Source: Lepidodermella squamata
Lineage: Eukaryota > Animalia > Gastrotricha
Reading direction: 5' to 3'
DNA length: 64,000 nt
Assembly (NCBI GenBank): GCA_047495785.1
Contig: JBLDXI010000008.1
Coordinates: 13,987 to 77,986, forward strand
The position numbers were made by a program, and so were the translations under genes. The notes under the pieces are model-generated. The model was given only the letters and a program-made list of their open reading frames with translations. It ran no database searches and had not been told where the DNA came from. Below are positions 1 to 64,000 of the stretch, in pieces. Numbering within the stretch: the first letter of the stretch is position 1; each line of letters starts with the position of its first letter.

Positions 1-805
1 TCATCTCTTGTCTTGGTAGCCGTCCCATCCCGGGTCCAAAGCGTGGTGTTCTCAGCTGCTGCTCACTTCTGTCTCGAGGACTTGGACATTCTCGTTGGAG
101 GTGCCCGTAGCCATGACAGTTTGAACACTGACCCTTCTCGACTCGCTGTGTTGGTTTGAATACTTCTTTCTCCTTCTCTTCTTTTGCCGCCTCGTAGTTT
201 GAATTTGGTTTGTTCTTTATCTCAAACTTGTCGATTGGCGACAGATATCTGCCAATTTCAACCTTCCCTTGATAGATGGATGCACCTTGAATTTCGAGAC
301 CTCGAATTCCTTCTCCCTCCATCTTGTTTTTCTCCTCGGTCACTGCTACCGTGACCTCTCCCATATGTGAAGTGAGCGGTTTCTCGGCCCTTAGAGGAGC
401 CATCCAGCTCGTTCTCGCCAGTTCCAAGGCTGTTTTGACATTTCTTTTTCCATCTTCTAAGAAGCGGATTCTTTTGGCGTTGACATTGATGGTTTTTTCG
501 ACTTTCCAGGTCACTTTCGGCAGGATTTGCTTCAGTGTTGCTTCTTGATCTGCGAAAGTTGATAGACCGGACGCGTCGATACAGTCTTCCAATAGAAACT
601 TGTCTATAATGTGCTTCCTCCTTTCTTCTTCTTTCTTCTCCGCTTTATCTGCCATCTCTTCGACCAGACACATCATCAGTTCTTCAAGGATCGAATGGAC
701 ATTTCCAAGCGATATGCCATTCCTCTCCAGAAACCGGTTTATCTCCGCGTCGTTCATCTTCTTCATCTCCTCCATGAGAGCCTTTAGATGTTGCAGCGTC
801 TTCAT
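1..805 (-). mobile_element. Retrotransposon gag/ORF1-like ORF with CCHC zinc knuckle; runs off the left window edge
   Basis: Minus-strand frame from ATG 805 (MKTLQHLKALMEEMKK...). The 3' portion that I translated is open to base 1 and contains CSNCHGYGHLQREC (CX2CX4HX4C) at 86-127. It is absent from the ORF track, consistent with no stop inside the window. Confidence 0.75.
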
Positions 806-3147
806 GTCAATATTTTTTATAACAAAACCTCAGAAAACCTTAGAATTCGAAAATCGATACGCAGATATTAAATAAATAAATACTAAAAATGTTTACAATT
901 TTTTTTGCCACTTTTCTGTCTGCACTTATTACAACGATCTCAATTTCGACGACCTCCACCCTGCGGTTGGCGGAGTTCGTGACGGGGGAACCTAACGCGG
1001 TCAGTGGTTGTGTGGGTTGATGTTATCGGGAGGGTGACTATCTATGGAATCGATCAATTCGATCTATGCATCCAGGATCCAGGGTCTGCGAGAGAGCAGT
1101 TGAGAGAGTAGTTATAGATAATAAGGGCAAAGAAAACAAGAGAAGTTGGGGTCATTTGTGGTTCGTCCAGTGCTCGGTGAACACTGTTGAGTACACTGTT
1201 AGAGTCGAGTCGAGTTGAGCTCCTCACTTGAACCTGACTGCAAACTTGCCTGGTCTCTACCCAGTAACTCTAACTTGAATTCAATTGGAAGACTCAATTG
1301 GAAGGTTAGTGCAAGTAGCGGCGGTATGAGTCGTGAATCGCAAGGGCAATAGGCCGTCAAAACAGCGATCTGCAATATGCCAGAATAAGAGCGCAGTTGC
1401 ATTGAATCATAATATAATTGGTCGAAACAGCGCCATCGATGCCCATTTTAGTTGTTTCAACTATGCACATGCGAGCACAACGAGCAACAACCCTCCATCG
1501 CCTCCCCTGTTAGAAACAGGAGATACATAGCAATAAATATTCTTTCCGATCAAGCCATTTTAAATCAACAGCTGAGATGATAGCACTACTCTTATTGCCT
1601 CGTTAAACGTCAAACAAGGGCATGAGACCTCGAAACTCTCCATGTTCTGATCAAGCTTCAATCTCAAATCTCAGAGTGGCTTACGAAGCAACTCCGCGGA
1701 ATTCCTCTGCGACAGTCCATCAAGAATGACAGATTCCCCAAAGGATAGCAGAACTTTTTGGCTCACTAACCGAGGTGCTGTTGTTGTGACATTACCTCAC
1801 TCATCATTTGGTACTTGTTTGTCAATGTAAAGGCGCGCTGCTTTCCTCTCTTATAAAGAGACGAAGCGATTCTCTCGCGAATAAGGATTAAGAATAAAGA
1901 TTGGAATAGCTGGAATAGCTTGGTTAGGAATAGCTGTGTAATTTTTCATTCGGTACTTATCGTCTGATTTTAATTTAGCATTAGTGTTTAGCATTAATGC
2001 AATCTTGAAGCTTGTAATAACTTGATTTTACATGAAATGAAGGGAACGAAGCGGCATTAGAAGCTCAAATGTGCTGGGTTTGAAAAGTTAATACCACTTG
2101 AAATTAATTTCCATACATAAATTGCCAAATGAATTGCATGCTACTGATGCACGCTGACACAACCGGGCGATGCGGGAGCGGATGATCCGCGAGTTGGATG
2201 GCACTGCAGATGCCGCTTCATCTTGCGTCGACTAAAGTCAGCCAAGAATGGCACAGCCTGGCCTAAGGTAATATAACCGTAGTTTTAGTGAACACCATCA
2301 CTAACGCTCCAATCAAGGAGTTTTACAGCCAACTTTACAGCTAACAAGCCTTTTGGCCTCAGCGATTTGTTTCTTAGATGAAAGCTTGTTGTCAATCGTT
2401 AAGCCCAGAGTGACTAAAGCATTTTTATTTGTAGGAGTATTGGCGACTGGCGATACCGTGGACCGTGCAGTGCAGATACCGTGGGAAATGGAGAATGAGA
2501 AACTTTGAGAAAGTCATTTTCGACTTATAACATGCATAACGTCATTGATTTAAGAATCTTTTATTCTTTCAATTTGCGTTGCAACAATTTATAATTGATA
2601 TCACAGTGTCCCGGCATTCGGGCACCCATGATGCCGGACCCTTTTCCCCTTGAGCCTACAATTCAAGACCAGCGTTGGATTTCGCTAGCTGGTAGACGAA
2701 ACGTTCACGCTGGCCTGGTAGATCTGCGCGGTTTAGCCCCTGACCTGCTCATCGCTCATCTCACAGAGAGAGAAGCCGCAAGGGAATTATGTCAGAGACC
2801 ACAGCTGAAAAACTCAACAAAAACTAAACTAAACTTTATTGGCGTGCAAGCATCATCTACATGATTGTAACCCTGGGACAAGAATGTAGCACATGGTAAG
2901 GCATATTTATCAAAAGCACTCAAGTGTTTATCTAGTGGCTATTGCTGGCGAAAGGCTGAGAATGTCGGATCACAGAGCCGTATATAGGGTGTTAACCAGA
3001 GGATGTCGCAGATCTACGGGTATTGCTGTCCGTGTTGGCGTCAATCTTTTGCACCATAGAGCTTTTGCACCGTGCGACACCGCAAGCTCCATTGCCAGCA
3101 AACCGACTTTGACGAGTGTCGTGCGGTTTCGCTTGGTTACTGCTGAC

Positions 3148-3874
3148 CAGGGCCGGATTAACGCATATGCACAGAGAGCACGTGCCCAGGGGCCGCCAGT
3201 CAAAAAGGGCCGCCAGAAAGTGGTGAAATGTTCACTTTTACTAAACATTCCCGGAAGATTTTTGGGCCTTTATTAGGTCGTTATGCTTTGCAATTGAGAG
3301 CCTTTCCAAGCATCCGGATCAGACTATTTTTTTAATTTTGCTTGAATTTTGATCGCTTCGCTCGCTAGTTCATCAACTATTGTACAATTTATTTCATCAT
3401 TTCTACCCCTATTCAATTCATTTTGAACAAGCGTAAAACTCAATGAAGCCTGAACCTTGCCTCAATGTTTTCCGAGTTTACCGAGTTTATTAGAATGAAA
3501 CAGGAAAAGCAAGGATTTTTCTGCATGAGAAAAACGATTTTCAGGAATATTCTTGGAAAATTTCTCGCTTCGCTCCTGGTAAGGTGACAACATTCCAAAG
3601 TTGCGGTTATTTTGTTGGAAAATCGAAAGCACTTATTAACATCAACTCCAGCTATGTGAGCAATGTTAGGTGGCTTGCAGCAACAGAATACCAAAGCAAA
3701 ATTAAATTACAAAAGGAATTTTTGCTTTTGAATCTCTATTCCATCAGGAAATTGAGAAAATTGACGTTAGTCACGGTTGCAGGTATGAAAACCTAGTTTT
3801 AGCGGAAAAATATGAAGAGTAGGGCCGCCAACCAGGAAGTGCCCAGGGGCCACCCGAATGTTAATCCGGCCCTG
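3148..3874. mobile_element. Non-autonomous hAT-type MITE (727 bp)
   Basis: Perfect 15-bp TIR CAGGGCCGGATTAAC / GTTAATCCGGCCCTG; perfect 8-bp TSD CTGCTGAC at 3140-3147 and 3875-3882. Confidence 0.93.
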
Positions 3875-4008
3875 CTGCTGACCGAGATGATTGGGTGATC
3901 TTGACAAGGATCGACGACCGAGTGTATTGCTGTCACCCAGCCGGAGCAGTAGGGGTTAAGTGCTCTGCTTAGTTACACACGCGCCAAGACTTGAAGGCGA
4001 ACCACTGT

Positions 4009-4480
4009 ATCAATCAATCAATCAATCAATCATTTTATTATTTCTTATTCGAAAATGAAAATAATGCACCAATGTTATAATAAGTTTTATACAGTAAACA
4101 AATTCGAACACGAGGACGCTAGGCACCCAAGATCAAGATTTACACCTTCTTAACACCTAATGATATGAATGGCACAACTTCATATTCTATTAATAATCAT
4201 AACAACATTCATGTTTTCTTTTTTCAAATACTTCAGCTAATATTTTAACAACAACTTCAGTTTTTCTTTAAAGAATATACAGGAGGACTCTAGGGATAGA
4301 TCACCGGGAAGATTGTTCCACCAGGCAATAACTTGGAACGCAAAGGATCCGCGGAATGCAGCCAAGTAGCAGATAACAGTAGCAGATTTACTCCATGATG
4401 ACTTGATTATCCTCAGCCGCGTCTGAACACGTAATGTAAAGCGCAGTACATATGGAGGTCTGAAGGTACAATCAGATCAG
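4009..4480 (-). mobile_element. 5'-truncated CR1/L2-group LINE 3' end with (GATT)n tail
   Basis: Minus strand encodes SFAFQVIAWWNNLPGDL...FKEKLK, which resembles the CR1/L2 ORF2 C-terminal 'F..R...WNSLP' motif. It is followed by AATAAA and a (TGAT)n tail (plus-strand (ATCA)n ~4009-4032). The element's 5' boundary is approximate. Confidence 0.75.
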
Positions 4481-4917
4481 TTTTGCATACACAAGAGGCG
4501 TGCGATACTAAATTTCAAAGCATTGGGAGATCAAGAAACTTCAGGATAATCTTATTTTGCAATTCATCTTCAGAGGTGGACAGCGGCAACCAAAAGCGAG
4601 ACTAAAAGCGACACCTGTTGATGATTTGGCCTGTTGCCAGGGAGCAGAAATCACTAAGATTAGCTCCAGATTTTAAATCGCGCGCTCGAAAAAATTCATT
4701 CGACCGCCTGAATTACAAAAATAAAATTATAGCAAAATATTTTTTATCTTTAAATATTGACCTTTACAACGCTGGCCATTTTTCACATTAATAAAGCTTC
4801 AGACCGACACACGAAAACCGCGTCTACAACGGGGGTTCCCCCCGTCACACGTCTCTCCAAGGCAGGAACAATAGCCTCACTGACCTCGTTAGCGCTATAA
4901 CCCAGTTTCGACTGAAA

Positions 4918-5590
4918 TTGGAAATGTTGATCACATGTCTGGAGAGCGAACCAATCGATTTGACGCATTTCCCCACAGTCACTGAGGTGGGAGAGGAATA
5001 CGCCCAAAGCAACAAAGAGCTTTACATTACGTGCCTGAAATCGGTATCATCCGAGTTTAATCGTCGTTTCAACACAGACGATTTTCAACGTCTTCGCCTC
5101 TATTGTCGAGTTATGACTAGTCCACTTTGCCTGAACAACGACGACATGAAAGTACTTATCGACATGTTGCAACTTTCAAAGGCTGGGCTGCAGAACGATT
5201 TAATCAAAATGAAATCCGCCAAAGATCTGGCTACTGGTAACCAGTTAGTTTCCATGAAAGAGGTGGCTAACGCCGAACACCCTACTTTGCGCCTTGCCTA
5301 TTCTAAATTAGCAACTTTCTTTGCCACGACTTACGATTGCGAAGCGACATTTTCCGTCTTGAAGTTCATCAAATCGCCGCATCGAACAAGAATGACTGAT
5401 GAACTGTTGGACGCTTCGCTGAGATGCGCAGTTGGTGATCGGCCAGATTTGATGGAGATCTACAGAAAAACGATATCCAAACCCCACTCGTCTCATTGAA
5501 TGATAGCTTCGAAATTTGAGCGATGTGTTGTGAGCTCCGTTGTGAAGGAACCATGATGTTCAGGGTGATGTTCCCGCGTGCGAACCACTG
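4918..5590 (+). mobile_element. hAT (Buster/SPIN/GTF2IRD2-like) transposase C-terminal fragment with right TIR
   Basis: ORF 4918-5499 contains HPTLRLAYSKLATFFATTYDCEATFSVLKFIKSPHRTRMTDELLDASLRCAV (hAT dimerisation-domain pattern). GCGAACCACTG at 5580-5590 looks like a hAT right end and is followed by GTTTATTA, matching the nnnTAnnn Buster target. The N-terminal part is missing. Confidence 0.85.
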
Positions 5591-5628
5591 GTTTATTAGT
5601 TGTTTAATATGCGTCGTACATGATGCGA

Positions 5629-5692
5629 ATTATTATTATTTATTATTATGGATTTTATCATTATTATTATTATTATTAATATGGATTTTATT
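5629..5692. repeat. Interrupted (ATT)n microsatellite
   Basis: Runs of ATTATT with GGATTTT interruptions. Confidence 0.8.
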
Positions 5693-6603
5693 ATATCCAT
5701 AAAAAATCGAAAATGAGATTTTTACTGTTTCGGGCTCAGAATTTAACGCCCGTTATTATTCTGAAAACCGCATCTCAAAATTCGCCAGGGATCAAAAGTA
5801 TTATATCCACTTTCCTGCCTTTTTTTACTAGGTCACTTTATCGGCAGAATCAACAGTATTATCTCCATGGCATGAGTTCGAAAGGGCACAAAAAGTATTA
5901 TATCCAGCAAAAAATCACTCAATCGCGAGCAAAATGGTGATGAAAAAATCGCCAAAATGTGAATGCCTGCATGAGGAATCGAACCACAACAGTGCGATTG
6001 TCGATGCCAAACAAAAAATAACCCTCTTTGTCCACGCTTAAAAAGAAAAATCGGCAAAAAGGGATGCAAGCACGGGGACTCGAACCACTCTATGTAAAAA
6101 CACCATAACACAAAAACAAAAAAGTACGAAACAGTATTATACCCAATATATGTCTCGATAGCGCAAAAACGGTGCATCACCGGTAAACATGGTCGGCGCC
6201 ATTCGTGATTAACAACCCCCATGTTCGACATAGTGACATATTTTACTGAACATTTCGAAAATAAATATGCTTTGTTCGATGTATCTCAAAATTATTTCTC
6301 TTGGATATAATCCTTTTGGCCGCACCGACGACGAGATACGATTACTTTACTAGTAAGATGAATCTTCTCTCGATGTAGATCACATCTACATTTACTCTAC
6401 TTCAACATACATAAATTCCGGCTTTTTTTCCTTGGGGCGTCCAACTGAAAAATCAAAAACCCCGGGAGCAGCATTACAATTGTGTTGCTAACGTAAACAA
6501 ATTCTTCATGTAAATGAAAAATTATCATTTAAAAAATTTTGATTTGTCGAAAAATAATTTTTAAACAAATAAAATCAACGGGATCCATAAAAAGCTGCTA
6601 GTA

Positions 6604-6651
6604 GCGAGGGATTGCTCTTATCGGGGTTGCTTATATCGAGGGAGCACTGTA
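6604..6651. mobile_element. Orphan pogo/Tigger-like terminal sequence
   Basis: ...CTTATCGGGGTTGCTTATATCGAGGGAGCACTGTA resembles a Tigger/pogo right end (TA|CAGTG..CCTCGATATA). No partner end found. Confidence 0.4.
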
Positions 6652-6910
6652 TTACTGTGTAACAACCAATCGGACCGAGTGTAACAACCAAAGTCGAAGT
6701 AACGTCCGGGAAAGCCCGTCGTATCGTCATATTTAGGAGGCTTCGGAGCCCCTCGGAGCGGAAGATTCCAACAAATTGTCTTGCTTCGCTAGTTATATTA
6801 TACAAATAACGTGTTATTTTCACCGATGCAGCACACAGCTTTTCGAACGAAGTTGATACCAACAAATCTCATCATTCTCATTCTCCAACAAATCGTTTGC
6901 TTCAAAAAAC

Positions 6911-7066
6911 CAGTGCTCCGAGTATGGGGGGAAGGGGGTAAACAAACCCCCCTGGCATTCGAAAATTTCTGAAAAACGTAAGGGTGTCCCTCCTGTTGAT
7001 TTGCTAATTTTGGGCTCAAAATGGCTCTATTTACCCCCCTCAGAGCTGGACCTAGTCGGATCACTG
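6911..7066. mobile_element. Small hAT-type MITE, copy 1 (156 bp)
   Basis: TIR CAGTGCTCCGA / TCGGATCACTG (1 mismatch); perfect 8-bp TSD CAAAAAAC at 6903-6910 and 7067-7074. Confidence 0.88.
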
Positions 7067-7152
7067 CAAAAAACCCTACGAAACATCATAGACCCATTTT
7101 TATTCCCCGCAAGTCAGGAAGATGAAAAATCCAGATAAAATCATATTTATTT

Positions 7153-8217
7153 TCACAGATCAAACCCTAACTGTGCCGCGTAAAGTTTGAGTAATAAATT
7201 AACAGTTTTCTCATTTTCGCGGTCCTTCGCAATTTCCATCGCTGTTTTGTTGTCGCTTCGACGTGCGGTCATCGAAGCGCCCTTTTGAGCTAGAAACTCG
7301 ACTACGGCAACATTGCCCCGATCAGCAGCTAGCATGAGCGAGGTCCAGTTATCGAGCCCTAGCCATTTTCTCTTGGTCTCAATGTTGAAGATGTCGTAAT
7401 TCAACAGATTTTTCAGGCAATCTACCAATCCCCAGTAAGCTGCTGAGTGAAGGACAGACCAATTGCCAAGTTTTGCGATTCCAGTCGCGAAGTCTTCAAA
7501 TGTGAAATTCGGAACGATTCGAGATTTTTCGAGTTCTAAGGCAGCTTCTAACAGGAATTTTGCGACTTTCGGAGCGCCTTTACGGCAGCATGTGAACATC
7601 AAAGCGTTTTGGCCTTCTTCCCAGTGGTAGAAATCGGAAATCGTTCCCAGGCCGTGCGTTTTGCTGTCGTAACGAGCTGGCAATAGATGAGAGCTTCGAA
7701 TGTTGGCAAAATTTTCTAATGGCAGTTGGTTGAGGTCATCCGAGCTAGAGAGGATGAATTTTGGCTCGACTAACATTCGCCTTACTTCATCCAGCTTCCC
7801 TTCATAACAAGCCTCAAAAAAATCCTAGAATATAGAGGAATTATTTATTAATTCAGGACAAAATAGCGATAAACTTGCTTTTTGACGCTTATAGAACAGC
7901 TCGACGGCTGAAACTCGCTTCACCTCGATAGGCTCTGAATTCTCCTCGGCAGCTTGAGTTTGCTGTTGGTAAAAATTCTCTAGCAGTTCATCTGGCAGTA
8001 AGCCATTGCCATCTGGCGAAAAAGGATCCATTCCGTAGTCTTCGATGAGAATTGTTACTACATCTGTTTTGCCGTACGCCGCTGCGACATGAAGAGGCGT
8101 TGTTTGTTTGAAATTCGCGAAATCGATGCGAGTCGTTAAGATTTTGAGCCATTCTTTGTCTTGCAGTACTGATGGTATATCAGGTAGATCCCCCGTAGCT
8201 GCAGCTTCGAAAATACG
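7153..8217 (-). CDS. Ankyrin-repeat protein, 3' exons (8217-7879 and 7824-7153); 5' end unresolved
   Basis: TTPLHVAAAYGKTDVVTILI, WSVLHSAAYWGLVDCLKNLL and WTSLMLAADRGNVAVVEFLAQKGA ankyrin repeats. The exons join in frame through a 54-nt GC-AG intron (7825-7878). Confidence 0.8.
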
Positions 8218-8431
8218 CTAAACAGAAACCATAAACATTGCAAAATTAGGGCTCCCTGGAATTAGCATGGGTGGAGAATTTATCTGGTTTACACAGCGAA
8301 AAAAGCACGGAGTCCGGCGCCAGACCCGATATTTTATCTAACAAGGGGGCTTGTATCAAGGTCGCCGTACATTTATTACGAAAAAGTCTAAAACTGGCAC
8401 CATCTGAGACGCTAATCCTTTCCGATCGTAA

Positions 8432-8481
8432 ACTGCCCTCATAGATATTATTCAGTACTGAATTATATCTATGACTGCCCT
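8432..8481. mobile_element. Probable P-element-superfamily excision footprint (17+17 nt of TIR ends between an 8-bp TSD)
   Basis: ACTGCCCT | CATAGATATTATTCAGT ACTGAATTATATCTATG | ACTGCCCT: a 34-bp near-perfect palindrome (8440-8473) flanked by a perfect 8-bp direct repeat. Confidence 0.75.
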
Positions 8482-8566
8482 ACATATAAGAAAGTGCCTC
8501 TAACCAGGGTGTTTTTAACCAGGGTGTTTTGATCGATGGAGTACTTTTGCTCAGACTCTACTAATA

Positions 8567-9317
8567 TAAAGTATGCGTAATATTTTTTTTGCCTCGCATT
8601 TTTTCAATGACTTTTCAACCATGAGGAATGTTTTGAAATGGTTTTCACCAGTCGATAGATCTAGTCTGCGGTAAACTGTCCTCAAATTCTCATTTGAATT
8701 GGGTGTGAGAGAGAAAATTGGTGACGAAAATTCTGTCCGCGATTTTTATTGAAAATTCTCATTTTTGAAAAATGGCATTTTACAGGATTTGAGGTTGGAA
8801 GACATCATCCTGTTGAAAGGCTTTATCGGAATTTTTTAGCAGCGAATTAGGTCAATAACGCGCCGTCAACAAGGAAATTCGACTTAGCGGCGACAAAGAA
8901 GGTCTTATCCACCAACCGCGATCCGAAAGAATTTTCAGAATTTTTTGAATGATTTGTGCCAATTTTATGAAGCCTTCAGTTTTGGATAGTTGTACAATGT
9001 TTTTTCGGGAATCGGTGACGTAGATCCATTACGGACCATCCTCTCAAAAAAACGTGAAGCCTCTGGCGAAAGAGACAATCAATTCAGACCAAATAAGATG
9101 CAAAAATAGCATTTTTCAAAAATGACAATTTTGAATAAAAATCGCGGACAGAATTTTCGTCACCAATTTTTTCTCTCGCACCCAATTCTAATGAAAATTT
9201 GAGGAAAGTTTACCGCAGACTAGATCTATCGACTGGTGAAAACCATTTCAAAATATTCCTCATGGTTGAAAAGTCATTGAAAAAATGCGAGGCAAAAAAA
9301 ATATTACGCATACTTTA
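8567..9317. mobile_element. Non-autonomous DNA transposon with ~215-bp TIRs (Kolobok-like / foldback)
   Basis: 8567-~8781 is the near-identical reverse complement of ~9102-9317. Ends TAAAGTATGCG...CGCATACTTTA resemble TTAA|AG...CT|TTAA Kolobok ends with a decayed TSD. Confidence 0.85.
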
Positions 9318-9609
9318 GAAGTAATTTTGAAAAATAATTAAGAATTCGCAAAAACGTATTTTGAAAAAGGAAAAAAATTGAATACGAATTTGTATGGCTA
9401 GAAATTCAATTTCGGGAATTTAGAAATTGAAATAGATCCTGAGTGTACAATGAGGTCATAGCGTACCTTGTTTTAATTTAGAGAGCGAAGTAGGGATCAT
9501 CACAACATATTAGCTAGTCCGTACCGTCATTGAAATCAAAGGGTAACTTATCTCATGTCGATTGTCCTTATACTTGCCAGTTCACTTGTCCTACTTCGCT
9601 CTCTGGTTT

Positions 9610-9855
9610 ACGCTCTCAAAGACATGTTCAAATAAAACAGTGCCTGAATGCTAAATGGGAAAGCAGATATCGCAGAAATTAACGTGAATGCGTTGCGAAT
9701 AGAACGCGTAATGTCTGTTCATTGTTTCGCCTGGCACTCTCAAAGACATCGTTTCAAAAAATGCATTGCCTCGCGTGCAAAAGGCAGAGCGGCTCTCACA
9801 GAAACATGAATGTGTTGCGGATAGAACGCGTCATGTCTGTTCATGGTTCACGCCA
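9610..9855 (-). repeat. ~120-bp-unit dispersed repeat family, copy in reverse orientation
   Basis: GAACGCGT(A/C)ATGTCTGTTCAT occurs twice about 120 bp apart; it is the reverse complement of ATGAACAGACACGACGCGTTCTC seen at 12.2-12.6 kb, 15.0-15.2 kb and 15.7-15.85 kb. Confidence 0.7.
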
Positions 9856-9976
9856 AAAAGCGAGGTACCGCTGTAGATGGTAGGGACCATCACAACACAG
9901 TTAGTCCGCACGTTCATATGAAGCCATGACTAAAGAGAAGACCCTTATGTCGATTCTCCGTATCCTTACCAGCTCG

Positions 9977-10133
9977 CAGGTTTCCGATTACAGGGGGGAA
10001 GGGGGGAAAACGACCACCTTCGAAAATTTTCGAATTCTGCGAAAAAACATAAGGGTCCCCCTTATGATGTGCTCATTTTAGGCTCAAAAATGCCCGATTA
10101 GCCCCCTGAGGGCGGGACCAAGTCGGACCACAG
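9977..10133. mobile_element. Small hAT-type MITE, copy 2 (older)
   Basis: Colinear with 6911-7066 (GGGGGGAAGGGGG...TTCGAAAATTT...AAGGGT.CCCC...GGCTCAAAA...AGTCGGA.CAC); 8-bp TSD CCAGCTCG / CCAGTTCG. Confidence 0.8.
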
Positions 10134-11389
10134 CCAGTTCGCCTGTCCCACGTCCCACTTCGCTCTCCGATTTCAGGAAATGGGAAATATGATCGGAATG
10201 AGGAACAGTTGGGCTAACATTGTATTCCAGAAATTTAAGCTATCTAAATAATTTAAATTTAGTGCCGATATATATTTAGAGTGGGATTCGTTTTTATCAG
10301 GTAAACAAATGCATGGTCAAAGCTTTCCAGGGATGGTCAAATGGGCGGGGGAATAAGCTTGACCATTGAGCAACAATTCCATAGTGAAAAAATATGCTTA
10401 CCATTGTTTTTTTCAGTAGCGCCTTCGTTTTCGCCGGGTTCTTATCCTACTGCAGCAGGCGATTGTTTAGCAGTGCCGGGCACGGGCGCCGCTGTTCTCG
10501 CCTCCTGACCCGCATTATTAGCCTGTTTGTTTTTCTCCATCGCATCCGGGTCTTCACTCGCCTTGCTGCCGCTATCTAACGAAGGCGGTTCAGGCGTTTG
10601 CTGCTCGTTATTAGACGTTAGGTTTTTTATAAATTTGATAAATTTGCTCATCGCGAACAGCTGTGTGTCTGTTTTAGATTTAGCCTGTCGGTATAGGTTT
10701 TTTTCGCTCCAGAAAAGCAGTATCGTTTATCGCTTTTTCTAGTATTGCTGTCGAGTGCTTAAAAATGTGTGTATGTAGTACTGATCTTATACCTGTTCTG
10801 GAGGCGAAAAACCGCGTAATGTATATACATAGAGAGTGCGCATAAGGATGCTCCTTATTAATGTTTTTTCGGCATGCCGCCTAGCAGACGATTGCTTTTA
10901 TTAGGTAGCCAACCGGTGCGTTGGCTGTGTAATGGACAGCGCCTGCTGCGGGCGTAATGTGCTCGTACTGTTTTTTCTTCCTTGCAGCAGCGGCCGGTAA
11001 TTGTTTATCACTTGCAATAAACGCGCCCCGTTCGAGTGTGTATGCTGAGTTGCGCTACCGTTTTCCGTGCCCAAAATACAAGCCCAAAAGCGGTATACGC
11101 TAATTGCAGCAGAAATAAGAATGAACGCAGAACATTCGTTTTGGTTGCGATAGATATTGTAGCGCAGGAGAAATTAAAAATGAAGTGGATCTCTGTCAAT
11201 CATTTTCAGAGCCTGAGATTGTGGCGATCAGTCCTGTCCTCACGTTTAAAGAGTTAAAGTCCTGAGAAAATGACTGGAATATAGGCCATATATCAGTTGT
11301 TTCAATGGATACTTAAGATGAAAGTTTATTTCAGAGCAATATAGCCTATAAAGTTAGGTTTAGTAAGATTGATTATGCCAATTCATCTT

Positions 11390-11841
11390 TCAACATTGGC
11401 GGACGCATACAGGAGAAGTCTTGCCTTGTGGAATAGTACATGTGCTGTATTGGGAGGAAAAAACACCATGATTGAAACGCAAGAATAGCCCGAACTTGGG
11501 ATGAAATTACCTTCCCGGGCAGCATGGCTTCTGGTCATCACCCTGAGTGCACGGCTGGCCAACGTAGATGCAGTTCAAAATGTGGTGATGCAACATGCTG
11601 CCCTGGCAAACGCCCCCGTTCATTTGCTTTTGACACACCCTGAAAATCGAAACAATTGAATTCGGTTGATCAAAGACAGCAGTTGAATATATTACAGCCC
11701 CGAGCAGCATTGGTCAGATTTGTTAGGATCAGACGGGTCGCAGTGTTCGCCCATTAGACCACAGCTGTGCCCATCGCAAACGCTTTGAACAGCAACGACA
11801 GCGCAGAATAACGCTAAGGCAACGGCAAGAACTGACTTCAT
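11390..11841 (-). CDS. Secreted double inhibitor-cystine-knot (double-knottin) peptide, 109 aa; exons 11841-11696, 11639-11511, 11444-11390
   Basis: Spliced translation: MKSVLAVALALFCAVVAVQS-VCDGHSCGLMGEHCDPSDPNKSDQCCSGLVCQKQMNGGVCQGSMLHHHILNCIYVGQPCTQGDDQKPCCPGSTCTIPQGKTSPVCVRQC*. Two GT-AG phase-2 introns (56 and 66 nt); AATAAA on the minus strand ~60 nt downstream of the stop. Confidence 0.88.
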
Positions 11842-12199
11842 TTGTATATTCAAGAGTGTTCGAGATGAAAAGAACAATATTGAGGCTGTTTTTTTTAGGT
11901 CTGCAGCTCTCGCGATAAGTTTGCGTTCATTTATCGCGCCTTTCATTGATAACAATCAATTAGCCTGGGAAAACGTGCTGTGCAGCACCAAGGTCATGGG
12001 CAAGGTTAGACCATTCAGACTCGCCGAAATATTGAAAATGCCACGCCCCCAGCTAAAACAGGGAGAGAACTCTTCGTAAACATGTTTTTATTTAGTTGAA
12101 TCGTGATTGGCTATTGTGTTGTATGAATACATGGAACTAGGCTTTATGGAAATCAAGGAAATTGAATTTTTTGAAATTTCATTGAGACCTTGAATAAGC

Positions 12200-12630
12200 A
12201 GAACCGACGCTTCCTACGTTTCACGTTTCATGGCAGAAGCTGCTTTCAGGTTTCGCATCCAGGATCCAAGCAATGGGTTTGTTTAGAATTTCTCTGAGAC
12301 AGCAAGCCATGAACAGTCATGACGCGTTCTGGTTCAATAAATGCTCTGAATTTTATTTTGAAAGCGTGAAAAATGGGAACAGACACGACGCGTTCTCTCT
12401 GCAACGCATTCTTTTTTCTGTGAGAACAACTTTCACGTTTCGCATAGAGGCAATGAATTTTTTCAAATTCTTTGAGAGCGTAAACAATGAACAGACACGA
12501 CATGTCCTATGATGTACATTCACTTTTCTGTAAAGGCCACTTACACGATTCGTATCAAAGCATTGCATTTTTTGACATTTCTTTCAGAACATGAGGCAGG
12601 AAAAGACACGACGCGTTCTCTCCGAAACAC
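12200..12630 (+). repeat. Degenerate tandem array of the ~120-bp-unit repeat
   Basis: Recurrent ATGAACAGACACGACGCGTTCTCTC and TTCACGTTTCGCAT motifs. Confidence 0.7.
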
Positions 12631-12869
12631 ATTGGCAACAGCAGCAGCGTAGCTGCTACAGTAGCGCCGGGGGAACCCATTGTACACGTGAATTTCCGTG
12701 AATTTGATACTTTGATTTGATAATACTCTGGGTGAGCTAAAAATAGCTACAAGAGAGCTAAAATTGTCTTCGACGCACTTGAAGGTGGAAGTCAGCCCTA
12801 AACTTGCATCATTTCAAACCAACAGCGGCGACGTTGTTAGAGACTTGTTTCACGCATAAAAATTTCGGC

Positions 12870-13466
12870 CTAATCAATCTTTGCAGCGGTAATGCTGCCG
12901 ATCTTCGACCCAGTAATAGCAGAAACCTTTGGCTCCGATCGCTTTATTGTTTCGTGAGGTGGTATCGAAGCGGTCTGGAATAACCAGCGGGTTGGGTAAA
13001 GCTGGGCGCAGCTTGGACCATCACGTTCTGCGATTGAGCCACGGCTTGTGGCGTGGCTTGAATCTGCGCTTTTTCTTGTTGTAATTGCTGCCAGTGTTGA
13101 AAATGTTGCTACTGGTGCTGCTGCCATTGTCGGAATGACCAACTCGGATCAGGTGCGAATCCCAGAGGAAAGACCCCAACCTGGGGCGCGGCTATTGCTC
13201 GAGTAGTCGCATAGGGCTGAGGCGTTGCGAAGGCCTGAGGCGGCTTAGAAGACAGGTTTTGCCAAGAGCCTGTCGTGGCTGCTTTCGGAGTCGAAGACTC
13301 TCGCGGAGTAGCATCATTTATCGAGGTTTCCAGGTAGGTCATGCTCGGCAACGACGATGAAACGCTGGAACTTTCCACGCTAGACGGCTCAGCAGCGGCC
13401 TTGCCATGCATTCTGGCCGTATGGATGTTAAGGATTGTAAGTCTTATTGCAAATATTGCAAAGCAT
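12870..13466 (-). pseudogene. Frameshifted relic: broken C2H2-like zinc finger followed by an S/T/P/A-rich region
   Basis: ATG 13466 gives MLCNICNKTYNP*; an adjacent frame gives LNIHTARMH, continuing into ORF 13109-13411; a further frameshift leads to ORF 12870-13142. Confidence 0.35.
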
Positions 13467-14284
13467 TTTCACTGAATAAATCCGAAGAAATGGCTTCACG
13501 GCGATTTGGTTACCAACTTCTGTGTCATTGCAGTGCATTCGATCACCATTTTATTGGTGTAAACAAGCTTATCCCGTGATTTGGTACGAAAATGTCACCA
13601 CTTTTGATTAGTTTATTACGCGTACAGATTTGATACGAAATGGTTACTACTTTGGTATGAAATGGTCACAAACACGAATTTAGGGATGATATGAATTTGT
13701 ATTGTTACGAAATAACCACGTTATGAATTTGCGGGTACGAACTTACACTAAATCCATAGTCATACCAGACGGAAAGTATCAGCTGCTTCCGATCACCAAG
13801 TAACTTTGTTTTAGCAAACTCGTAAAATCGCGTTAAATTAAAATCACGGCAGATTTGGTTTATATGAGAGCACGGGAAATGCTCGGTAATAGCCGGCAAA
13901 ATACGGTGAAAAAGAGAAACTTCATGGAAGAGTTCACGTGTTACGTGCTATTTCCTTATCACTTGGCTTCTTAATGTATGACGAGCCACTTGATGCAAAT
14001 GCCACTCTCGGATGAGCTCGAAGAACGTAGAGAACGAGCTTCGATTTGCTTGTCGAAAGTTTGAACATTACTGAACGCTTATGGAATCCGCAACGCCTGG
14101 TAGACGGCGTCGCCCGCAACACCCTCGTTGGGATCGTAGGTAATGGAGTTGTGCGGGGCAGCTCGTTCAGAAACCGTGGGCTTCAATACTCCGGAGTCAA
14201 CGATACATTTTCGTTGCTCTGAGACAACCATGGCGCATGGCGTCGCCGGGAGAGGTGTCCGCAACAGCCTTACTGTTTTCGCAG

Positions 14285-14808
14285 GGAGATACGGCGTTCT
14301 TCTCTACAGCAGTCGTCGAATACATGTGGCGTCCATTGGAGGTAAAAGGAATTCACGCTATCCGGAGTTCAATGTAAGCTAATTTTTCGTTTTTCTCCTC
14401 ACAGGGCTCTCTTGGACCAAATTCGTTCGTCGATTTGAGCGTATTACAGCATGTCATTGAGTTCCAGGAGCATCACATCAACAAGGACGTATTTGGTATT
14501 TGATTTGAGAAAGCGGCGAGAAATACTTGTCGCTAAGATTTACGGCCCTCGACTTCCAGATTATCGATTCCTTTGATTCAGACGCTGATAAACTAGAGCT
14601 CTATTCACGCCACGCTTACACTATTCGAACATTCAGTGTTGGCAACGGCATGAACTTGGGGCGTTTGGCTACGGTTTACGGTTTGGTTCGTATCACGCTG
14701 GCTTGTATGATGTTCTTGTATGTTGTGAACGCTGTGCGAATTAAAAATCGCGAATCAAGAAGAAACTATTTTCCGCCCATGCACAAAGGTTTAAGCTTGG
14801 CAATTTAA
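14285..14808 (+). CDS. Possible 3' exons of an unknown protein with a C-terminal TM segment
   Basis: AG/GT-bounded segments (GDTAFFSTAVVEYMWRPLE; GSLGPNSFVDLSVLQHVIEFQEHHINKD; IIDSFDSDADKLELY...LATVYGLVRITLACMMFLYVVNAVRIK...*). No recognisable family. Confidence 0.35.
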
Positions 14809-15014
14809 GGTTCCAATGTCTAGTGGTTGGAATGACTTCTTTTCGGCTGTGGAGGGATGTAGGCGGGTCATAGGTTGCAATTGCACATTGCATTGCGATT
14901 GCATTCAGCCAAGTTACGGTATGCTTGGTGTGGGTGCACACCGGCGGCATACAAACAAACAAACAAAGTTTTCCACGACACAAACGGCGACAGTACGGGG
15001 GTTCCCCCGGCATT

Positions 15015-15850
15015 CTTCACGTTTCGCAACCCGCTATGTAATGAATTTCTAAATTTCTTGAAGACCGTAAACAATGAACAGACACGACGCGTTCTCTCTG
15101 CAACGCATTACCGTTTCTGTGAGAGCCACTATCACCTTTTGCATTCAGACAATGAATTTACTAAAAATTGTTTTGAAAGCGTAAACATTGAATTTGCCTT
15201 CGGTCTTTGACAGCTCACAGAAATTTCCTTAATATGAACATTTATTTGATGAAATGGTTCTCGAGTTTGCCATTTCTCAAGCACCTTCCATGCAAAGTTG
15301 ATATCGACTGAAACAGATTTTTTCAGATAAAGTTTCATTAATCTGACGAAATAAAACTGAAATGTCACAGGTCACAATATGGCATGTCACACGTGCTAAA
15401 TTCGTTGGAATCGCAGGTGCGCTGCGAAAAGACGGGCTTATTTGACACCTCATGAAGAGTGCTTCGGTGAGTGCTCGAGTCCCAGTTGAACCATTTCTCT
15501 GATCTCAGACCCGCGTTTATGAATGATCGGTGCGAAATTAGCACAAAACACTGATACGACGAAGCAAAAAAGTCAGACGAAGACTCATTTTTAATGACAC
15601 TCGTAAATCCTATTCGCAGGGGTACATTTTTAAGCTTACAAACACATCTTCCTTCACGTCGGACAGGCCGACAGACCGACGAAACGAAACAAGACCCACG
15701 GCAACGGGAGTTCCCTGTCTCAGACAGACAATGATTTGTCCGCAACGCATTCCTGTTTCTGTGAGAGCCGCTTTCACTTTTCGCATCAAGGCTATGCATT
15801 TTTGGAATTTCTTTAAGAGTTTAAATAATTAGCAAACAAGACACGTCCTC
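15015..15850 (+). repeat. Further copies of the ~120-bp-unit repeat (15015-15195, 15715-15850)
   Basis: GTAAACAATGAACAGACACGACGCGTTCTCTCTGCAACGCATT..GTTTCTGTGAGAGCC shared with ~12.4 kb. Confidence 0.65.
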
Positions 15851-16036
15851 GAAGGTGTACATACACGTATACATTCACTAGGGGTGTCTTGCCCCCACCC
15901 TCACACGCAGTTTTAGAGGTCCAAGCATGAGGGCTCGAAGAAACAAGACGGGGACTTAACTTCATTGAAATTAACTTGAGCGCGTTGCAACAGCACAGAG
16001 GCGGAAGAATCTCATTGGAAATCCCGAAAAATTCCA

Positions 16037-18639
16037 TCAAGCGTTGCGAAAGCCAGCAGGTGTTGGAGCAGGTGTTCGTCTCTTATCCACTAGCTGTAAA
16101 TTAATTAAAAGAAAAACAAGATAGAAATCTATGGAAGTTGGAAATTTAGGAGTGTTACCAAATTTGAGAACGTATAAGTCGTGAACCAAACAAAGGCCAT
16201 AGAAATTAACGACATGATGGTAATCAAATTACTCGGTATCAGAAGTCCAAGAAGACCTGTGCCTCCCGCTGTAATCGCGATGCAAAATGATGCAAAAGAT
16301 AGTTTTTTCTCAGCTTGGTTGATGAAAAATCGCTTCTACAAAAAATGCACCAAGTTTCTTAAATGATTGACGACAATTCTGATACATACCGTTTTGATTT
16401 TGAAGCTAAGGAAAATCAGCTTCCAAGCAACAGCAGCAACTAACAAAATTACCGCCGTTTCTATGCCAATCGCAACATAGCTCGAGCCAAAAGCCAAATG
16501 ACATTCGGTCAAAAATGGCTGGTTGTAGATCGTTCCGTCACTGCTAGAAACGGGGAGGACCTTCTTGGCTAGATTCATTGGTCTAATCGCAAAAATCCAG
16601 ACAGCAATCAATAGGATCTCAATTAGTGCTAACACTCTACTGAGAATGTTACGGCTCTTACTCTGGGCATTGACTATGCCCTGGAATTTTATGGTAATCG
16701 AAACAAATGTGACAAAAAACCCGACAGCGTAGCAAAACAACCTGGTATTGCAGGTCACTAGCGCGTCCCAGCCAGCCGTAGGATAAGGGATGGTGAAAAG
16801 CCCGGCTGTGATAATCAAGTTACCACAAAACAGCCAAATTTCGCTCTCATAAACCTTTCCATCTAATCTCGGCGTAGATTTCAAGTATAAATGCTTCCTA
16901 ACGAACCGGCGGAATGAGGAAGGCGATGTTTTGACCGCGAATATTTTTATACCAATGAATACAAACTGATAGACTAGGGTAAGGCTAGCCATGGTCATCA
17001 AAGTGATATATTGATCAATTCCGAGCTGAGCAGCTCGGTATTCGAAGTAGCGCTTCGAGTCGAAAGGCGCTGCGCCATCTTTCGTGGTCCACCTTAATCG
17101 ATTATTGAAAATTTGAATCTCAGCGGAACTAATGTTGTAGATTGCTACAATTCGCGGCTGTCCAAGGACTAATACCCCATTTCGGTCTCGATGCGAGTCA
17201 AACCTACTCAGGGTGATTGGGACATATCCTCTCGTATTCATTCTCGTAACAGGGTCGAAGGAATACGAACCTTTCATCCCAGTCATGTTGATTGAATAAA
17301 TACTATCCTTCATAATGCTGATCAATTCAGGGTACGTTTCGCGGTTATCAGCAAAATCTGACAGAGTTCGATTTTGATTGATAAGGCCCTCCTCAGTTTT
17401 GTTAAGGAGAAGACCCATGAATAGGACAACATCGTAAATTGTGAACCGATAGTAACCCCAGAAGCCACTTGTTTCTGGGTTTACTATTTTTCGTTTCATC
17501 TCCTCATCCCATTGAGACGCGGAAATACCGGAACTATCTCTATGCTGAGGCCCGACTACGTCAACTAGGGCTGAGTGGCCAAAAATCACAGCGTTAGCCA
17601 TCACTTCGTTAATCATACCGATTGTGCACCATGCCGATTGTTCTGCAGGCACGTAGCCATTAGGAAAGCTGTCCGACCAGTACCAGAACATTGGAACGTA
17701 ATTAGGCCCGTACATGCCGTAACGATGCAGCCAACAAGCTTTTCCCGACGCTCGATCTGCGTCCATCAGAAAAATTCTCGCATCATGTGCCTTCAATTCT
17801 TCAAATACAGGAATCATATCGTTGTCAAATACAGCAGCATGCGATGACTTGCTTAGATGAATAACCGATATATTTCTCGTTTCAAGCATTGACAGTAGAT
17901 ATTTTTGAAGGCTGTCGTACAGCAGGAAACTCTCAGAAACAATAGCCACCCTTCGCCAGCTCATGGATCGGATGAACTCAACAGCTGCCAGGTGTCCAGC
18001 TTCAAATCGCTGGGCCAGGGCAAAGTGGTTACCAAAACGCTGCCTTTGATAGTACATTTCAGGAGAGAGCATTGACAACGTTAGGGCGAAATGATCGAAG
18101 TGCTTAGCCGATTCTGCGACTGTTCGAATCCCGACCGAGTCACAGGCCATGCTGACGAAAACCGGGAGGCGATTTAGGCCTGGTTTTATACCACGCATTC
18201 GAGAGAATGACTCCTCGATGGTCACATAGTCCATGCACTAGAGGTTCAAATTTAAGGCGGCTGCTGGAAAAATTGAAGTACTTACCTTATCGTCAAACAT
18301 TTCTACAGCGAGTTCGTAATTGTCGAGGAAGTTGGGCATGCTTTTCAATCTATCCAGGGCCAGCTCAACAGCTTTAGTAGCGATAGGGCCAGTCGCCATT
18401 TCTCCCGCATAACTAACGCTCGCCATTATAGTAATAAGCTTTCTATGCCCCATTGTTGATAGGTTGTAGGTGGAGGCAACAGCATACGGCGGGAGTGGCT
18501 GAGCATCGAGACGAACAAGCTGTTCCCTGGCAGTTGTTTCATTCATTGGAAGGATAATTTCTTGTTTCGCAGCTACAGCGAGAGCAAAATTCATAGTAAA
18601 CGCAGACGTCATCAACATAATACAAAAAATCCCGCTCAT
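16037..18639 (-). CDS. Class C GPCR, GABA-B-receptor-like (Venus flytrap + 7TM), paralogue A; 4 exons
   Basis: Signal peptide; AVELALDRLKSMPNFLDNYELAVEMFDDK^C; WRRVAIVSE; LKAHDARIFL; ACWLHRYGMYGPNYV; no cysteine-rich domain; 7 hydrophobic segments (TM6-7 in exon ~16163-16336); last exon ends LVDKRRTPAPTPAGFRNA*. Confidence 0.88.
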
Positions 18640-19056
18640 CGTTTCAAGATTTTGCTGAACTCAAATTTAATGGGTTGCGATGCAGTGAAATAGAAAGCAG
18701 GAAGGCATCGAGCGTTTCATATGACTCAACTTTCATTTCAGAGGTTGTTTCCAACTGCTTCCTTGCCGCCATTCCGTAGTAATGTTTCCGTTACGCAGAC
18801 ATCAATGTGATAGTTATCCGGTTGAGTGAAAATGAGCAAATCTGTTAAAGTTGTTGCTCTTAGGAAAGGAACAAGCGGAAACAAGCGATGAAATAACACG
18901 GATGCGTGGTTAGTTTGACACGATTTCGGGTTCGAATTGTTCATCGTTTCTTAGAAAATTATGAAAAATGTTTGCCGCAATAGGATTTGGGAATGTCGAG
19001 TCATTTCAAGCAATATAGGATATACACAAACAATTATGCCTTCAGTTCAGAAGCGA

Positions 19057-19536
19057 CTATTTATTGCTGATAATTATAAGCAGATTATAAGCGGCACAGC
19101 ACTTGTCAAAGATGGTTGATGAAGAATTGCCATGCTTTTCACATTCAAGCGGATCAAAAGGCGAGCAGTCAAGGCTTTCATTATCGAGACCATCCAACCG
19201 AGTAATCTTGGGTTTCGACTTTGGATCGCTTAGGAAATACAGCAGAGCTACAAAAAACCAGCCGATGAACAACACCAATGAAGTGAATGATAGAGCAACA
19301 GCTAATATGTAGTTGAAATGCGGTTTGAGCCTCGCCTTATCGCTTCGGCAGGCGTGATACGTGACTGGAACGCAAAACCAGCAGAGAAGAGGCGAGAAAA
19401 TTGACAAAATTGATAGTAGAACAGCCCAGTATTTCAGATTGCTCCGTTTGATCTCCACAGAACTCAGCTCCTCAGCCTCCAATTCGACAATTACATCAGC
19501 ACTCGAAGTTAAGGCGATACTTTGAGTTTCAGACAT
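19057..19536 (-). CDS. Small two-TM membrane protein with Cys-rich C-terminal tail
   Basis: Single 159-aa ORF with two hydrophobic helices (WAVLLSILSIFSPLLCWFCVPV; YILAVALSFTSLVLFIGWFFVALLYF) and a C..C..CC tail. Confidence 0.6.
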   Translation of the reverse strand: MSETQSIALTSSADVIVELEAEELSSVEIKRSNLKYWAVLLSILSIFSPLLCWFCVPVTYHACRSDKARLKPHFNYILAVALSFTSLVLFIGWFFVALLYFLSDPKSKPKITRLDGLDNESLDCSPFDPLECEKHGNSSSTIFDKCCAAYNLLIIISNK

Positions 19537-19741
19537 TGAAATAAAAGAATCATTTCTATTGCAGATTATTTCAAAAAAGAGAAGCTGATAATTTCGTTGA
19601 TTTTGATTGAAAGTGACATTGGTACTTTTTTAGTGACACGGAATGGCCTAATATATGCGAGGTCAGGACGCGCGCCAATCCTTGCATTGCGCACTTTAAT
19701 TCGCGCAACTCTTATTAGGTCATCGCGCACTTGTAATTAAA

Positions 19742-21198
19742 ATGCTCACGCTTAAAATAGCCGCCTTTATAATTTCTATTGCAACATGCTTTCCCGCATT
19801 ATTTTACCCGCATTTCTTAGCTAAGCAACCTGGGCTGCAGAAAATTCGATTAAAGCCGCCCAGCGAAAGTAGGTCGGACCTCATTTTTGACAAAATCTGC
19901 CGCCGTTTCACTAATGATCATCTCTACCTACGCCACAAGTTGCCGCCTAGCTATTATGCAGTCGATGACCAGTTCATTCTTATCATAACTTTCAACTGGG
20001 ACAATGCTTACTACGTCGCGCCCGTACTACAACAACTATACGCTAAATTCTTCAAAGAAATATATTTTTGCGGAATTTCTAACACAACAGAATTTTTCGA
20101 CCAATTATCGAAATATTTTGGGCAAGAAATCGCGGCTGATTTCACTGAACGATACATTGATTATGGGCAAAATCGGACTTTCATTGAAAAAGGATTAGGC
20201 GAAGGGCGGTTGAAATGCGTGAATATGGCCTTGGACAGGACTACTGTGAATCTGCATGCGATAAAAGGAGTTTTCATCATCCAGGACGATGCGTTATTAA
20301 ATGTGTGGAGAATTTTCGATAAAAACAGCCAGTTTGATTTCGAAAAAACCTCCGCCTACCCGTGGTTTGTTGTCTATGACGTGTTCACGAAGAAGAGTTG
20401 TAGCAGTGCGGAGCTGCGATTTATCGATTATCCAGTTGAAAACTACGAGTTGCAGCCAGGAAATTGCACATCAACAAACAACTGGTGGAAATTTCCGGAC
20501 GTTTATCATCACGCTTCAACCAAGTTCTATCACGTAAGTCATTTTTTTAGTTGAGAAGCCTCTCTGAAATGAAGCGACACTTTTCCGTAGCAACCATTGC
20601 TATGGATATGTGAAAGGGAGTTTTTCTAACTACAGACGCTTTTTCATAGCAACGGTTGCTAAGGAAGGGAAAAAGACGCGTTTTCTTAGCAACGAAGCTT
20701 TGGAAACAAATTCAAACAGTAATTTGAGTCTTTTCTTCATAGGATTTGCGAAATTACAGCAACTTCAACGACCAATACTTAAGGAGAGCAACTGGTGGCG
20801 CTAGCCGTGTTTTGGCTGGTTTCGGCGATTTCGCCTATTTTACAATGAAACATCTTCAATCCTTACTCCCTGCCTTTGATTTATCATTCGAACACCAACT
20901 GTACGACGAAATCGCTTTACCAACCATTCTAAACAGCGTTCTTCCACCTGAGGAGCTCAATTTCATCTCACCCTATGGTTGGCAGTTTGAAAATCGATTT
21001 ATTAGAAGAAAACTGCTACCATGGGAAGCGTTTGATTTGGAGAAAATGCTGGTTTTTCATCCTTTTAAAATGTCGAAATTTGTCGATTTCGCTTATCAAT
21101 TAAATGCTGAATTCGATGGAAATGGCGTGACAGGAAGGCGGAACGGCTATATCAATGACTTATCACTATACTGTGTTTTAAGTTGGCTCTCAAATTAA
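19742..21198 (+). CDS. STELLO/DUF288-like putative Golgi glycosyltransferase; exons 19742-20533, 20743-21198
   Basis: N-terminal signal anchor; FILIITFNW...LQQLYAKFFKEIYFCG, GVFIIQDDALLNVW, DFAYF...EIALPTIL and VFHPFKMS motifs match the animal DUF288/STELLO C-terminal domain as I recall it. Phase-0 GT-AG intron. Confidence 0.72.
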
Positions 21199-22944
21199 CG
21201 TGATTTTTTTGCATCGATTAATTCATGCTAAATTTACCCGCGGCTCATGAGGTCATAAATAATTGAGCTTGTTCTGACGTCAGCCGCAGCACTGCACCGG
21301 CGCCCGAGTTTCAGACCTAGAAAATTAGACCGAATAAAGCTTTTTACCTATTATATATTCGTGTAAAAATAGTGGGTGCACGAAAGTTGTGCGTAAATAA
21401 TTACTATTTTTTCGCATCATGAATATTCTAGGCCGTTGCGGCACGCAATGCGAAAATGGCCGGGCGCTGCCTGCTGCTGGGCGACACGTCCGCCATTGAT
21501 ATTGCAACTCGCGCTGCGGTTGGGCTTGCCGCGCGCGCTAGCGCTCATACTGCTAAAGCAATATATATTTTCGCTGAATAGAACGGTTAATAAAAAAAAT
21601 AAGGCCACCTATACATGCTTGTTCAGCCGAATCGTGCGCAGAGCTGCAGGTGCAAACCGCAAGTAGCGCGATTCTAGATTCTACTTTTTTTGTATGACAG
21701 CACTCAAAATTGGGGCGCGAGTCATCTCTGCCCTTGACACATCGTCTCTTGATTTTTTATTTCCTATTAAAAAAGCATTATTAGGAATCATACTCATTTC
21801 TCGACTGAAAATGTATATTTTTTTATCCGAGCATTCTACTCTATTTTTTCCTAATTTATGAAAATGCCACTAATATACTTTATCAAATTCAAGGATGATA
21901 CGAGCAGTTTGGCGTCTTCATCCTGTATTTTCCATTTAAGACTTCAAATTGTTCCCAATTTTCAGTATTTTTAGGTGGACTTGTGTTCATTTCGCTGAAC
22001 TAATGGGTCTTACTGCTCGTCGGACCCAATTTTGGGTTAAATTTGAGGATAAAGCCTTTCGCCTTTCTCTTCCTTTGATCGATATTGATGCACCCAGTGG
22101 TCTGACTGGGTCCAGCTCTCAGGGGGAAAATCTAGCAAAATTTGTAACTTAATTCTTTGCTTAGTGCAAAGTACTCTAACTAGTGAGATTAAAGAAAATA
22201 GAGAAAATAGAGAAAATGAGATAAAGAATAAAGAATCTAGGACAGAAAACCATCGAAACCATATTTTGGTCGACTCGATTAGTGAATTTGTATGTTAAGC
22301 TTAGTCAAGCTCGTGAGCTGAGTAAGGAAAGGTGCTTTCAGCCGGCTTCCAACTATTTACTAAATTTTTCCCATGAAAATAAATGTCCCTCATTTTGGAC
22401 CGAAAACTAACAAAATCACATTGATCGTTTACTATCAAAATGCTGCCGAATTTTCAAAATTCAAATTTTCGAGAAATAGCTGAAGATTACAGTTTTTGTT
22501 ATTCCACTTGTCCCCTTCTAACACTTCGATCATTGCTCTCAATAATTTTTAGAAGATTCATGCCGTTCGGGTTGACTATAATTCGAACTGTCCTGTATTA
22601 TGCCTCAAGCCTTAGACCTAAGTAAACTGTTTCTCGCGGCAAAAATTACTTAATAATATTTCTTTGCAAAAAAACTGGGGATTATTTGGTTTGGCAAGTA
22701 GCGTAATGCAACTGCATTTTTTGCCCGGACTAGGTCATGATATTCAAACAGACCGTGCAGAGTGTATATTTTACGCAACACTGGCCAATCACGGCTTAAG
22801 AATGCTTCTCACCTGTGTAAATAGCGAAATACAAACTGTTAACCTCAATTTTATTACTTTTTCAGGTAGGATTTTTTACAATGATATACTCAATTATAGC
22901 ATATTTGTCGATATAAGTCTTGGAGGCGAATTCAATTTCGGAGA

Positions 22945-24654
22945 ATGGCGCTACTTGCTTTGAATCGCGATCAGCTCGAAACGATTCGCGGCCACAGATA
23001 TGTTGCCGAAGACCGCAGTTTCCTCGACAATACAATAATGCCACCCTTCTGGAACTACATTATGAGATTCGTCCCTGAAACGCTGTCATCAAACCTCGTC
23101 TCACTAATCGGAGCTTTATGGGCTATCCTGCCTAGCCTGGCCTTGGTTTGCTACAGCCCTGATGCAAAACAAAGCGAAATACCACCCTGGCTACTCTACC
23201 TGAGCGCCTTAGGAATTTTTCTATGGCAAACCTTCGACGTAATCGATGGGAAACAAGCGAGAAGAACGAAAACTTCATCGCCACTTGGCGAATTTTTCGA
23301 CCACGGCTGCGACAGTCTGTCAGACCCAGCGACAGTCCTAATGTTTTTCGTCGCTCTTAAATTCGGCGAAAATTTGAACCTGCTCTTCATCGCCGGCCTT
23401 CTGAGCCCATTCTTTGAGTACAGCTTCTACTGGCGGGCCCATTACTCGGGCGGGTCTTACGTTTTCGGCCTTTTCGACTGCACCGAGGTTCAAATGGTTT
23501 ACATCGCCATGATATGCCTGCAGGCTTCAACTGGGCAGCTATTTTTCGAGGCGAATTACGTGCTTCAAGCTCTGCCGGTTGTCTTTTACTTTATTTACGC
23601 TGCTTACTTCTTCATTGATGTTTGGATCGATTCCATCGCACATTTTTGGAAGCATATTACAGGTATGTTGCTATGGGAGCAAAATTTCGTAAACATATCA
23701 TTAGGGGATAAATTTGCGTTATCCGTTTTGCGAATTGTGGGGATTGCTTGGGGTAGCCCGTAGCCCAGAATTTTGACCACGAATTGGATATCGCTGTCTA
23801 CCTCCCTCCCATCCGGTAGTTTGAAGTAAGGATTGCCACCATGTGGTTTTATAGCTAGAATCTTCCCAGATCTTTGCCGACTGAAGCAGAGATAACAGGC
23901 TGAGCTATCGAATAAAGGAAAGAGCTTCTAAACTGATCCACAGATACGAGATTCAGTAATCAGCAGTGCTGCAACCACAAGGAAAATCACCGAGGGAACG
24001 CGAGGATAGCTCAAACTTGAATCAGATTGATATTCCTTTCTCGGAAATTACTTCAGAAAATTATGCCATGGCTGGCCCACTTGGAATGTTAAATCACATA
24101 TTTTTTAGAGACTTAAGGAAAAACATGTTCTGAATTACCTTTTATCAACTTCATGAGATTTTTCCACTATTTTAGGTCGCGGTGATGAGACATCAGCCCG
24201 AGCCGTTAGCGCCATGGCTCCAGCTGCTATAACAATCGGCCTAGCCATCTCGGCTCGGTTGCTAGGCAACGGCGTCTACGAAGCATACCCCCTCGCTTTT
24301 CTTATCGTCTTCATCATGGCGATCGGCAAACTCTCATGCCGCTTAATTGTGGTCAACATGTCAAAATCTCGCCTCACAGCGCCCTTCAACTCAGCCATGC
24401 TAGCTTTCGTACCATTTTTCATGGCCAACAGCTCGCTGGACATCATTTCACCTCGAACAGCTATCACGCTATCTCTGGCCTTCGTTGTAATAGACTATTT
24501 CACCCAATTTGCGATAATTTGCTGGCAATTGGCGATATACTTCAACGTCAGCATGTTTACAATGAAGCCGAGAAAATTGCTGAAAGTCGACGATAAAAAA
24601 GTTTCGCAGTTGTCGCATAAACTCAATTATGTCGAAGTTTGCGGTATGCAGTGA
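22945..24654 (+). CDS. Choline/ethanolamine phosphotransferase (CEPT1/CHPT1/EPT1 family); exons 22945-23662, 24176-24654
   Basis: CDP-alcohol phosphotransferase motif DVIDGKQARRTKTSSPLGEFFDHGCD; N-terminal HRY..EDRSFLDNTIMPPFWN; phase-1 intron joins the two ORFs in frame. Confidence 0.92.
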
Positions 24655-24929
24655 TTATTATCAGAAAGACGAAAAACAAGCCCCATTTTTCACTATCGTT
24701 TCAATATTGTGATAACTTTAGGCTTTATTTTTGGATTTTTAATAAAAAGATGGAGCTTCCGAGATTGCATTCTTCTTGTTGTCAAGATATTGGTTTTTCG
24801 ATTATTTAGCGCTTAGTTCGAGTGGGGCAAGCTATTTTTCGCCGCACTTCAAACTATAGTGGCTTCTTTGTTTTTCACTTCCCCTTTTTTCATAAATCTA
24901 CTGATTTATTCTTCGTTTTAACCCATTTC

Positions 24930-25160
24930 ATGCGATTATTTTGTAATTTTTTGGTACTATGGCTGCTCCCTGTGGCGATATCGAACGCGCAGCTATTTGA
25001 GGCGCCAAATCACGTTGAAAAATGGACAACTCACGGGTCCCACGTCGAAACGATATGCGACAACGCGTGTCTCGGGATGCTAGCCGCTATCGTTCCAGTT
25101 TCGATCATTGTACTGTCTTTCATGATGATCAAATGCTGCTGCCCTGGTTCTTCATTTTAG
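24930..25160 (+). CDS. Small single-pass membrane protein with CDNAC...KCCCP motif, paralogue 1
   Basis: MRLFCNFLVLWLLPVAISNA signal peptide, short ectodomain, then CDNACLGMLAAIVPVSIIVLSFMMIKCCCPGSSF*. Confidence 0.75.
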   Translation: MRLFCNFLVLWLLPVAISNAQLFEAPNHVEKWTTHGSHVETICDNACLGMLAAIVPVSIIVLSFMMIKCCCPGSSF

Positions 25161-25614
25161 AATTCGATTGGACACAATCGAAAGACAAGAAAATCGACAG
25201 TTTTTGAAATTGGGTAAATAATAAAAGAAAACATGTCTTTGCTACGAGCCCTCTGAGACGATTTTCTACATTTCTGAGGTCAACAATATTCGTAAGAAAA
25301 TTACAACAATTTCGAAAAATTCTGCTTCTGAGCTGCAAGAGAGTAGGAAAGACCGAAAAGTGTCAGAACTAGTCATTTTTTTCCATTCCTTTGAGATTTG
25401 AGGTTCAATATATATCTATACGCCTTTACTAAAATTACATAAAAAAGTTAGTCCTGTCTCTCTCGGGTCCGTATAAATGATAAATATTCATCACGCGTCA
25501 CATCATATATGTTTGACATTATAATATTAGGTTTTTGTTATTTCCGGAGCCGGCAAATTGTGATGAAATCACAGAATATGCGGCTCATAGCCTGTATTTC
25601 ACGTTTTCTTGATC

Positions 25615-25878
25615 ATGACTCCTAATAATGATAAACTCATACTCGTTCTGGCCAACGGATTACTAGCGAGCTCTTCTAGTGATAGCGCTGAGTCTACTTC
25701 ACGCCAGCAGCCGTTCGAAATCGCCAATCGAACCGATCGATGGGTTTTCTATACGTTGACAAATCGAGACGCGTGCGACAACGCCTGTATCGGCATGATG
25801 ATGGCTATCATACCAGTGGCGATCATCGTACTGTCGTTCATACTCATCAAATGCTGCTGCCCAGCTAACTCGTTCTAA
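25615..25878 (+). CDS. Small single-pass membrane protein with CDNAC...KCCCP motif, paralogue 2 (start uncertain)
   Basis: CDNACIGMMMAIIPVAIIVLSFILIKCCCPANSF*, conserved with paralogue 1 at the protein level despite synonymous changes. Confidence 0.72.
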   Translation: MTPNNDKLILVLANGLLASSSSDSAESTSRQQPFEIANRTDRWVFYTLTNRDACDNACIGMMMAIIPVAIIVLSFILIKCCCPANSF

Positions 25879-25980
25879 CGTTGAAACAAGGAACCTAGAA
25901 CTCAGTCTTTACCATGCTATTATCGCTTTATTTATCGATTAAATAATTTGCACAAGGCCATCCTAATGTTCGTTTTGGGT

Positions 25981-26628
25981 TCAGCATTCAGATAACGAGC
26001 ACCATTTGCCACAAACTCCGTAAGATTGGAGCCAGATTACAGGCAGGCACTTCCTACAACAATCAGAAAAGATGAATTGGGTAAGTTTACAAGTGGCAAA
26101 AGGGCTTGGACTAGCTCAGTTCCCAAGGAATTAAATGAATTAGGAAACCTACTGGTCATCTGAGCAATCGCTTTTCGTTTCGCAAAGAGTAGCTTCGTTC
26201 TTAGGCAGTATTGGCTCTGGATAGATTGGGGAGTTATACGGCCGAGGTTCGATTTTGCCGATATCAAGACATTCCCAATCATCATCATTACCTATACAGC
26301 TCCTTCGAAAAATTGGTCTCGCTGTATACCTTAGCTGGTATGTTATAGGACTTACCATCCCCTAGGACAATGCTTATGCTGATAGCGATAGCTGCCCAGG
26401 CAGTAAATCGACCCAGAGAGTTCGACGTGAATTGGAATTTGGCACCTTCCAACAATGAAACACCTTCGAAGAGTCCACCTTAAGCAAAATTACTAGAATT
26501 AGAGGCAACACCGGCTATATTTTCAGGGCTCACATGTCACTGGAACAAGTTGCTCGGCAGTCATCGTAGTTCATACATTGACAGGCCGTAGTAATCAGAA
26601 GCAGAATCACTGCCACCTGTTTCAGCAT
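25981..26628 (-). CDS. Novel secreted cysteine-rich protein, 146 aa; exons 26628-26534, 26478-26356, 26302-26153, 26053-25981
   Basis: Spliced translation: MLKQVAVILLLITTACQC-MNYDDCRATCSSDMWTLRRCFIVGRCQIPIHVELSGSIYCLGSYRYQHKHCPRGWSCIGNDDDWECLDIGKIEPRPYNSPIYPEPILPKNEATLCETKSDCSDDQKCLPVIWLQSYGVCGKWCSLSEC*. Three phase-2 GT-AG introns, 14 Cys in the mature region. Confidence 0.78.
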
Positions 26629-26808
26629 TTTGCGAGAAAAAATGATAAATTGGTTGAAAAAACGAGTGAACGTAGCTCCAGCTGATTAAAATTCACAAAA
26701 AACCAATTCATAGTATGCAAGTTTTATTTAAGCGTAAAGCTGGATTAAAACACATCCAGTCGAAGAGTCATGAGCAAAATAATTCTGAGAGTCAAATTGA
26801 AACGAAAT

Positions 26809-29800
26809 TTAGACGTAAGTCTCGCAGACAACAGCGCTTGGAGCATCTTGAGCCGTAGTGATGCAATCAATGTCGTTGAGGTAGAAATCGGCTGGGTTCG
26901 GGCCGAATTTAGAGTACATACTGTACGCAGCACAAGCTAGCGGGCCGCTTGGTTCGTCCTGCTGGACTCCGTTAACTACAGCGCCACCCCACTGGCGGTT
27001 GAAGGCGGTGAATGATGAGCCGTCAATCCATTGGTATTGGCTGGTTGCGTACTTGAGTCCAACCCAGGCGGAGGTCGTAACATCGGCATCGTGCAGGGCG
27101 AAGCGGACATCGTCTTGTTCAGCAACGGTTTTGACGGTCGCAAGCTGGCCAATGCGGCCTTGGCCATCACCCTGCTTACAAAGACGATCGGCATCAAAAT
27201 ACCTGCAAATTTTTGCAAAATTCATCAAATTGCAATGGTTGCTATGGAAATGTATTTATCCAGGCATCTGATAATCCCCTTCTAAAGTCCAAGGCGTTTC
27301 CCTAGCGACCGTTGCTATGGAACCTTTCACGCTGATGCTAATGGCACTAAACTAGAGCTAACTAGTATGTACGCCACCCCTTAGCAACAGTTGCTATGGA
27401 TGCTAAAATGATGCTCTGCCCTAGCAACCGATGCTGTAACATTATGGATGGCGATGAAACAAAAAAGTACTTCATGATCTTGTCGCCTAGAGGCCGCTCA
27501 ATCACGAAAAAGGTCTTCTTCGCAGTTTCGCACGATTGCTTGGATTTGTATGCAACGTCCAATGGCATTTGTACCAGGCTTTGGCAACCAACCAAGCTCG
27601 GACGGCAACTAGCAGCGCCAGCATTGTTGGTATCAATACACCGAACGTAGCCACGCTTAAAACAAACCATGATTCAAAGTCAGGTGAAAGGTTATTGACA
27701 TAGCTAACCGGTTTGAAGCTGTAAGTCTCGCATATAGCCGCATTGCCATCGGAGCTATCATCTGCATAATAATCGGCAATCTGTTGGCCGAAACTATGGT
27801 ATGGACCGAACGCAATGTATGGCTCGTTGGCGTCAGGTTGCTGATCGCCCCAGAATCCTTCCATCGCTTGTAGCCTACTACCATCAGGCCACGAGTAATT
27901 CCCATCTGCCAAACGAGAACCTCCGGTCCAACCGTAAAAGTTCTCAGCACCAGATGCCGACAACATTCGGCGGAGTCTAATTAGGTCCAGTTGGTCCTTA
28001 ATCGTCGCTAATTGGGCACCGGCTTCCAAGCAGGTTGAGACAGCCAAATCGCGGGTAGGCACTAGGGCAAGAATCAACCTGAATTCTTTTCCAGCGGCCA
28101 AGCATTGCGCCTCGGTTAGGAAAAGCTGGTCCTGAGGATTTTGCGTCGAGCCAGCGCAGCCGGTTGAGGCGGCAACACAACTTATAACGCCTTGGTTGTC
28201 ACATCGCACAAAGCCGAGTGTTGCTGGGCTAGGTTCCAAGAAGGTTTCGCAGACAGCTGCTGTAACTTGCGCATCGCACGAGTCGTCGTTCAAGTAGTAA
28301 TCTGATGTGTAGTTTTTGAACCCATTCTGTTGTTCGTAAACGACGCAGGGCGAGTTATCTAGCAAAACAAATAAACTTACATTTTGGGAATTGGAAATTT
28401 CGACCATGACAAATTTTGGCTCCATCGGGATCAAGTCAGACCACTGATGATGAGCATACCTGAAGGTTCGTCTGAAGTCTCTGTTCCACCCCACTGGCGA
28501 ACGTTGTTGTCGAGCGAAGAATATGGGGTGCCATCGATCCAGCTGTAGCCAGTCGCGACATTGACGCCCAGGCTGTTATCAGGCCCCAGGAGGCCAATCC
28601 ACGCACGTTGTACGTTGTTGGTGCGTAATAGATCCCTCACAAATGTCTGCTCGGCGGCCGTTTTCACAGTGGCTAGCTGGCCTTTCACAGAAGCGCACAT
28701 CCCTTCGGCGTCGACAGCTCCTTCGAGGGTTGCCTTTTGCACAAGGAACAGCTGCTTTTCCGCACCCATGCACGACTCGCCAGTTATGAAGGTTCGACCG
28801 GCTGGAACTTGCTTCTCATTCTCGGGCTTGCAGCCTGGCGAGTCAAACGTAAAGTTATGGCATGTATCTTTCGAATTTTCCTACCGTCACTGGCTCGCTT
28901 GCACGAAAACGACCCTCCAGCTTGGCATCTCACGTAGCCAGACTTCGAAAATTCGAATTTCAGTGCAAACTTAACAAAATGTTCACAAAACTTACGTAAG
29001 TCATGCAATCTTCGTAGTTTTTCGCGAAATACGGAGATTGGTCGAATATTTTCGTAAAATCCTGAAATTGGTACATTCAAATTTCCTGGTAAGATTTTGG
29101 ACGTAATAACCGTTTGAGCGGGTTCGCAAGCCTCATCCTGAGGAATGCACGTGTAGACCGACGGCGTCATTGAGTGGCACGCTTTCACACCCTGTTTCGA
29201 TCACAACTTGTTACCATTACTAACACACACCCAAAGGAAACTCACAGACAAAAGGCATTTTGCATACGAGGTGAACGTTTGAGCGCTCGGACTCTGCGAT
29301 AAAGGTATTCAAGAAATCATCCGATTCACGGGAAAATATGTTACCGTGTTTGCTGGGCATCCATCAGAGGCCAACTGGCACGAGTGGAACATGTTATAAG
29401 CATCAAAGCATCTTTTGAAGGAATCCTAAGAATAAGGCATATCAAAATCAAACGGAAACATTTCAGGATAGCCAACCTGTTTACAGTATTTTCGAGCCGT
29501 TGCGTAGTTGCTGCCGAAAGATCTGCTCGAGGAGAATGTACCCAGCTGTTGAGCTTAGTAGTTAGACCTGAGCTATAATTTAGGCTGAATCGAACTTACC
29601 TCGACTTGGGAAGGTAGGCATTCGAACTCGGCTCCACTGACTTGATAGAGATCACCTACATCTTGGTAGCAGCATTTGGCACCCGCATTTTCGCAGACAG
29701 AATGGTCGTTCAAAAATGGAGGGATCGTCGCGTCGAAAGCTTCAAGCTGTAGATGAAAAGAAATTAGTTCAGGATTCTATTATGGCAGGAATAGTCGAAA

Positions 29801-32800
29801 CTTACCCGAACAAGGCCGTTGCTGCATTGATCGGCTGCAGCTTCGCACTTTTTGAAAGTCACCGTATTCGGATCAATGCATCGCATGTATTGCTCTGAAA
29901 AATTCAAAAATTGATGGTTACTTCGAATCCACACGGAGCTTGTTCATGATCCGAGAATTTAGGGTTTTTTGGTCGTTGAAGAATTTTGGTTTGACCCTAG
30001 GAAATGGGCTCTTCAGGTTGAGAAATTTTTCCAGGAATCAGAAGATTCGAAAAGCAACAATTGAAAAATTCGAAAATAAGCGAGGAACAAGACAATACTT
30101 ACGGCATCTGCGAATATAGCGGCAATCTTCAATCTTGTGATAGTCCCGATCGATGAAGCAGTAGGTGCTATTGCGCGATCCAGGGTTACGGCACGCCCTG
30201 CCCGACGCTAGAATGTCGGCTTTGGGGAAACGAATCGGGCTGAACGAAGTCTGCTTCGACCAAGTTCGGCACTCTTTGCCGGACGCCGTATTGCGAACCG
30301 AGCCTTCATAGTCGTACCCGGTCTCCGTCATTTGGCATTCTTTCGTTTGCGTCAGAGCCGTCACGGATCCGCAGGGTGACATAACCACAAGCTTGAAGCC
30401 AGTCGAGTCGTTACGACCGGAAGGTGAGTGGAAAATGACGAGAGCTTCCTTCGATAGCGTTTTGTAGATTCGCCCCGAAGTCAAGCTGCACCTGCAGAAC
30501 CTAAACGGAAATCCAATAGTAAAAATCAAAAGTGGAGTGAAATTGGGGTGAGGGCGAACTTCGGTCCTGGCCTAGTGTAGTCTTCTGAGCGAATTTCGAC
30601 GTAGTCGTCGCAGACAGCCTCCCATTGCTGGCAAGTCAAGCCTGGGCGGCGTTCGAAGGCAAATATCAAGCCATTTCCATCCTGGAAAATGAAATTTCAA
30701 ATTTGAACATTATAATTTATGATGAATCATCGAAAAGGGCAATTCTGATTCAGAAAATTGTGCTTTCAAATTCAAATAAATTGATTTTTAATCAGGAAAA
30801 TGGTTACATCCAGATTAAATGAAATAAATTAGTTAGATATTTGATTAATTAATTAATTTCAAAAAATGTATAATTTAAGATTATTCATAATAGCATAATT
30901 TTCATTAGAATTTGAAAATTGAAATTTTTGAAATTTGACAAAAAATATTTTTCTTAGATCAACTTACAGTTTGAACTCTCCAAAAGCACTCGGTGTTAGC
31001 AGGATACTTGTCCGGGTAATTAGGCGAAGTGATGGCCTCGCCAGTGCTGCACTTCTGGATAACCTTAGTACCGCCACATCCGTTGATGACCGGCGCGATT
31101 TCATCGCAAAATTGGCCGCCAATGCCTCGCGGGCACACGCACCAGCCGCAGTTGAACGGATTTTCATAGCCACCGTTCTTGCAAACAGGACGCGTCGTAC
31201 TGCTGTTGCAGACTTTGGCTGCGAAAGAGAATAAAATAATAAACCAATAAACCGAGTCGAAAATTGTGAAGAAAATAAAAAACAAATTAAGCTTTTAAAT
31301 TTAAATTTTAAATTTTGAATATATTGAAAATTGGAAAAAATCAATTTGTAAATTCTGTTTTTTAGTCAGTATTATATTTCTGCATTTTTCCAATTTTATT
31401 GCGGCCGAAATAAAATAATTTCAAATTTAGAAAATCAACGCATTTTTTATTCTATTTCTGAATTTTTCTAAGAAATTCCAACCTGGACAATTGTAAAGCC
31501 AGTTGATGCGCTTAGCATCTAAGAAAGATAGGTAAAGCCGTTGGCCCATAGTGTACAAAAAGGCGGGATCTTTCGGTTCAATTGTTCGCCGTTTGCCGTC
31601 CGGGTTGAAGCTGAGCCACAGTGAATCGGGGTGCATGATAGACTCAAAGTCGTACGGCGTGTTGCCATCGCGAATGTGAGGGAAAATGCCGAAAAAACTC
31701 CGCTTGCCGCTGCAAAAAAATAGAAAATGTCACTAATTTAAAAATTGCTTTGAAATTGAAAAAAATAATAAAAAATCCGATTTTTTAACGGAGAATTTAC
31801 GATTTGCCTGAATAAAGAGAGGGGCCATTTGTAGAAAAATTAAATTGAAATCACTTGAAATTTCAAAAAAATTAAAATTTTAAATATTAACCTCATTATA
31901 TTTTTGTAAATGACTCGGACGTATTTGAATCGATCAGGGCGAGCAGTTTCATCAGCCTGAAAAAATACATGCCATCAATAATTTGGGACAAAAATAATTA
32001 GCAACAAACCAATCCTAGTGCGTGACCTATTTCACGCGCAACTTTTCCGACTCGCATGCAATCACCGCCAAGGACAATTTTCTGAACGCCAGACTTTGAC
32101 ATGCCAATTTCAGACTGGCACAGTTGGAAGCTTTATAGGCAAGAACAGATTGATCGTATCACCTAAGAAATGTTCATAGCTCACTTGGGCGATTTTGTAA
32201 ACAAAATGCTGTTGTTGAAATTGTTAAGCTCCTCAGGCGTATGTTCCTCGAACAACACGCAGGTCTTTTCCGTCCACCATGAAATTGCTTTTCGGATGAT
32301 ATCTCGGTCAGATTCCCCTGGAAAAGAAAAAAAATTAAATTATTTGAACAGATTTTTAGAATAAATTTCAAATTTTTTTATTCGAATTTTAAATTTCAAA
32401 ATTCTTTTGAAAAAGTTTGGAAATTAAAAAATTCGAATTGGAATGTAAATTTCACATTAGCTATTAAAATGCAATTTAAATAATTCTGAAAATTTTGTGA
32501 GAATTTCAAGAATTTTTAATTTTGTAACTTACACATATAGTCGATGAAAGCGTAAGGAACGAGGCGTGACGGCCACACTCGAACGCTTCGCGGGATGGCG
32601 TTAACGCGTGGCTGTTGCGAATATTGCTTGGGCGCAATTTGCATAAGCATCGACGCCAACGTATCGCGGTCTTGCTTCTTGTAAATTCTGTTCAGCAAAT
32701 TATCCGGGCACTCGTCGTGCGGAATGCGCATGCTGGCTCGAAATTTGTTCGACAGCCTATCCAAAATCTCCTCTTTCGTGAGCTGAAATTTAGGAAATAA

Positions 32801-33320
32801 TTAAAAAAATCTGTTATTCTTTACTGCTAACCAGGAAAAATCGAGAAAAATCCGGTTAAATGTTGAATAATTCATGTATTTTTTTAGAAAATCCAGAAAA
32901 TTCTGGAAAATTGGGTAAAATCCTTAGCTACATCGAAAATTAAAATGAGACTTCAGATATAATTTTTAATTTTTTTTAAATTATTTTTTGAATTTTTTAA
33001 ACTGCAAAAATGAATTCAGCAAAATAAATGTTATTGAAATAATTTTTTGAATGAGCCTAAATTAATTAGGGAGGACTACTGAAATCCTAATACAAAATAT
33101 TTGAATAGGCTAATTATCTCTGCACAAATTTTGATTGAAAATTTGTGGAAAAATTGAAAATTACCGATTCAGCATCCTTGATTTGCGGCTTAATTTCGAT
33201 TCCACCATCCTGATTTCCAGGCATTTCTGGCGGCTGGAACCCAGGCATGACCATTTCTTGCGCATCGCCCAACGCCACGGCTAAACAGCCGATTGCTAAA
33301 ACAGCGATTACCAACCTCAT
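26809..33320 (-). CDS. Multi-exon secreted astacin-like (pseudo)metalloprotease: signal-pro-astacin*-EGF-CUB-kringle-Cys-rich-3x(4-Cys module + C-type lectin)
   Basis: Signal MRLVIAVLAIGCLAVALG; RVNAIPRSVRVWPSRLVPY; AISWWTEKTCVLF; REIGHALGL^ADETARPDR; YDFESIMHP; MGQRLYLSFLDAKRINWLYNC; EGF CKNGGYENPFNCGWCVCPRGIGGQFC; CUB ITSPNYPDKYPANTECFW; kringle YEGSVRNTASGKECRTW...CRNPG; three CTLDs ending AVCETF / AICETY / VVCETYV*. The kringle exon splices onward in frame. Small exons at ~29.1-29.6 kb were not fully resolved. Confidence 0.85.
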
Positions 33321-33667
33321 GTATTTTTCGAACGAAAATTAAAATTAATAGTGAGAAATAAACATCACAAGGCACATTTCAAGGCACGCGATTGATTCTT
33401 TTATGAATGAAAAACAAAACAGGTGATGCACAAGTTTTACGTCAAAAACAACAAATTAAATATGAGAGGAAAATATTTGAAAAATTAATTCAAAATTAAA
33501 CGTTTGAAAAACAACGTCAAATGTAACTTTAAATAGAAACATTACTGCGAAGAAATTTCCCGGAAGGAAATCACGAACGAACATAGATAAAAGCCGGAAG
33601 CTCGAGGGTATCGATGGAAAAGGTCGATAGAATTATTTTTTCGGACTTTATTTCAAATGTTTCGAAA

Positions 33668-36600
33668 ATGAAGTTCAAATCACGATTTTTCACCATTTTC
33701 CTCAATTTTCTCGAAATTATTACAGCTATGAAATCTGAAGTAGCTGGAATCGCTGAACTGAAATCGGCCATCAAGAATCTAAGCTCATCACCTCAAATAA
33801 TTGCTGAATTAAGGGATCCAATGCCTCGATTTGTAACTTCAACCCATTTCAACACGAAATCGACATCGAACAGGACGAAAATCATCACAATTTTAATATC
33901 AATTAACTACCTGGGACCGTTAGCTATAGGTCCGATTAGTACAAAATCACTTGAATTAGCTCTCGACAGATTCGCTGGTTTGGACAACTGGCTGCCTGGC
34001 TATGAAATCGCTTTCGATTTGATAGATGACGAATGCATAGATTCGAATACAGTGGCTGGTTTGATGCATCAGATTCAGCGGAATCAGGACGAAGCTGCCG
34101 TATTGAATCGAATCTCACTCATGTTTCTTACAACGTGTTCAGCGCAAGAAACATCTGCTGAAGTTCTGAATTACTACAACCTAACAGGGGTAGGTGATAA
34201 AGACTGAATTTGCTGATATTTCGAAGCTCAGATTGTATTTATGAATCATTTTCTGAACCTCATAATCCAGAATAGCACACTAAGCAAATTTAATAGGAAT
34301 TATTGGGGAACCTTTTAAGCTCTTCACTGTACATTTCATGCAAATTACTGTAACGTTTTCAAAGCTTACAGAACCTTTGTTGGATCCTTAAAAATATGCT
34401 TTAAACAACGAATATCAACCTTGGGTACACTATCTACCTATTGAACCTGTTCCAGCTATTTCCACCGACCTTTCCAAGCCCAGGGAAGATTCCGGAACCA
34501 TTTCGAAGCTGAGGGAACCTTCAAACTACATTACCTGAGACCCTTAAAAGGTTCCAGTAATATTTCAATCCGCCATCTTGATAATTTGAAGACTCAATTG
34601 TTATTAATTTGTATAGATTTATGTGGTATTTTCAGGAAGAGAGGATTGAAACCCCTAAGGTATTTTTTTACTCGCAGATTCACCTAGATTCCTTTCACGC
34701 GTGGGTGAAAAGTTGAGAAAATGTTGTTACTCCGGGCTATTCGCACAGTCTAAATAAATGTCTGTCTGATTCCAGATGGCCTTGGTTCAAAACAACCCAG
34801 AATTCCTTCTACAACGTAAGCGGTACAAGCAGTTTTTCGGGCTTGGCGAAACAGGCGACAAACCCTACATAGCATTGGCCTCATTCGTCTCTCAGATGGG
34901 CTGGCGTCAGATTGCCGTCATATCGGAAATAGATTCCTACTTCAACGTAGTAAGTTCGATTTTATTAAGCTGAAACCTTTCAAGTATCTTCTTGTCACCT
35001 TGCCAGATCGAGCGATATTTCTTTCCTGCTCTCACGCGAATGAACATAACCCTAGCGTGGGTTGGCAAAGTAACGTATATGTCGTCGAACAATGACGAGT
35101 TGGTTTCAAATTTCGATGAGCTAAAATCGCACGATCAGCGAATTATCTTCGTAAATGGCGACTCCGCATCTGCCATGGCGTGCTGGCTGCATCGGTACAA
35201 AATGTTCGGACCATTCTACGCCCTGTTCTTCGTCAACTGGGTCTACACCCCACCAAGCGACAGCTACATCCCAGAATACGTTGAACCTTGGTGCACGAAG
35301 TTGATGATCGCCCAAGTTTACGAGGGAGCCTTTTTCATGGGCGATTCTTCACTGCTGGATGTCTACGGTGAAGATTGGACGGATTCGACTGGACTTAGTG
35401 GCAGGCAGTTTTTCGAAGGTATGAGGTCGAAAATCAATCGCCCTGAGGAATCGGCTGGCTGGCAGTATTGGCGGACTGTGTACTACGACGCTGGGCTGTA
35501 CCTCGGTTTCGTCCTCAATAAGACTGAATCGATTCTACGCGGAAGGAATCAAACCCTGCTTGACTGGGTGGTAAATTCTGAAAAATTCCGTGAAAATGCT
35601 TCGGAAATCATGAAAATCTACGAAGATGCCATATATTCGACCCATGTTCGAGGTTTCAAGGGGATTTACGACTTCGATCGGGCTACGACAGTCAATTCAA
35701 ACGGCTACACCCCTGCGACGATTTTTCAGCTGAGAAATGCGGAGGACTTGAGCAAGTACCCTGATCAATTCCTGGTTGGGATTTACCAATCGAATAACCG
35801 GACATATCCTCTTACTCTGCGGCGCGATCTTGTCAAATGGAGGACGAAAGATGGATTACCGCCACTTGACAGACCCATTATCGTGCCTTCAGAAGTTCCT
35901 TTGATACCGCAGCTTGTTGCTGGAACAATTTTTGGTGAGAGATGCATCCATTTACCCTTTACCCCAAATAATAGGATTCAAAGGAAAGTGATTGCTTTGC
36001 TTTGATTTACAGGTATTTCTACAATTCTCTCGATTTCTATGCTTTCGACGATGCTATTCATTACTTTCGGAGCAAACCCCAGTCATTCGACCTCTTTTAG
36101 CCTCTACGAGAAAATTCTTGGCTTCGGCAACGTTGTAACTTGTATTTGTGGCTTTGCAATGCCGATAAATCATTCAATGAGAGCCAATCTCGCAATTTGC
36201 GCCATGGCCATTTCTATTTTCGCTTCTATCGGCTTTGTAGCCACAATGAGCAGCATTATCGGCTACATCGAATTACTAGATGCAAGGCTGAAATGTTCCA
36301 ACAGCAGACGTTCTCGCCAAATCCTGAAACCCTCCTTATCAAATGGAAAGCAAAGTATCAGACTACCAAGCGAATCCAGTATGCAGGTCCGAGAATTTCG
36401 AACAGGACCTAGCTGTTTAAAAGCTGCAATTTTCGCTATGAACTGCTTCCTTGTTATTGGAATATTCGCGACAGGCCCATTGGAGACAGGGCGAGAAATC
36501 GGGCCAATGTTTTATGAAGATAATGATGCGAGTTCGATATTTCAAGCCTTTTATTACAAGCTGGTTGTTTCAGCATATCCGGATGAGGCGCAGACTATGG

Positions 36601-37130
36601 CGATCGGTTTGGCCGCTCTTCATTTCCTTATTTTTGTTTACGCTTGCTACGCGTCATTCAAATCCTGCAATGTAAGTCTTTCGATCTACTTTGAACGTTA
36701 AAATGTGTTCTGAACAATTCTGAAAAATTCTAATAAAGTCAGAAAAAATCTTGAAAATTTCTAATTTTAATACCTTGGAAAGGAGAAAATAAAAAACGAC
36801 CTATTTTTAGAATCTACATTCGACCGAATGGAATTCCGATTTGGTTGTTCAAAAAAGACGCATCAGCCGAGCTCTTTATTGTATCGCCCTGTTTCTAATG
36901 GCTACAACGCTCCTCGGTTTCCGTCTCGGTCCAGATTACATCCTTCCGCTAGGGACCAGCTTAGCTGTCCTTTTTTCCGCTACTTCATTTGGCCTAGTGA
37001 TACTACCAAAAGTGGGCGAATTTAGGTTTTTTTATGATTTTTCATTCAGTTTATTTCATTTGAGCAGGCTCTATGCAAGAATCCTGCTATTTCGACTATG
37101 AGATCGAGCATGTTAGCGATCCAACACTAA
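33668..37130 (+). CDS. Class C GPCR, GABA-B-receptor-like, paralogue B; 6 exons (alternative start 33614)
   Basis: ELALDRFAGLDNWLPGYEIAFDLIDDEC; WRQIAVISE; LKSHDQRIIFV; ACWLHRYKMFGPFY; WRTKDGLPPLD; TM exons 36013-36671 and 36811-37011; last exon ALCKNPAISTMRSSMLAIQH*. Clearly homologous to 16037-18639. Confidence 0.88.
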
Positions 37131-37417
37131 AACGGTACATTGACTCTCGAGATAAACCGAGCGGAAAAAGACGACAAAAACGAGCCGGTGCAAAATGCAA
37201 AAGGACCATATCATTTTCCAGGAATAAAAGATAAATTCACAGTTCACAGGAAAAAATGCGGTAGCCGGTGTAACGTGGGTGGTAATTTTGTTGTCTTTCA
37301 GCGATAGCCTGGGCCTCAAAATAGGCCACGTTTCCGTGAAGTCGAGGCGCGTCTTATCTTACCGCTACTTGTTATGAGATTCAGTATTTGAGATTTTAAT
37401 CCCGAAGTTTGTTCGCC

Positions 37418-39163
37418 ATGGCCAATTCTGGGTCGTCAATTGCGGAGGTAACAACCTCCCGCCCGGGCGTCGCGAGGGCCAGCAGCGCTGCCCAACGGCC
37501 TTCCGTTTTCCCATCAGGTTTACTACCGAGTGCCCCGAACCCAGCCATCCAATACACCCCGGCTAGTGCCATGCCAGCTTACCCGGTTATTGGGCCTAAC
37601 AATTTCAACAACGCATCTGGGCCGTCAATCCCGCCGAATTACACCAGTGCCGGGATGATGTTTCCGCAATCGTCAGGTGGAGCCATGCCTGCGTTTGCCC
37701 CGTCGTTCAATAACATGCTGCTGACCACGCAAATCGAGCAGAACCAGCGCTACAACCAGTTGATGTACGACCGGTACCAGCGCGAAATCTTGGGCGCGCG
37801 TGTTAAGCTGGAAGATGCCTTCTTCAAGTGCGCTCTAGCCATGCAGGACGACGTTCGGAAGGCGGCGTTCGAGTCTTGGCAGCGTTCTGTTGCCGATGCG
37901 ACCAAAGTTTTCGATGAGATTATGACCGAGCGAATGACGCATAAAGAGGTCGACAAGACGATCGCAACTTTCAGAGCGGTATGCTTTTCGAAATTTTACT
38001 AAGAATTCGCATCAGTGGGAATGGGTGGTAGCTAGTATCGTATCCCAAGTTTCCCCGATAGGTCCAAGCAAGAAAACCCCTAAAAACTATTTGGTTTGGA
38101 AATTTGGTGCCGAAAATACCCCCTAGCTATAGGATCAGTCTAGGAAGTAGGATCCCCAACTATTGGGTAACATTGAACATCGTAACTTTATAGGACCAGA
38201 GACCCCACCCCGCTAAGGTTTCTTTGAGGTTTCTTGCTTCGACCTCTAGGCGACTGGGGGCGGTATCTCACGCCCTGTTGCCGTAAACTCATTCACATTC
38301 ATCGTATTTTTCCAGGGCCTTGCTCTTTTGACGCATGCCCTGGAGATGTGCATAACAGCTCGATGTCCTCTCCGCTTCAAGGAATTAAGCACTGAGAAAA
38401 ATGCGAAGGTCACTAGCGTTCACGCGGTTATGGTTATAACCAACTTTTTCGACTGCATCCAGCGGACCCTACGCAGTTTAACTGTTGAAGCTCGCAAATG
38501 GTACGACTGGGCACAAGTCGGCATATCGGCGAATATTACCGTCAAAAAAGACGGCTCTGGGCCTATTATCTATCAATTTCAGCAAGACACGCCTCCATCT
38601 GGCAATGCTATCGCTATAGCACGGGTAATTTCTTAGATACAACAGTTCACTTGGTTTCTATCTTCGCCTCTCATATTTTTCAGCAAAATGAAGCCATGCG
38701 TAAGGAGGAAGAGGCTAGATTGCAGAGGGAGCGTGAGAAGCGCAAGAAAAGCTGTTGGTACAAATGCTTCGGAGGTGACATTGAGATGGGCCAAGTTATA
38801 CCGACAGTTAACGCGCAGGTCGCGCCCGATTTGGACTACCGCATTTACACATTCGAACTGTGGAGCTTCGATATACGACTAATCGCTCGTGTCATTGATT
38901 TTCAAGACACAATAATCGATTTCCGGAGCATCCGATACCCGCGCGATTTCGCAGATAAGCAGGCTAAGACTGATTACGCCAGGGAAAAGGAGGTTGACGA
39001 AAAGGTCCATGAGCAGCTGCTTGAGAGGAAGAAAAAGCTGGATGAATTACAGCGGCACTACAAGCAGCAGGGAGGCGGTAAGAATAAAGGCAAAAAGCAA
39101 GAAAAAACGCAGACAGCAGCAGATCCCTTCGATGATCCTTTTGATGAAGTTGAGGAAATGTGA
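37418..39163 (+). CDS. Unknown protein with Pro/Ser/Ala-rich N-terminus and charged helical C-terminus; exons ~37418-37978, 38316-38624, 38684-39163
   Basis: Three long ORFs with GT/AG boundaries and coding-like composition; contains a KKSCWYKCFGG motif; no family recognised. Confidence 0.65.
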
Positions 39164-39663
39164 AAATTCGTTGGGTTTGAACGCCACGCTTGCATTTATG
39201 ATGTTTGATTTCTGTATACGTCACTGAATTTGCGATTTGCGGAATAAAATTGTGATCTTCAGCGGAAATCCGGGATAGTTTTGCGAACTGTTCAAGTAAG
39301 AGAAAATCTACAAAAACATCGTTGTCGAAGTTTCTCGAAAAAAAACATTGTGACCTCCATAGCTTTGCAATTTCGCCAGAGAATGATCGCCAGGCAAAAA
39401 TTGCAAAGCTAGAGCGACGCTGTACGTCTTCTAAATTCTAGGTAAAGGGTTTTCGGTGACATTCGCGGCCCTCACCTGGTTTTTCCTGGCATCGCCAGCA
39501 GTCAGCCAACAAGAAAAAATTTGGTTTCAAAACATTTCTTTTACTTTCAAATAACTGGATCAAAGCATGTGGTTGCACGATTAAGCTTTTCCTACAGTTA
39601 CATTAGTCCACCTTTGTTCTCTATTGCTGTCATTAATCTCGTCAATGCTTGGATTTTTTAGGT

Positions 39664-42384
39664 TTACTTGCCGATGAGTTGGGCAAGGATTCCTCCACCT
39701 TTCGCATTTTTTATGTTATCAATAACCACCTGCGCCTTATTCGCCTTTGCCAAATCGAGAGGCGTCCGCCCCTTGGCGTCCTTAGCCTTCAGAAGTTTAT
39801 CGTTCAGGCTGTAGAACAGCATCACAACGTCAGCTTTGTCCCCAGCCGCAGCTAAATGGATGGGTAATGATTTGGCATTTGTCGCATCGACTGCCAGCAA
39901 ATCAGCTCCGGCTTTGCACAGGTACTCTGAGGTTTTTATCATTCCCGCGTGGGCAGCTGCGTGCAAAGGAGATCGACCATTGAAGCCTTTCAAACTCAAT
40001 TGTTCCTTGTCAAGTTTGATCAGCTCAAATGCAACCTATGAAAAGTAAGAAAAAAGTATTGATTTAACTTAGAAAATCGGTAAAAACTAACAGAAATTTG
40101 GCCATTAGCAGCTGCTATGTGGATAGCTGCATCCCCGTTTTCATTCCTAGCCTTCAGCATGTCACGATCTTTGTTGATCAGTGCCAGAACAACGCTTTCA
40201 TGGCCCTGCTGAGCCGCGAGATGAATAGCCATCGACCGGGTGTCATCGTTCGTGCGGTTGTACAGGTTCACGTTGACAATGTTGATCAGAAATTCAACAA
40301 CCGACATGTGGCCGTTCCAACTTGCGTCATGCAACGGTGTGCTGTGCAGTTCGTTCTCGTTTTGATGCTCGAAAAGACTCCGGAAAGGCTCTACCTCGTC
40401 GCGAACTTCCCACGGCAGGCGTTGCTGGATTTCATAGATTATCTGTTTCAAACCCATGAAATTTCCACTCTTCGCGAATTGATGGATTCGCTTCCAGTAA
40501 TTTGCGGTCTGAAAACACAACAAATTTAACATGTTTGAGCCGCACTCAAGCATTAGTACCAATTGTTTGACAATGCTTTTAGCCTCATCTCGAGCGATCT
40601 TTTTCAGAGCCTCAGCTTGGACCGGGTCAATTTGAGGCACCGAAGGCGTGTAGACCGGCGGCGGTGCAGCCTGGGCGGGAACGCTAGCCCTCTGTTGCTC
40701 AATAACCCCCTCGGATTGCTTCGAAACACTCGCCTCCGATCTGCGTGAACCCGCGGATTTTTGGGACGAGGACGAAACTGCATTGGCATTGTTCGCATCC
40801 CGCCATCTCAAGATTACGTTTCGCAAGCCAACAGCCGGGAAAACCTCCTTGATTTGGTCTAAATCGTAGCCAAGAAGCTCCTCCGGTGTCACGTATGCCT
40901 CTGATAATTCCCAAAATTTAAGTGATAGCTAGAAGAACTTGGTTACCTTGAAGCATTTCGCATATTGGCTGTTTGTACTGATCCGGAATATCGGGCGACC
41001 GTAAAATCATTTCATACTGCGAATCGTCCTGAAAAAGCAAAAACGTCAATAAATCTAAAAATTGGAAAATAGAACTTACAAATCGAGTCACCGTTGAATT
41101 TGACTGTGTTGTAGGCTTCGATTTGTTAGTAACTGGCTTTGAGCTGCTGGAACTCCTCGCTTGCGATTTAGAGGGTTGAGTAACCAATCGTTCCCCGGCT
41201 AAAATCGGACTTTCCATCAAATCCTCAATCGTTGGCCGTTTTTTAGGGTCTTTCACAAGTATCGACATTACGAATTTACTGAATCCTGGCGAGTAGCCCC
41301 GGGTTTCATCGAATGGCAATGGCGTTTTATTGATGATGTTAGTTATTAACAGCCCCTTTGTTCCTTCAAACTGTGTTTAAAAGTTAAAATTTAAGCTGAG
41401 GAAAAATTGATCACTGGAACCTACTGGAATTTTCGCGTTGCCGATTTCGTACAATGTGATTCCCACAGACCAAATGTCGGATGGTTTTTCGTAAGGCTTC
41501 CCTAGGTGAAACTCCGGGGAGGAATAGGCCCAAGTTCCTGCCGTGGTTATCGAGGTCTTCCTGAAATTTCAAAAAAATTAAATTTGAAATTTTGCATAGA
41601 ATAAAAAATTTACTCGCTCTCCAGACTTTTCGATAGGCCGAAATCACCAAGCTTTATGTTGGTCTGATCGCCGGACATTAGGATATTTCTCGGCTTGATG
41701 TCACGGTGGACATTACCAGCACTGTGCAGGTAACTGATAGCGCTCACCAGTTGTCCGGTCCAGCGCAGAACTCGCGATTCAGGAAAAGGGCTCCTCTTCG
41801 ATTTATCAATCAGCGCTCCCAAATCGCCGCCCTCGCAATACTCGGTGATCAAAAAGTAGAAATCTTCCCCAGCAATTTTCTCTGTAATCACAATAACCCA
41901 ATTTAAGATAAAACCTCAGAATGATTTTCGTGAAAGATACAAAATATTAGATCAAATCGGATTAGTCGCTTTTGAAATCATTCAATTTTGATCAAGTCAA
42001 GATCAAATTCACTATTATATATCGTTCAAAAATCAATATTTTGGATCGAACTTGGATCAATTGCAATGAAATTGATCCAACTTTGATAATAACTCCTTGC
42101 TAACCTTCAAAAAATCCGTAGACCAGTAAAATGTTGGGATGAACGAAATTGCGCATTTTTTCATGCTCATTGCGACTTAGTTCGAGAAGGCGAACGATTT
42201 TGCGCTCACTTAGCCCTTCATGGTCGTAATTCTTGCGCAAAGCGGTCAAGTTAACTTCTTTCATGACATAGCTTGTGTATAGGTCGTTTCGGTGCTTCAC
42301 GAGGCTGACATTGCCGAAACCGCCACTGCCCAGTTCTCGGAGCACTTCGAATTCGCTGCGGGATTGGAAACGCGTCGATGCCAT
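39664..42384 (-). CDS. NEK-like Ser/Thr kinase - SAM-like - ankyrin-repeat protein (multi-exon)
   Basis: LGSGGFGNV, VMKEV, EYCEGGDL, HRDIKPRNI, KLGDFG, AGTWAYSSPE, DIWSVG; SAM-like VTPEELLGYDLDQIKEVFPAVGLRNVILRW; ankyrins STPLHDASWNGH, AIHLAAQQGH, SPLHAAAHAG, GRTPLDLA. Confidence 0.88.
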
Positions 42385-42778
42385 GCTTTTTTCCGTATGC
42401 ACTTGAATTTCGGACGTCGGCAAAAAATGAATTTAGCGAAACTTATCTAGCCAACGGCCGCTACCGTTTTTATCTGTATTTGCTCGAAAAAAGCGAGACT
42501 CTCTTTCTTGGAATTTTTCAGTTTCGCTGATATATCAAAACGAGCTATTTTTAGCGAAGGATAACAAAACCGGCGAAAATGCACCCGTGATACTTGGTAC
42601 CACCACATCCAATGAATGTTCCGTAAACTAGGACATTTGTCAGAATTGAAAGCATGAAAGTGAAAAATTGAAATTTGGGACTTCAAGATCGATTAGAACA
42701 ACAATTGAAATGACGCAAAACCTTAACGTTTCTGGGCTATTTTTATTTCCAAAAATGCATCTTAAAATAGGCCTACAA

Positions 42779-44255
42779 CTATCTGTTAGGGGTTAACCCC
42801 GTCAAATCGTCCTCAGGTTTGGCTTTTGATGATGATGATGATGATGATGCTTTTGATCCAGACTTTGATTTGCGGTCGCCTTGCGAAACTTCTCCATTTT
42901 CGTGATTCCGCCAGCGCAGCACAACGTTGCGAACGCCTATTATCGGGAAAAGCTCCTTCAGCTGGTCATCCGAATATTTGACCAGCTCATCGGTTGAAAC
43001 TAAGTTCTTCTGCAGCACTTTTACGATTTTACTACGATATTCTTCAGGTATAACCGCCGACTGATTGATCTTCGAAAAATCCTGAAAACATAAGATTTCG
43101 GCTTTAAGGACGGAAAAACAGTGATGAAATGTACCATTGAAGCTTCAAGAATCTTGCTAGCATTTTCAGACGATTTCTTGGCGTCGCTCTTTTTCTCAAC
43201 AACTATTATTTGTTCCGTTTCATGTTGTAGAATCGGATCATTGAAGAGCGTCTCGATTTTCGGCCGTTTTACTGCGTTTTTCTCCAACATGGACATGACA
43301 AAGTTTTCAAAGGCGGTGGAATACTTCTTTTCAGCCGGAAAAGGCTTAGCAGGGTCCCTTTAACCGATAATATGAACACAAAAATCAGATATATTCGAAA
43401 TATTACTGTATTATAGCAAGAATCTCCCTGGCTCCACATCCGAACTGCAATATTCATAAGTTTTTTGAAACCAGCTTAAAAAACCCAACTTACAGGTCTA
43501 CAGAAAATTGCCAATTCATAAGCTGTGACGCCCAAAGACCAAATATCGCATGGCTTGCTGTAGGCCTCGCCATTGTGAAATTCTGGGGCCGCATACACCA
43601 ATGTACAAGCATTAGTGATAGATGATTGGGGCAGCGCAGTCCTTAAATACAGGAATTTTTCGAAATGAGTGAAATCTCAAATGACTCACTCTTCAATATT
43701 TTTCGCTAGACCGAAATCTCCGAGTTTAACTTTTTTCAAGTCCTTAGTGAGGAAAATGTTTTTCGGCTTAATATCTCGGTGCACGTGGCCACCCTGGTGG
43801 AGGTACAAAATAGCGCCGATCAACTGCCCAAGCCAGGAAACAATTTGGGTCTCATCGATTTGCGTTCCGTTGGTCTCGTTTTTCTGAATCAACGAGCTCA
43901 AATCACCGCCATCACAGAACTCCATGACGAGAAAATAGAAATCTTCTTCGCCAATTCTCTGCTCGAAATTGCCGTAGACTGTGACAATGTTAGGGTGGAC
44001 GAACTGTCGCAGGGCTTTGTGCTCTTTCCGCGCTAGTTCAAGCATTTTAAGCTGGCGCTTCTCGCTTGTCTGAGCTCGTGCAAGTTGACTTCGAAGCACG
44101 GTGAGGTTCACTTCTTTTAAGACATACTCGGAATATCGGTCCTTGCTGTGTTTGGCTAGGAAAGCGGAGCCAAAGCCGCCGCGGCCTACTGTTCTGATGA
44201 TAGCGAAATCGCTTTTCGAGTTGAACAGCACTAAGGAGTTATCTTTTCCTGCCAT
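42779..44255 (-). CDS. NEK-like Ser/Thr kinase - SAM-like protein (short paralogue, no ankyrins)
   Basis: VGRGGFGSA, VLKEV, HRDIKPKNIFL, KLGDFG, ACTLVYAAPE, DIWSLG; SAM-like VSTDELVKYSDDQLKELFPIIGVRNVVLRW; stop at 42779. Confidence 0.88.
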
Positions 44256-44932
44256 GTTGCTTAGCGTGTAAAAATGACAAAAATTAGGAATTCCCTTCTA
44301 CATGAGTCTATAGTTGATAAGCTGGGGGCAGCTGATAACATTCCTGTTTTGAAAAACTCCCAGAAATATAGCTATTTCATTTCAAATTTCGATAAGCTTT
44401 GCGACATGGATGTCATATGAAGTCCTGAAGATTTAAATGAACGAAACGAGTAAAATAGCAAAGTGCAATGTCTTCAATTAAGTAAATAAAGGAAGCAATT
44501 TGTTGCCACTAAACGCTCTCGAAGAAATGGTACATCGTATCTCAGGGAGAGCACACGTGTTTGCGTCGTGTAAACATGGGTTAAACTTGATTCAGTCATT
44601 AATTATGTAAATAGGACAAAGATTTAATGTAAAGCATTTCAAATAATTGAATCTCCGACTTGAAGGCCAAACTAATTGGCGTTACCCACCAAAGCTACTC
44701 TTCTTCAGCTCGACATCTTCCGTTACCGCGGTTCCCATTAATTTTACAATGATAAGCTGCTGATTTTCACGGATTTTTAAATGCTGGAATCTCTGATCCC
44801 TGATTTTTCCAAGTTCACGACTCTCATATCTGATACATCGGATACTCTCACGCCTCTTTAAAAATGCAATTTCTGGCTTTGAACTTTGAGATAATTTTGT
44901 GATCGATTTTTGAATTTTTCTTTCCCGTAGGC

Positions 44933-47900
44933 ATGATATCTTTCATGTATAGCAATTTGCACCTTTTGGTGCTTCTATTTTACACGATAATCTCCTTGCC
45001 GAAGCCGTGCAGTGGAGCGAACCAGCCAGAAACGACCATCTTCGACAACTTTGTCACCAACGTCCAGTACAACCGAGTTGAACGTCTGCAAGAACAAGCG
45101 AGTAAATTGTTACCGGGCGGGCTGAACGATCTTGCTAATGTTAAGAGCCCGTCGAACAACGACACTCTGCTTCATTTTGCTGCATTTAAAGGCGCGGTGA
45201 TAAGCGTGAAATTTCTCGTTGAAGAAGCCGGTGCGAAGATCACGGCTCGCAACAGCAAAGGCGAGTTGCCCATTCATTTGGCTTGCCTTCAATCGAAGCT
45301 TCAACTTATCGAGTATCTCTTGAATAAAAGCGATGAATTAGGCCTACAAAAGCGGTTTTCATTGGAGGCTGAGACAAACGCTGGCCAAACTCCATTATTC
45401 TATGCTGCGATGTCGAAATCTGTTAACTACAAGGATATCCTCAATTTTCTGCTCAGGAGGGGGGCTAATCGACTTCATCGCGACAAAAACGGCCAGCTAC
45501 CGATCGGAATAGCAGCTGCGTTGAATCGCACTGGTAATGTCGATATTTTGAACGATCAAGGACTCTACGTACGAAATGGCAATGGACGTATTACTGAGTC
45601 TCACTTGTTAGCTGCTGCGAACAAGTGCGAATTTCTCGACTCTCCAGCTGGATTGAAGTCGTTTGACATAACAGCTATCGATCCGCATGGAGATACGCCG
45701 TTGTGTTATGCAACTCGTAACAGCCATTTGGAGTTTGTTAAGAAAGCCATGGACAAGGTTGCACCTTCAGCCACTTGGTTAGCCTCACTGAAGTGCCGAC
45801 TGGTCGGTGATGGGATTTCGCCGAAGGGCACTGGATCATTGCTGTTTCTCGCTGCTTTTCTTCGCAGAGCTGATTTGGTTCGTTACTACAGCGAAACTGG
45901 ACTCGATGTTTCAGTTCAAGTAGCGGCTCAGGTTAGACAACATTTAGGAAATTTCAACTTCTTTCCTACGAATTCTTCTATTTTTTTCATTGAATTCACA
46001 TGAAAAAATCTTAAATTTGTTGAGAAACTATTCTTCGGAAATTGAAAAAATCCTTCAATAGAAATGTGTTATAAAATACAATTTCAATCAAAACCTTTTG
46101 TTGAGATATTTCGAAAAATTTGAAATTTGTTCAAACTCTGGCCTGGATAACATTGTTCTGAAATTATAGCTTTTTTATCGTATTTTCCAGAATTTATGCC
46201 ACATAAGCTAGTGAATTGCAGCGGATTGATTTTTCTAGCTTCCAACATTCGTCATTATCTTTCCACAGGTTTCGACTAAGGAAAATGTTCTGCATGCCAT
46301 GGCGAAATTGTCTGATGCCGAGGCTCATCTTCTCGATGCAACACCCACGGATGAAATTCTATCAATTTTCGCTGATAAAATCCCTCTGTTAATCGAAGAA
46401 CGCGATTCTACTGGCAGAACTCCTTATCTGGTCGCCGTTGCCAACGACGCCGAGTCATTCGCTGATATCCTTAGCAACCGTTACCAAGCTAAGAAAGATG
46501 CGATTGATTTCTACGGCTATTCGCGAATTCATCTCGCTGGAACCGTAACAGCCTTTGAGAAACACAAAAGCGACTTCCCAGGCGCATTCAATTACGAAAA
46601 TCAGCTGACTGAAGACAATGAATTCATCGGGTATTCATTGTCTTCAGTCACGCTGATTTCGTAATTGAATGCGACCCTCGGGAAGTCGCTTTTGTGATTC
46701 TCAAAGGCCTGTTACGCAGTTCCAGCGAGCTATCGACAGTCGATCGCTCATCTCGCCGTAAAATCGAATTACCTGAAAGTTCTGGAGAAAGTGAAGAACA
46801 GCATCGACTTGCTGAGCTGCGATAAATTCGGAAAATCACCGCTTTTGTTGGCAATCGAACTCGGCCGTAACGACATCACTAAATTTCTCCTCGAAACTGA
46901 GAAAATTCTCGTCGATTCTCGAATCGACTGCAAAAATGACGACAGGCTTCTCCACGCATCTCTTCGTTACAAGCAACTGGAATTGGTTAAAAAGACGCTG
47001 TCTGATAAAGAATCTAGCGGGCAATTGTTCCAAGCGAATAAAGATAAGGAGACCCCGATTTCTATTGCCATCGAAGTCGAATTCGTCGAGGGAATCAAAG
47101 AAATTGTGAAGATAAATCGGACAGCTGGAACTTGGGTGGACTCAAGCGGCCGGTCTCTTTTGCACCGAGCGGCACGATGCAGCGAGGCGAACATTGAAAT
47201 CATCGATACACTATTGTCGATGCTAACGAAGAGTGAACTTTCAATGAAGCTAAGCGAAAAAGATGTGAAGGGAGATACGCTGTTATGGCTAGCGATTGAA
47301 CGGAAATGTCCGGAGTTGATCGACATTTTACTCGAGAAATACGAAGCTCCTTGCGATCGGAAATCGAATGGGAATTTACCAATAATTTGGGCTGAAGCTG
47401 CGGGCTATAATCGTGTTGTAGCAGTTTTGGAGAAATTCGATCGATGCAAAGTTGAAACGATGCAATCTTGCGCCGCAGAATTGCGATCTTCACCCACTTT
47501 ATCAATCCAAGGTAATTTTCCGAATTCTTCTGATTATTCCACGCTAATGCTCATATTTTAGCCCTCGTCGATAGGCCCAAGGCGATAGCCAACGGGAAAA
47601 TAGAATTCCAGGAAGTAGCTAGTGCTTGCAAAAGTGCGACTGGGCGAATCATCTGTGATGAAGGTTATTTTTTGATCGGATCGGAAACTGTCGATTTTAT
47701 CGAAGGCGTTTGGGCCATGGGTGGTTATTGCGCTAAAGGTAGAAAGCAATATTCATGCGGCATTTATTTCGTTTTTACATGACTTTTTTAGGCTGTTCCC
47801 CACCTTTCCCATCAATCTCATCCGTCAGGACAGAGTTTGGCGACCCGGCAATTGTTGCTCCCGGGACTGTTTTTACTTTCGAGTGCATGGATGGGTACTC

Positions 47901-49641
47901 ATTGGTTGGGGCAAATAGTTTCACTTGCTACGACGATGGAACTTGGAGCGAGCCTGGGTACTGCCAAGGAATTGGTAGGAATTTCCGGAAATTTTGTATT
48001 GATTAATTTCCAACTTTTCAAACAGATGTTCCGCAATGTGACGACCCTCCCCAAGTCGCCAACGGAAATATATCAGTCCATACCGAAGATAACATCTTCA
48101 ACCCCGGAACAGTTGCTTTATTGACTTGCTTACAGGGCTACGAATTAGTTGGTTCTGGCTTGATGGTTTGCTTGAAGAACAATTCCTGGTCAATGCCAGG
48201 CGTTTGCAAGCAAAAAGGTCGCCAGCGGGGCGTTAAAGACATTTTAAACTCAATTTCTTTGCGATTTCAGGTCTTTGCAGTGTTCCATCGTTAGAGAATG
48301 GCTTCGTCTTGGATGCAACCGAGAAAACTGTACTATCGGTTGGAGTTGAGATGGCCCCGGGACAAGCGGTAATAACGAAATGTAAACCAGGATTCGAGGT
48401 TAAGGATGGAGCCATGGCATCGATTTGCCAAGCCGATTCGAGTTGGAAACCAAAAATTGGAGAATGCGCGAGAAAGGTAAATTGCATTCATTTGAAGGCC
48501 AATCCGATGTTCAATCTTAACTTTCTTATTTCCTCAAGGATTGGATCGCCGAACAGCGGATGTTGATCGAGGCATGCATAAACGGCAATGTTGATAAGGC
48601 GCGAGAACTTCTCGGTCTCGGTTACCTGGACGCGAACTGGCGAGACGAACGGACCCTAGGCCCCTGGCCTGTCAAAAATGGCACAGCTCTTCATATCGCT
48701 CTGGTTCACTATGCACCGTATGCCCTCATCGAACTGCTGGTTAACCCGAACCGAGCTAATGTCAACGCAAAGGAGGGAGAGTACGGCTCGTCGCCTCTTG
48801 AGATTGCTGTCGACCATCCTGACCCCCAAGTTCTGAAGCTTTTGCTCGACCGAGGCGCAGCTGTTGATTCGAGGGAAGATCGTGCGGGTTGGACGGCGCT
48901 GATGACAGCCTCGAGCAAAGGCCACCTCGAAATGGTTCAGATTCTGCTCGACAACTACGCCGATGTGAACGTGACGTCCTTCAAGGGTAGCAATGCTTTG
49001 TCTGAGGCGTTGAAAGCGAAACATGAGGACATAGCTTTGTTACTAATCGATCGGAAGACTGATATTGATCATGCGAATGCGGATGGTGTTACAGCGATGG
49101 CTCTCGCGCAGAGCAATGCCTTGGCGAGGGTTGCTGACAAGTTGTATGAATTGAGGCCGACAACGACTACAACGACTACAACGACTACTACGACTACGAC
49201 CACAACCACAACAACGACACCTTGCGTGAGTTCTTTCAATAGAATCTGGGAATTTCGCATTGTTTGTGCGATTTTAGGACGGATTTCTTTGCCGTAACCG
49301 CCAGTGCGTTTCTTGGTCTGTGAAGTGTGATGGAGTTTACGACTGTGGTATGGATTTGCTTGAGAATTTTTCCTGATTTTATGTTATGATATTTTACACG
49401 CAGATGATCGAAGTGATGAATGGAACTGCCCAGTTACTACCCCAGAGCCAGCAACGACGACAACTCCTTACGTGAGTTTGATTTAGCCTGATATTTCTCA
49501 TTCTTGTTTTTGTCAAAAACCTGTACTTTTTGTATCGCTTCGTCAATTCTGGCTTATAGTGCCCGTCTTACGATTTTCGATGCGTCTCAAGCAAACTGTG
49601 CATCTCTGCATCACTTCGCTGTAACGGCAACAACGACTGCG
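44933..49641 (+). CDS. Putatively extracellular mosaic protein: signal-ankyrin repeats-3xSushi/CCP-ankyrin repeats-Thr-rich-2xLDLa; 3' end not located
   Basis: N-terminal LHLLVLLFYTIISLPKPCSG; many ankyrin repeats (44933-45931, 46270-47511); three CCP exons (~47792-47975, 48027-48216, 48271-48477); ankyrin block 48539-~49150; poly-Thr; LDLa CDGFLCRNRQCVSWSVKCDGVYDCDDRSDEWNC and CPSYDFRCVSSKLCISASLRCNGNNDC. Junctions from 47511 onward are phase-compatible. Exon 2 is disrupted by an inverted patch at 46633-46729. Confidence 0.8.
46533..46729. repeat. Local fold-back inverted duplication inside a coding exon
   Basis: 46633-46729 is an indel-containing reverse complement of 46533-46623; it creates a TAA at 46662-46664. 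Confidence 0.9.
49158..49220 (+). repeat. (ACN)n coding repeat giving a poly-Thr mucin-like linker
   Basis: ACAACGACTACAACGACT... translates to a Thr run in ORF 48560-49297. Confidence 0.9.
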
Positions 49642-52600
49642 GTTAGTTTTTGCTTAAAAAATCATGGTTCAGGGTTTGGACAAGAAATTTATTAAAAAAC
49701 ATAGTGCCGCCGGCATTGCGTGGGGACTGATTTTTAAGAAACGACCTGATTTTATTAATTAACAGGGGTTCATATCTTCGAATTATCTAGAAAACATAAT
49801 TTCAAACTTCGGAAAAATATAAAAAGGCTTCCGTATTGGTTTTCACATCAATTTATTAATGCTGAACTGGCGCGCAATTTTCAGGTTTTTGGCTGGTGTT
49901 AGGCAGTAGTTCGTGTTGCCCGTGGGTTGGGCTCGTCAAGTTAACTTTCGGCTGCCTGGCAGTGTATTAGTGCTTATTTTAAGTTGCGGCATTGTATATT
50001 TGATCAATTTTTGCTATTGTAGGCGGCAGTGGAGTGGTTAAGCAGCATATTTTTCAGATTTATCAGTTAGATCGGCTTGTTGCTGGCTGTTCTTCTGCAA
50101 CTCATGACTTTGAAGATGAGCAAGCGACCATGTTTTGTTCTGAATTAGGAGCGCTTTGCTGTGACTTGAAACTCCTTATATCCAGAACACCACTCGTTTT
50201 CATAAATTTCGGGAATTTCTCGCGGAGTTACTCTGATTCACATTTTAGATGCTATTGGAGTTCACAGGTTAGAGATGGGGTTTAATGGATGCTCCTTGTT
50301 TATGTTGGCTTGGCATGAGAGTACTAGAATTTACTTTCTTAATGCTTTTCTGTCTAAGAATTCAATCTAATTTTGCCCTAGGGTCTCTTTGCTGTCTTTC
50401 TAAAACCGAAGTTACGGCGTCGATGCACTCGGGGACGTTATGTGTTATGTGCATTTGATGCTGGTAGGAGTCTCGAGTGTTGCATTATTTTAATCTTGAA
50501 CTTCTAGATATAACCGCTAATAACGGTCCGCTAGGGTTGTAACATCTCTGGGCCTCTCAGTCCAGGATCGAATGGATGATGGAAAATATGTAAGGCAACA
50601 TCTAAACTTGAAATGCTTCTGGCTTCTGCTGTTTGTGAGCTGGCGTGATTCAACGAAAGGTGAGTGTGGATGAGGTGGCGCTGCTTGAGCACTCTGAATT
50701 AAGCTGGCACATTTAAGGTGACTAATGACTAGTAAGAATCCGACTTTACGCCTTTCATTTCAAGTCAACTGAACTTTCTTTAGTTCTTTCATCAGTTTGA
50801 GTCATTAGCCAGATTATTTCCGAGTTACTTATTTGGTAGCGCCAACGATATCCATCCAAACTCACACTAGCTAATCACGAGCAAAATAACTAACGCTTGA
50901 AGCCGGCAACAGAATGAAGAATGGGATGTTATGAACAAAACTTGTTAAGAGATGCCATGATAAATTTGTTTCATTTTGATTTCCGCCTTGCTTTGAAATG
51001 TATGATGATTATTTACGAAATTCAGTCGTGAGGTTAAATTGCGTTAATATCTCATGTATGTTTAGAGTAATAATTTACATTTTTTTCTTAGAATTAATCG
51101 ATCAAACTTCAAATGGCTAGTCAAAAGGAGAATACGATGCGACTGATACGATCTATGCCTTGAGCAGTCGGCTCTTCAGGCGCTTGACTCGCGGCAGACT
51201 AAATCAAAGCAAGAGAAACCAAACCGAAGATACTGGGTGTGTTATTCAGCCACGACCACAAATGGTACTTTTAATGTTGAATTTCTTAAAAAATTGGAAA
51301 AAATATAATTATTTTCAAGGGATCGGAATACGAAGAAGATAAATACGAAAATAATATCGTGGATCTATGAGCTAAAGTAAAATGGTCGAATCCAGGAGCG
51401 TGGTATGTTAGAATTTCAACTGTTGTCCAGCCGCAATAATTTTATTCCGATTATTTTCTCAGGTGGTCTGAGATTTTTGAGACCAGTTTTGGTATCGATT
51501 TCGAATATGTCGGATCTGTTGGCGCAAGAGAAATACCGTCTATAATCAAGCTAATATTTAACGTTGTCTTTGTTTCAATGTCGCGGTTAAACTGTTATTG
51601 AATTTCTAAATAATTTTTCGGGGTAAACATGCCAATAAAATGTGGAAACCAAAAGTGTAATTTTTCCGTGAAAATCTGTTTAAATCCATCTTAAGTATCG
51701 ATTGAGTGGCCGTGGCTGATGGCAGATGATGACGACTGCTCTATATCTGTCAGGTTTTCATTCAGGCAGAGCTCGAAGCAGAAGCTAAAAAATGGCGAAA
51801 ATATTTCATAACCACCAGTAAAAGAACCCGGCCTTGGGACCGGTTCCGGGTAAAAACCGCGGAAGGCCTTTACAATGCTAGCATTGCCCTCAGGATTGTA
51901 TACACCTATTGCCGCAAATGAGCCGCAAATATTGCGAATATTCTCAAGCCCGCTATCGAAGGCGAAACTGTTTGAGCGAAAAAGAAAGCCAGCAAAGAAA
52001 TGATAATTTTTCGCATATTTCGTCCCCGCCGAAATTTTAAACTGAGCAGGACAACTACAGCGTGTCCCATAAGTAACGCATGCAAAGAAAATACACGGTT
52101 CAGAACATTTAAAATGAGAGGCGAAGTCACACCTCGTGGCCAGAAAATTTGTAGAAAAATTCAAAATATCACACGAAAGCAAGTATGCGTCACTTTAAAT
52201 GGGATTAAAAATTCCGGAGAAATTGGTCCAACCCGGTAAAATACCGAAAATTACCGAACCAGTTACCATCGGGGTTTTCCGGGATTTCTCCAATAAATCT
52301 TTTATTTTATCGCGGTTAAATCGCCGATAAAAGATGGAAATTCTCTCGGTAGGTTTAATTTAATAAAATTAATTAATTTCCTATTAAAAGTTGCTAAATT
52401 AAAAAATAGTTGCGCAAATTCTGGGACACTATATTTATCCACCTTAATATCGATTTTGTCTCCATGAAACGATATTTTCATGCTTTCCGATAATGTTAAT
52501 ATGGCTAATACAGGTTTTTTTTAATTTCAAATCGGCCGCCTCAGGGCGGAAAAATGAGCCGCAAGATGAGACATGCGCTGAGCTTAAAATTAGGTAAAAA

Positions 52601-55600
52601 AACAGGGATTGGTCGAGGGTCGAGACACCTCACGCTGTGTCCATAATATTAGCCATGGAGGTACAGCCATTGGCCGTGGCCCGTAATTTTGGGTTGGCGG
52701 AGTCTGGTAATAATGAGCCAAGCGGCGCCCGCCGTTGCCGGTCGAAATTAATTTCAAGATGAATCAGAAAATATTATTCTTCTGGCTGTAGATAATAGTC
52801 AAAAAAGCCGAAATAGCAAAAACAAAATCGGAAGCATTTGCGTACCATACATAACCAGCTAACATTACCAGGAGCGCGTATACCAGGTACCAGGTAGGTA
52901 CCATAATCGGCGGGGAGAAGAATCGGCTTTAGTCGCATTAAATGCAAAAAACTACCGCCGGTTTCAATGTTACTAAAATTAAAACGCTTTGAATTTTGTT
53001 GAATTTAGGGTTATTAAGTTTTTGAAAATTTAGGGAAAAATCGCATGGAACCGTGAAAAATGCAGCGTGGCATTGCGGGACTTTCCATAGATATATTAAA
53101 AAAGGAAAAAATCCATTGAAACTACCCACACGTCGGATGAAGGAATGCCTAATAAATGGTAAGAGCTGAGTTTTCACCTGAGTGGAAAGAAATTGAGGTT
53201 TTATGATACGTGTAGTCCCAGTCTTTAAATTTCGCGTCGAAAATCTCACTCAGAAAAAATCAGCACTGTTTGTGTGACAAGCTTATGGCATTTACTGTCT
53301 TTGAGTTTAATTTAAAAGCGATTAAGAGTCACGTGACTAGTGTGGCTGTGTTAATGACGCAACAATGAAGGCAGGCGCCCTTCTAAACGGAGGGCCGTGA
53401 TTTTTTTTGGAATTCTCCTTAAATAGAGGTGATTTTCTCGGTCAGTTTGTAAAATTTTCGAATTTTGAACATATCCTAAGATTCCTCTGCTCTTACATTA
53501 TAATATCACTTAGGAATAGCTTTAGAATACATTTTACCATTAAAATGCAGGCTGAAATACCTGTAATATATGCCCATTTTGAGGATTGTTCTGGTTGCTT
53601 GTTGACCATTGTTTAGCGATTTTAAGCGATTTTAACCGGATTTTCGAGCGATATATTGTTGCTAGCAGTCGTGGCAATTAGATTGTCGAGAAAAAACGGA
53701 TGCCGAAGCATTAAAACTGGCAGAAATTTACCTTTGACGTGAGTGAAAAAGCAATAAAAACTGCCTTTTTCACGCACAAATTTTCAATCTGTGCGCTGCC
53801 CATGTGTTTTTTTAAATAATCGATGAGTGAGAATTTTGCACAATGCTTTTTTGCGAGAGAGTAATTTTGTGCATGTGCGAAGCAAATTTTGACAATTTTT
53901 CAGATTTTAGATTTTAGAACATAGAATTTTGTTAGAAATGCCCAACTTTACAAAATTCATTCGCCTGGCAATTAATATCCTGAAATCAAGGGTATAGATC
54001 TACATTCCGATAAATATTCCTAGGTAATTCAAACTATCTTCGGTTAATTCAAATTTTTATTTTTAATTTTTAATTTATTGATTTCCGAATGATTTTTATG
54101 AAATTCCCCGGCAACTTGCATTTGCGTCCATCCGTTCGGTTTATGTTTTATCAATAATTTTTAACCTTTGAAGCTGTTCAGTATTGATTGCCAGCGACGC
54201 CAGAAATTTTAGATGGTTTATTCAATTATTATTATTTTTTATTGCACCGAATTTATCAGTTTCGTCTCTAATATTCGTCTGACCCCATTGGTTATGGCAT
54301 CTGGCTATGGCATATTAAGTCTAGATTTTGACAGCGTGACAATTCTTTACACTTGCCAATACCAGGAAGCTGAAAATTCCTGCGAATGACCGGAATGAAT
54401 CAGTACAATTTTAACCATTATTTTATTTAGAACTATAAATTATTTGTATATTTTATCGCGGTTTTTGCGAAAAATTTTCAACGGACATGTTAAATTGCTT
54501 CAGCCTCCGACAGTTGCATTGCTTCGGGGGTCCACGTAAAATTAATTGCCTTTCACGCTTGCAGCTGAAATTGTTACATGCTATTTTAAAAGAAATTTTT
54601 TTGAATTTTTTTCAAAATTTGCCATTTTTTCTACGTGGCTTTGCTGACGTTTTTGGTCTTCATGTCATAGCTCATCCCATTTGATCCACGGATAATTTCT
54701 GCTGCCAGCCGCCGCAGCTGACCAGGTCATACGTTGAGGCCGTGACCTAATTATGCCGCCGTAAAAGGTGTAATAATCCGCGCACTCGTTTTATTACTGC
54801 TGTTTTATTACTTGTCAGGTCATGATGTTTGTTTGTGTGTGCGTGTAGAAAGAACCGATTTTCCTCGTCGACCTCCTGCGCTATGCAATTTCAGCATCCG
54901 TAGATTTCCATTAAAATATTAAATATTTCGATAATTTTTGAGTTTTAATTTTTTTGTTGTTCTAGACCACCAGATTAGCATTTAATTATTATTGTGTTAT
55001 TCACTCCCGCCCGTGGCTGCCCCAATTTTCGGCATTATTTGTCCTTCATCGGTCACTGCTTGCCTGGCTGCTAATACTTGGTACGTTTTACCTTCTGCTT
55101 CCACAGGATTGAGGTGGGGGGAAGAATCAAATCAAATCATTACCCATTTTGTTGTGAGACAGAATTTCCGAGCTATCACTTTTTTCCCGGATTTTTCCCT
55201 GAAAATATTGAGGAATTTTTGCGACATGGGAATTTATTGATAACATCGAAATATAATTCGTGTCAAATTCGTAATTTCTTCTGCTGCAATTATCGGTGCA
55301 CCCGATGGAGCCCGTTTACTCGCGGGTAATTTCGCGATAGCTAAGGTGAACAGAATTTCATGTTTCGTTGGTTTTTCGATTTTTCCAATTTTTCATCTGT
55401 TATATTAGTACATTTATCAATTTAAGAAGTAGTCAGCCTAGTGAATAGCCATGATTGAACTGGTATCTGGAAATTCGCCGGAGCGTTGTGTTGATCGCCG
55501 ATGATCACCTGCATTTTGTTATTTTATTTCAATTTTCCGGTATTTTTTTATATTCCCGCAATTTTTTGTTCTCAGACCGCTCGCGTCCTTAATTTGTATA

Positions 55601-57353
55601 GCGTGCATGAAAATGTAAGTAATGGAGATCATTGTGGCTCGGAGATGACGCAAGATCAGATTGTTCTCGACTTAGTTTCATAAAACCCCTGTTACACAAC
55701 AGAGGAAAGCGTTCCATATTAGCGATTTTATTCCTTCATTTCTGCATTATTTTCTATTTTCTATTAATTTCTCGAAATCGTTAGGCAGCTTTTGATGCAA
55801 CGTCTCTACACTCACCTCTTTGCTGCAATGCAGTGCTGCAATGCGACTGCTACCTAATGCGGGTAACTTTTACCCACTCAGATGACCCACCTGAATGAAT
55901 TATTTGTAGCTGCCGTTAATGCTGTTGCTCTAACCAGTCGCTCATCAACTTCGCCTCACCGCGACTACATGTCGGATTGCTCGGATTGAATTATTGGATA
56001 ATTCCAACAATCGTGTTCAATCAAATTTCGGATTATTTTTGATATCAGTTCAGACTTGGCTTGCGTTAGAAATGAAATATTTGTGTGGCATGGTTAATAA
56101 AATATTGCCCCATCATTGGGCGTCCAAAGGCTTATGACTTTTAATTTTGCAACCAGCATTGATGATACTTGATTAATTGCTCGGAGCAGGTAAATTTAAT
56201 TTGCGCATGATTTGGCTGATGGTAATCGAATCCGGAGGGACAGTATAGGCCACTAATTTTGAACGCCAACATTCCATAAATCACGGTCTAGCATTTCAAG
56301 ATTCGCCCATAAAAAATTTTCGAATTTTGCAGCAAAGAATCTACGAGGGCAAAAATCTGAGAGCACATTTCAGTTGAGCTATTGTTTATAAAATTCAAGA
56401 GAATAAGCGCCACGTCTTGCTGTTTTTTGACCCAAAGTAGGAAAATCTCATTTGTTCCCGTCATGCTTCATCTAAGAAAAATTCTTATCAAATCCAGGTA
56501 ATGCCTAGGAATATTCGCGAATAAATATTGAGACTTCCCGATTGGTTATCACCGTTTTAATCATAAAGAAAGAAATGAGTTGAAAAAGCAGGAGTTTTTG
56601 TAACTCCATGGGTAATTCAGCTATAAAGTATTTAGTTTACATATCCTGGGATATATTTTTGCTAACCGGAATTATTTCATTTTTTCTAACTTTTTTTTCA
56701 TTTTTTTCATTTTTTATTAGATTCTTGAATCTGACGGTCCTTAATGTTTCATTCCTTCATCCGGCTGTTGTTAAGGCGCCGCGGTTTTCGTGCATCCGTC
56801 GCCTTGATGGAGTGATCATCAGTCCGAAAATCTGCTCCCCGAATCAAATATGCGTTCAAATTCCTGCTGAAAAATTTCGAATCGAACGGCTGGTAGCCAG
56901 GAGGCGCTGGCTACAACACTGTGCATCTGTTAAACTCAACTTGTTGCAATCGCTTATCGCGTACTTTGACGGCATCTCATTTTCGAAATAGCCTGCCGAT
57001 CGAATGCTATTGTCCCGATGTTTTGTCAGATCGGTCGCTATTTCGCATCTCGTTATCGCTGGAAAGAAATGATTTCTTCTGGAATTCTCGAACTGATTCA
57101 GCTCAGAATGCAGTGATCACAAGCCGAATCACTCCTGGAACCATTCACAAAGGTTAGAAAAGTTGAAAATATTTTCTCCTATATCGGGAAATTTTATAAA
57201 AAATTCGATTCGGGTTTGTCGATGTCTAAGCGCGATTTCAGGGTGAGAAATTTTTGTAAACCTCTGCTGAGCATGGTTTCGCATTTTTACCGAAAATAAA
57301 TTCCAACACTGTGATAATGATTTTCCTAAAATTTGAAAAATGCGAAAAATATA

Positions 57354-57585
57354 CCGTAGAGCGGTACAATTTTGAACAAGTACAAAGTTGAACATTTTTT
57401 CAAAAGTACAATTTTGAACGAACGTTTGCATTGAAAATTTCGTTAATGTTCAAAATTGTACTTCACACTCACGATAGTACAATTTTGAACACTTTCATTT
57501 TTTTCAATGCAAACGTTCGTTCAAAATTGTACTTTTGAAAAAATGTTCAAAGTTGTACCCTGTTCAAAATTGTACCGCTCTACGG
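57354..57585. mobile_element. Tc1/mariner-pogo-type MITE (232 bp, nearly fully palindromic)
   Basis: TA|CCGTAGAGCGGTACAATTTTGAACA...TGTTCAAAATTGTACCGCTCTACGG|TA; TA TSD; internal reiteration of GTACAATTTTGAAC. Confidence 0.9.
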
Positions 57586-57974
57586 TAAATCAGTTTTTGA
57601 TTTCTAATTTTTCTTTCTTGAAAGTTTCATTTTCTAGAAATTCACGATTTGATCCATAAGTACCCCAGTTGCTGCTCATCCCAAATAGTAGCCCAGGGTT
57701 GAGGGGTCAAGTCGGTTCGACGACATTACAAATTAACGATTCAACTGACATTTTATCGAAAATTTATGTTGAAACTGAAGCGCAGTTTTCACCTAGCCTT
57801 ACAGTGAAATATTGAAACGATTTTTTTCCGAAATCAGACAAAGTATCAAGAGTATCACTGTTTTTCCGGAGCCATTTTTCAGCGTGAGATGCCCCCTCAA
57901 ATTTAGAAATTTAGTAAAAATGTCTTGTTTTAGTTATTTTCCGAATTTTAGTTTAGTTTTTTCAACTGGCTTTA

Positions 57975-58168
57975 CAATTAGCTGAACTCGCATCCTTTGA
58001 AAAAGATGAATAGCGCATGATTGTTGAAAATTATGAATTTTTCGGAAAAAGCAGAATCTTCAACTGTGGGGGTGGGTAAGGATCAATCTTCAATCTTTGC
58101 CTACCTTCGCCCTCTTCAAAACCGGAAACGGTATAAGGACGTACAGTCTAGGAGAGGCTAAATGAAAC

Positions 58169-58199
<31 letters not shown>
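57975..58199 (+). mobile_element. Short 3' fragment of an RTE-clade LINE with (ATT)n tail
   Basis: Homologous in inverted orientation to ~63566-63785 (TTTGAAAAAGATGAAT.GCGCATG...CTTCGCCCTCTTCAAAACCGGAAACGGTA...); ends in (TTA)n. Confidence 0.8.
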
Positions 58200-58201
<2 letters not shown>

Positions 58202-58799
58202 ACTGGTGAAATTGTTAGGAATGGCCAGGTGATTTTTGGCCCTAACATCGATGTCTGAGATTATTTAGTTAGCAACGTTTCAGTCTAAAATTGTGGAGTA
58301 TTGTTTTGGCAGTTGATGGAACAAATAAAACAAAATGAAGGAAAATGACCTAGTTATACTTCAATTTCTCATCGTGGATTTTTATTAGCTTTTGGTATGA
58401 AAAATCAAATTTCCTGAAAACGTTGTTCTATTTAACTTTTGGAAGCTGTTGCCATGGTTTATTTCGGAATGCAAAAAATTTCCTAATATTTGATCAGTTC
58501 CTTTATTATTCAAATTGCGGAAAAAATATCACCGTGTTCCTCCTGAAGATATCTATCTGATGACATTTGGTTTTTTATACTCTGGCCATTATCGCCAATC
58601 GACGGTTGGAATTTTGATTTTTTCGATTTTAAGCCTTCAAGAAATAGATAAATCAGCAGACGATCTAGCGCCCATGTTCAGAATTGATGAACGCCGAAAA
58701 TATAATCTAGCCTAAGAAGTTTCGATTTTAGTTTGATTTGAGGGATAATCAGGGCCGACAAAAATTTAATGAAAGACCAGTCATACCTTTGTGGCTGGT

Positions 58800-59210
58800 C
58801 CACAAAATCCGGACGAAATTCCGGTTTCTTTGCCAGAAAATTATGGACATTTTCGTATGAGTCTCGAACTTCTCAATTAGTATTAATTCACGAAACAGCC
58901 TATATCATTTTATATATAGCTGTTTTGTCTTATTTTCAGATGATTTTTCAATTATTCGAGTCGATTGAAAAGTGGGACATTCTCGCGCTCAGCACCTACC
59001 TGCGAGCGTGGCCTTCGCACCGTGCATCAATACGACTACGGCGAGCGTGACATAACAAAACCAATGTCGACAACCACTGGCCCTTGCAACTCGAGAAAGA
59101 CGAGAGCGTGTTATCCTAGTAACAAGGATTGCTCGGGTTGACGAGGGAACTGGCTCCGATGTCATGCGTCGAGATCCAATCAGCATGTGCCATCCATGAA
59201 TCGGTAAGAA
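58800..59210 (+). pseudogene. Decayed exon-like unit, copy 1 (paralogues at ~60770-61210 and, more weakly, ~62700-62965 and ~63480-63560)
   Basis: TTTTCAG-acceptor ... GGTAAG-donor bounded block sharing GAGTCGATTGAAAAGTG, CGACTACGGCGAGCGTGACA and GGTTGACGAGGG with 60921-61205; in-frame stops in all copies. Confidence 0.55.
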
Positions 59211-59735
59211 TTTCCTTATTCGTTTTTCATCTGATTGGCAAACTTATCAGATTCAGAGGTAGATCCGCACGGTATATTCGTTCAGTGGAATTTTGCGCAC
59301 GTATTATTTCCGCATGGAATAATGAGTGATGGGAATTTTGCGCGTAAATTCGTGCTAACGCCGGATGACTTGTCTAGGCGTTAAGGTCGCCCTGATCTAA
59401 CGCTTAATTATGGCTATAATGTAGAGGAATTTTCCTAACGTCTCGTTAACGTGTAATAAATGCTTGGTTTTACGGTTGATAAGTCTTGGATGGGCTGAGT
59501 TTCAGGAATTATTTTGGCATTTTCCAAAAGCATTTCCAGGAATCTTTCGACTAAGGCTTGATAATTCTTGACTATTCAAAAACCAGGTATTTTCTGCCGT
59601 TATTCACACATTTCCCCGTCAGACTAACGTTATGTCCGAAGGCATTTGCAGGCGTTAAAATAGATCCACCTTAACGCGTTAGCTTGCTTAGAGTGGTGTT
59701 GCGATGATTAACAAACTATTTTTGTCTGTGATCTC

Positions 59736-60665
59736 CATAGAGCTATTTTTAAGATAGAGGTCCTACTCCTGACTTGTTTGAAAAGTAAACAAATCAGGCG
59801 ATTTTTTTATTCCCGATGTCTAATTCATATGGTAATTTCCTTGACGAAAAATTTGGTGGTACCAGATAGCGCTTCAAATGGGGAACACTGCGATTATTTT
59901 TTCGAAATTTTCAGAGAAATTTAGAGCAGGTAAAGCAGAAATTTAGAGCAGGTAAAAACAATTATTTGATTTCGAATAAATGGAAATTAACTAATAATTA
60001 GATCGAAAATCGAAATTGAAGCATGTTTCGAATTTAGTGGGTTATATCCTGATCACACTCTATTTTGATGCTTGGGGCGAGCTTGGACGATTTTTTTCTG
60101 ATTTTCTATAATTTTATAAATTATTCTGCTTGGATTTACATTATAAAAATCGAGATTGCCCGTTGGATTCAATCCAGAATCTTTCTTGACAGCTTGTGCG
60201 CCACGTGTGGCTGAGTTGAGTCCGGAGCTGGAACGGAGTTCGAATGCAGTGAAAAGCCATTCATTCAACTAATAAAAAAATTCCAGAAAATCAGGAAAAA
60301 TTCGTCCAAGCTCTCTAAGCACTGAAATGTGGAGCTTGATCAGAACTACCTGGTCCGTTAGAAATACGCTTAAATTTCGCAGCTGTCATGTTTTATTATT
60401 GATTAATTTCCTTTTTATGCGATTTTTCCCATTTCAAAAAATATTTAAATTTCGGAAAAATAATCAATGTGCTCGTCGTTTCAAGAGCCATCTCGAACCG
60501 CCGGGTATGATTGATTGTAATCAATCGTTTACGAATAACGAGCGATCGAAACTCACCTGATTTGTTTACTTTTCCAACCACTCGACGCTGATTCATCCAT
60601 CCGGCGCCCATGGCGTTTACAGGCTTAGTCAGGAGTAGGACCTCTATCTTAAAACTAGCTCTATG
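59736..60665. mobile_element. Non-autonomous P-element-superfamily transposon (930 bp)
   Basis: 39-bp TIR CATAGAGCTA(T/G)TTTTAAGATAGAGGTCCTACTCCTGACT (1 mismatch); perfect 8-bp TSD GTGATCTC at 59728-59735 and 60666-60673. CA termini with an 8-bp TSD fit the P superfamily (hAT not excluded). Confidence 0.85.
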
Positions 60666-60769
60666 GTGATCTCTCGTGCGAAAAAATCCTCTCTACAATA
60701 AAAGTTGTGCGGAACATTCCGCTTAAATAATATTTCAGATATAAATTTAAAATTGTGGCTTCACGCGGA

Positions 60770-61210
60770 AAATGCCACTCAATTTGAAAAAATTCCACTC
60801 AATTTGCGAGAAAAATATGGAACTTTTCGTATGCATCTCGAATCTCGAACTTCGGACTTCTCGACTAAAATTCCATCATGAAAAATCCCACGTAATTAAA
60901 CCTATTTTCTCTTATTTTCAGATGCCGCATTTCAATTTTCCGAGTCGATTGAAAAGTGTTACATTCTCGCGCGCAACACAGTGAACTGCGAACGTTGCCT
61001 CCACAGAATGCGCCAGCACGACTACGGCGAGCGTGACAACAGCACCAGGGTCGCCAACCACCGGCGCCACCACCGGCCCAAGTAACCCATGAAAGAGGAT
61101 CGCGTGTTATTCGGGTAGCAGGAATGTTAATTGAATGACTGGTTGACGAGGGCGCTGGCTCTATCATACGTCGAGATCTAGTCAACATGCCTCATCGATG
61201 AATTGGTAAG
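60770..61210 (+). pseudogene. Decayed exon-like unit, copy 2
   Basis: See 58800-59210; the phase-1 frame reads DAAFQFSESIEKCYILARNTVNCERC... with several stops. Confidence 0.55.
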
Positions 61211-63565
61211 AATTTGCTTAAATTTACCTGATGGGCAAAATTAGCAGCCGATTACCTTTTTAATTATCATTTATCATCGAAAAAAATGTGCTAGATCTTT
61301 GAGTTACCATTTGCATCGAAAACACTCATAATTTTTTAATGGTCTAATTTCAGCGGCATGCATGCCCGAAATTTCAGAATTTATTCCTTGATAGCTTTAA
61401 TGAAAGTTTAGCGAAAATTCAGCTATTTATTATTAAAATTCCAGGGTTACGGGCGTTTCTCCGATTGATTTCCGAAATTTGTGTATAGATCACCGAAGGT
61501 CGCCCAGAAATTTTTTACAGGAACAATCCGATGAAACCAGATTAAGTTGATTGAAAAACCATAGACGTAATTTCCGATTAATTCCGATCGAGTTTTAGTC
61601 GCGGTTTCCTCAGTTGTCTTGTTTGTTTCCCCGGTAAATCATTGAGAACAGGTACTGAAGGCTATTATGCGTCAGTATTAGGAAAATGAGTTTATTCCGA
61701 ATTTATCAATTGAGAAAAATCGCCGGTAGAGGTATGGCATGCCGCTGTCTTTGCTATGAATTTTTCAAATTTTTCCACCAGTCCAAAAAATTAATCTAAC
61801 CCGTCAAAAATCAAATATTCTGTGAACGAAGGCTTCTCATTTCGCTGGCTGTGGTACCCCTTTTTCAAGTTTTTTTCAAGTTTACCGCCCTCTCAATAAA
61901 ATAGACCGGGTCCAAAATCAGGAAAATTCGTGAATAAAGACATCCTCATTCGATCCTCTCGCTATCAATTTTTCACTTTTTTCCGCCCGCTCAGAAATAT
62001 AAATATGAACTTCAAATAATCGGGAATAATTTACGGATTTTATGCTCACCTTTTTGCGGTCAATTTTCCCCTAATAATATGTTTTCAGTGTTAAATGCCA
62101 ACTTTCTGAACGCCTTGAAATCGAATTGTATTGTTATGAATTGAGACCGACTATTTTGGACACCCTAAACTCCATTTTTCCCTATGTTACTCAGGATAAA
62201 TAACCCGCGATTATTCTAAATAGTTTTCTGATATTTAGCAATTCGGAATTGTTGTAATTTTTATCCTAAATAACCGGCCGTGCTAAATAGCGAACTTTTT
62301 TTTATAGTGAAGCTTTTTCCCGGTTTTCCCTGGTAAATTTTGTTATTTCTTCGGTGAAATTACGGATCAAGGACGTGGCTGGGGGTTAATGAGAGGTCGA
62401 ATAATTTAGAAAAATGTTCACATTTCCTGCGAAACTTTGAAATATTAGAAAGCTACCAACTTCGCTATGAAAAAAGCCGTGAAGAGCTGCATACCTTAAT
62501 TAGATCTTAGATGAAATCGAACTATTTTTTTCCGCTCGCTGTTTTTTTTTAATAAGACATGAGTTCAGATGCCATCTAAGGTAGATTTTATACAATTTGA
62601 AGACCTAATGTTAGCCTTGGAGCATCGATACTCTGTCTACAATCACTTTAAATTAAGAACTTTCTGTGTTGATTTTTCCAATTTATTGTTTTTCATCGTT
62701 CTTTATAGATGGCGGGTCGCTATCCGACGCCGTTGAAAATTGGGACTTGTCCACCTCAACATCGTTGCCATCTAGAGTGGGCACAAATCGGCGAAGTGGG
62801 CACAAATCGCAGTGTGGCCTAGCAACGCAAAAGCGGAAGCAGGCCCCTATGTCCGCAAGTTTTCTGCTCAGCCGGATTTGAAATCGAATGGCGACACGAT
62901 CAAGATTCTGGCTGTGATATCAGACGCCAATTTTCGTCGGCATCGATCAATGACCCATCGGTAATTATTTCCTCTGTTTTTTTCAGGCTTCTTGAATTTG
63001 AAAATTTTCATTTTGAATTTTCAAAAATTGCAAATTTGAAACAAATCGGTATTTCATTTTGTCATCGCTCGGTCGTTTTTAGGACACATTTCGAGAAAGG
63101 TGATCACTAATAATTAGCCTTAGAATTAGAATAATTGGAAGGTTTCGAGAATTTTTCCTTTAGAATTTTAGAATCATATAGGCATGGCGTTAAACACCTT
63201 TTCCCGTGAGTAGACAGTCTATACTAATATTATGTCGTATGTAAAGAATTGATGAACGTCGAAAAATAATCTAGCCGCAATTAAATAATTCAGACCCATG
63301 AATATTTTTTTCCCGGGTAGATTGGCTTGATCGGTTTACTTTCATTGGCACAAGTTCCCTAAAAATTGATATTCCCATTCAAGTGATGAATTATGACTGA
63401 CAAAAATTGAATGAAAGACTGATCATAATTTTTCGGCTAACATGAGAGGTCTCAAATTTTACAATGTCCACAACGTTGAACGAAATTCCGGCTTCTTTGC
63501 GAGATATTTATGAAAATTTTCGTATGGGCCTCCACCTTCTCATTACATCGCGAAAAAGCCAAGTC

Positions 63566-64000
63566 ATAATAATATAATAATAATAATGTTTTTATTTATC
63601 CTCTTCGGGACTGAGCGTCGTGTACCGTTTCCGGTTTTGAAGAGGGCGAAGGCAGGCGAAGAATGATCCTCACCCACCCCCACAGTCGAGGATTCTGCTT
63701 TTTGTATAGAATTCGTAATTTTCAATCGAGTTAACAACCATGCGCCATTCATCTTTTTCAAAAGAAACCGATTCCGCTAGTTGGACATCGGGAATAATTT
63801 TGATCTCAAAATCCTTTTCGCCGGGATTTTTTCTGTTTTCTCGTTTCTTGGTGGCTTTATTTTTCTTATCCTTGACCTTATTGTTCTTATTGGTTTTCTT
63901 TTTCCGGCGAATTTCCTTAGTAAGACCTACTTTAATTAAGCTTCTATGCACTCCGTTGATCCATCTGGTTCGAGGTCTACCTCTGGGTGCAAACCACCCA
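63566..64000 (-). mobile_element. RTE-clade LINE 3' end (continues beyond the right edge)
   Basis: Minus strand reads RGRPRTRWINGV...SFEKDEWRMVV* (RTE ORF C-terminal GRP..RW and W+..V motifs), then a short 3' UTR and (TTA)n tail. Confidence 0.8.

Follow-up and report, generated by a model that had tools for sequence, protein, structure and literature searches.

Positions 11390 to 11841 of the window (the whole 64,000-nt stretch of Lepidodermella squamata DNA analyzed here) raise the question of whether pieces that are split in the ORF track encode one secreted peptide with two cystine knots and, if so, what is served by two Cys left over at its ends. The first-pass annotation had joined three short exons into such a gene and likened the product to avid ion-channel toxins. 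We suggest, with a probability of about 0.4, that the product is a secreted peptide with two heads, locked by disulfides, which binds an extracellular protein and most likely acts in defence.

A spliced gene for a 14-Cys peptide under purifying selection

The coding gene consists of three exons on the minus strand, and exon-by-exon translation places both of its GT..AG introns in phase 2. The features are listed below, where knots 1 and 2 denote the predicted ones.

11842..11878, minus strand: 5′ UTR; a loose end of run X1 lies behind 11878, and the coverage of X1 and X3 ends at about 11874-11880
11841-11696, minus strand: exon 1 (146 nt), with the leader, the N-terminal spare Cys and Cys I-IV of knot 1
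11782..11841, minus strand: signal-peptide-like leader, residues 1-20, assigned from hydropathy and small residues at −3 and −1
11696..11781, minus strand: exon 1 past the leader, with the spare Cys (mature residue 2), Cys I-IV of knot 1 and an N-glycosylation sequon
11640..11695, minus strand: intron 1, 56 nt, GT..AG, phase 2; spliced out in X1 and X3 but not in X2
11511..11639, minus strand: exon 2, 129 nt, symmetric (phase 2-2), encoding Cys V-VI of knot 1, a linker of 11 residues (three of them His) and Cys I-IV of knot 2
11445..11510, minus strand: intron 2, 66 nt, GT..AG, phase 2; spliced out in X1 and X3 but not in X2
11390..11444, minus strand: coding part of exon 3, 55 nt, with Cys V-VI of knot 2, the spare C-terminal Cys as the last residue, and the stop
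11262..11312, minus strand: 3′ UTR intron, 51 nt, GT..AG, 78 nt past the stop; skipped in X1 only

Splicing was assessed on the contigs of three public runs covering the gene (X1, X2 and X3), of which X1 was flagged as RNA by a mere guess and the kind of X2 and X3 was not recorded. Contigs of X1 and X3, which come from separate studies, skip both coding introns exactly at the proposed sites. The joints are 11444-11511 and 11638-11695, the latter being read with the cut shifted by +1 as 11639/11696, and they bear out the junctions 11696/11639 and 11511/11444 given by the first-pass annotation. The contigs of X2 span the introns and flanks, and neither joint is present in them. X1 and X3 were taken as cDNA because the introns are skipped and, for X1, also because of the adapter-like loose end at 11878, the letters of which we take to be a template-switch cDNA adapter. 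The transcript likely starts near 11878. At the other end, an AATAAA motif at 11330 lies ahead of the 51-nt intron in the 3′ UTR. Since this intron is spliced downstream of the motif, at least two alternative 3′ ends are possible. Downstream of the gene, X1 also has joints on the opposite strand, which were set aside as library artefacts.

Translation of the spliced exons gives a product of 109 residues with 15 Cys, one of them in the leader, and reproduces the 89-residue mature peptide with 14 Cys that had been counted before. The leader of 20 residues has a hydropathy of about 3 (9-residue windows starting at residues 3-10), which agrees with the earlier reading and suggests a signal peptide and a product of the secreted type. 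In the mature part, the Cys occupy positions 2, 7, 14, 25, 26, 31, 40, 52, 59, 68, 69, 74, 85 and 89, with the spacing 4-6-10-0-4-8-11-6-8-0-4-10-3. They include two tandem C-C-CC-C-C sets (6-10-0-4-8 and 6-8-0-4-10) of knottin-like order and spacing, as the first reading had it. Each half thus holds an odd number of Cys (seven), with one spare Cys on each of the short tails outside the knots (four residues at the N end, three at the C end). The linker had been called His-rich; of its 11 residues, three are consecutive His. The single N-glycosylation sequon falls in the long second loop of knot 1. It should be noted that a half-knot motif matched three times in the window (two of them inside the gene), and that 60 shuffles gave 0.83 matches on average and 3 at most. 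The motif alone is not above chance, so the case rests on splicing and selection.

A second copy, either an allele or a paralogue, was present in all three runs and keeps all 14 mature Cys. Relative to the window it carries 34 substitutions, of which 23 fall in coding sequence, eight in intron 1, one in intron 2 and two in the UTRs. All were assigned to one copy by assumption, from matching contig depths. The coding differences hit 22 of the 107 non-junction codons and split into 13.5 synonymous and 9.5 non-synonymous ones. The gene is under strong purifying selection (dN/dS 0.17, Fisher p 4e-5, over the 107 non-junction codons of the second copy versus the window). Among the amino-acid changes, five are in the leader (to Ile, Thr, Ser or Gly), four are in the mature part and none affects a Cys; the codon of the last Cys carries a synonymous difference. 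Through one of the changes, the residues after the CC pair become identical in the two knots. Loose ends at 11336 suggest that the 3′ UTR intron exists in the second copy as well. In the runs, over 10900-12300, the second haplotype or paralogous copy is about 20% different at synonymous sites of the gene, which is high for alleles, and X2 shows many substitutions and indels relative to the window in the gene flanks.

The neighbouring genes are of animal type with short introns, in keeping with an invertebrate-like animal, and encode ankyrin proteins, GABA-B-like receptors, a C-type lectin, a kringle domain and a kinase. No second knottin gene or paralogue was found within the 64,000-nt window. 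A Cyclotide Pfam match at 51694-52182 (E 0.013) was rejected, as it had no signal peptide or knot framework. A family of degenerate repeats, each unit being about 110 nt long, flanks the gene (9681-9853, 12238-12633, 15046-15207 and 15717-15849). Copies on opposite sides of the gene are mutually inverted over up to 91 nt, with 77% complementarity, and the family is possibly a non-autonomous transposon or a minisatellite. Two divergent class C GPCR-like genes are located at 16336-18639 (−) and 33614-36701 (+). The former matches GABA-B receptor ectodomains (E 7e-12) and has an apparent in-frame stop within a likely 48-nt GT..AG intron (18285-18238); the latter resembles it by eye only. The ORF at 22945-24654 (+) is choline/ethanolamine phosphotransferase-like (CEPT1-like), being 35-45% identical to the best 120 of 772 matches. 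A tree built with 59 of those 120 rows left it unplaced on a very long branch, and its divergence suggests a poorly sampled or fast-evolving lineage. Ankyrin-repeat ORFs were found at 7153-8217, 40020-40892 and 44933-49297, with three in a row on the plus strand adjoined by a kinase ORF (43686-44255), and a fragment of a hAT dimerisation domain was found at 4918-5499. The ORF at 27502-28494 (−) carries a C-type lectin domain with a weak DSL-like stretch before it and a hydrophobic segment after it. Upstream on the same strand lies a kringle exon (30038-30529), and the two possibly form one mosaic membrane protein.

Probable internal duplication and the predicted fold

The two knots seem to share one origin. 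Both splice donors are located 14 nt past the first base of the CC pair, so that the introns occupy the matching position in each repeat. The N-halves of the two knots are alike in DNA (p 0.0015 in 2000 shuffles, a value inflated by the Cys codons), and the two introns are weakly alike (p 0.02, in a comparison that includes the splice signals). For the non-Cys residues, the protein similarity of the two knots falls short of significance (p 0.067, 5000 shuffles). The shared phase and position of the introns, together with the DNA of the N-halves, support the earlier suggestion that the two-knot gene arose by internal duplication. Furthermore, the frame without exon 2 stays open and gives one 8-Cys framework with the spacing 4-6-10-0-4-10-3, which makes a single-knot ancestor with an N-to-C fourth disulfide likely. 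We consider it probable that this ancestor was one 8-Cys knot with its first and last Cys paired and that the intron-spanning segment was then duplicated internally. An ancestral N-to-C pair followed by such a duplication would leave the old pair split between the two knots.

Based on the order and spacing of the Cys, an inhibitor cystine knot (ICK) is the predicted fold. It is defined by the disulfides I-IV, II-V and III-VI, with the third threading a ring (PMC6024828). Homologue searches used exon pieces or their alignment as queries, which reduces sensitivity. None of the four exon pieces matched Pfam at E ≤ 10, the single-exon queries were without a match in the PDB, and the exon 1 search gave 14 candidates with none at E ≤ 10. 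A word search returned no candidate relatives of exon 2 among longer proteins. Profile A4 run against 1.84 billion protein representatives yielded no true relative. Its one match (P0121, E 4e-5) was rejected as spurious: the ORF is repetitive and unnamed, aligns three times over nothing but a linker-like stretch, and has no framework. Of 595 pattern matches in metagenome contigs and 24 in viral contigs, none was confirmed, and the exact 21-nt pattern did not occur in the metagenome contigs. A profile of the two N-halves gave three PDB matches at E ≤ 10: one was the cactus knottin Ep-AMP1, and the other two were entries for one unrelated bacterial protein. The Ep-AMP1 match (E 0.84, weak and not significant) aligned over Cys I-IV and is the sole lead among solved structures. 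In the Atlas, spider and cone-snail toxin families, UPF0506 (0.80) and a Dickkopf-N cluster (0.78) were obtained, all at 0.85 or less and, being below 0.9, as leads only. In a single-sequence model of exon 2 (pLDDT 69, pTM 0.37), strands 2-4 and 10-13 make a hairpin between the predicted Cys V and Cys VI, where an ICK would carry its β-hairpin. Fold searches with this model returned zero matches, which carries little weight for a permuted fragment. Overall, the exon-piece queries gave no significant match to any described knottin sequence family in Pfam, the PDB or the Atlas.

Given this lack of a significant knottin match and the Dickkopf-N cluster among the weak Atlas leads, the C-C-CC-C-C order might mask a non-knotted fold (ladder-type, Dickkopf-N-like or DDH-based), since Cys order does not dictate connectivity; spider family SF22, for example, proved to be non-ICK (bioRxiv 485722). 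We regard this as very improbable, because the spacing and the CC-x-G-x-C pattern follow Ep-AMP1 and Xt3a.

Another arrangement of true knots is also conceivable. Exon 2 is symmetric and carries exactly six Cys (V and VI, then I-IV), so exons 1 and 3 together could form the ancestral 8-Cys knot, into whose loop 3 a circularly permuted knot from exon 2 would be inserted. That would make the terminal disulfide an intra-domain bond and explain the pair without strain between domains. Modelled alone, exon 2 gave four short strand segments (pLDDT 69). However, the pTM of this model was 0.37, and its output contained no disulfide pairs. Furthermore, both crossover segments would be just four residues long, tandem knottins in the literature examined fold as sequential domains, and no exon-2-skipping joint was found in the contigs of the three runs, from which rare forms get lost. 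Thus, we find the nested topology improbable and proceed with two sequential knots.

The terminal Cys pair and the proposed action

For two sequential knots, we suggest the following assembly and action. Each six-Cys set would probably pair as I-IV, II-V and III-VI. The spare terminal Cys would likely form a seventh disulfide that clasps the predicted knots into a ring; that it bridges knot 2 back to knot 1 is about an even bet. The clasp gains support from the second copy, in which both spare Cys are kept, and from the 8 Cys of the frame without exon 2. Knottin termini are near enough to each other to be joined in cyclotides (PMC2984590). With such joinable ends, and with tails of four and three residues that would make a tether comparable to the 11-residue linker, the clasp appears geometrically reasonable. 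The linker would then tie the knots together on one side and the disulfide, as a tether about as long, on the other, which would fix their relative orientation.

The spare Cys, one on the short tail of each seven-Cys half, might instead link separate chains into dimers or polymers, or bond a partner protein, leaving two ordinary knots. Peptides with an odd number of Cys, possibly dimerising, have been described in centipede venom. The frame without exon 2, however, suggests that the two Cys evolved as a pair, and a partner within the chain is at hand, so we hold inter-chain bonding to be quite improbable, and the intra-chain clasp is retained here.

The resulting rigid two-headed ligand could act, at somewhat less than even odds, on a microbial or predator protein (an enzyme, channel or receptor) by specific binding rather than by membrane lysis. 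The mature part has a net charge of −2 (five K+R against seven D+E, with five His uncounted) and one aromatic residue, which makes membrane lysis unlikely. Antimicrobial peptides are usually net positive (PMC8085091), and the charge of this one does not correspond to a cationic antimicrobial knottin of the Ep-AMP1 type. The charge, the single aromatic residue, the absence of a propeptide and of a dibasic site, and purifying selection together disfavour a classic venom or membrane-lytic peptide.

The same features bear on a bivalent ion-channel toxin of venom or directed at prey, like DkTx, Hi1a or Xt3a, which the first-pass annotation had brought forward. The two-knot layout is the same, the 11-residue linker is near the 12 residues of DkTx, and the Atlas leads (all at 0.85 or less) include spider and cone-snail toxin families. 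On the other hand, DkTx binds through Trp and Phe (PMC10952689), and neither is found in the present mature part; there is no gene cluster in the window; the introns lie within the knots, unlike in 42 funnel-web ICK genes (PMC13172734); and the exon-piece and profile searches gave zero sequence homology to any toxin. With the propeptide missing and purifying selection acting, the earlier link to avid ion-channel toxins was overstated, and we judge a venom role unlikely and less likely than a binder used in defence.

The main rival keeps the fold and changes the role: the peptide could be an endogenous secreted ligand or a component of matrix, mucus or adhesive, with the His triplet and the sequon serving metal binding or matrix retention. 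The dN/dS of 0.17 fits such a role as well as it fits defence, and the single gene copy in the window, the charge of −2, the one aromatic residue and the sequon are consistent with it. Similarly, spider non-toxin ICK genes are expressed outside venom glands (PMC13172734), and no function has been defined for the double knottins of flatworm UPF0506. Characterised knottins in the literature examined are, however, mostly toxins, inhibitors or antimicrobials, and a repetitive or adhesive low-complexity region is absent. We consider the endogenous role rather unlikely and prefer the defensive binder.

A bolder version of the two-headed binder is somewhat unlikely as a whole. It is a ring-closed bivalent knottin, a high-avidity ligand of an unexplored animal lineage, whose seventh disulfide would lock the knots head-to-tail and be inherited from the 8-Cys ancestor. 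Its gene would have arisen by duplication of a symmetric exon-plus-intron unit that divides the knot through its middle; skipping of exon 2 could then toggle between one head and two. If true, it would represent a route to bivalency and to orientation fixing that was not found in the spider and remipede literature examined. The potency of known bivalent knottins depends on how their two domains are pre-oriented by the linker, and in DkTx such pre-organisation raises it (PMC10952689). With another covalent tether, nature would have met this need in its own way and produced a compact, stable two-headed scaffold. Should the terminal Cys serve otherwise, the peptide would still be a new orphan double knottin, modest in importance.

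Comparison with known systems

At the framework level, the peptide can be regarded as a putative double knottin, assigned to none of the described families. Spiders and a remipede are known to have double ICKs (PMC9950431, PMC6262176, PMC11288129), and their rarity had been overstated in the first reading, given that Xt3a, CpTx1 and flatworm UPF0506 are known too. Like the present peptide, DkTx, Hi1a/Hc1a, Xt3a (xibalbin 3) and CpTx1 have a signal peptide, two tandem six-Cys sets with a CC pair and a four-residue third loop, and a short linker (PMC9950431). The linker is 4 residues long in Xt3a, 6 in Hi1a and 12 in DkTx, versus 11 here (PMC9950431). The spacings of Xt3a, computed from its disulfide list (PMC9950431), are 6-6-0-4-10 and 6-6-0-4-9, in the same order as in our sets. 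Loop 2 of the present peptide, at 10 and 8 residues, exceeds those of Xt3a and the scorpion consensus. Unlike the double-ICK toxins, the peptide lacks a propeptide and carries spare Cys at both ends, for 14 Cys in all as opposed to 12 in Xt3a. Sequence homology to those venom toxins was undetected, and the gene structure of the Hc1a family, with a propeptide and a one-exon mature peptide, is not shared.

The gene organization differs as well. An intron interrupts each knot here, whereas the mature peptide is contained in one exon in the 42 funnel-web ICK genes (PMC13172734), and scorpion ICK introns are located before the mature peptide or at its start (PMC3694633). The gene documents an intron-bearing path to bivalency, in contrast to the studied spider cases, which arose inside one exon (PMC13172734). 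Short spliced orphan peptides of this type are missing from the large protein collections searched.

The flatworm family UPF0506 (PF11703) is similar in having 12 Cys in two C-C-CC-C-C sets, the first spaced 6-7-0-4-9 (bioRxiv 2020.02.03.932509). It is secreted by an animal without a venom apparatus, and its function is undefined (bioRxiv 2020.02.03.932509). In contrast to the present peptide, only two residues (rather than 11) separate its sets, the second set is spaced 6-5-0-3-4 and the terminal pair is absent from the published motif. PF11703 gave zero matches; the Cys order of the family is found here, but its published 12-Cys spacing is not.

Among single-domain knottins, Ep-AMP1 (PDB 2MFS), a cactus antimicrobial peptide structurally akin to spider knottins (PMC6024828), shares Cys I-IV and the following S-G in the profile match (E 0.84), as well as GGVC at the end of knot 1. 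However, it is a plant peptide of one 35-residue domain, and the match may reflect convergence of scaffolds. The conotoxin framework XIII (de13a) and centipede SLPTX17 show the order C-C-C-CC-C-C-C, which is that of the proposed single-knot ancestor (PMC4278219, PMC4379518). They are single-domain peptides, compared with the putative ancestor by Cys order.

Tied-down knot ends are also a feature of cyclotides, although these comprise a single knot and are closed by a peptide bond, not by a disulfide over two knots. In the spider tail-lock knottins SF6 and SF26, a disulfide holds the C-terminal tail, but there is a single knot and the pairing is with an internal strand Cys. The extra disulfides of spider knottins are described as tail-locks or hairpin staples, in which a terminal Cys pairs with an internal one and not with the other end (bioRxiv 485722). 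A bond between subdomains is present in the non-ICK family SF22, and inter-domain bonds are marked in Figure 7 of the same work (bioRxiv 485722). A double knot with a terminal Cys pair was not found in the open literature examined; supplements, ScrepYard or KNOTTIN could list one. Thus, double knottins as such are already known from DkTx, Hi1a, Xt3a, CpTx1 and flatworm UPF0506, and the terminal Cys pair of the present peptide is, as far as we found, a newly described arrangement.

What the first reader, a model, noticed from the sequence alone, without database searches (positions are those of the whole stretch)
31628..32036. Astacin domain has lost its zinc site: a pseudo-protease
Seen: the zinc motif reads R-E-I-G-H-A-L-G-L^A-D-E (CGT at 32034-32036; GAT at 31951-31953) and the Met-turn reads SIMHP (CCC at 31628-31630), while the reading frame, Cys residues and flanking motifs are intact. 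Known: astacins use HExxHxxGxxHE and SxMHY; Asp as third ligand occurs in a few metzincins, but Arg at His1 cannot bind Zn and the Tyr switch is gone. Inference: three separate active-site changes in an otherwise conserved ORF indicate a retained non-catalytic role (binding, decoy or protease regulator), not a sequencing error.
Basis: partly seen in the sequence, partly recalled or inferred. Interest (0 to 1): 0.75.

Follow-up and report, generated by a model that had tools for sequence, protein, structure and literature searches.

The report
Zinc-less astacin kept by selection
A spliced gene of a small invertebrate encodes a large secreted protein whose astacin protease domain has lost a zinc-binding histidine (to arginine), yet it is very strongly conserved, so it most likely works by binding rather than cutting and sits midway in a gene family losing its catalytic site step by step.

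Summary
On the minus strand, a nine-exon 5' part encodes signal peptide, propeptide, astacin, EGF-like, CUB and kringle. The zinc motif reads R-E-I-G-H-A-L-G-L|A-D-E (| = intron) and the Met-turn S-I-M-H-P. It is neither an error nor a pseudogene. A second collinear copy on contig C42 has the same three residues. Over exons 2-G the copies differ at 53 bases but one amino acid, with no indels (dN/dS about 0.01). Introns differ by about 10% with many indels.

Asp as third ligand and Pro in place of the Tyr ligand are shared with at least ten paralogous loci that keep H-E-x-x-H. A sister group has lost every ligand and the Met. The gene is thus an intermediate in a stepwise decay series.

The gene probably continues 3' through Cys-rich modules into three C-type lectin domains, and the product is probably secreted.

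No close relative is in the public protein collections, and I found no paper describing inactive astacins. This scan has already reported 'dead astacin + kringle' genes on other DNA of this genome. Loss of zinc and catalysis is inferred, not measured.

The parts
33165..33320 (-). Exon 1: start codon and signal peptide (52 codons)
   Evidence: ATG at 33320 and a hydrophobic N-terminus, with a GTAATT donor. This is the only exon evolving nearly neutrally between the copies (dN/dS about 0.7).
32533..32782 (-). Exon 2: propeptide and mature N-terminus (...VWPSRLVPYAF...)
   Evidence: Acceptor TTTCAG, donor GTAAGT. Seven base differences from C42 and no amino-acid change. The propeptide holds one Cys in H-D-E-C-P-D-N. 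The aspartate switch could not be placed by alignment.
32185..32317 (-). Exon A: astacin N-terminal subdomain with the first disulfide Cys
   Evidence: PF01400 17.8 bits. Three synonymous differences from C42.
32010..32130 (-). Exon B: active-site helix, R-E-I-G-H-A-L-G-L (His1 -> Arg at 32036-32034)
   Evidence: PF01400 32.9 bits. PDB register. Codon CGT in both copies versus CAT (CAC in L083) in paralogues.
31892..31956 (-). Exon C: third-ligand position Asp (31953-31951), family-specific Glu, RPDRF
   Evidence: The same intron position and x-D-E start are seen in the Asp/Pro-group paralogues.
31483..31709 (-). Exon D: Met-turn S-I-M-H-P (Pro at 31630-31628) and the C-terminal Cys of the domain
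   Evidence: PF01400 47.6 bits. PDB register. Five synonymous differences from C42.
30968..31218 (-). Exon E: EGF-like module and start of CUB
   Evidence: Pfam CUB 25.5 bits. 45% identical to the equivalent part of P0001.
30560..30681 (-). Exon F: middle of CUB
   Evidence: Ten synonymous and no nonsynonymous differences from C42.
30103..30500 (-). Exon G: end of CUB plus kringle
   Evidence: Pfam Kringle E = 1.5e-10. CUB end and kringle lie in one exon, so the kringle belongs to the astacin gene. A GTAAGT donor is present in both copies.
28885..29894 (-). About eight small exons of Cys-rich modules (boundaries provisional)
   Evidence: Exon G ends in phase 1 and exon H (29894-29806) restores the frame. 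The next exons are also in frame. No Pfam match. No RNA evidence.
26809..28834 (-). Three C-type lectin domains (about 28834-28442, 28358-27709, 27241-26815), each preceded by a G-[YF]-V-R-C four-Cys module; stop at 26811-26809
   Evidence: Pfam Lectin_C at 32.1, 25.1 and 25.7 bits. Exon chaining. A 1-nt indel against C42 at 27690 lies in the would-be transmembrane read-through, which argues that stretch is intron.

Best explanation
This is an intact, spliced gene for a large secreted mosaic protein: signal peptide, propeptide, astacin-like domain, EGF-like, CUB, kringle, Cys-rich modules and three C-type lectin domains. Its astacin domain keeps the metzincin fold determinants: four disulfide Cys, Gly turn, Met of the Met-turn and family-specific Glu. 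It can very probably no longer hold the catalytic zinc. The first ligand His is Arg, which cannot coordinate zinc and carries a positive charge at the metal site. The third ligand is Asp, and the fifth-ligand Tyr is Pro. The domain has been converted from a cutting module into a binding or scaffolding module that works together with the other binding modules of the protein. It arose in steps inside a lineage-specific astacin clade. First His3->Asp and loss of the Tyr ligand (Pro in most members), still seen with intact H-E-x-x-H in sister paralogues. Then His1->Arg by a single CAT->CGT transition in this gene. A sister group has gone on to lose every ligand and the Met. Shown: the residues, the gene structure of the 5' half, the second copy, purifying selection and the position among paralogues. 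Inferred: loss of zinc and activity, the binding role, the 3' exon chain and secretion.
For: The residues and their register are established. A second collinear copy on C42 (over 25 kb, 90-96% identical) has identical R/D/P, with the Pro codon CCC vs CCA. Exons 2-G differ at 53 bases with 1 amino-acid change and 0 indels. Introns 2-8 show 117 mismatches in 1095 aligned bases plus 62 gap columns. Nei-Gojobori dN/dS is 0.010 (binomial P = 3e-31). Astacin exons A-D show 14 synonymous and 0 nonsynonymous changes (P = 6e-10), against 0.7 for the signal-peptide exon. The paralogue census and exon-D tree place the gene inside a Tyr-less clade (split support 90/93), sister (92/75) to the H-E-I-G-H-A-L-G-x-x-D-E / S-I-M-H-P group, next to a fully degenerate group. 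The paralogues use CAT or CAC at His1. The closest public relatives, P0001 and P0005, are canonical, and P0001 is followed by kringle ORFs on its scaffold, so the architecture predates the loss. Run X2 holds 39% of the sampled 31-mers of 30000-33400. A fully spliced transcript would give about 43%, by my arithmetic from the exon lengths. X2 is too small (118 million letters) to cover a 121 Mb genome, so this weakly suggests transcription.
Against: No zinc-binding or activity measurement exists, and no structural model of this domain was made because the joined spliced sequence was not folded. The catalytic Glu, the second His and the Asp remain, so a two-ligand or otherwise rescued metal site is not formally excluded. 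No orthologue from another species is available, so selection is measured only between two copies in one assembly. Those copies may be alleles, and they show a near-identical tract just downstream that may reflect gene conversion. The tree rests on 70 columns and includes the Met-turn columns themselves.
Confidence: 0.75

Rival explanations
1. It is still an active metalloprotease that uses an unconventional metal site: His2, Asp and another residue or water. This would be comparable to metzincins with Asp as third ligand and Pro after the Met.
For: The general-base Glu, His2, Asp, the Met and the whole scaffold are conserved. The sister paralogues with H-E-x-x-H-x-x-G-x-x-D-E / S-I-M-H-P look like a possibly working variant site and are under purifying selection on this exon (dN/dS about 0.2-0.4). 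From established knowledge, snapalysin uses Asp as third ligand, and MMPs and adamalysins have Pro at Met+2.
Against: Arg at the first ligand cannot coordinate zinc and places a positive charge where the metal sits. Only two protein ligands would remain. RxDRD is also altered to RPDRF. An independent public protein, P0078, combines Arg at His1 with further ligand losses, which suggests this change goes with decay.
Confidence: 0.08
2. The gene is functional, but the astacin-like domain itself is dispensable. It would be removed after secretion or act only as a folding or export aid, as some ADAM pseudoproteases discard their protease-like domain. The working parts would then be the CUB, kringle and lectin modules.
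For: The pseudopeptidase review PMC11266112 describes ADAM family members that discard the pseudopeptidase domain. The downstream binding modules are equally conserved (dN/dS 0.008).
Against: The four catalytic-domain exons show 14 synonymous and no nonsynonymous changes between the copies. That is at least as constrained as the rest of the protein, and hard to reconcile with a disposable domain. No processing site between the astacin domain and the EGF-like module was identified.
Confidence: 0.1
3. It is a pseudogene or an assembly or sequencing artefact.
For: Three canonical active-site residues are changed, and no identical protein is in the public collections.
Against: Two diverged copies carry the same residues and intact GT..AG sites, with no indel in 1723 exon bases against 92 gap columns in the introns. 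dN/dS is 0.01.
Confidence: 0.02

Closest known systems
Astacin family (MEROPS M12A, Pfam PF01400), especially EGF-CUB astacins such as BMP1/tolloid-like proteins and nematode NAS proteins
   Same: Homologous catalytic-type domain with signal peptide, propeptide, four conserved Cys, Gly turn, Met-turn Met and family-specific Glu. It is followed by EGF-like and CUB modules.
   Different: His1 is Arg, His3 is Asp, the Tyr ligand is Pro and RxDRD reads RPDRF. The tail carries a kringle, novel Cys-rich modules and three C-type lectin domains. The closest public relatives are only about 30-60% identical per aligned exon (31.7% over exons A-B, 59% over exon D, 45% over exon E against P0001).
Pseudo-metzincins of the ADAM family (ADAM11/22/23, C. 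elegans UNC-71), as reviewed in PMC11266112
   Same: Metzincin fold retained with the Met-turn Met, zinc ligands substituted, and an extracellular multidomain protein thought to act by binding.
   Different: A different subfamily (M12A, not M12B). Here the catalytic Glu and one His remain, whereas most ADAM pseudoproteases also lose the Glu. No partner or function is known.
Fully degenerate 'dead astacin + kringle' paralogues of the same genome (earlier notes s1-404918, s1-410374, s1-410323, s1-404931)
   Same: Same Tyr-less clade on the exon-D tree, same intron after A-L-G-L, and Pro at Met+2.
   Different: Those read A-A-[TA]-I-G-R-A-L-G-L|N-Y-E with S-S-[ST]-H-P: no His, no Glu and no Met. 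This gene keeps Glu, His2, Asp and Met and is sister to the H-E-x-x-H...D-E group instead.
Snapalysin-type zinc site (HExxHxxGxxD) and the MMP/adamalysin Met-turn with Pro at Met+2 (from established knowledge of metzincins)
   Same: Asp at the third-ligand position and Pro two residues after the Met, as in this gene and its sister paralogues.
   Different: Those enzymes keep the first His, and this gene does not. There is no evidence of relationship beyond the shared metzincin clan.

Membership tests
Astacin (M12A / PF01400) | Sequence homology across the catalytic-type domain | tested here: met
   PF01400 matches exons A, B and D at 17.8, 32.9 and 47.6 bits, covering profile positions 18-45, 56-92 and 129-189. 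PDB astacins are the best hits.
Astacin (M12A / PF01400) | Zinc motif H-E-x-x-H-x-x-G-x-x-H-E with three His ligands | tested here: not met
   It reads R-E-I-G-H-A-L-G-L-A-D-E. His1 is Arg and His3 is Asp. The Glu, His2, Gly and family-specific Glu are present.
Astacin (M12A / PF01400) | Met-turn S-x-M-H-Y with Tyr as fifth zinc ligand | tested here: not met
   It reads S-I-M-H-P. The Met is kept and the Tyr is replaced by Pro in both copies (CCC / CCA).
Astacin (M12A / PF01400) | x-x-R-x-D-R-D motif after the family-specific Glu | tested here: not met
   It reads T-A-R-P-D-R-F, so the last Asp is Phe. The motif is as defined in PMC9848320.
Astacin (M12A / PF01400) | Two conserved disulfides (four Cys) | tested here: met
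   The Cys lie in exon A (T-C), exon B (two) and exon D (N-C). They align with those of tolloid-like 1 and the meprins.
Astacin (M12A / PF01400) | Signal peptide plus propeptide with a zinc-blocking aspartate | tested here: inconclusive
   A signal peptide and a roughly 60-residue propeptide are present. Alignment to P0001 and P0005 could not place the switch Asp.
Astacin (M12A / PF01400) | Zinc-dependent endopeptidase activity | not testable with these tools
   This needs recombinant protein, metal analysis and activity assays.
Pseudoenzyme (inactive metzincin homologue) | Catalytic or metal-binding residues lost while the fold determinants remain | tested here: met
   as described in the rows above.
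Pseudoenzyme (inactive metzincin homologue) | Maintained by purifying selection, so not a pseudogene | tested here: met
   dN/dS is 0.010 over exons 2-G. The catalytic-domain exons show 0 nonsynonymous against 14 synonymous changes. There are no indels and the splice sites are intact in two copies.
Pseudoenzyme (inactive metzincin homologue) | Expressed as RNA and protein | tested here: inconclusive
   Run X2 holds 39% of the sampled words, close to the roughly 43% expected for spliced exons.
Snapalysin-like His-His-Asp zinc site | H-E-x-x-H-x-x-G-x-x-D with both helix His present | tested here: not met
   The first His is Arg in this gene. The feature is met in paralogues L041, L047, L054, L075, L076, L082-L086.

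The most novel reading that the evidence does not exclude
The Tyr-less clade of this genome preserves, as living genes, successive stages of turning a metzincin protease into a binding module. Stage one would be astacins working with a His-His-Asp zinc site and no Tyr switch, a catalytic-site variant not described for M12A. Stage two would be this gene, in which the Arg guanidinium occupies the former metal position and may turn the cleft into an anion- or carboxylate-binding pocket. Stage three would be the ligand-free, Met-free forms. If so, the same scaffold and the same kringle and lectin tail could be compared across defined steps of catalytic loss within one genome.
Probability: 0.2. Interest if true: 0.7.

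Novelty: new variant of a known kind. Interest (0 to 1): 0.5.

Why it matters
Pseudoproteases are well studied for ADAMs, rhomboids and carboxypeptidases. For astacins I found no description in the papers I could search. The 2024 pseudopeptidase review lists only ADAMs under M12, and the 2023 astacin review deliberately kept only sequences with intact motifs. This gene shows that an astacin scaffold can lose a zinc ligand and still be held under very strong constraint (dN/dS about 0.01). With its paralogues it forms a graded series: canonical, then His-His-Asp without Tyr, then this Arg form, then fully ligand-free. That series makes the order of events in pseudoenzyme evolution testable within one genome. 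It also flags a possibly functional new astacin zinc-site variant in the sister genes. The practical consequence for annotation is that Pfam-based counts of 'astacin proteases' in this animal will overstate its proteolytic repertoire.

Tried and rejected
My local scripts for searches did align the whole region, those places included, against contig C42. I therefore quote intron divergence without intron 1.

2. I looked for orthologues or the protein itself in public collections. An exhaustive phmmer search of exon D against 1.84 billion representatives found nothing above 60% identity.

3. I tried to name the organism through the nematode SL1 RNA family (RF00198). There was no match, and the control genomes were silent too, so this is uninformative.

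4. I tried to delimit the 3' exons from divergence between the copies. This failed because 29930-28500 is nearly identical in both copies, apparent introns included.

5. I considered a membrane-anchored model with a hydrophobic read-through at 27709-27505. I rejected it because a four-Cys module is encoded there in another frame and the copies differ by a 1-nt indel at 27690.

6. The greedy exon chain beyond the stop at 26811-26809 was rejected as an artefact of a length-maximising score.

7. Placement of the propeptide aspartate switch by alignment was ambiguous.

8. Literature searches for pseudo-astacins and MEROPS M12A non-peptidase homologues found nothing specific. Mohrlen et al. 2003 is not held.

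All searches were exon by exon, by reference.
Full report
WHAT IS THERE. The window is eukaryotic DNA with short AT-rich introns. The finding lies in a minus-strand spliced gene. I placed nine exons for its 5' part by eye, all with GT..AG borders: 33320-33165, 32782-32533, 32317-32185, 32130-32010, 31956-31892, 31709-31483, 31218-30968, 30681-30560 and 30500-30103. The layout is:
- Exon 1 encodes a signal peptide.
- Exon 2 encodes a propeptide and the mature N-terminus.
- The next four exons (A-D) encode the rest of the astacin domain.
- The last three encode an EGF-like module, a CUB domain and a kringle.
Scanned exon by exon, Pfam gives Astacin at 17.8, 32.9 and 47.6 bits, CUB at 25.5 bits and Kringle at E = 1.5e-10. 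The end of CUB and the kringle share one exon, so the kringle belongs to this gene.

THE OBSERVATION. The motif is interrupted by a 53-nt intron and reads R-E-I-G-H-A-L-G-L | A-D-E-T-A-R-P-D-R-F. The Met-turn reads S-I-M-H-P. Alignment to solved structures fixes the register. The Arg lies under the first His of HExxH in tolloid-like 1 (3edi) and meprin beta (7aq1). The Pro lies under the zinc-ligand Tyr of meprin alpha (7uab). The general-base Glu, the second His, the Gly, the family-specific Glu, the Met and the four disulfide Cys are retained.

NOT AN ERROR, NOT A PSEUDOGENE. The genome (121 Mb, 151 contigs) holds a second copy of the whole locus on contig C42. It is collinear with the window for more than 25 kb at 90-96% nucleotide identity. 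Whether the two are diverged haplotypes or homoeologues I cannot tell. Both copies have Arg (CGT), Asp (GAT) and Pro. The Pro codon differs synonymously, CCC against CCA. Over the nine exons the copies differ at 62 of 1723 bases, without a single indel, and every splice site is intact in both. Introns 2 to 8 differ at 117 of 1095 aligned bases and carry 62 gap columns.

In exons 2 to G there are 53 base differences and one amino-acid change. Nei-Gojobori counts, made exon by exon on complete codons only, give:
- dN/dS = 0.010 for exons 2-G (binomial P = 3e-31).
- 14 synonymous and 0 nonsynonymous changes in the four catalytic-domain exons A-D (P = 6e-10).
- dN/dS = 0.7 in the signal-peptide exon.
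The astacin-like domain itself is therefore under very strong purifying selection.

WHERE IT SITS IN THE FAMILY. PF01400 matches at least 154 exon-level places in this genome. I fetched about 80 loci and read their zinc motifs and Met-turns. Three tiers appear:
- (i) Canonical genes with H-E-x-x-H-x-x-G-x-x-H-E and S-[IV]-M-H-Y, for example a cluster on C7. The closest public proteins, P0001 and P0005, belong with these.
- (ii) An Asp/Pro group, mostly a tandem cluster on C46 plus loci on C32 and C36. It reads H-E-I-G-H-A-L-G-[LF] | P-D-E-H-Q-R-x-D-R-D with S-[IVM]-M-H-P, with variants ending in A, L or K. Both helix His and the Glu are kept, the third ligand is Asp, and the Tyr is gone.
- (iii) A fully degenerate group on C2, C3, C9, C10 and C48. 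It reads A-A-[TA]-I-G-R-A-L-G-L | N-Y-E-H-V-R with S-S-[ST]-H-P or S-I-T-H-P. No His, no Glu and no Met remain.
A maximum-likelihood tree of the Met-turn exon (62 rows, 70 columns, so resolution is limited) puts all Tyr-less sequences on one side of a split supported at 90/93. Within it the window's gene, with its C42 copy, is sister to the Asp/Pro group (92/75), next to the degenerate group.

At the first-His position the Asp/Pro paralogues use CAT (CAC in L083), where this gene has CGT. One A-to-G transition explains the change. On the same exon, rough pairwise dN/dS values are 0.2-0.4 in the Asp/Pro group, 0.07-0.5 in the degenerate group and 0.08-0.15 in canonical genes (65 codons, so low power).

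THE REST OF THE GENE. After the kringle exon there is a GTAAGT donor in both copies. The exon ends in phase 1, and the next exon (29894-29806) begins with the two bases that restore the frame. Further small exons follow in frame and encode Cys-rich modules with no Pfam match. Three C-type lectin domains follow (Pfam Lectin_C at 32.1, 25.1 and 25.7 bits). Each is preceded by a G-[YF]-V-R-C four-Cys module, and the third ends at a stop at 26811-26809. A hydrophobic read-through after the second lectin exon looks like a membrane anchor. It overlaps a four-Cys module in another frame and contains a 1-nt indel between the copies at 27690, so I read that stretch as intron and the protein as secreted. 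This 3' chain is inferred from frames and splice signals only. It agrees with an earlier first-reader note on this window (s1-407868).

RELATIVES ELSEWHERE. An exhaustive profile-free search of exon D against 1.84 billion representative proteins found 154 hits, none above 60% identity. The best hit, P0001, is a canonical astacin-EGF-CUB protein on a metagenome scaffold and is followed by kringle-bearing ORFs. The astacin-kringle architecture therefore predates the loss of ligands. Among the 150 best public hits nearly all are canonical. A few are degenerate: P0078 reads R-E-T-L-R-L-L-G-L-V-Y-E with S-V-M-H-P, P0116 and P0130 are also degenerate, and P0070 is canonical but has S-I-M-H-P. None of the motifs read in these hits has Asp as the third ligand.

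LITERATURE. The 2024 review of pseudo-metallopeptidases lists only ADAMs under M12 (PMC11266112). The 2023 astacin review kept only sequences with intact motifs, and it lists kringle and C-type lectin among the domains found with astacins (PMC9848320). The C. elegans family paper does not discuss inactive members (PMC2824743). From my own memory, MEROPS files 'non-peptidase homologues' under M12A. I could not confirm this in the held papers.

HOW IT MOST LIKELY WORKS. Shown: an intact gene in two copies under strong constraint, with a metzincin scaffold whose first zinc ligand is Arg. Inferred: with Arg at that position, Asp at the third position and no Tyr, the domain cannot hold the catalytic zinc. 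The cleft then serves for binding, in a protein otherwise made only of binding modules (EGF-like, CUB, kringle, lectins). I put this at 0.75. The rivals are:
- An unconventional active site (0.08).
- A dispensable domain that is removed after secretion (0.10). This fits poorly with zero nonsynonymous changes in the domain.
- A pseudogene or artefact (0.02).

WHAT THE SCAN KNEW ALREADY. Earlier reports on other DNA of the same genome describe 'dead astacin + kringle' genes (s1-404918, s1-410374, s1-410323, s1-404931) and a four-Cys module shared with lectins (s1-395101). Many attribute the genome to the gastrotrich Lepidodermella squamata. I confirmed for myself that a fully degenerate group exists and that this gene is related to it. 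I did not test the species assignment. What this report adds is that the present gene is a distinct, intermediate form, and that an H-E-x-x-H...D-E / S-I-M-H-P group exists beside it.

LIMITS. My local scripts for searches did align the whole region, those places included, against contig C42. The only hint of transcription is that a small 2015 run (X2, 118 million letters) holds 39% of the sampled words of 30000-33400. A fully spliced transcript would give about 43% by my arithmetic. The joined protein was neither searched nor folded, so there is no structural model of the altered site.

Noticed in passing
G000:C46 about 815-884 kb (loci L041, L047, L075, L076, L079, L082, L083, L085, L086); also L084 (C32:2032740-2035698) and L054 (C36:982637-985622): These are astacin paralogues reading H-E-I-G-H-A-L-G-x-x-D-E with S-I-M-H-P. 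Both helix His and the catalytic Glu are kept, Asp is the third ligand and the Tyr ligand is absent. They may be active astacins with a His-His-Asp site, a variant not seen among the zinc motifs I could read in the 150 closest public proteins. Rough dN/dS on one exon is 0.2-0.4.
   Followed up: partly
window 20000-45000 vs G000:C42:1849404-1874590: The whole neighbourhood is duplicated collinearly at 90-96% identity (diverged haplotypes or homoeologues). Other contig pairs behave the same way (C17/C136, C10/C48, C42/C85, C42/C81), so much of the assembly may be present twice.
   Followed up: partly
window 28500-29930: This tract is almost identical between the C8 and C42 copies, apparent introns included (0-1 mismatch per 60 nt), while the flanks differ by 4-10%. 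It may be a recent gene-conversion tract.
   Followed up: no
window 32690-32720 (propeptide, exon 2): A single unpaired Cys sits in H-D-E-C-P-D-N of the propeptide. It recalls the MMP-like cysteine-switch motif that another note (s1-398139) reports for astacin propeptides of this genome. The usual aspartate switch could not be located.
   Followed up: no
L004/L029 (G000:C17:2006805-2011103) and L005/L006/L028 (C136): A single long open frame carries three astacin domains in tandem. One has a canonical H-E-L-L-H-T-V-G-L-F-H-E but a stop inside RxDRD. The other two have degenerate motifs (F-W-I-I-F-H-I-L-G-L-D-A-E and Y-L-A-F-L-V-T-G-I-P-D-E).
   Followed up: no
L043 (metagenome scaffold ERZ23486764 scaffold_20271), 120-4097: The closest public relative, P0001 (canonical astacin-EGF-CUB), is followed on its scaffold by ORFs with kringle domains. 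The astacin-kringle architecture therefore exists in an unsampled relative with an intact active site.
   Followed up: partly
Public proteins P0078, P0116, P0130, P0070: Scattered degenerate astacins exist in public collections. P0078 reads R-E-T-L-R-L-L-G-L-V-Y-E with S-V-M-H-P and has EGF and CUB, so it has an independent His1->Arg. P0116 reads N-L-I-G-H...N-T. P0130 has lost the catalytic Glu. P0070 is canonical but has S-I-M-H-P.
   Followed up: partly
window 28942-28885, 28250-28190 and 27655-27580 (approx.): A short G-[YF]-V-R-C...C...G-C four-Cys module precedes each of the three C-type lectin domains. It has no Pfam match, and it seems to be the module described in notes s1-407868 and s1-395101.
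   Followed up: partly
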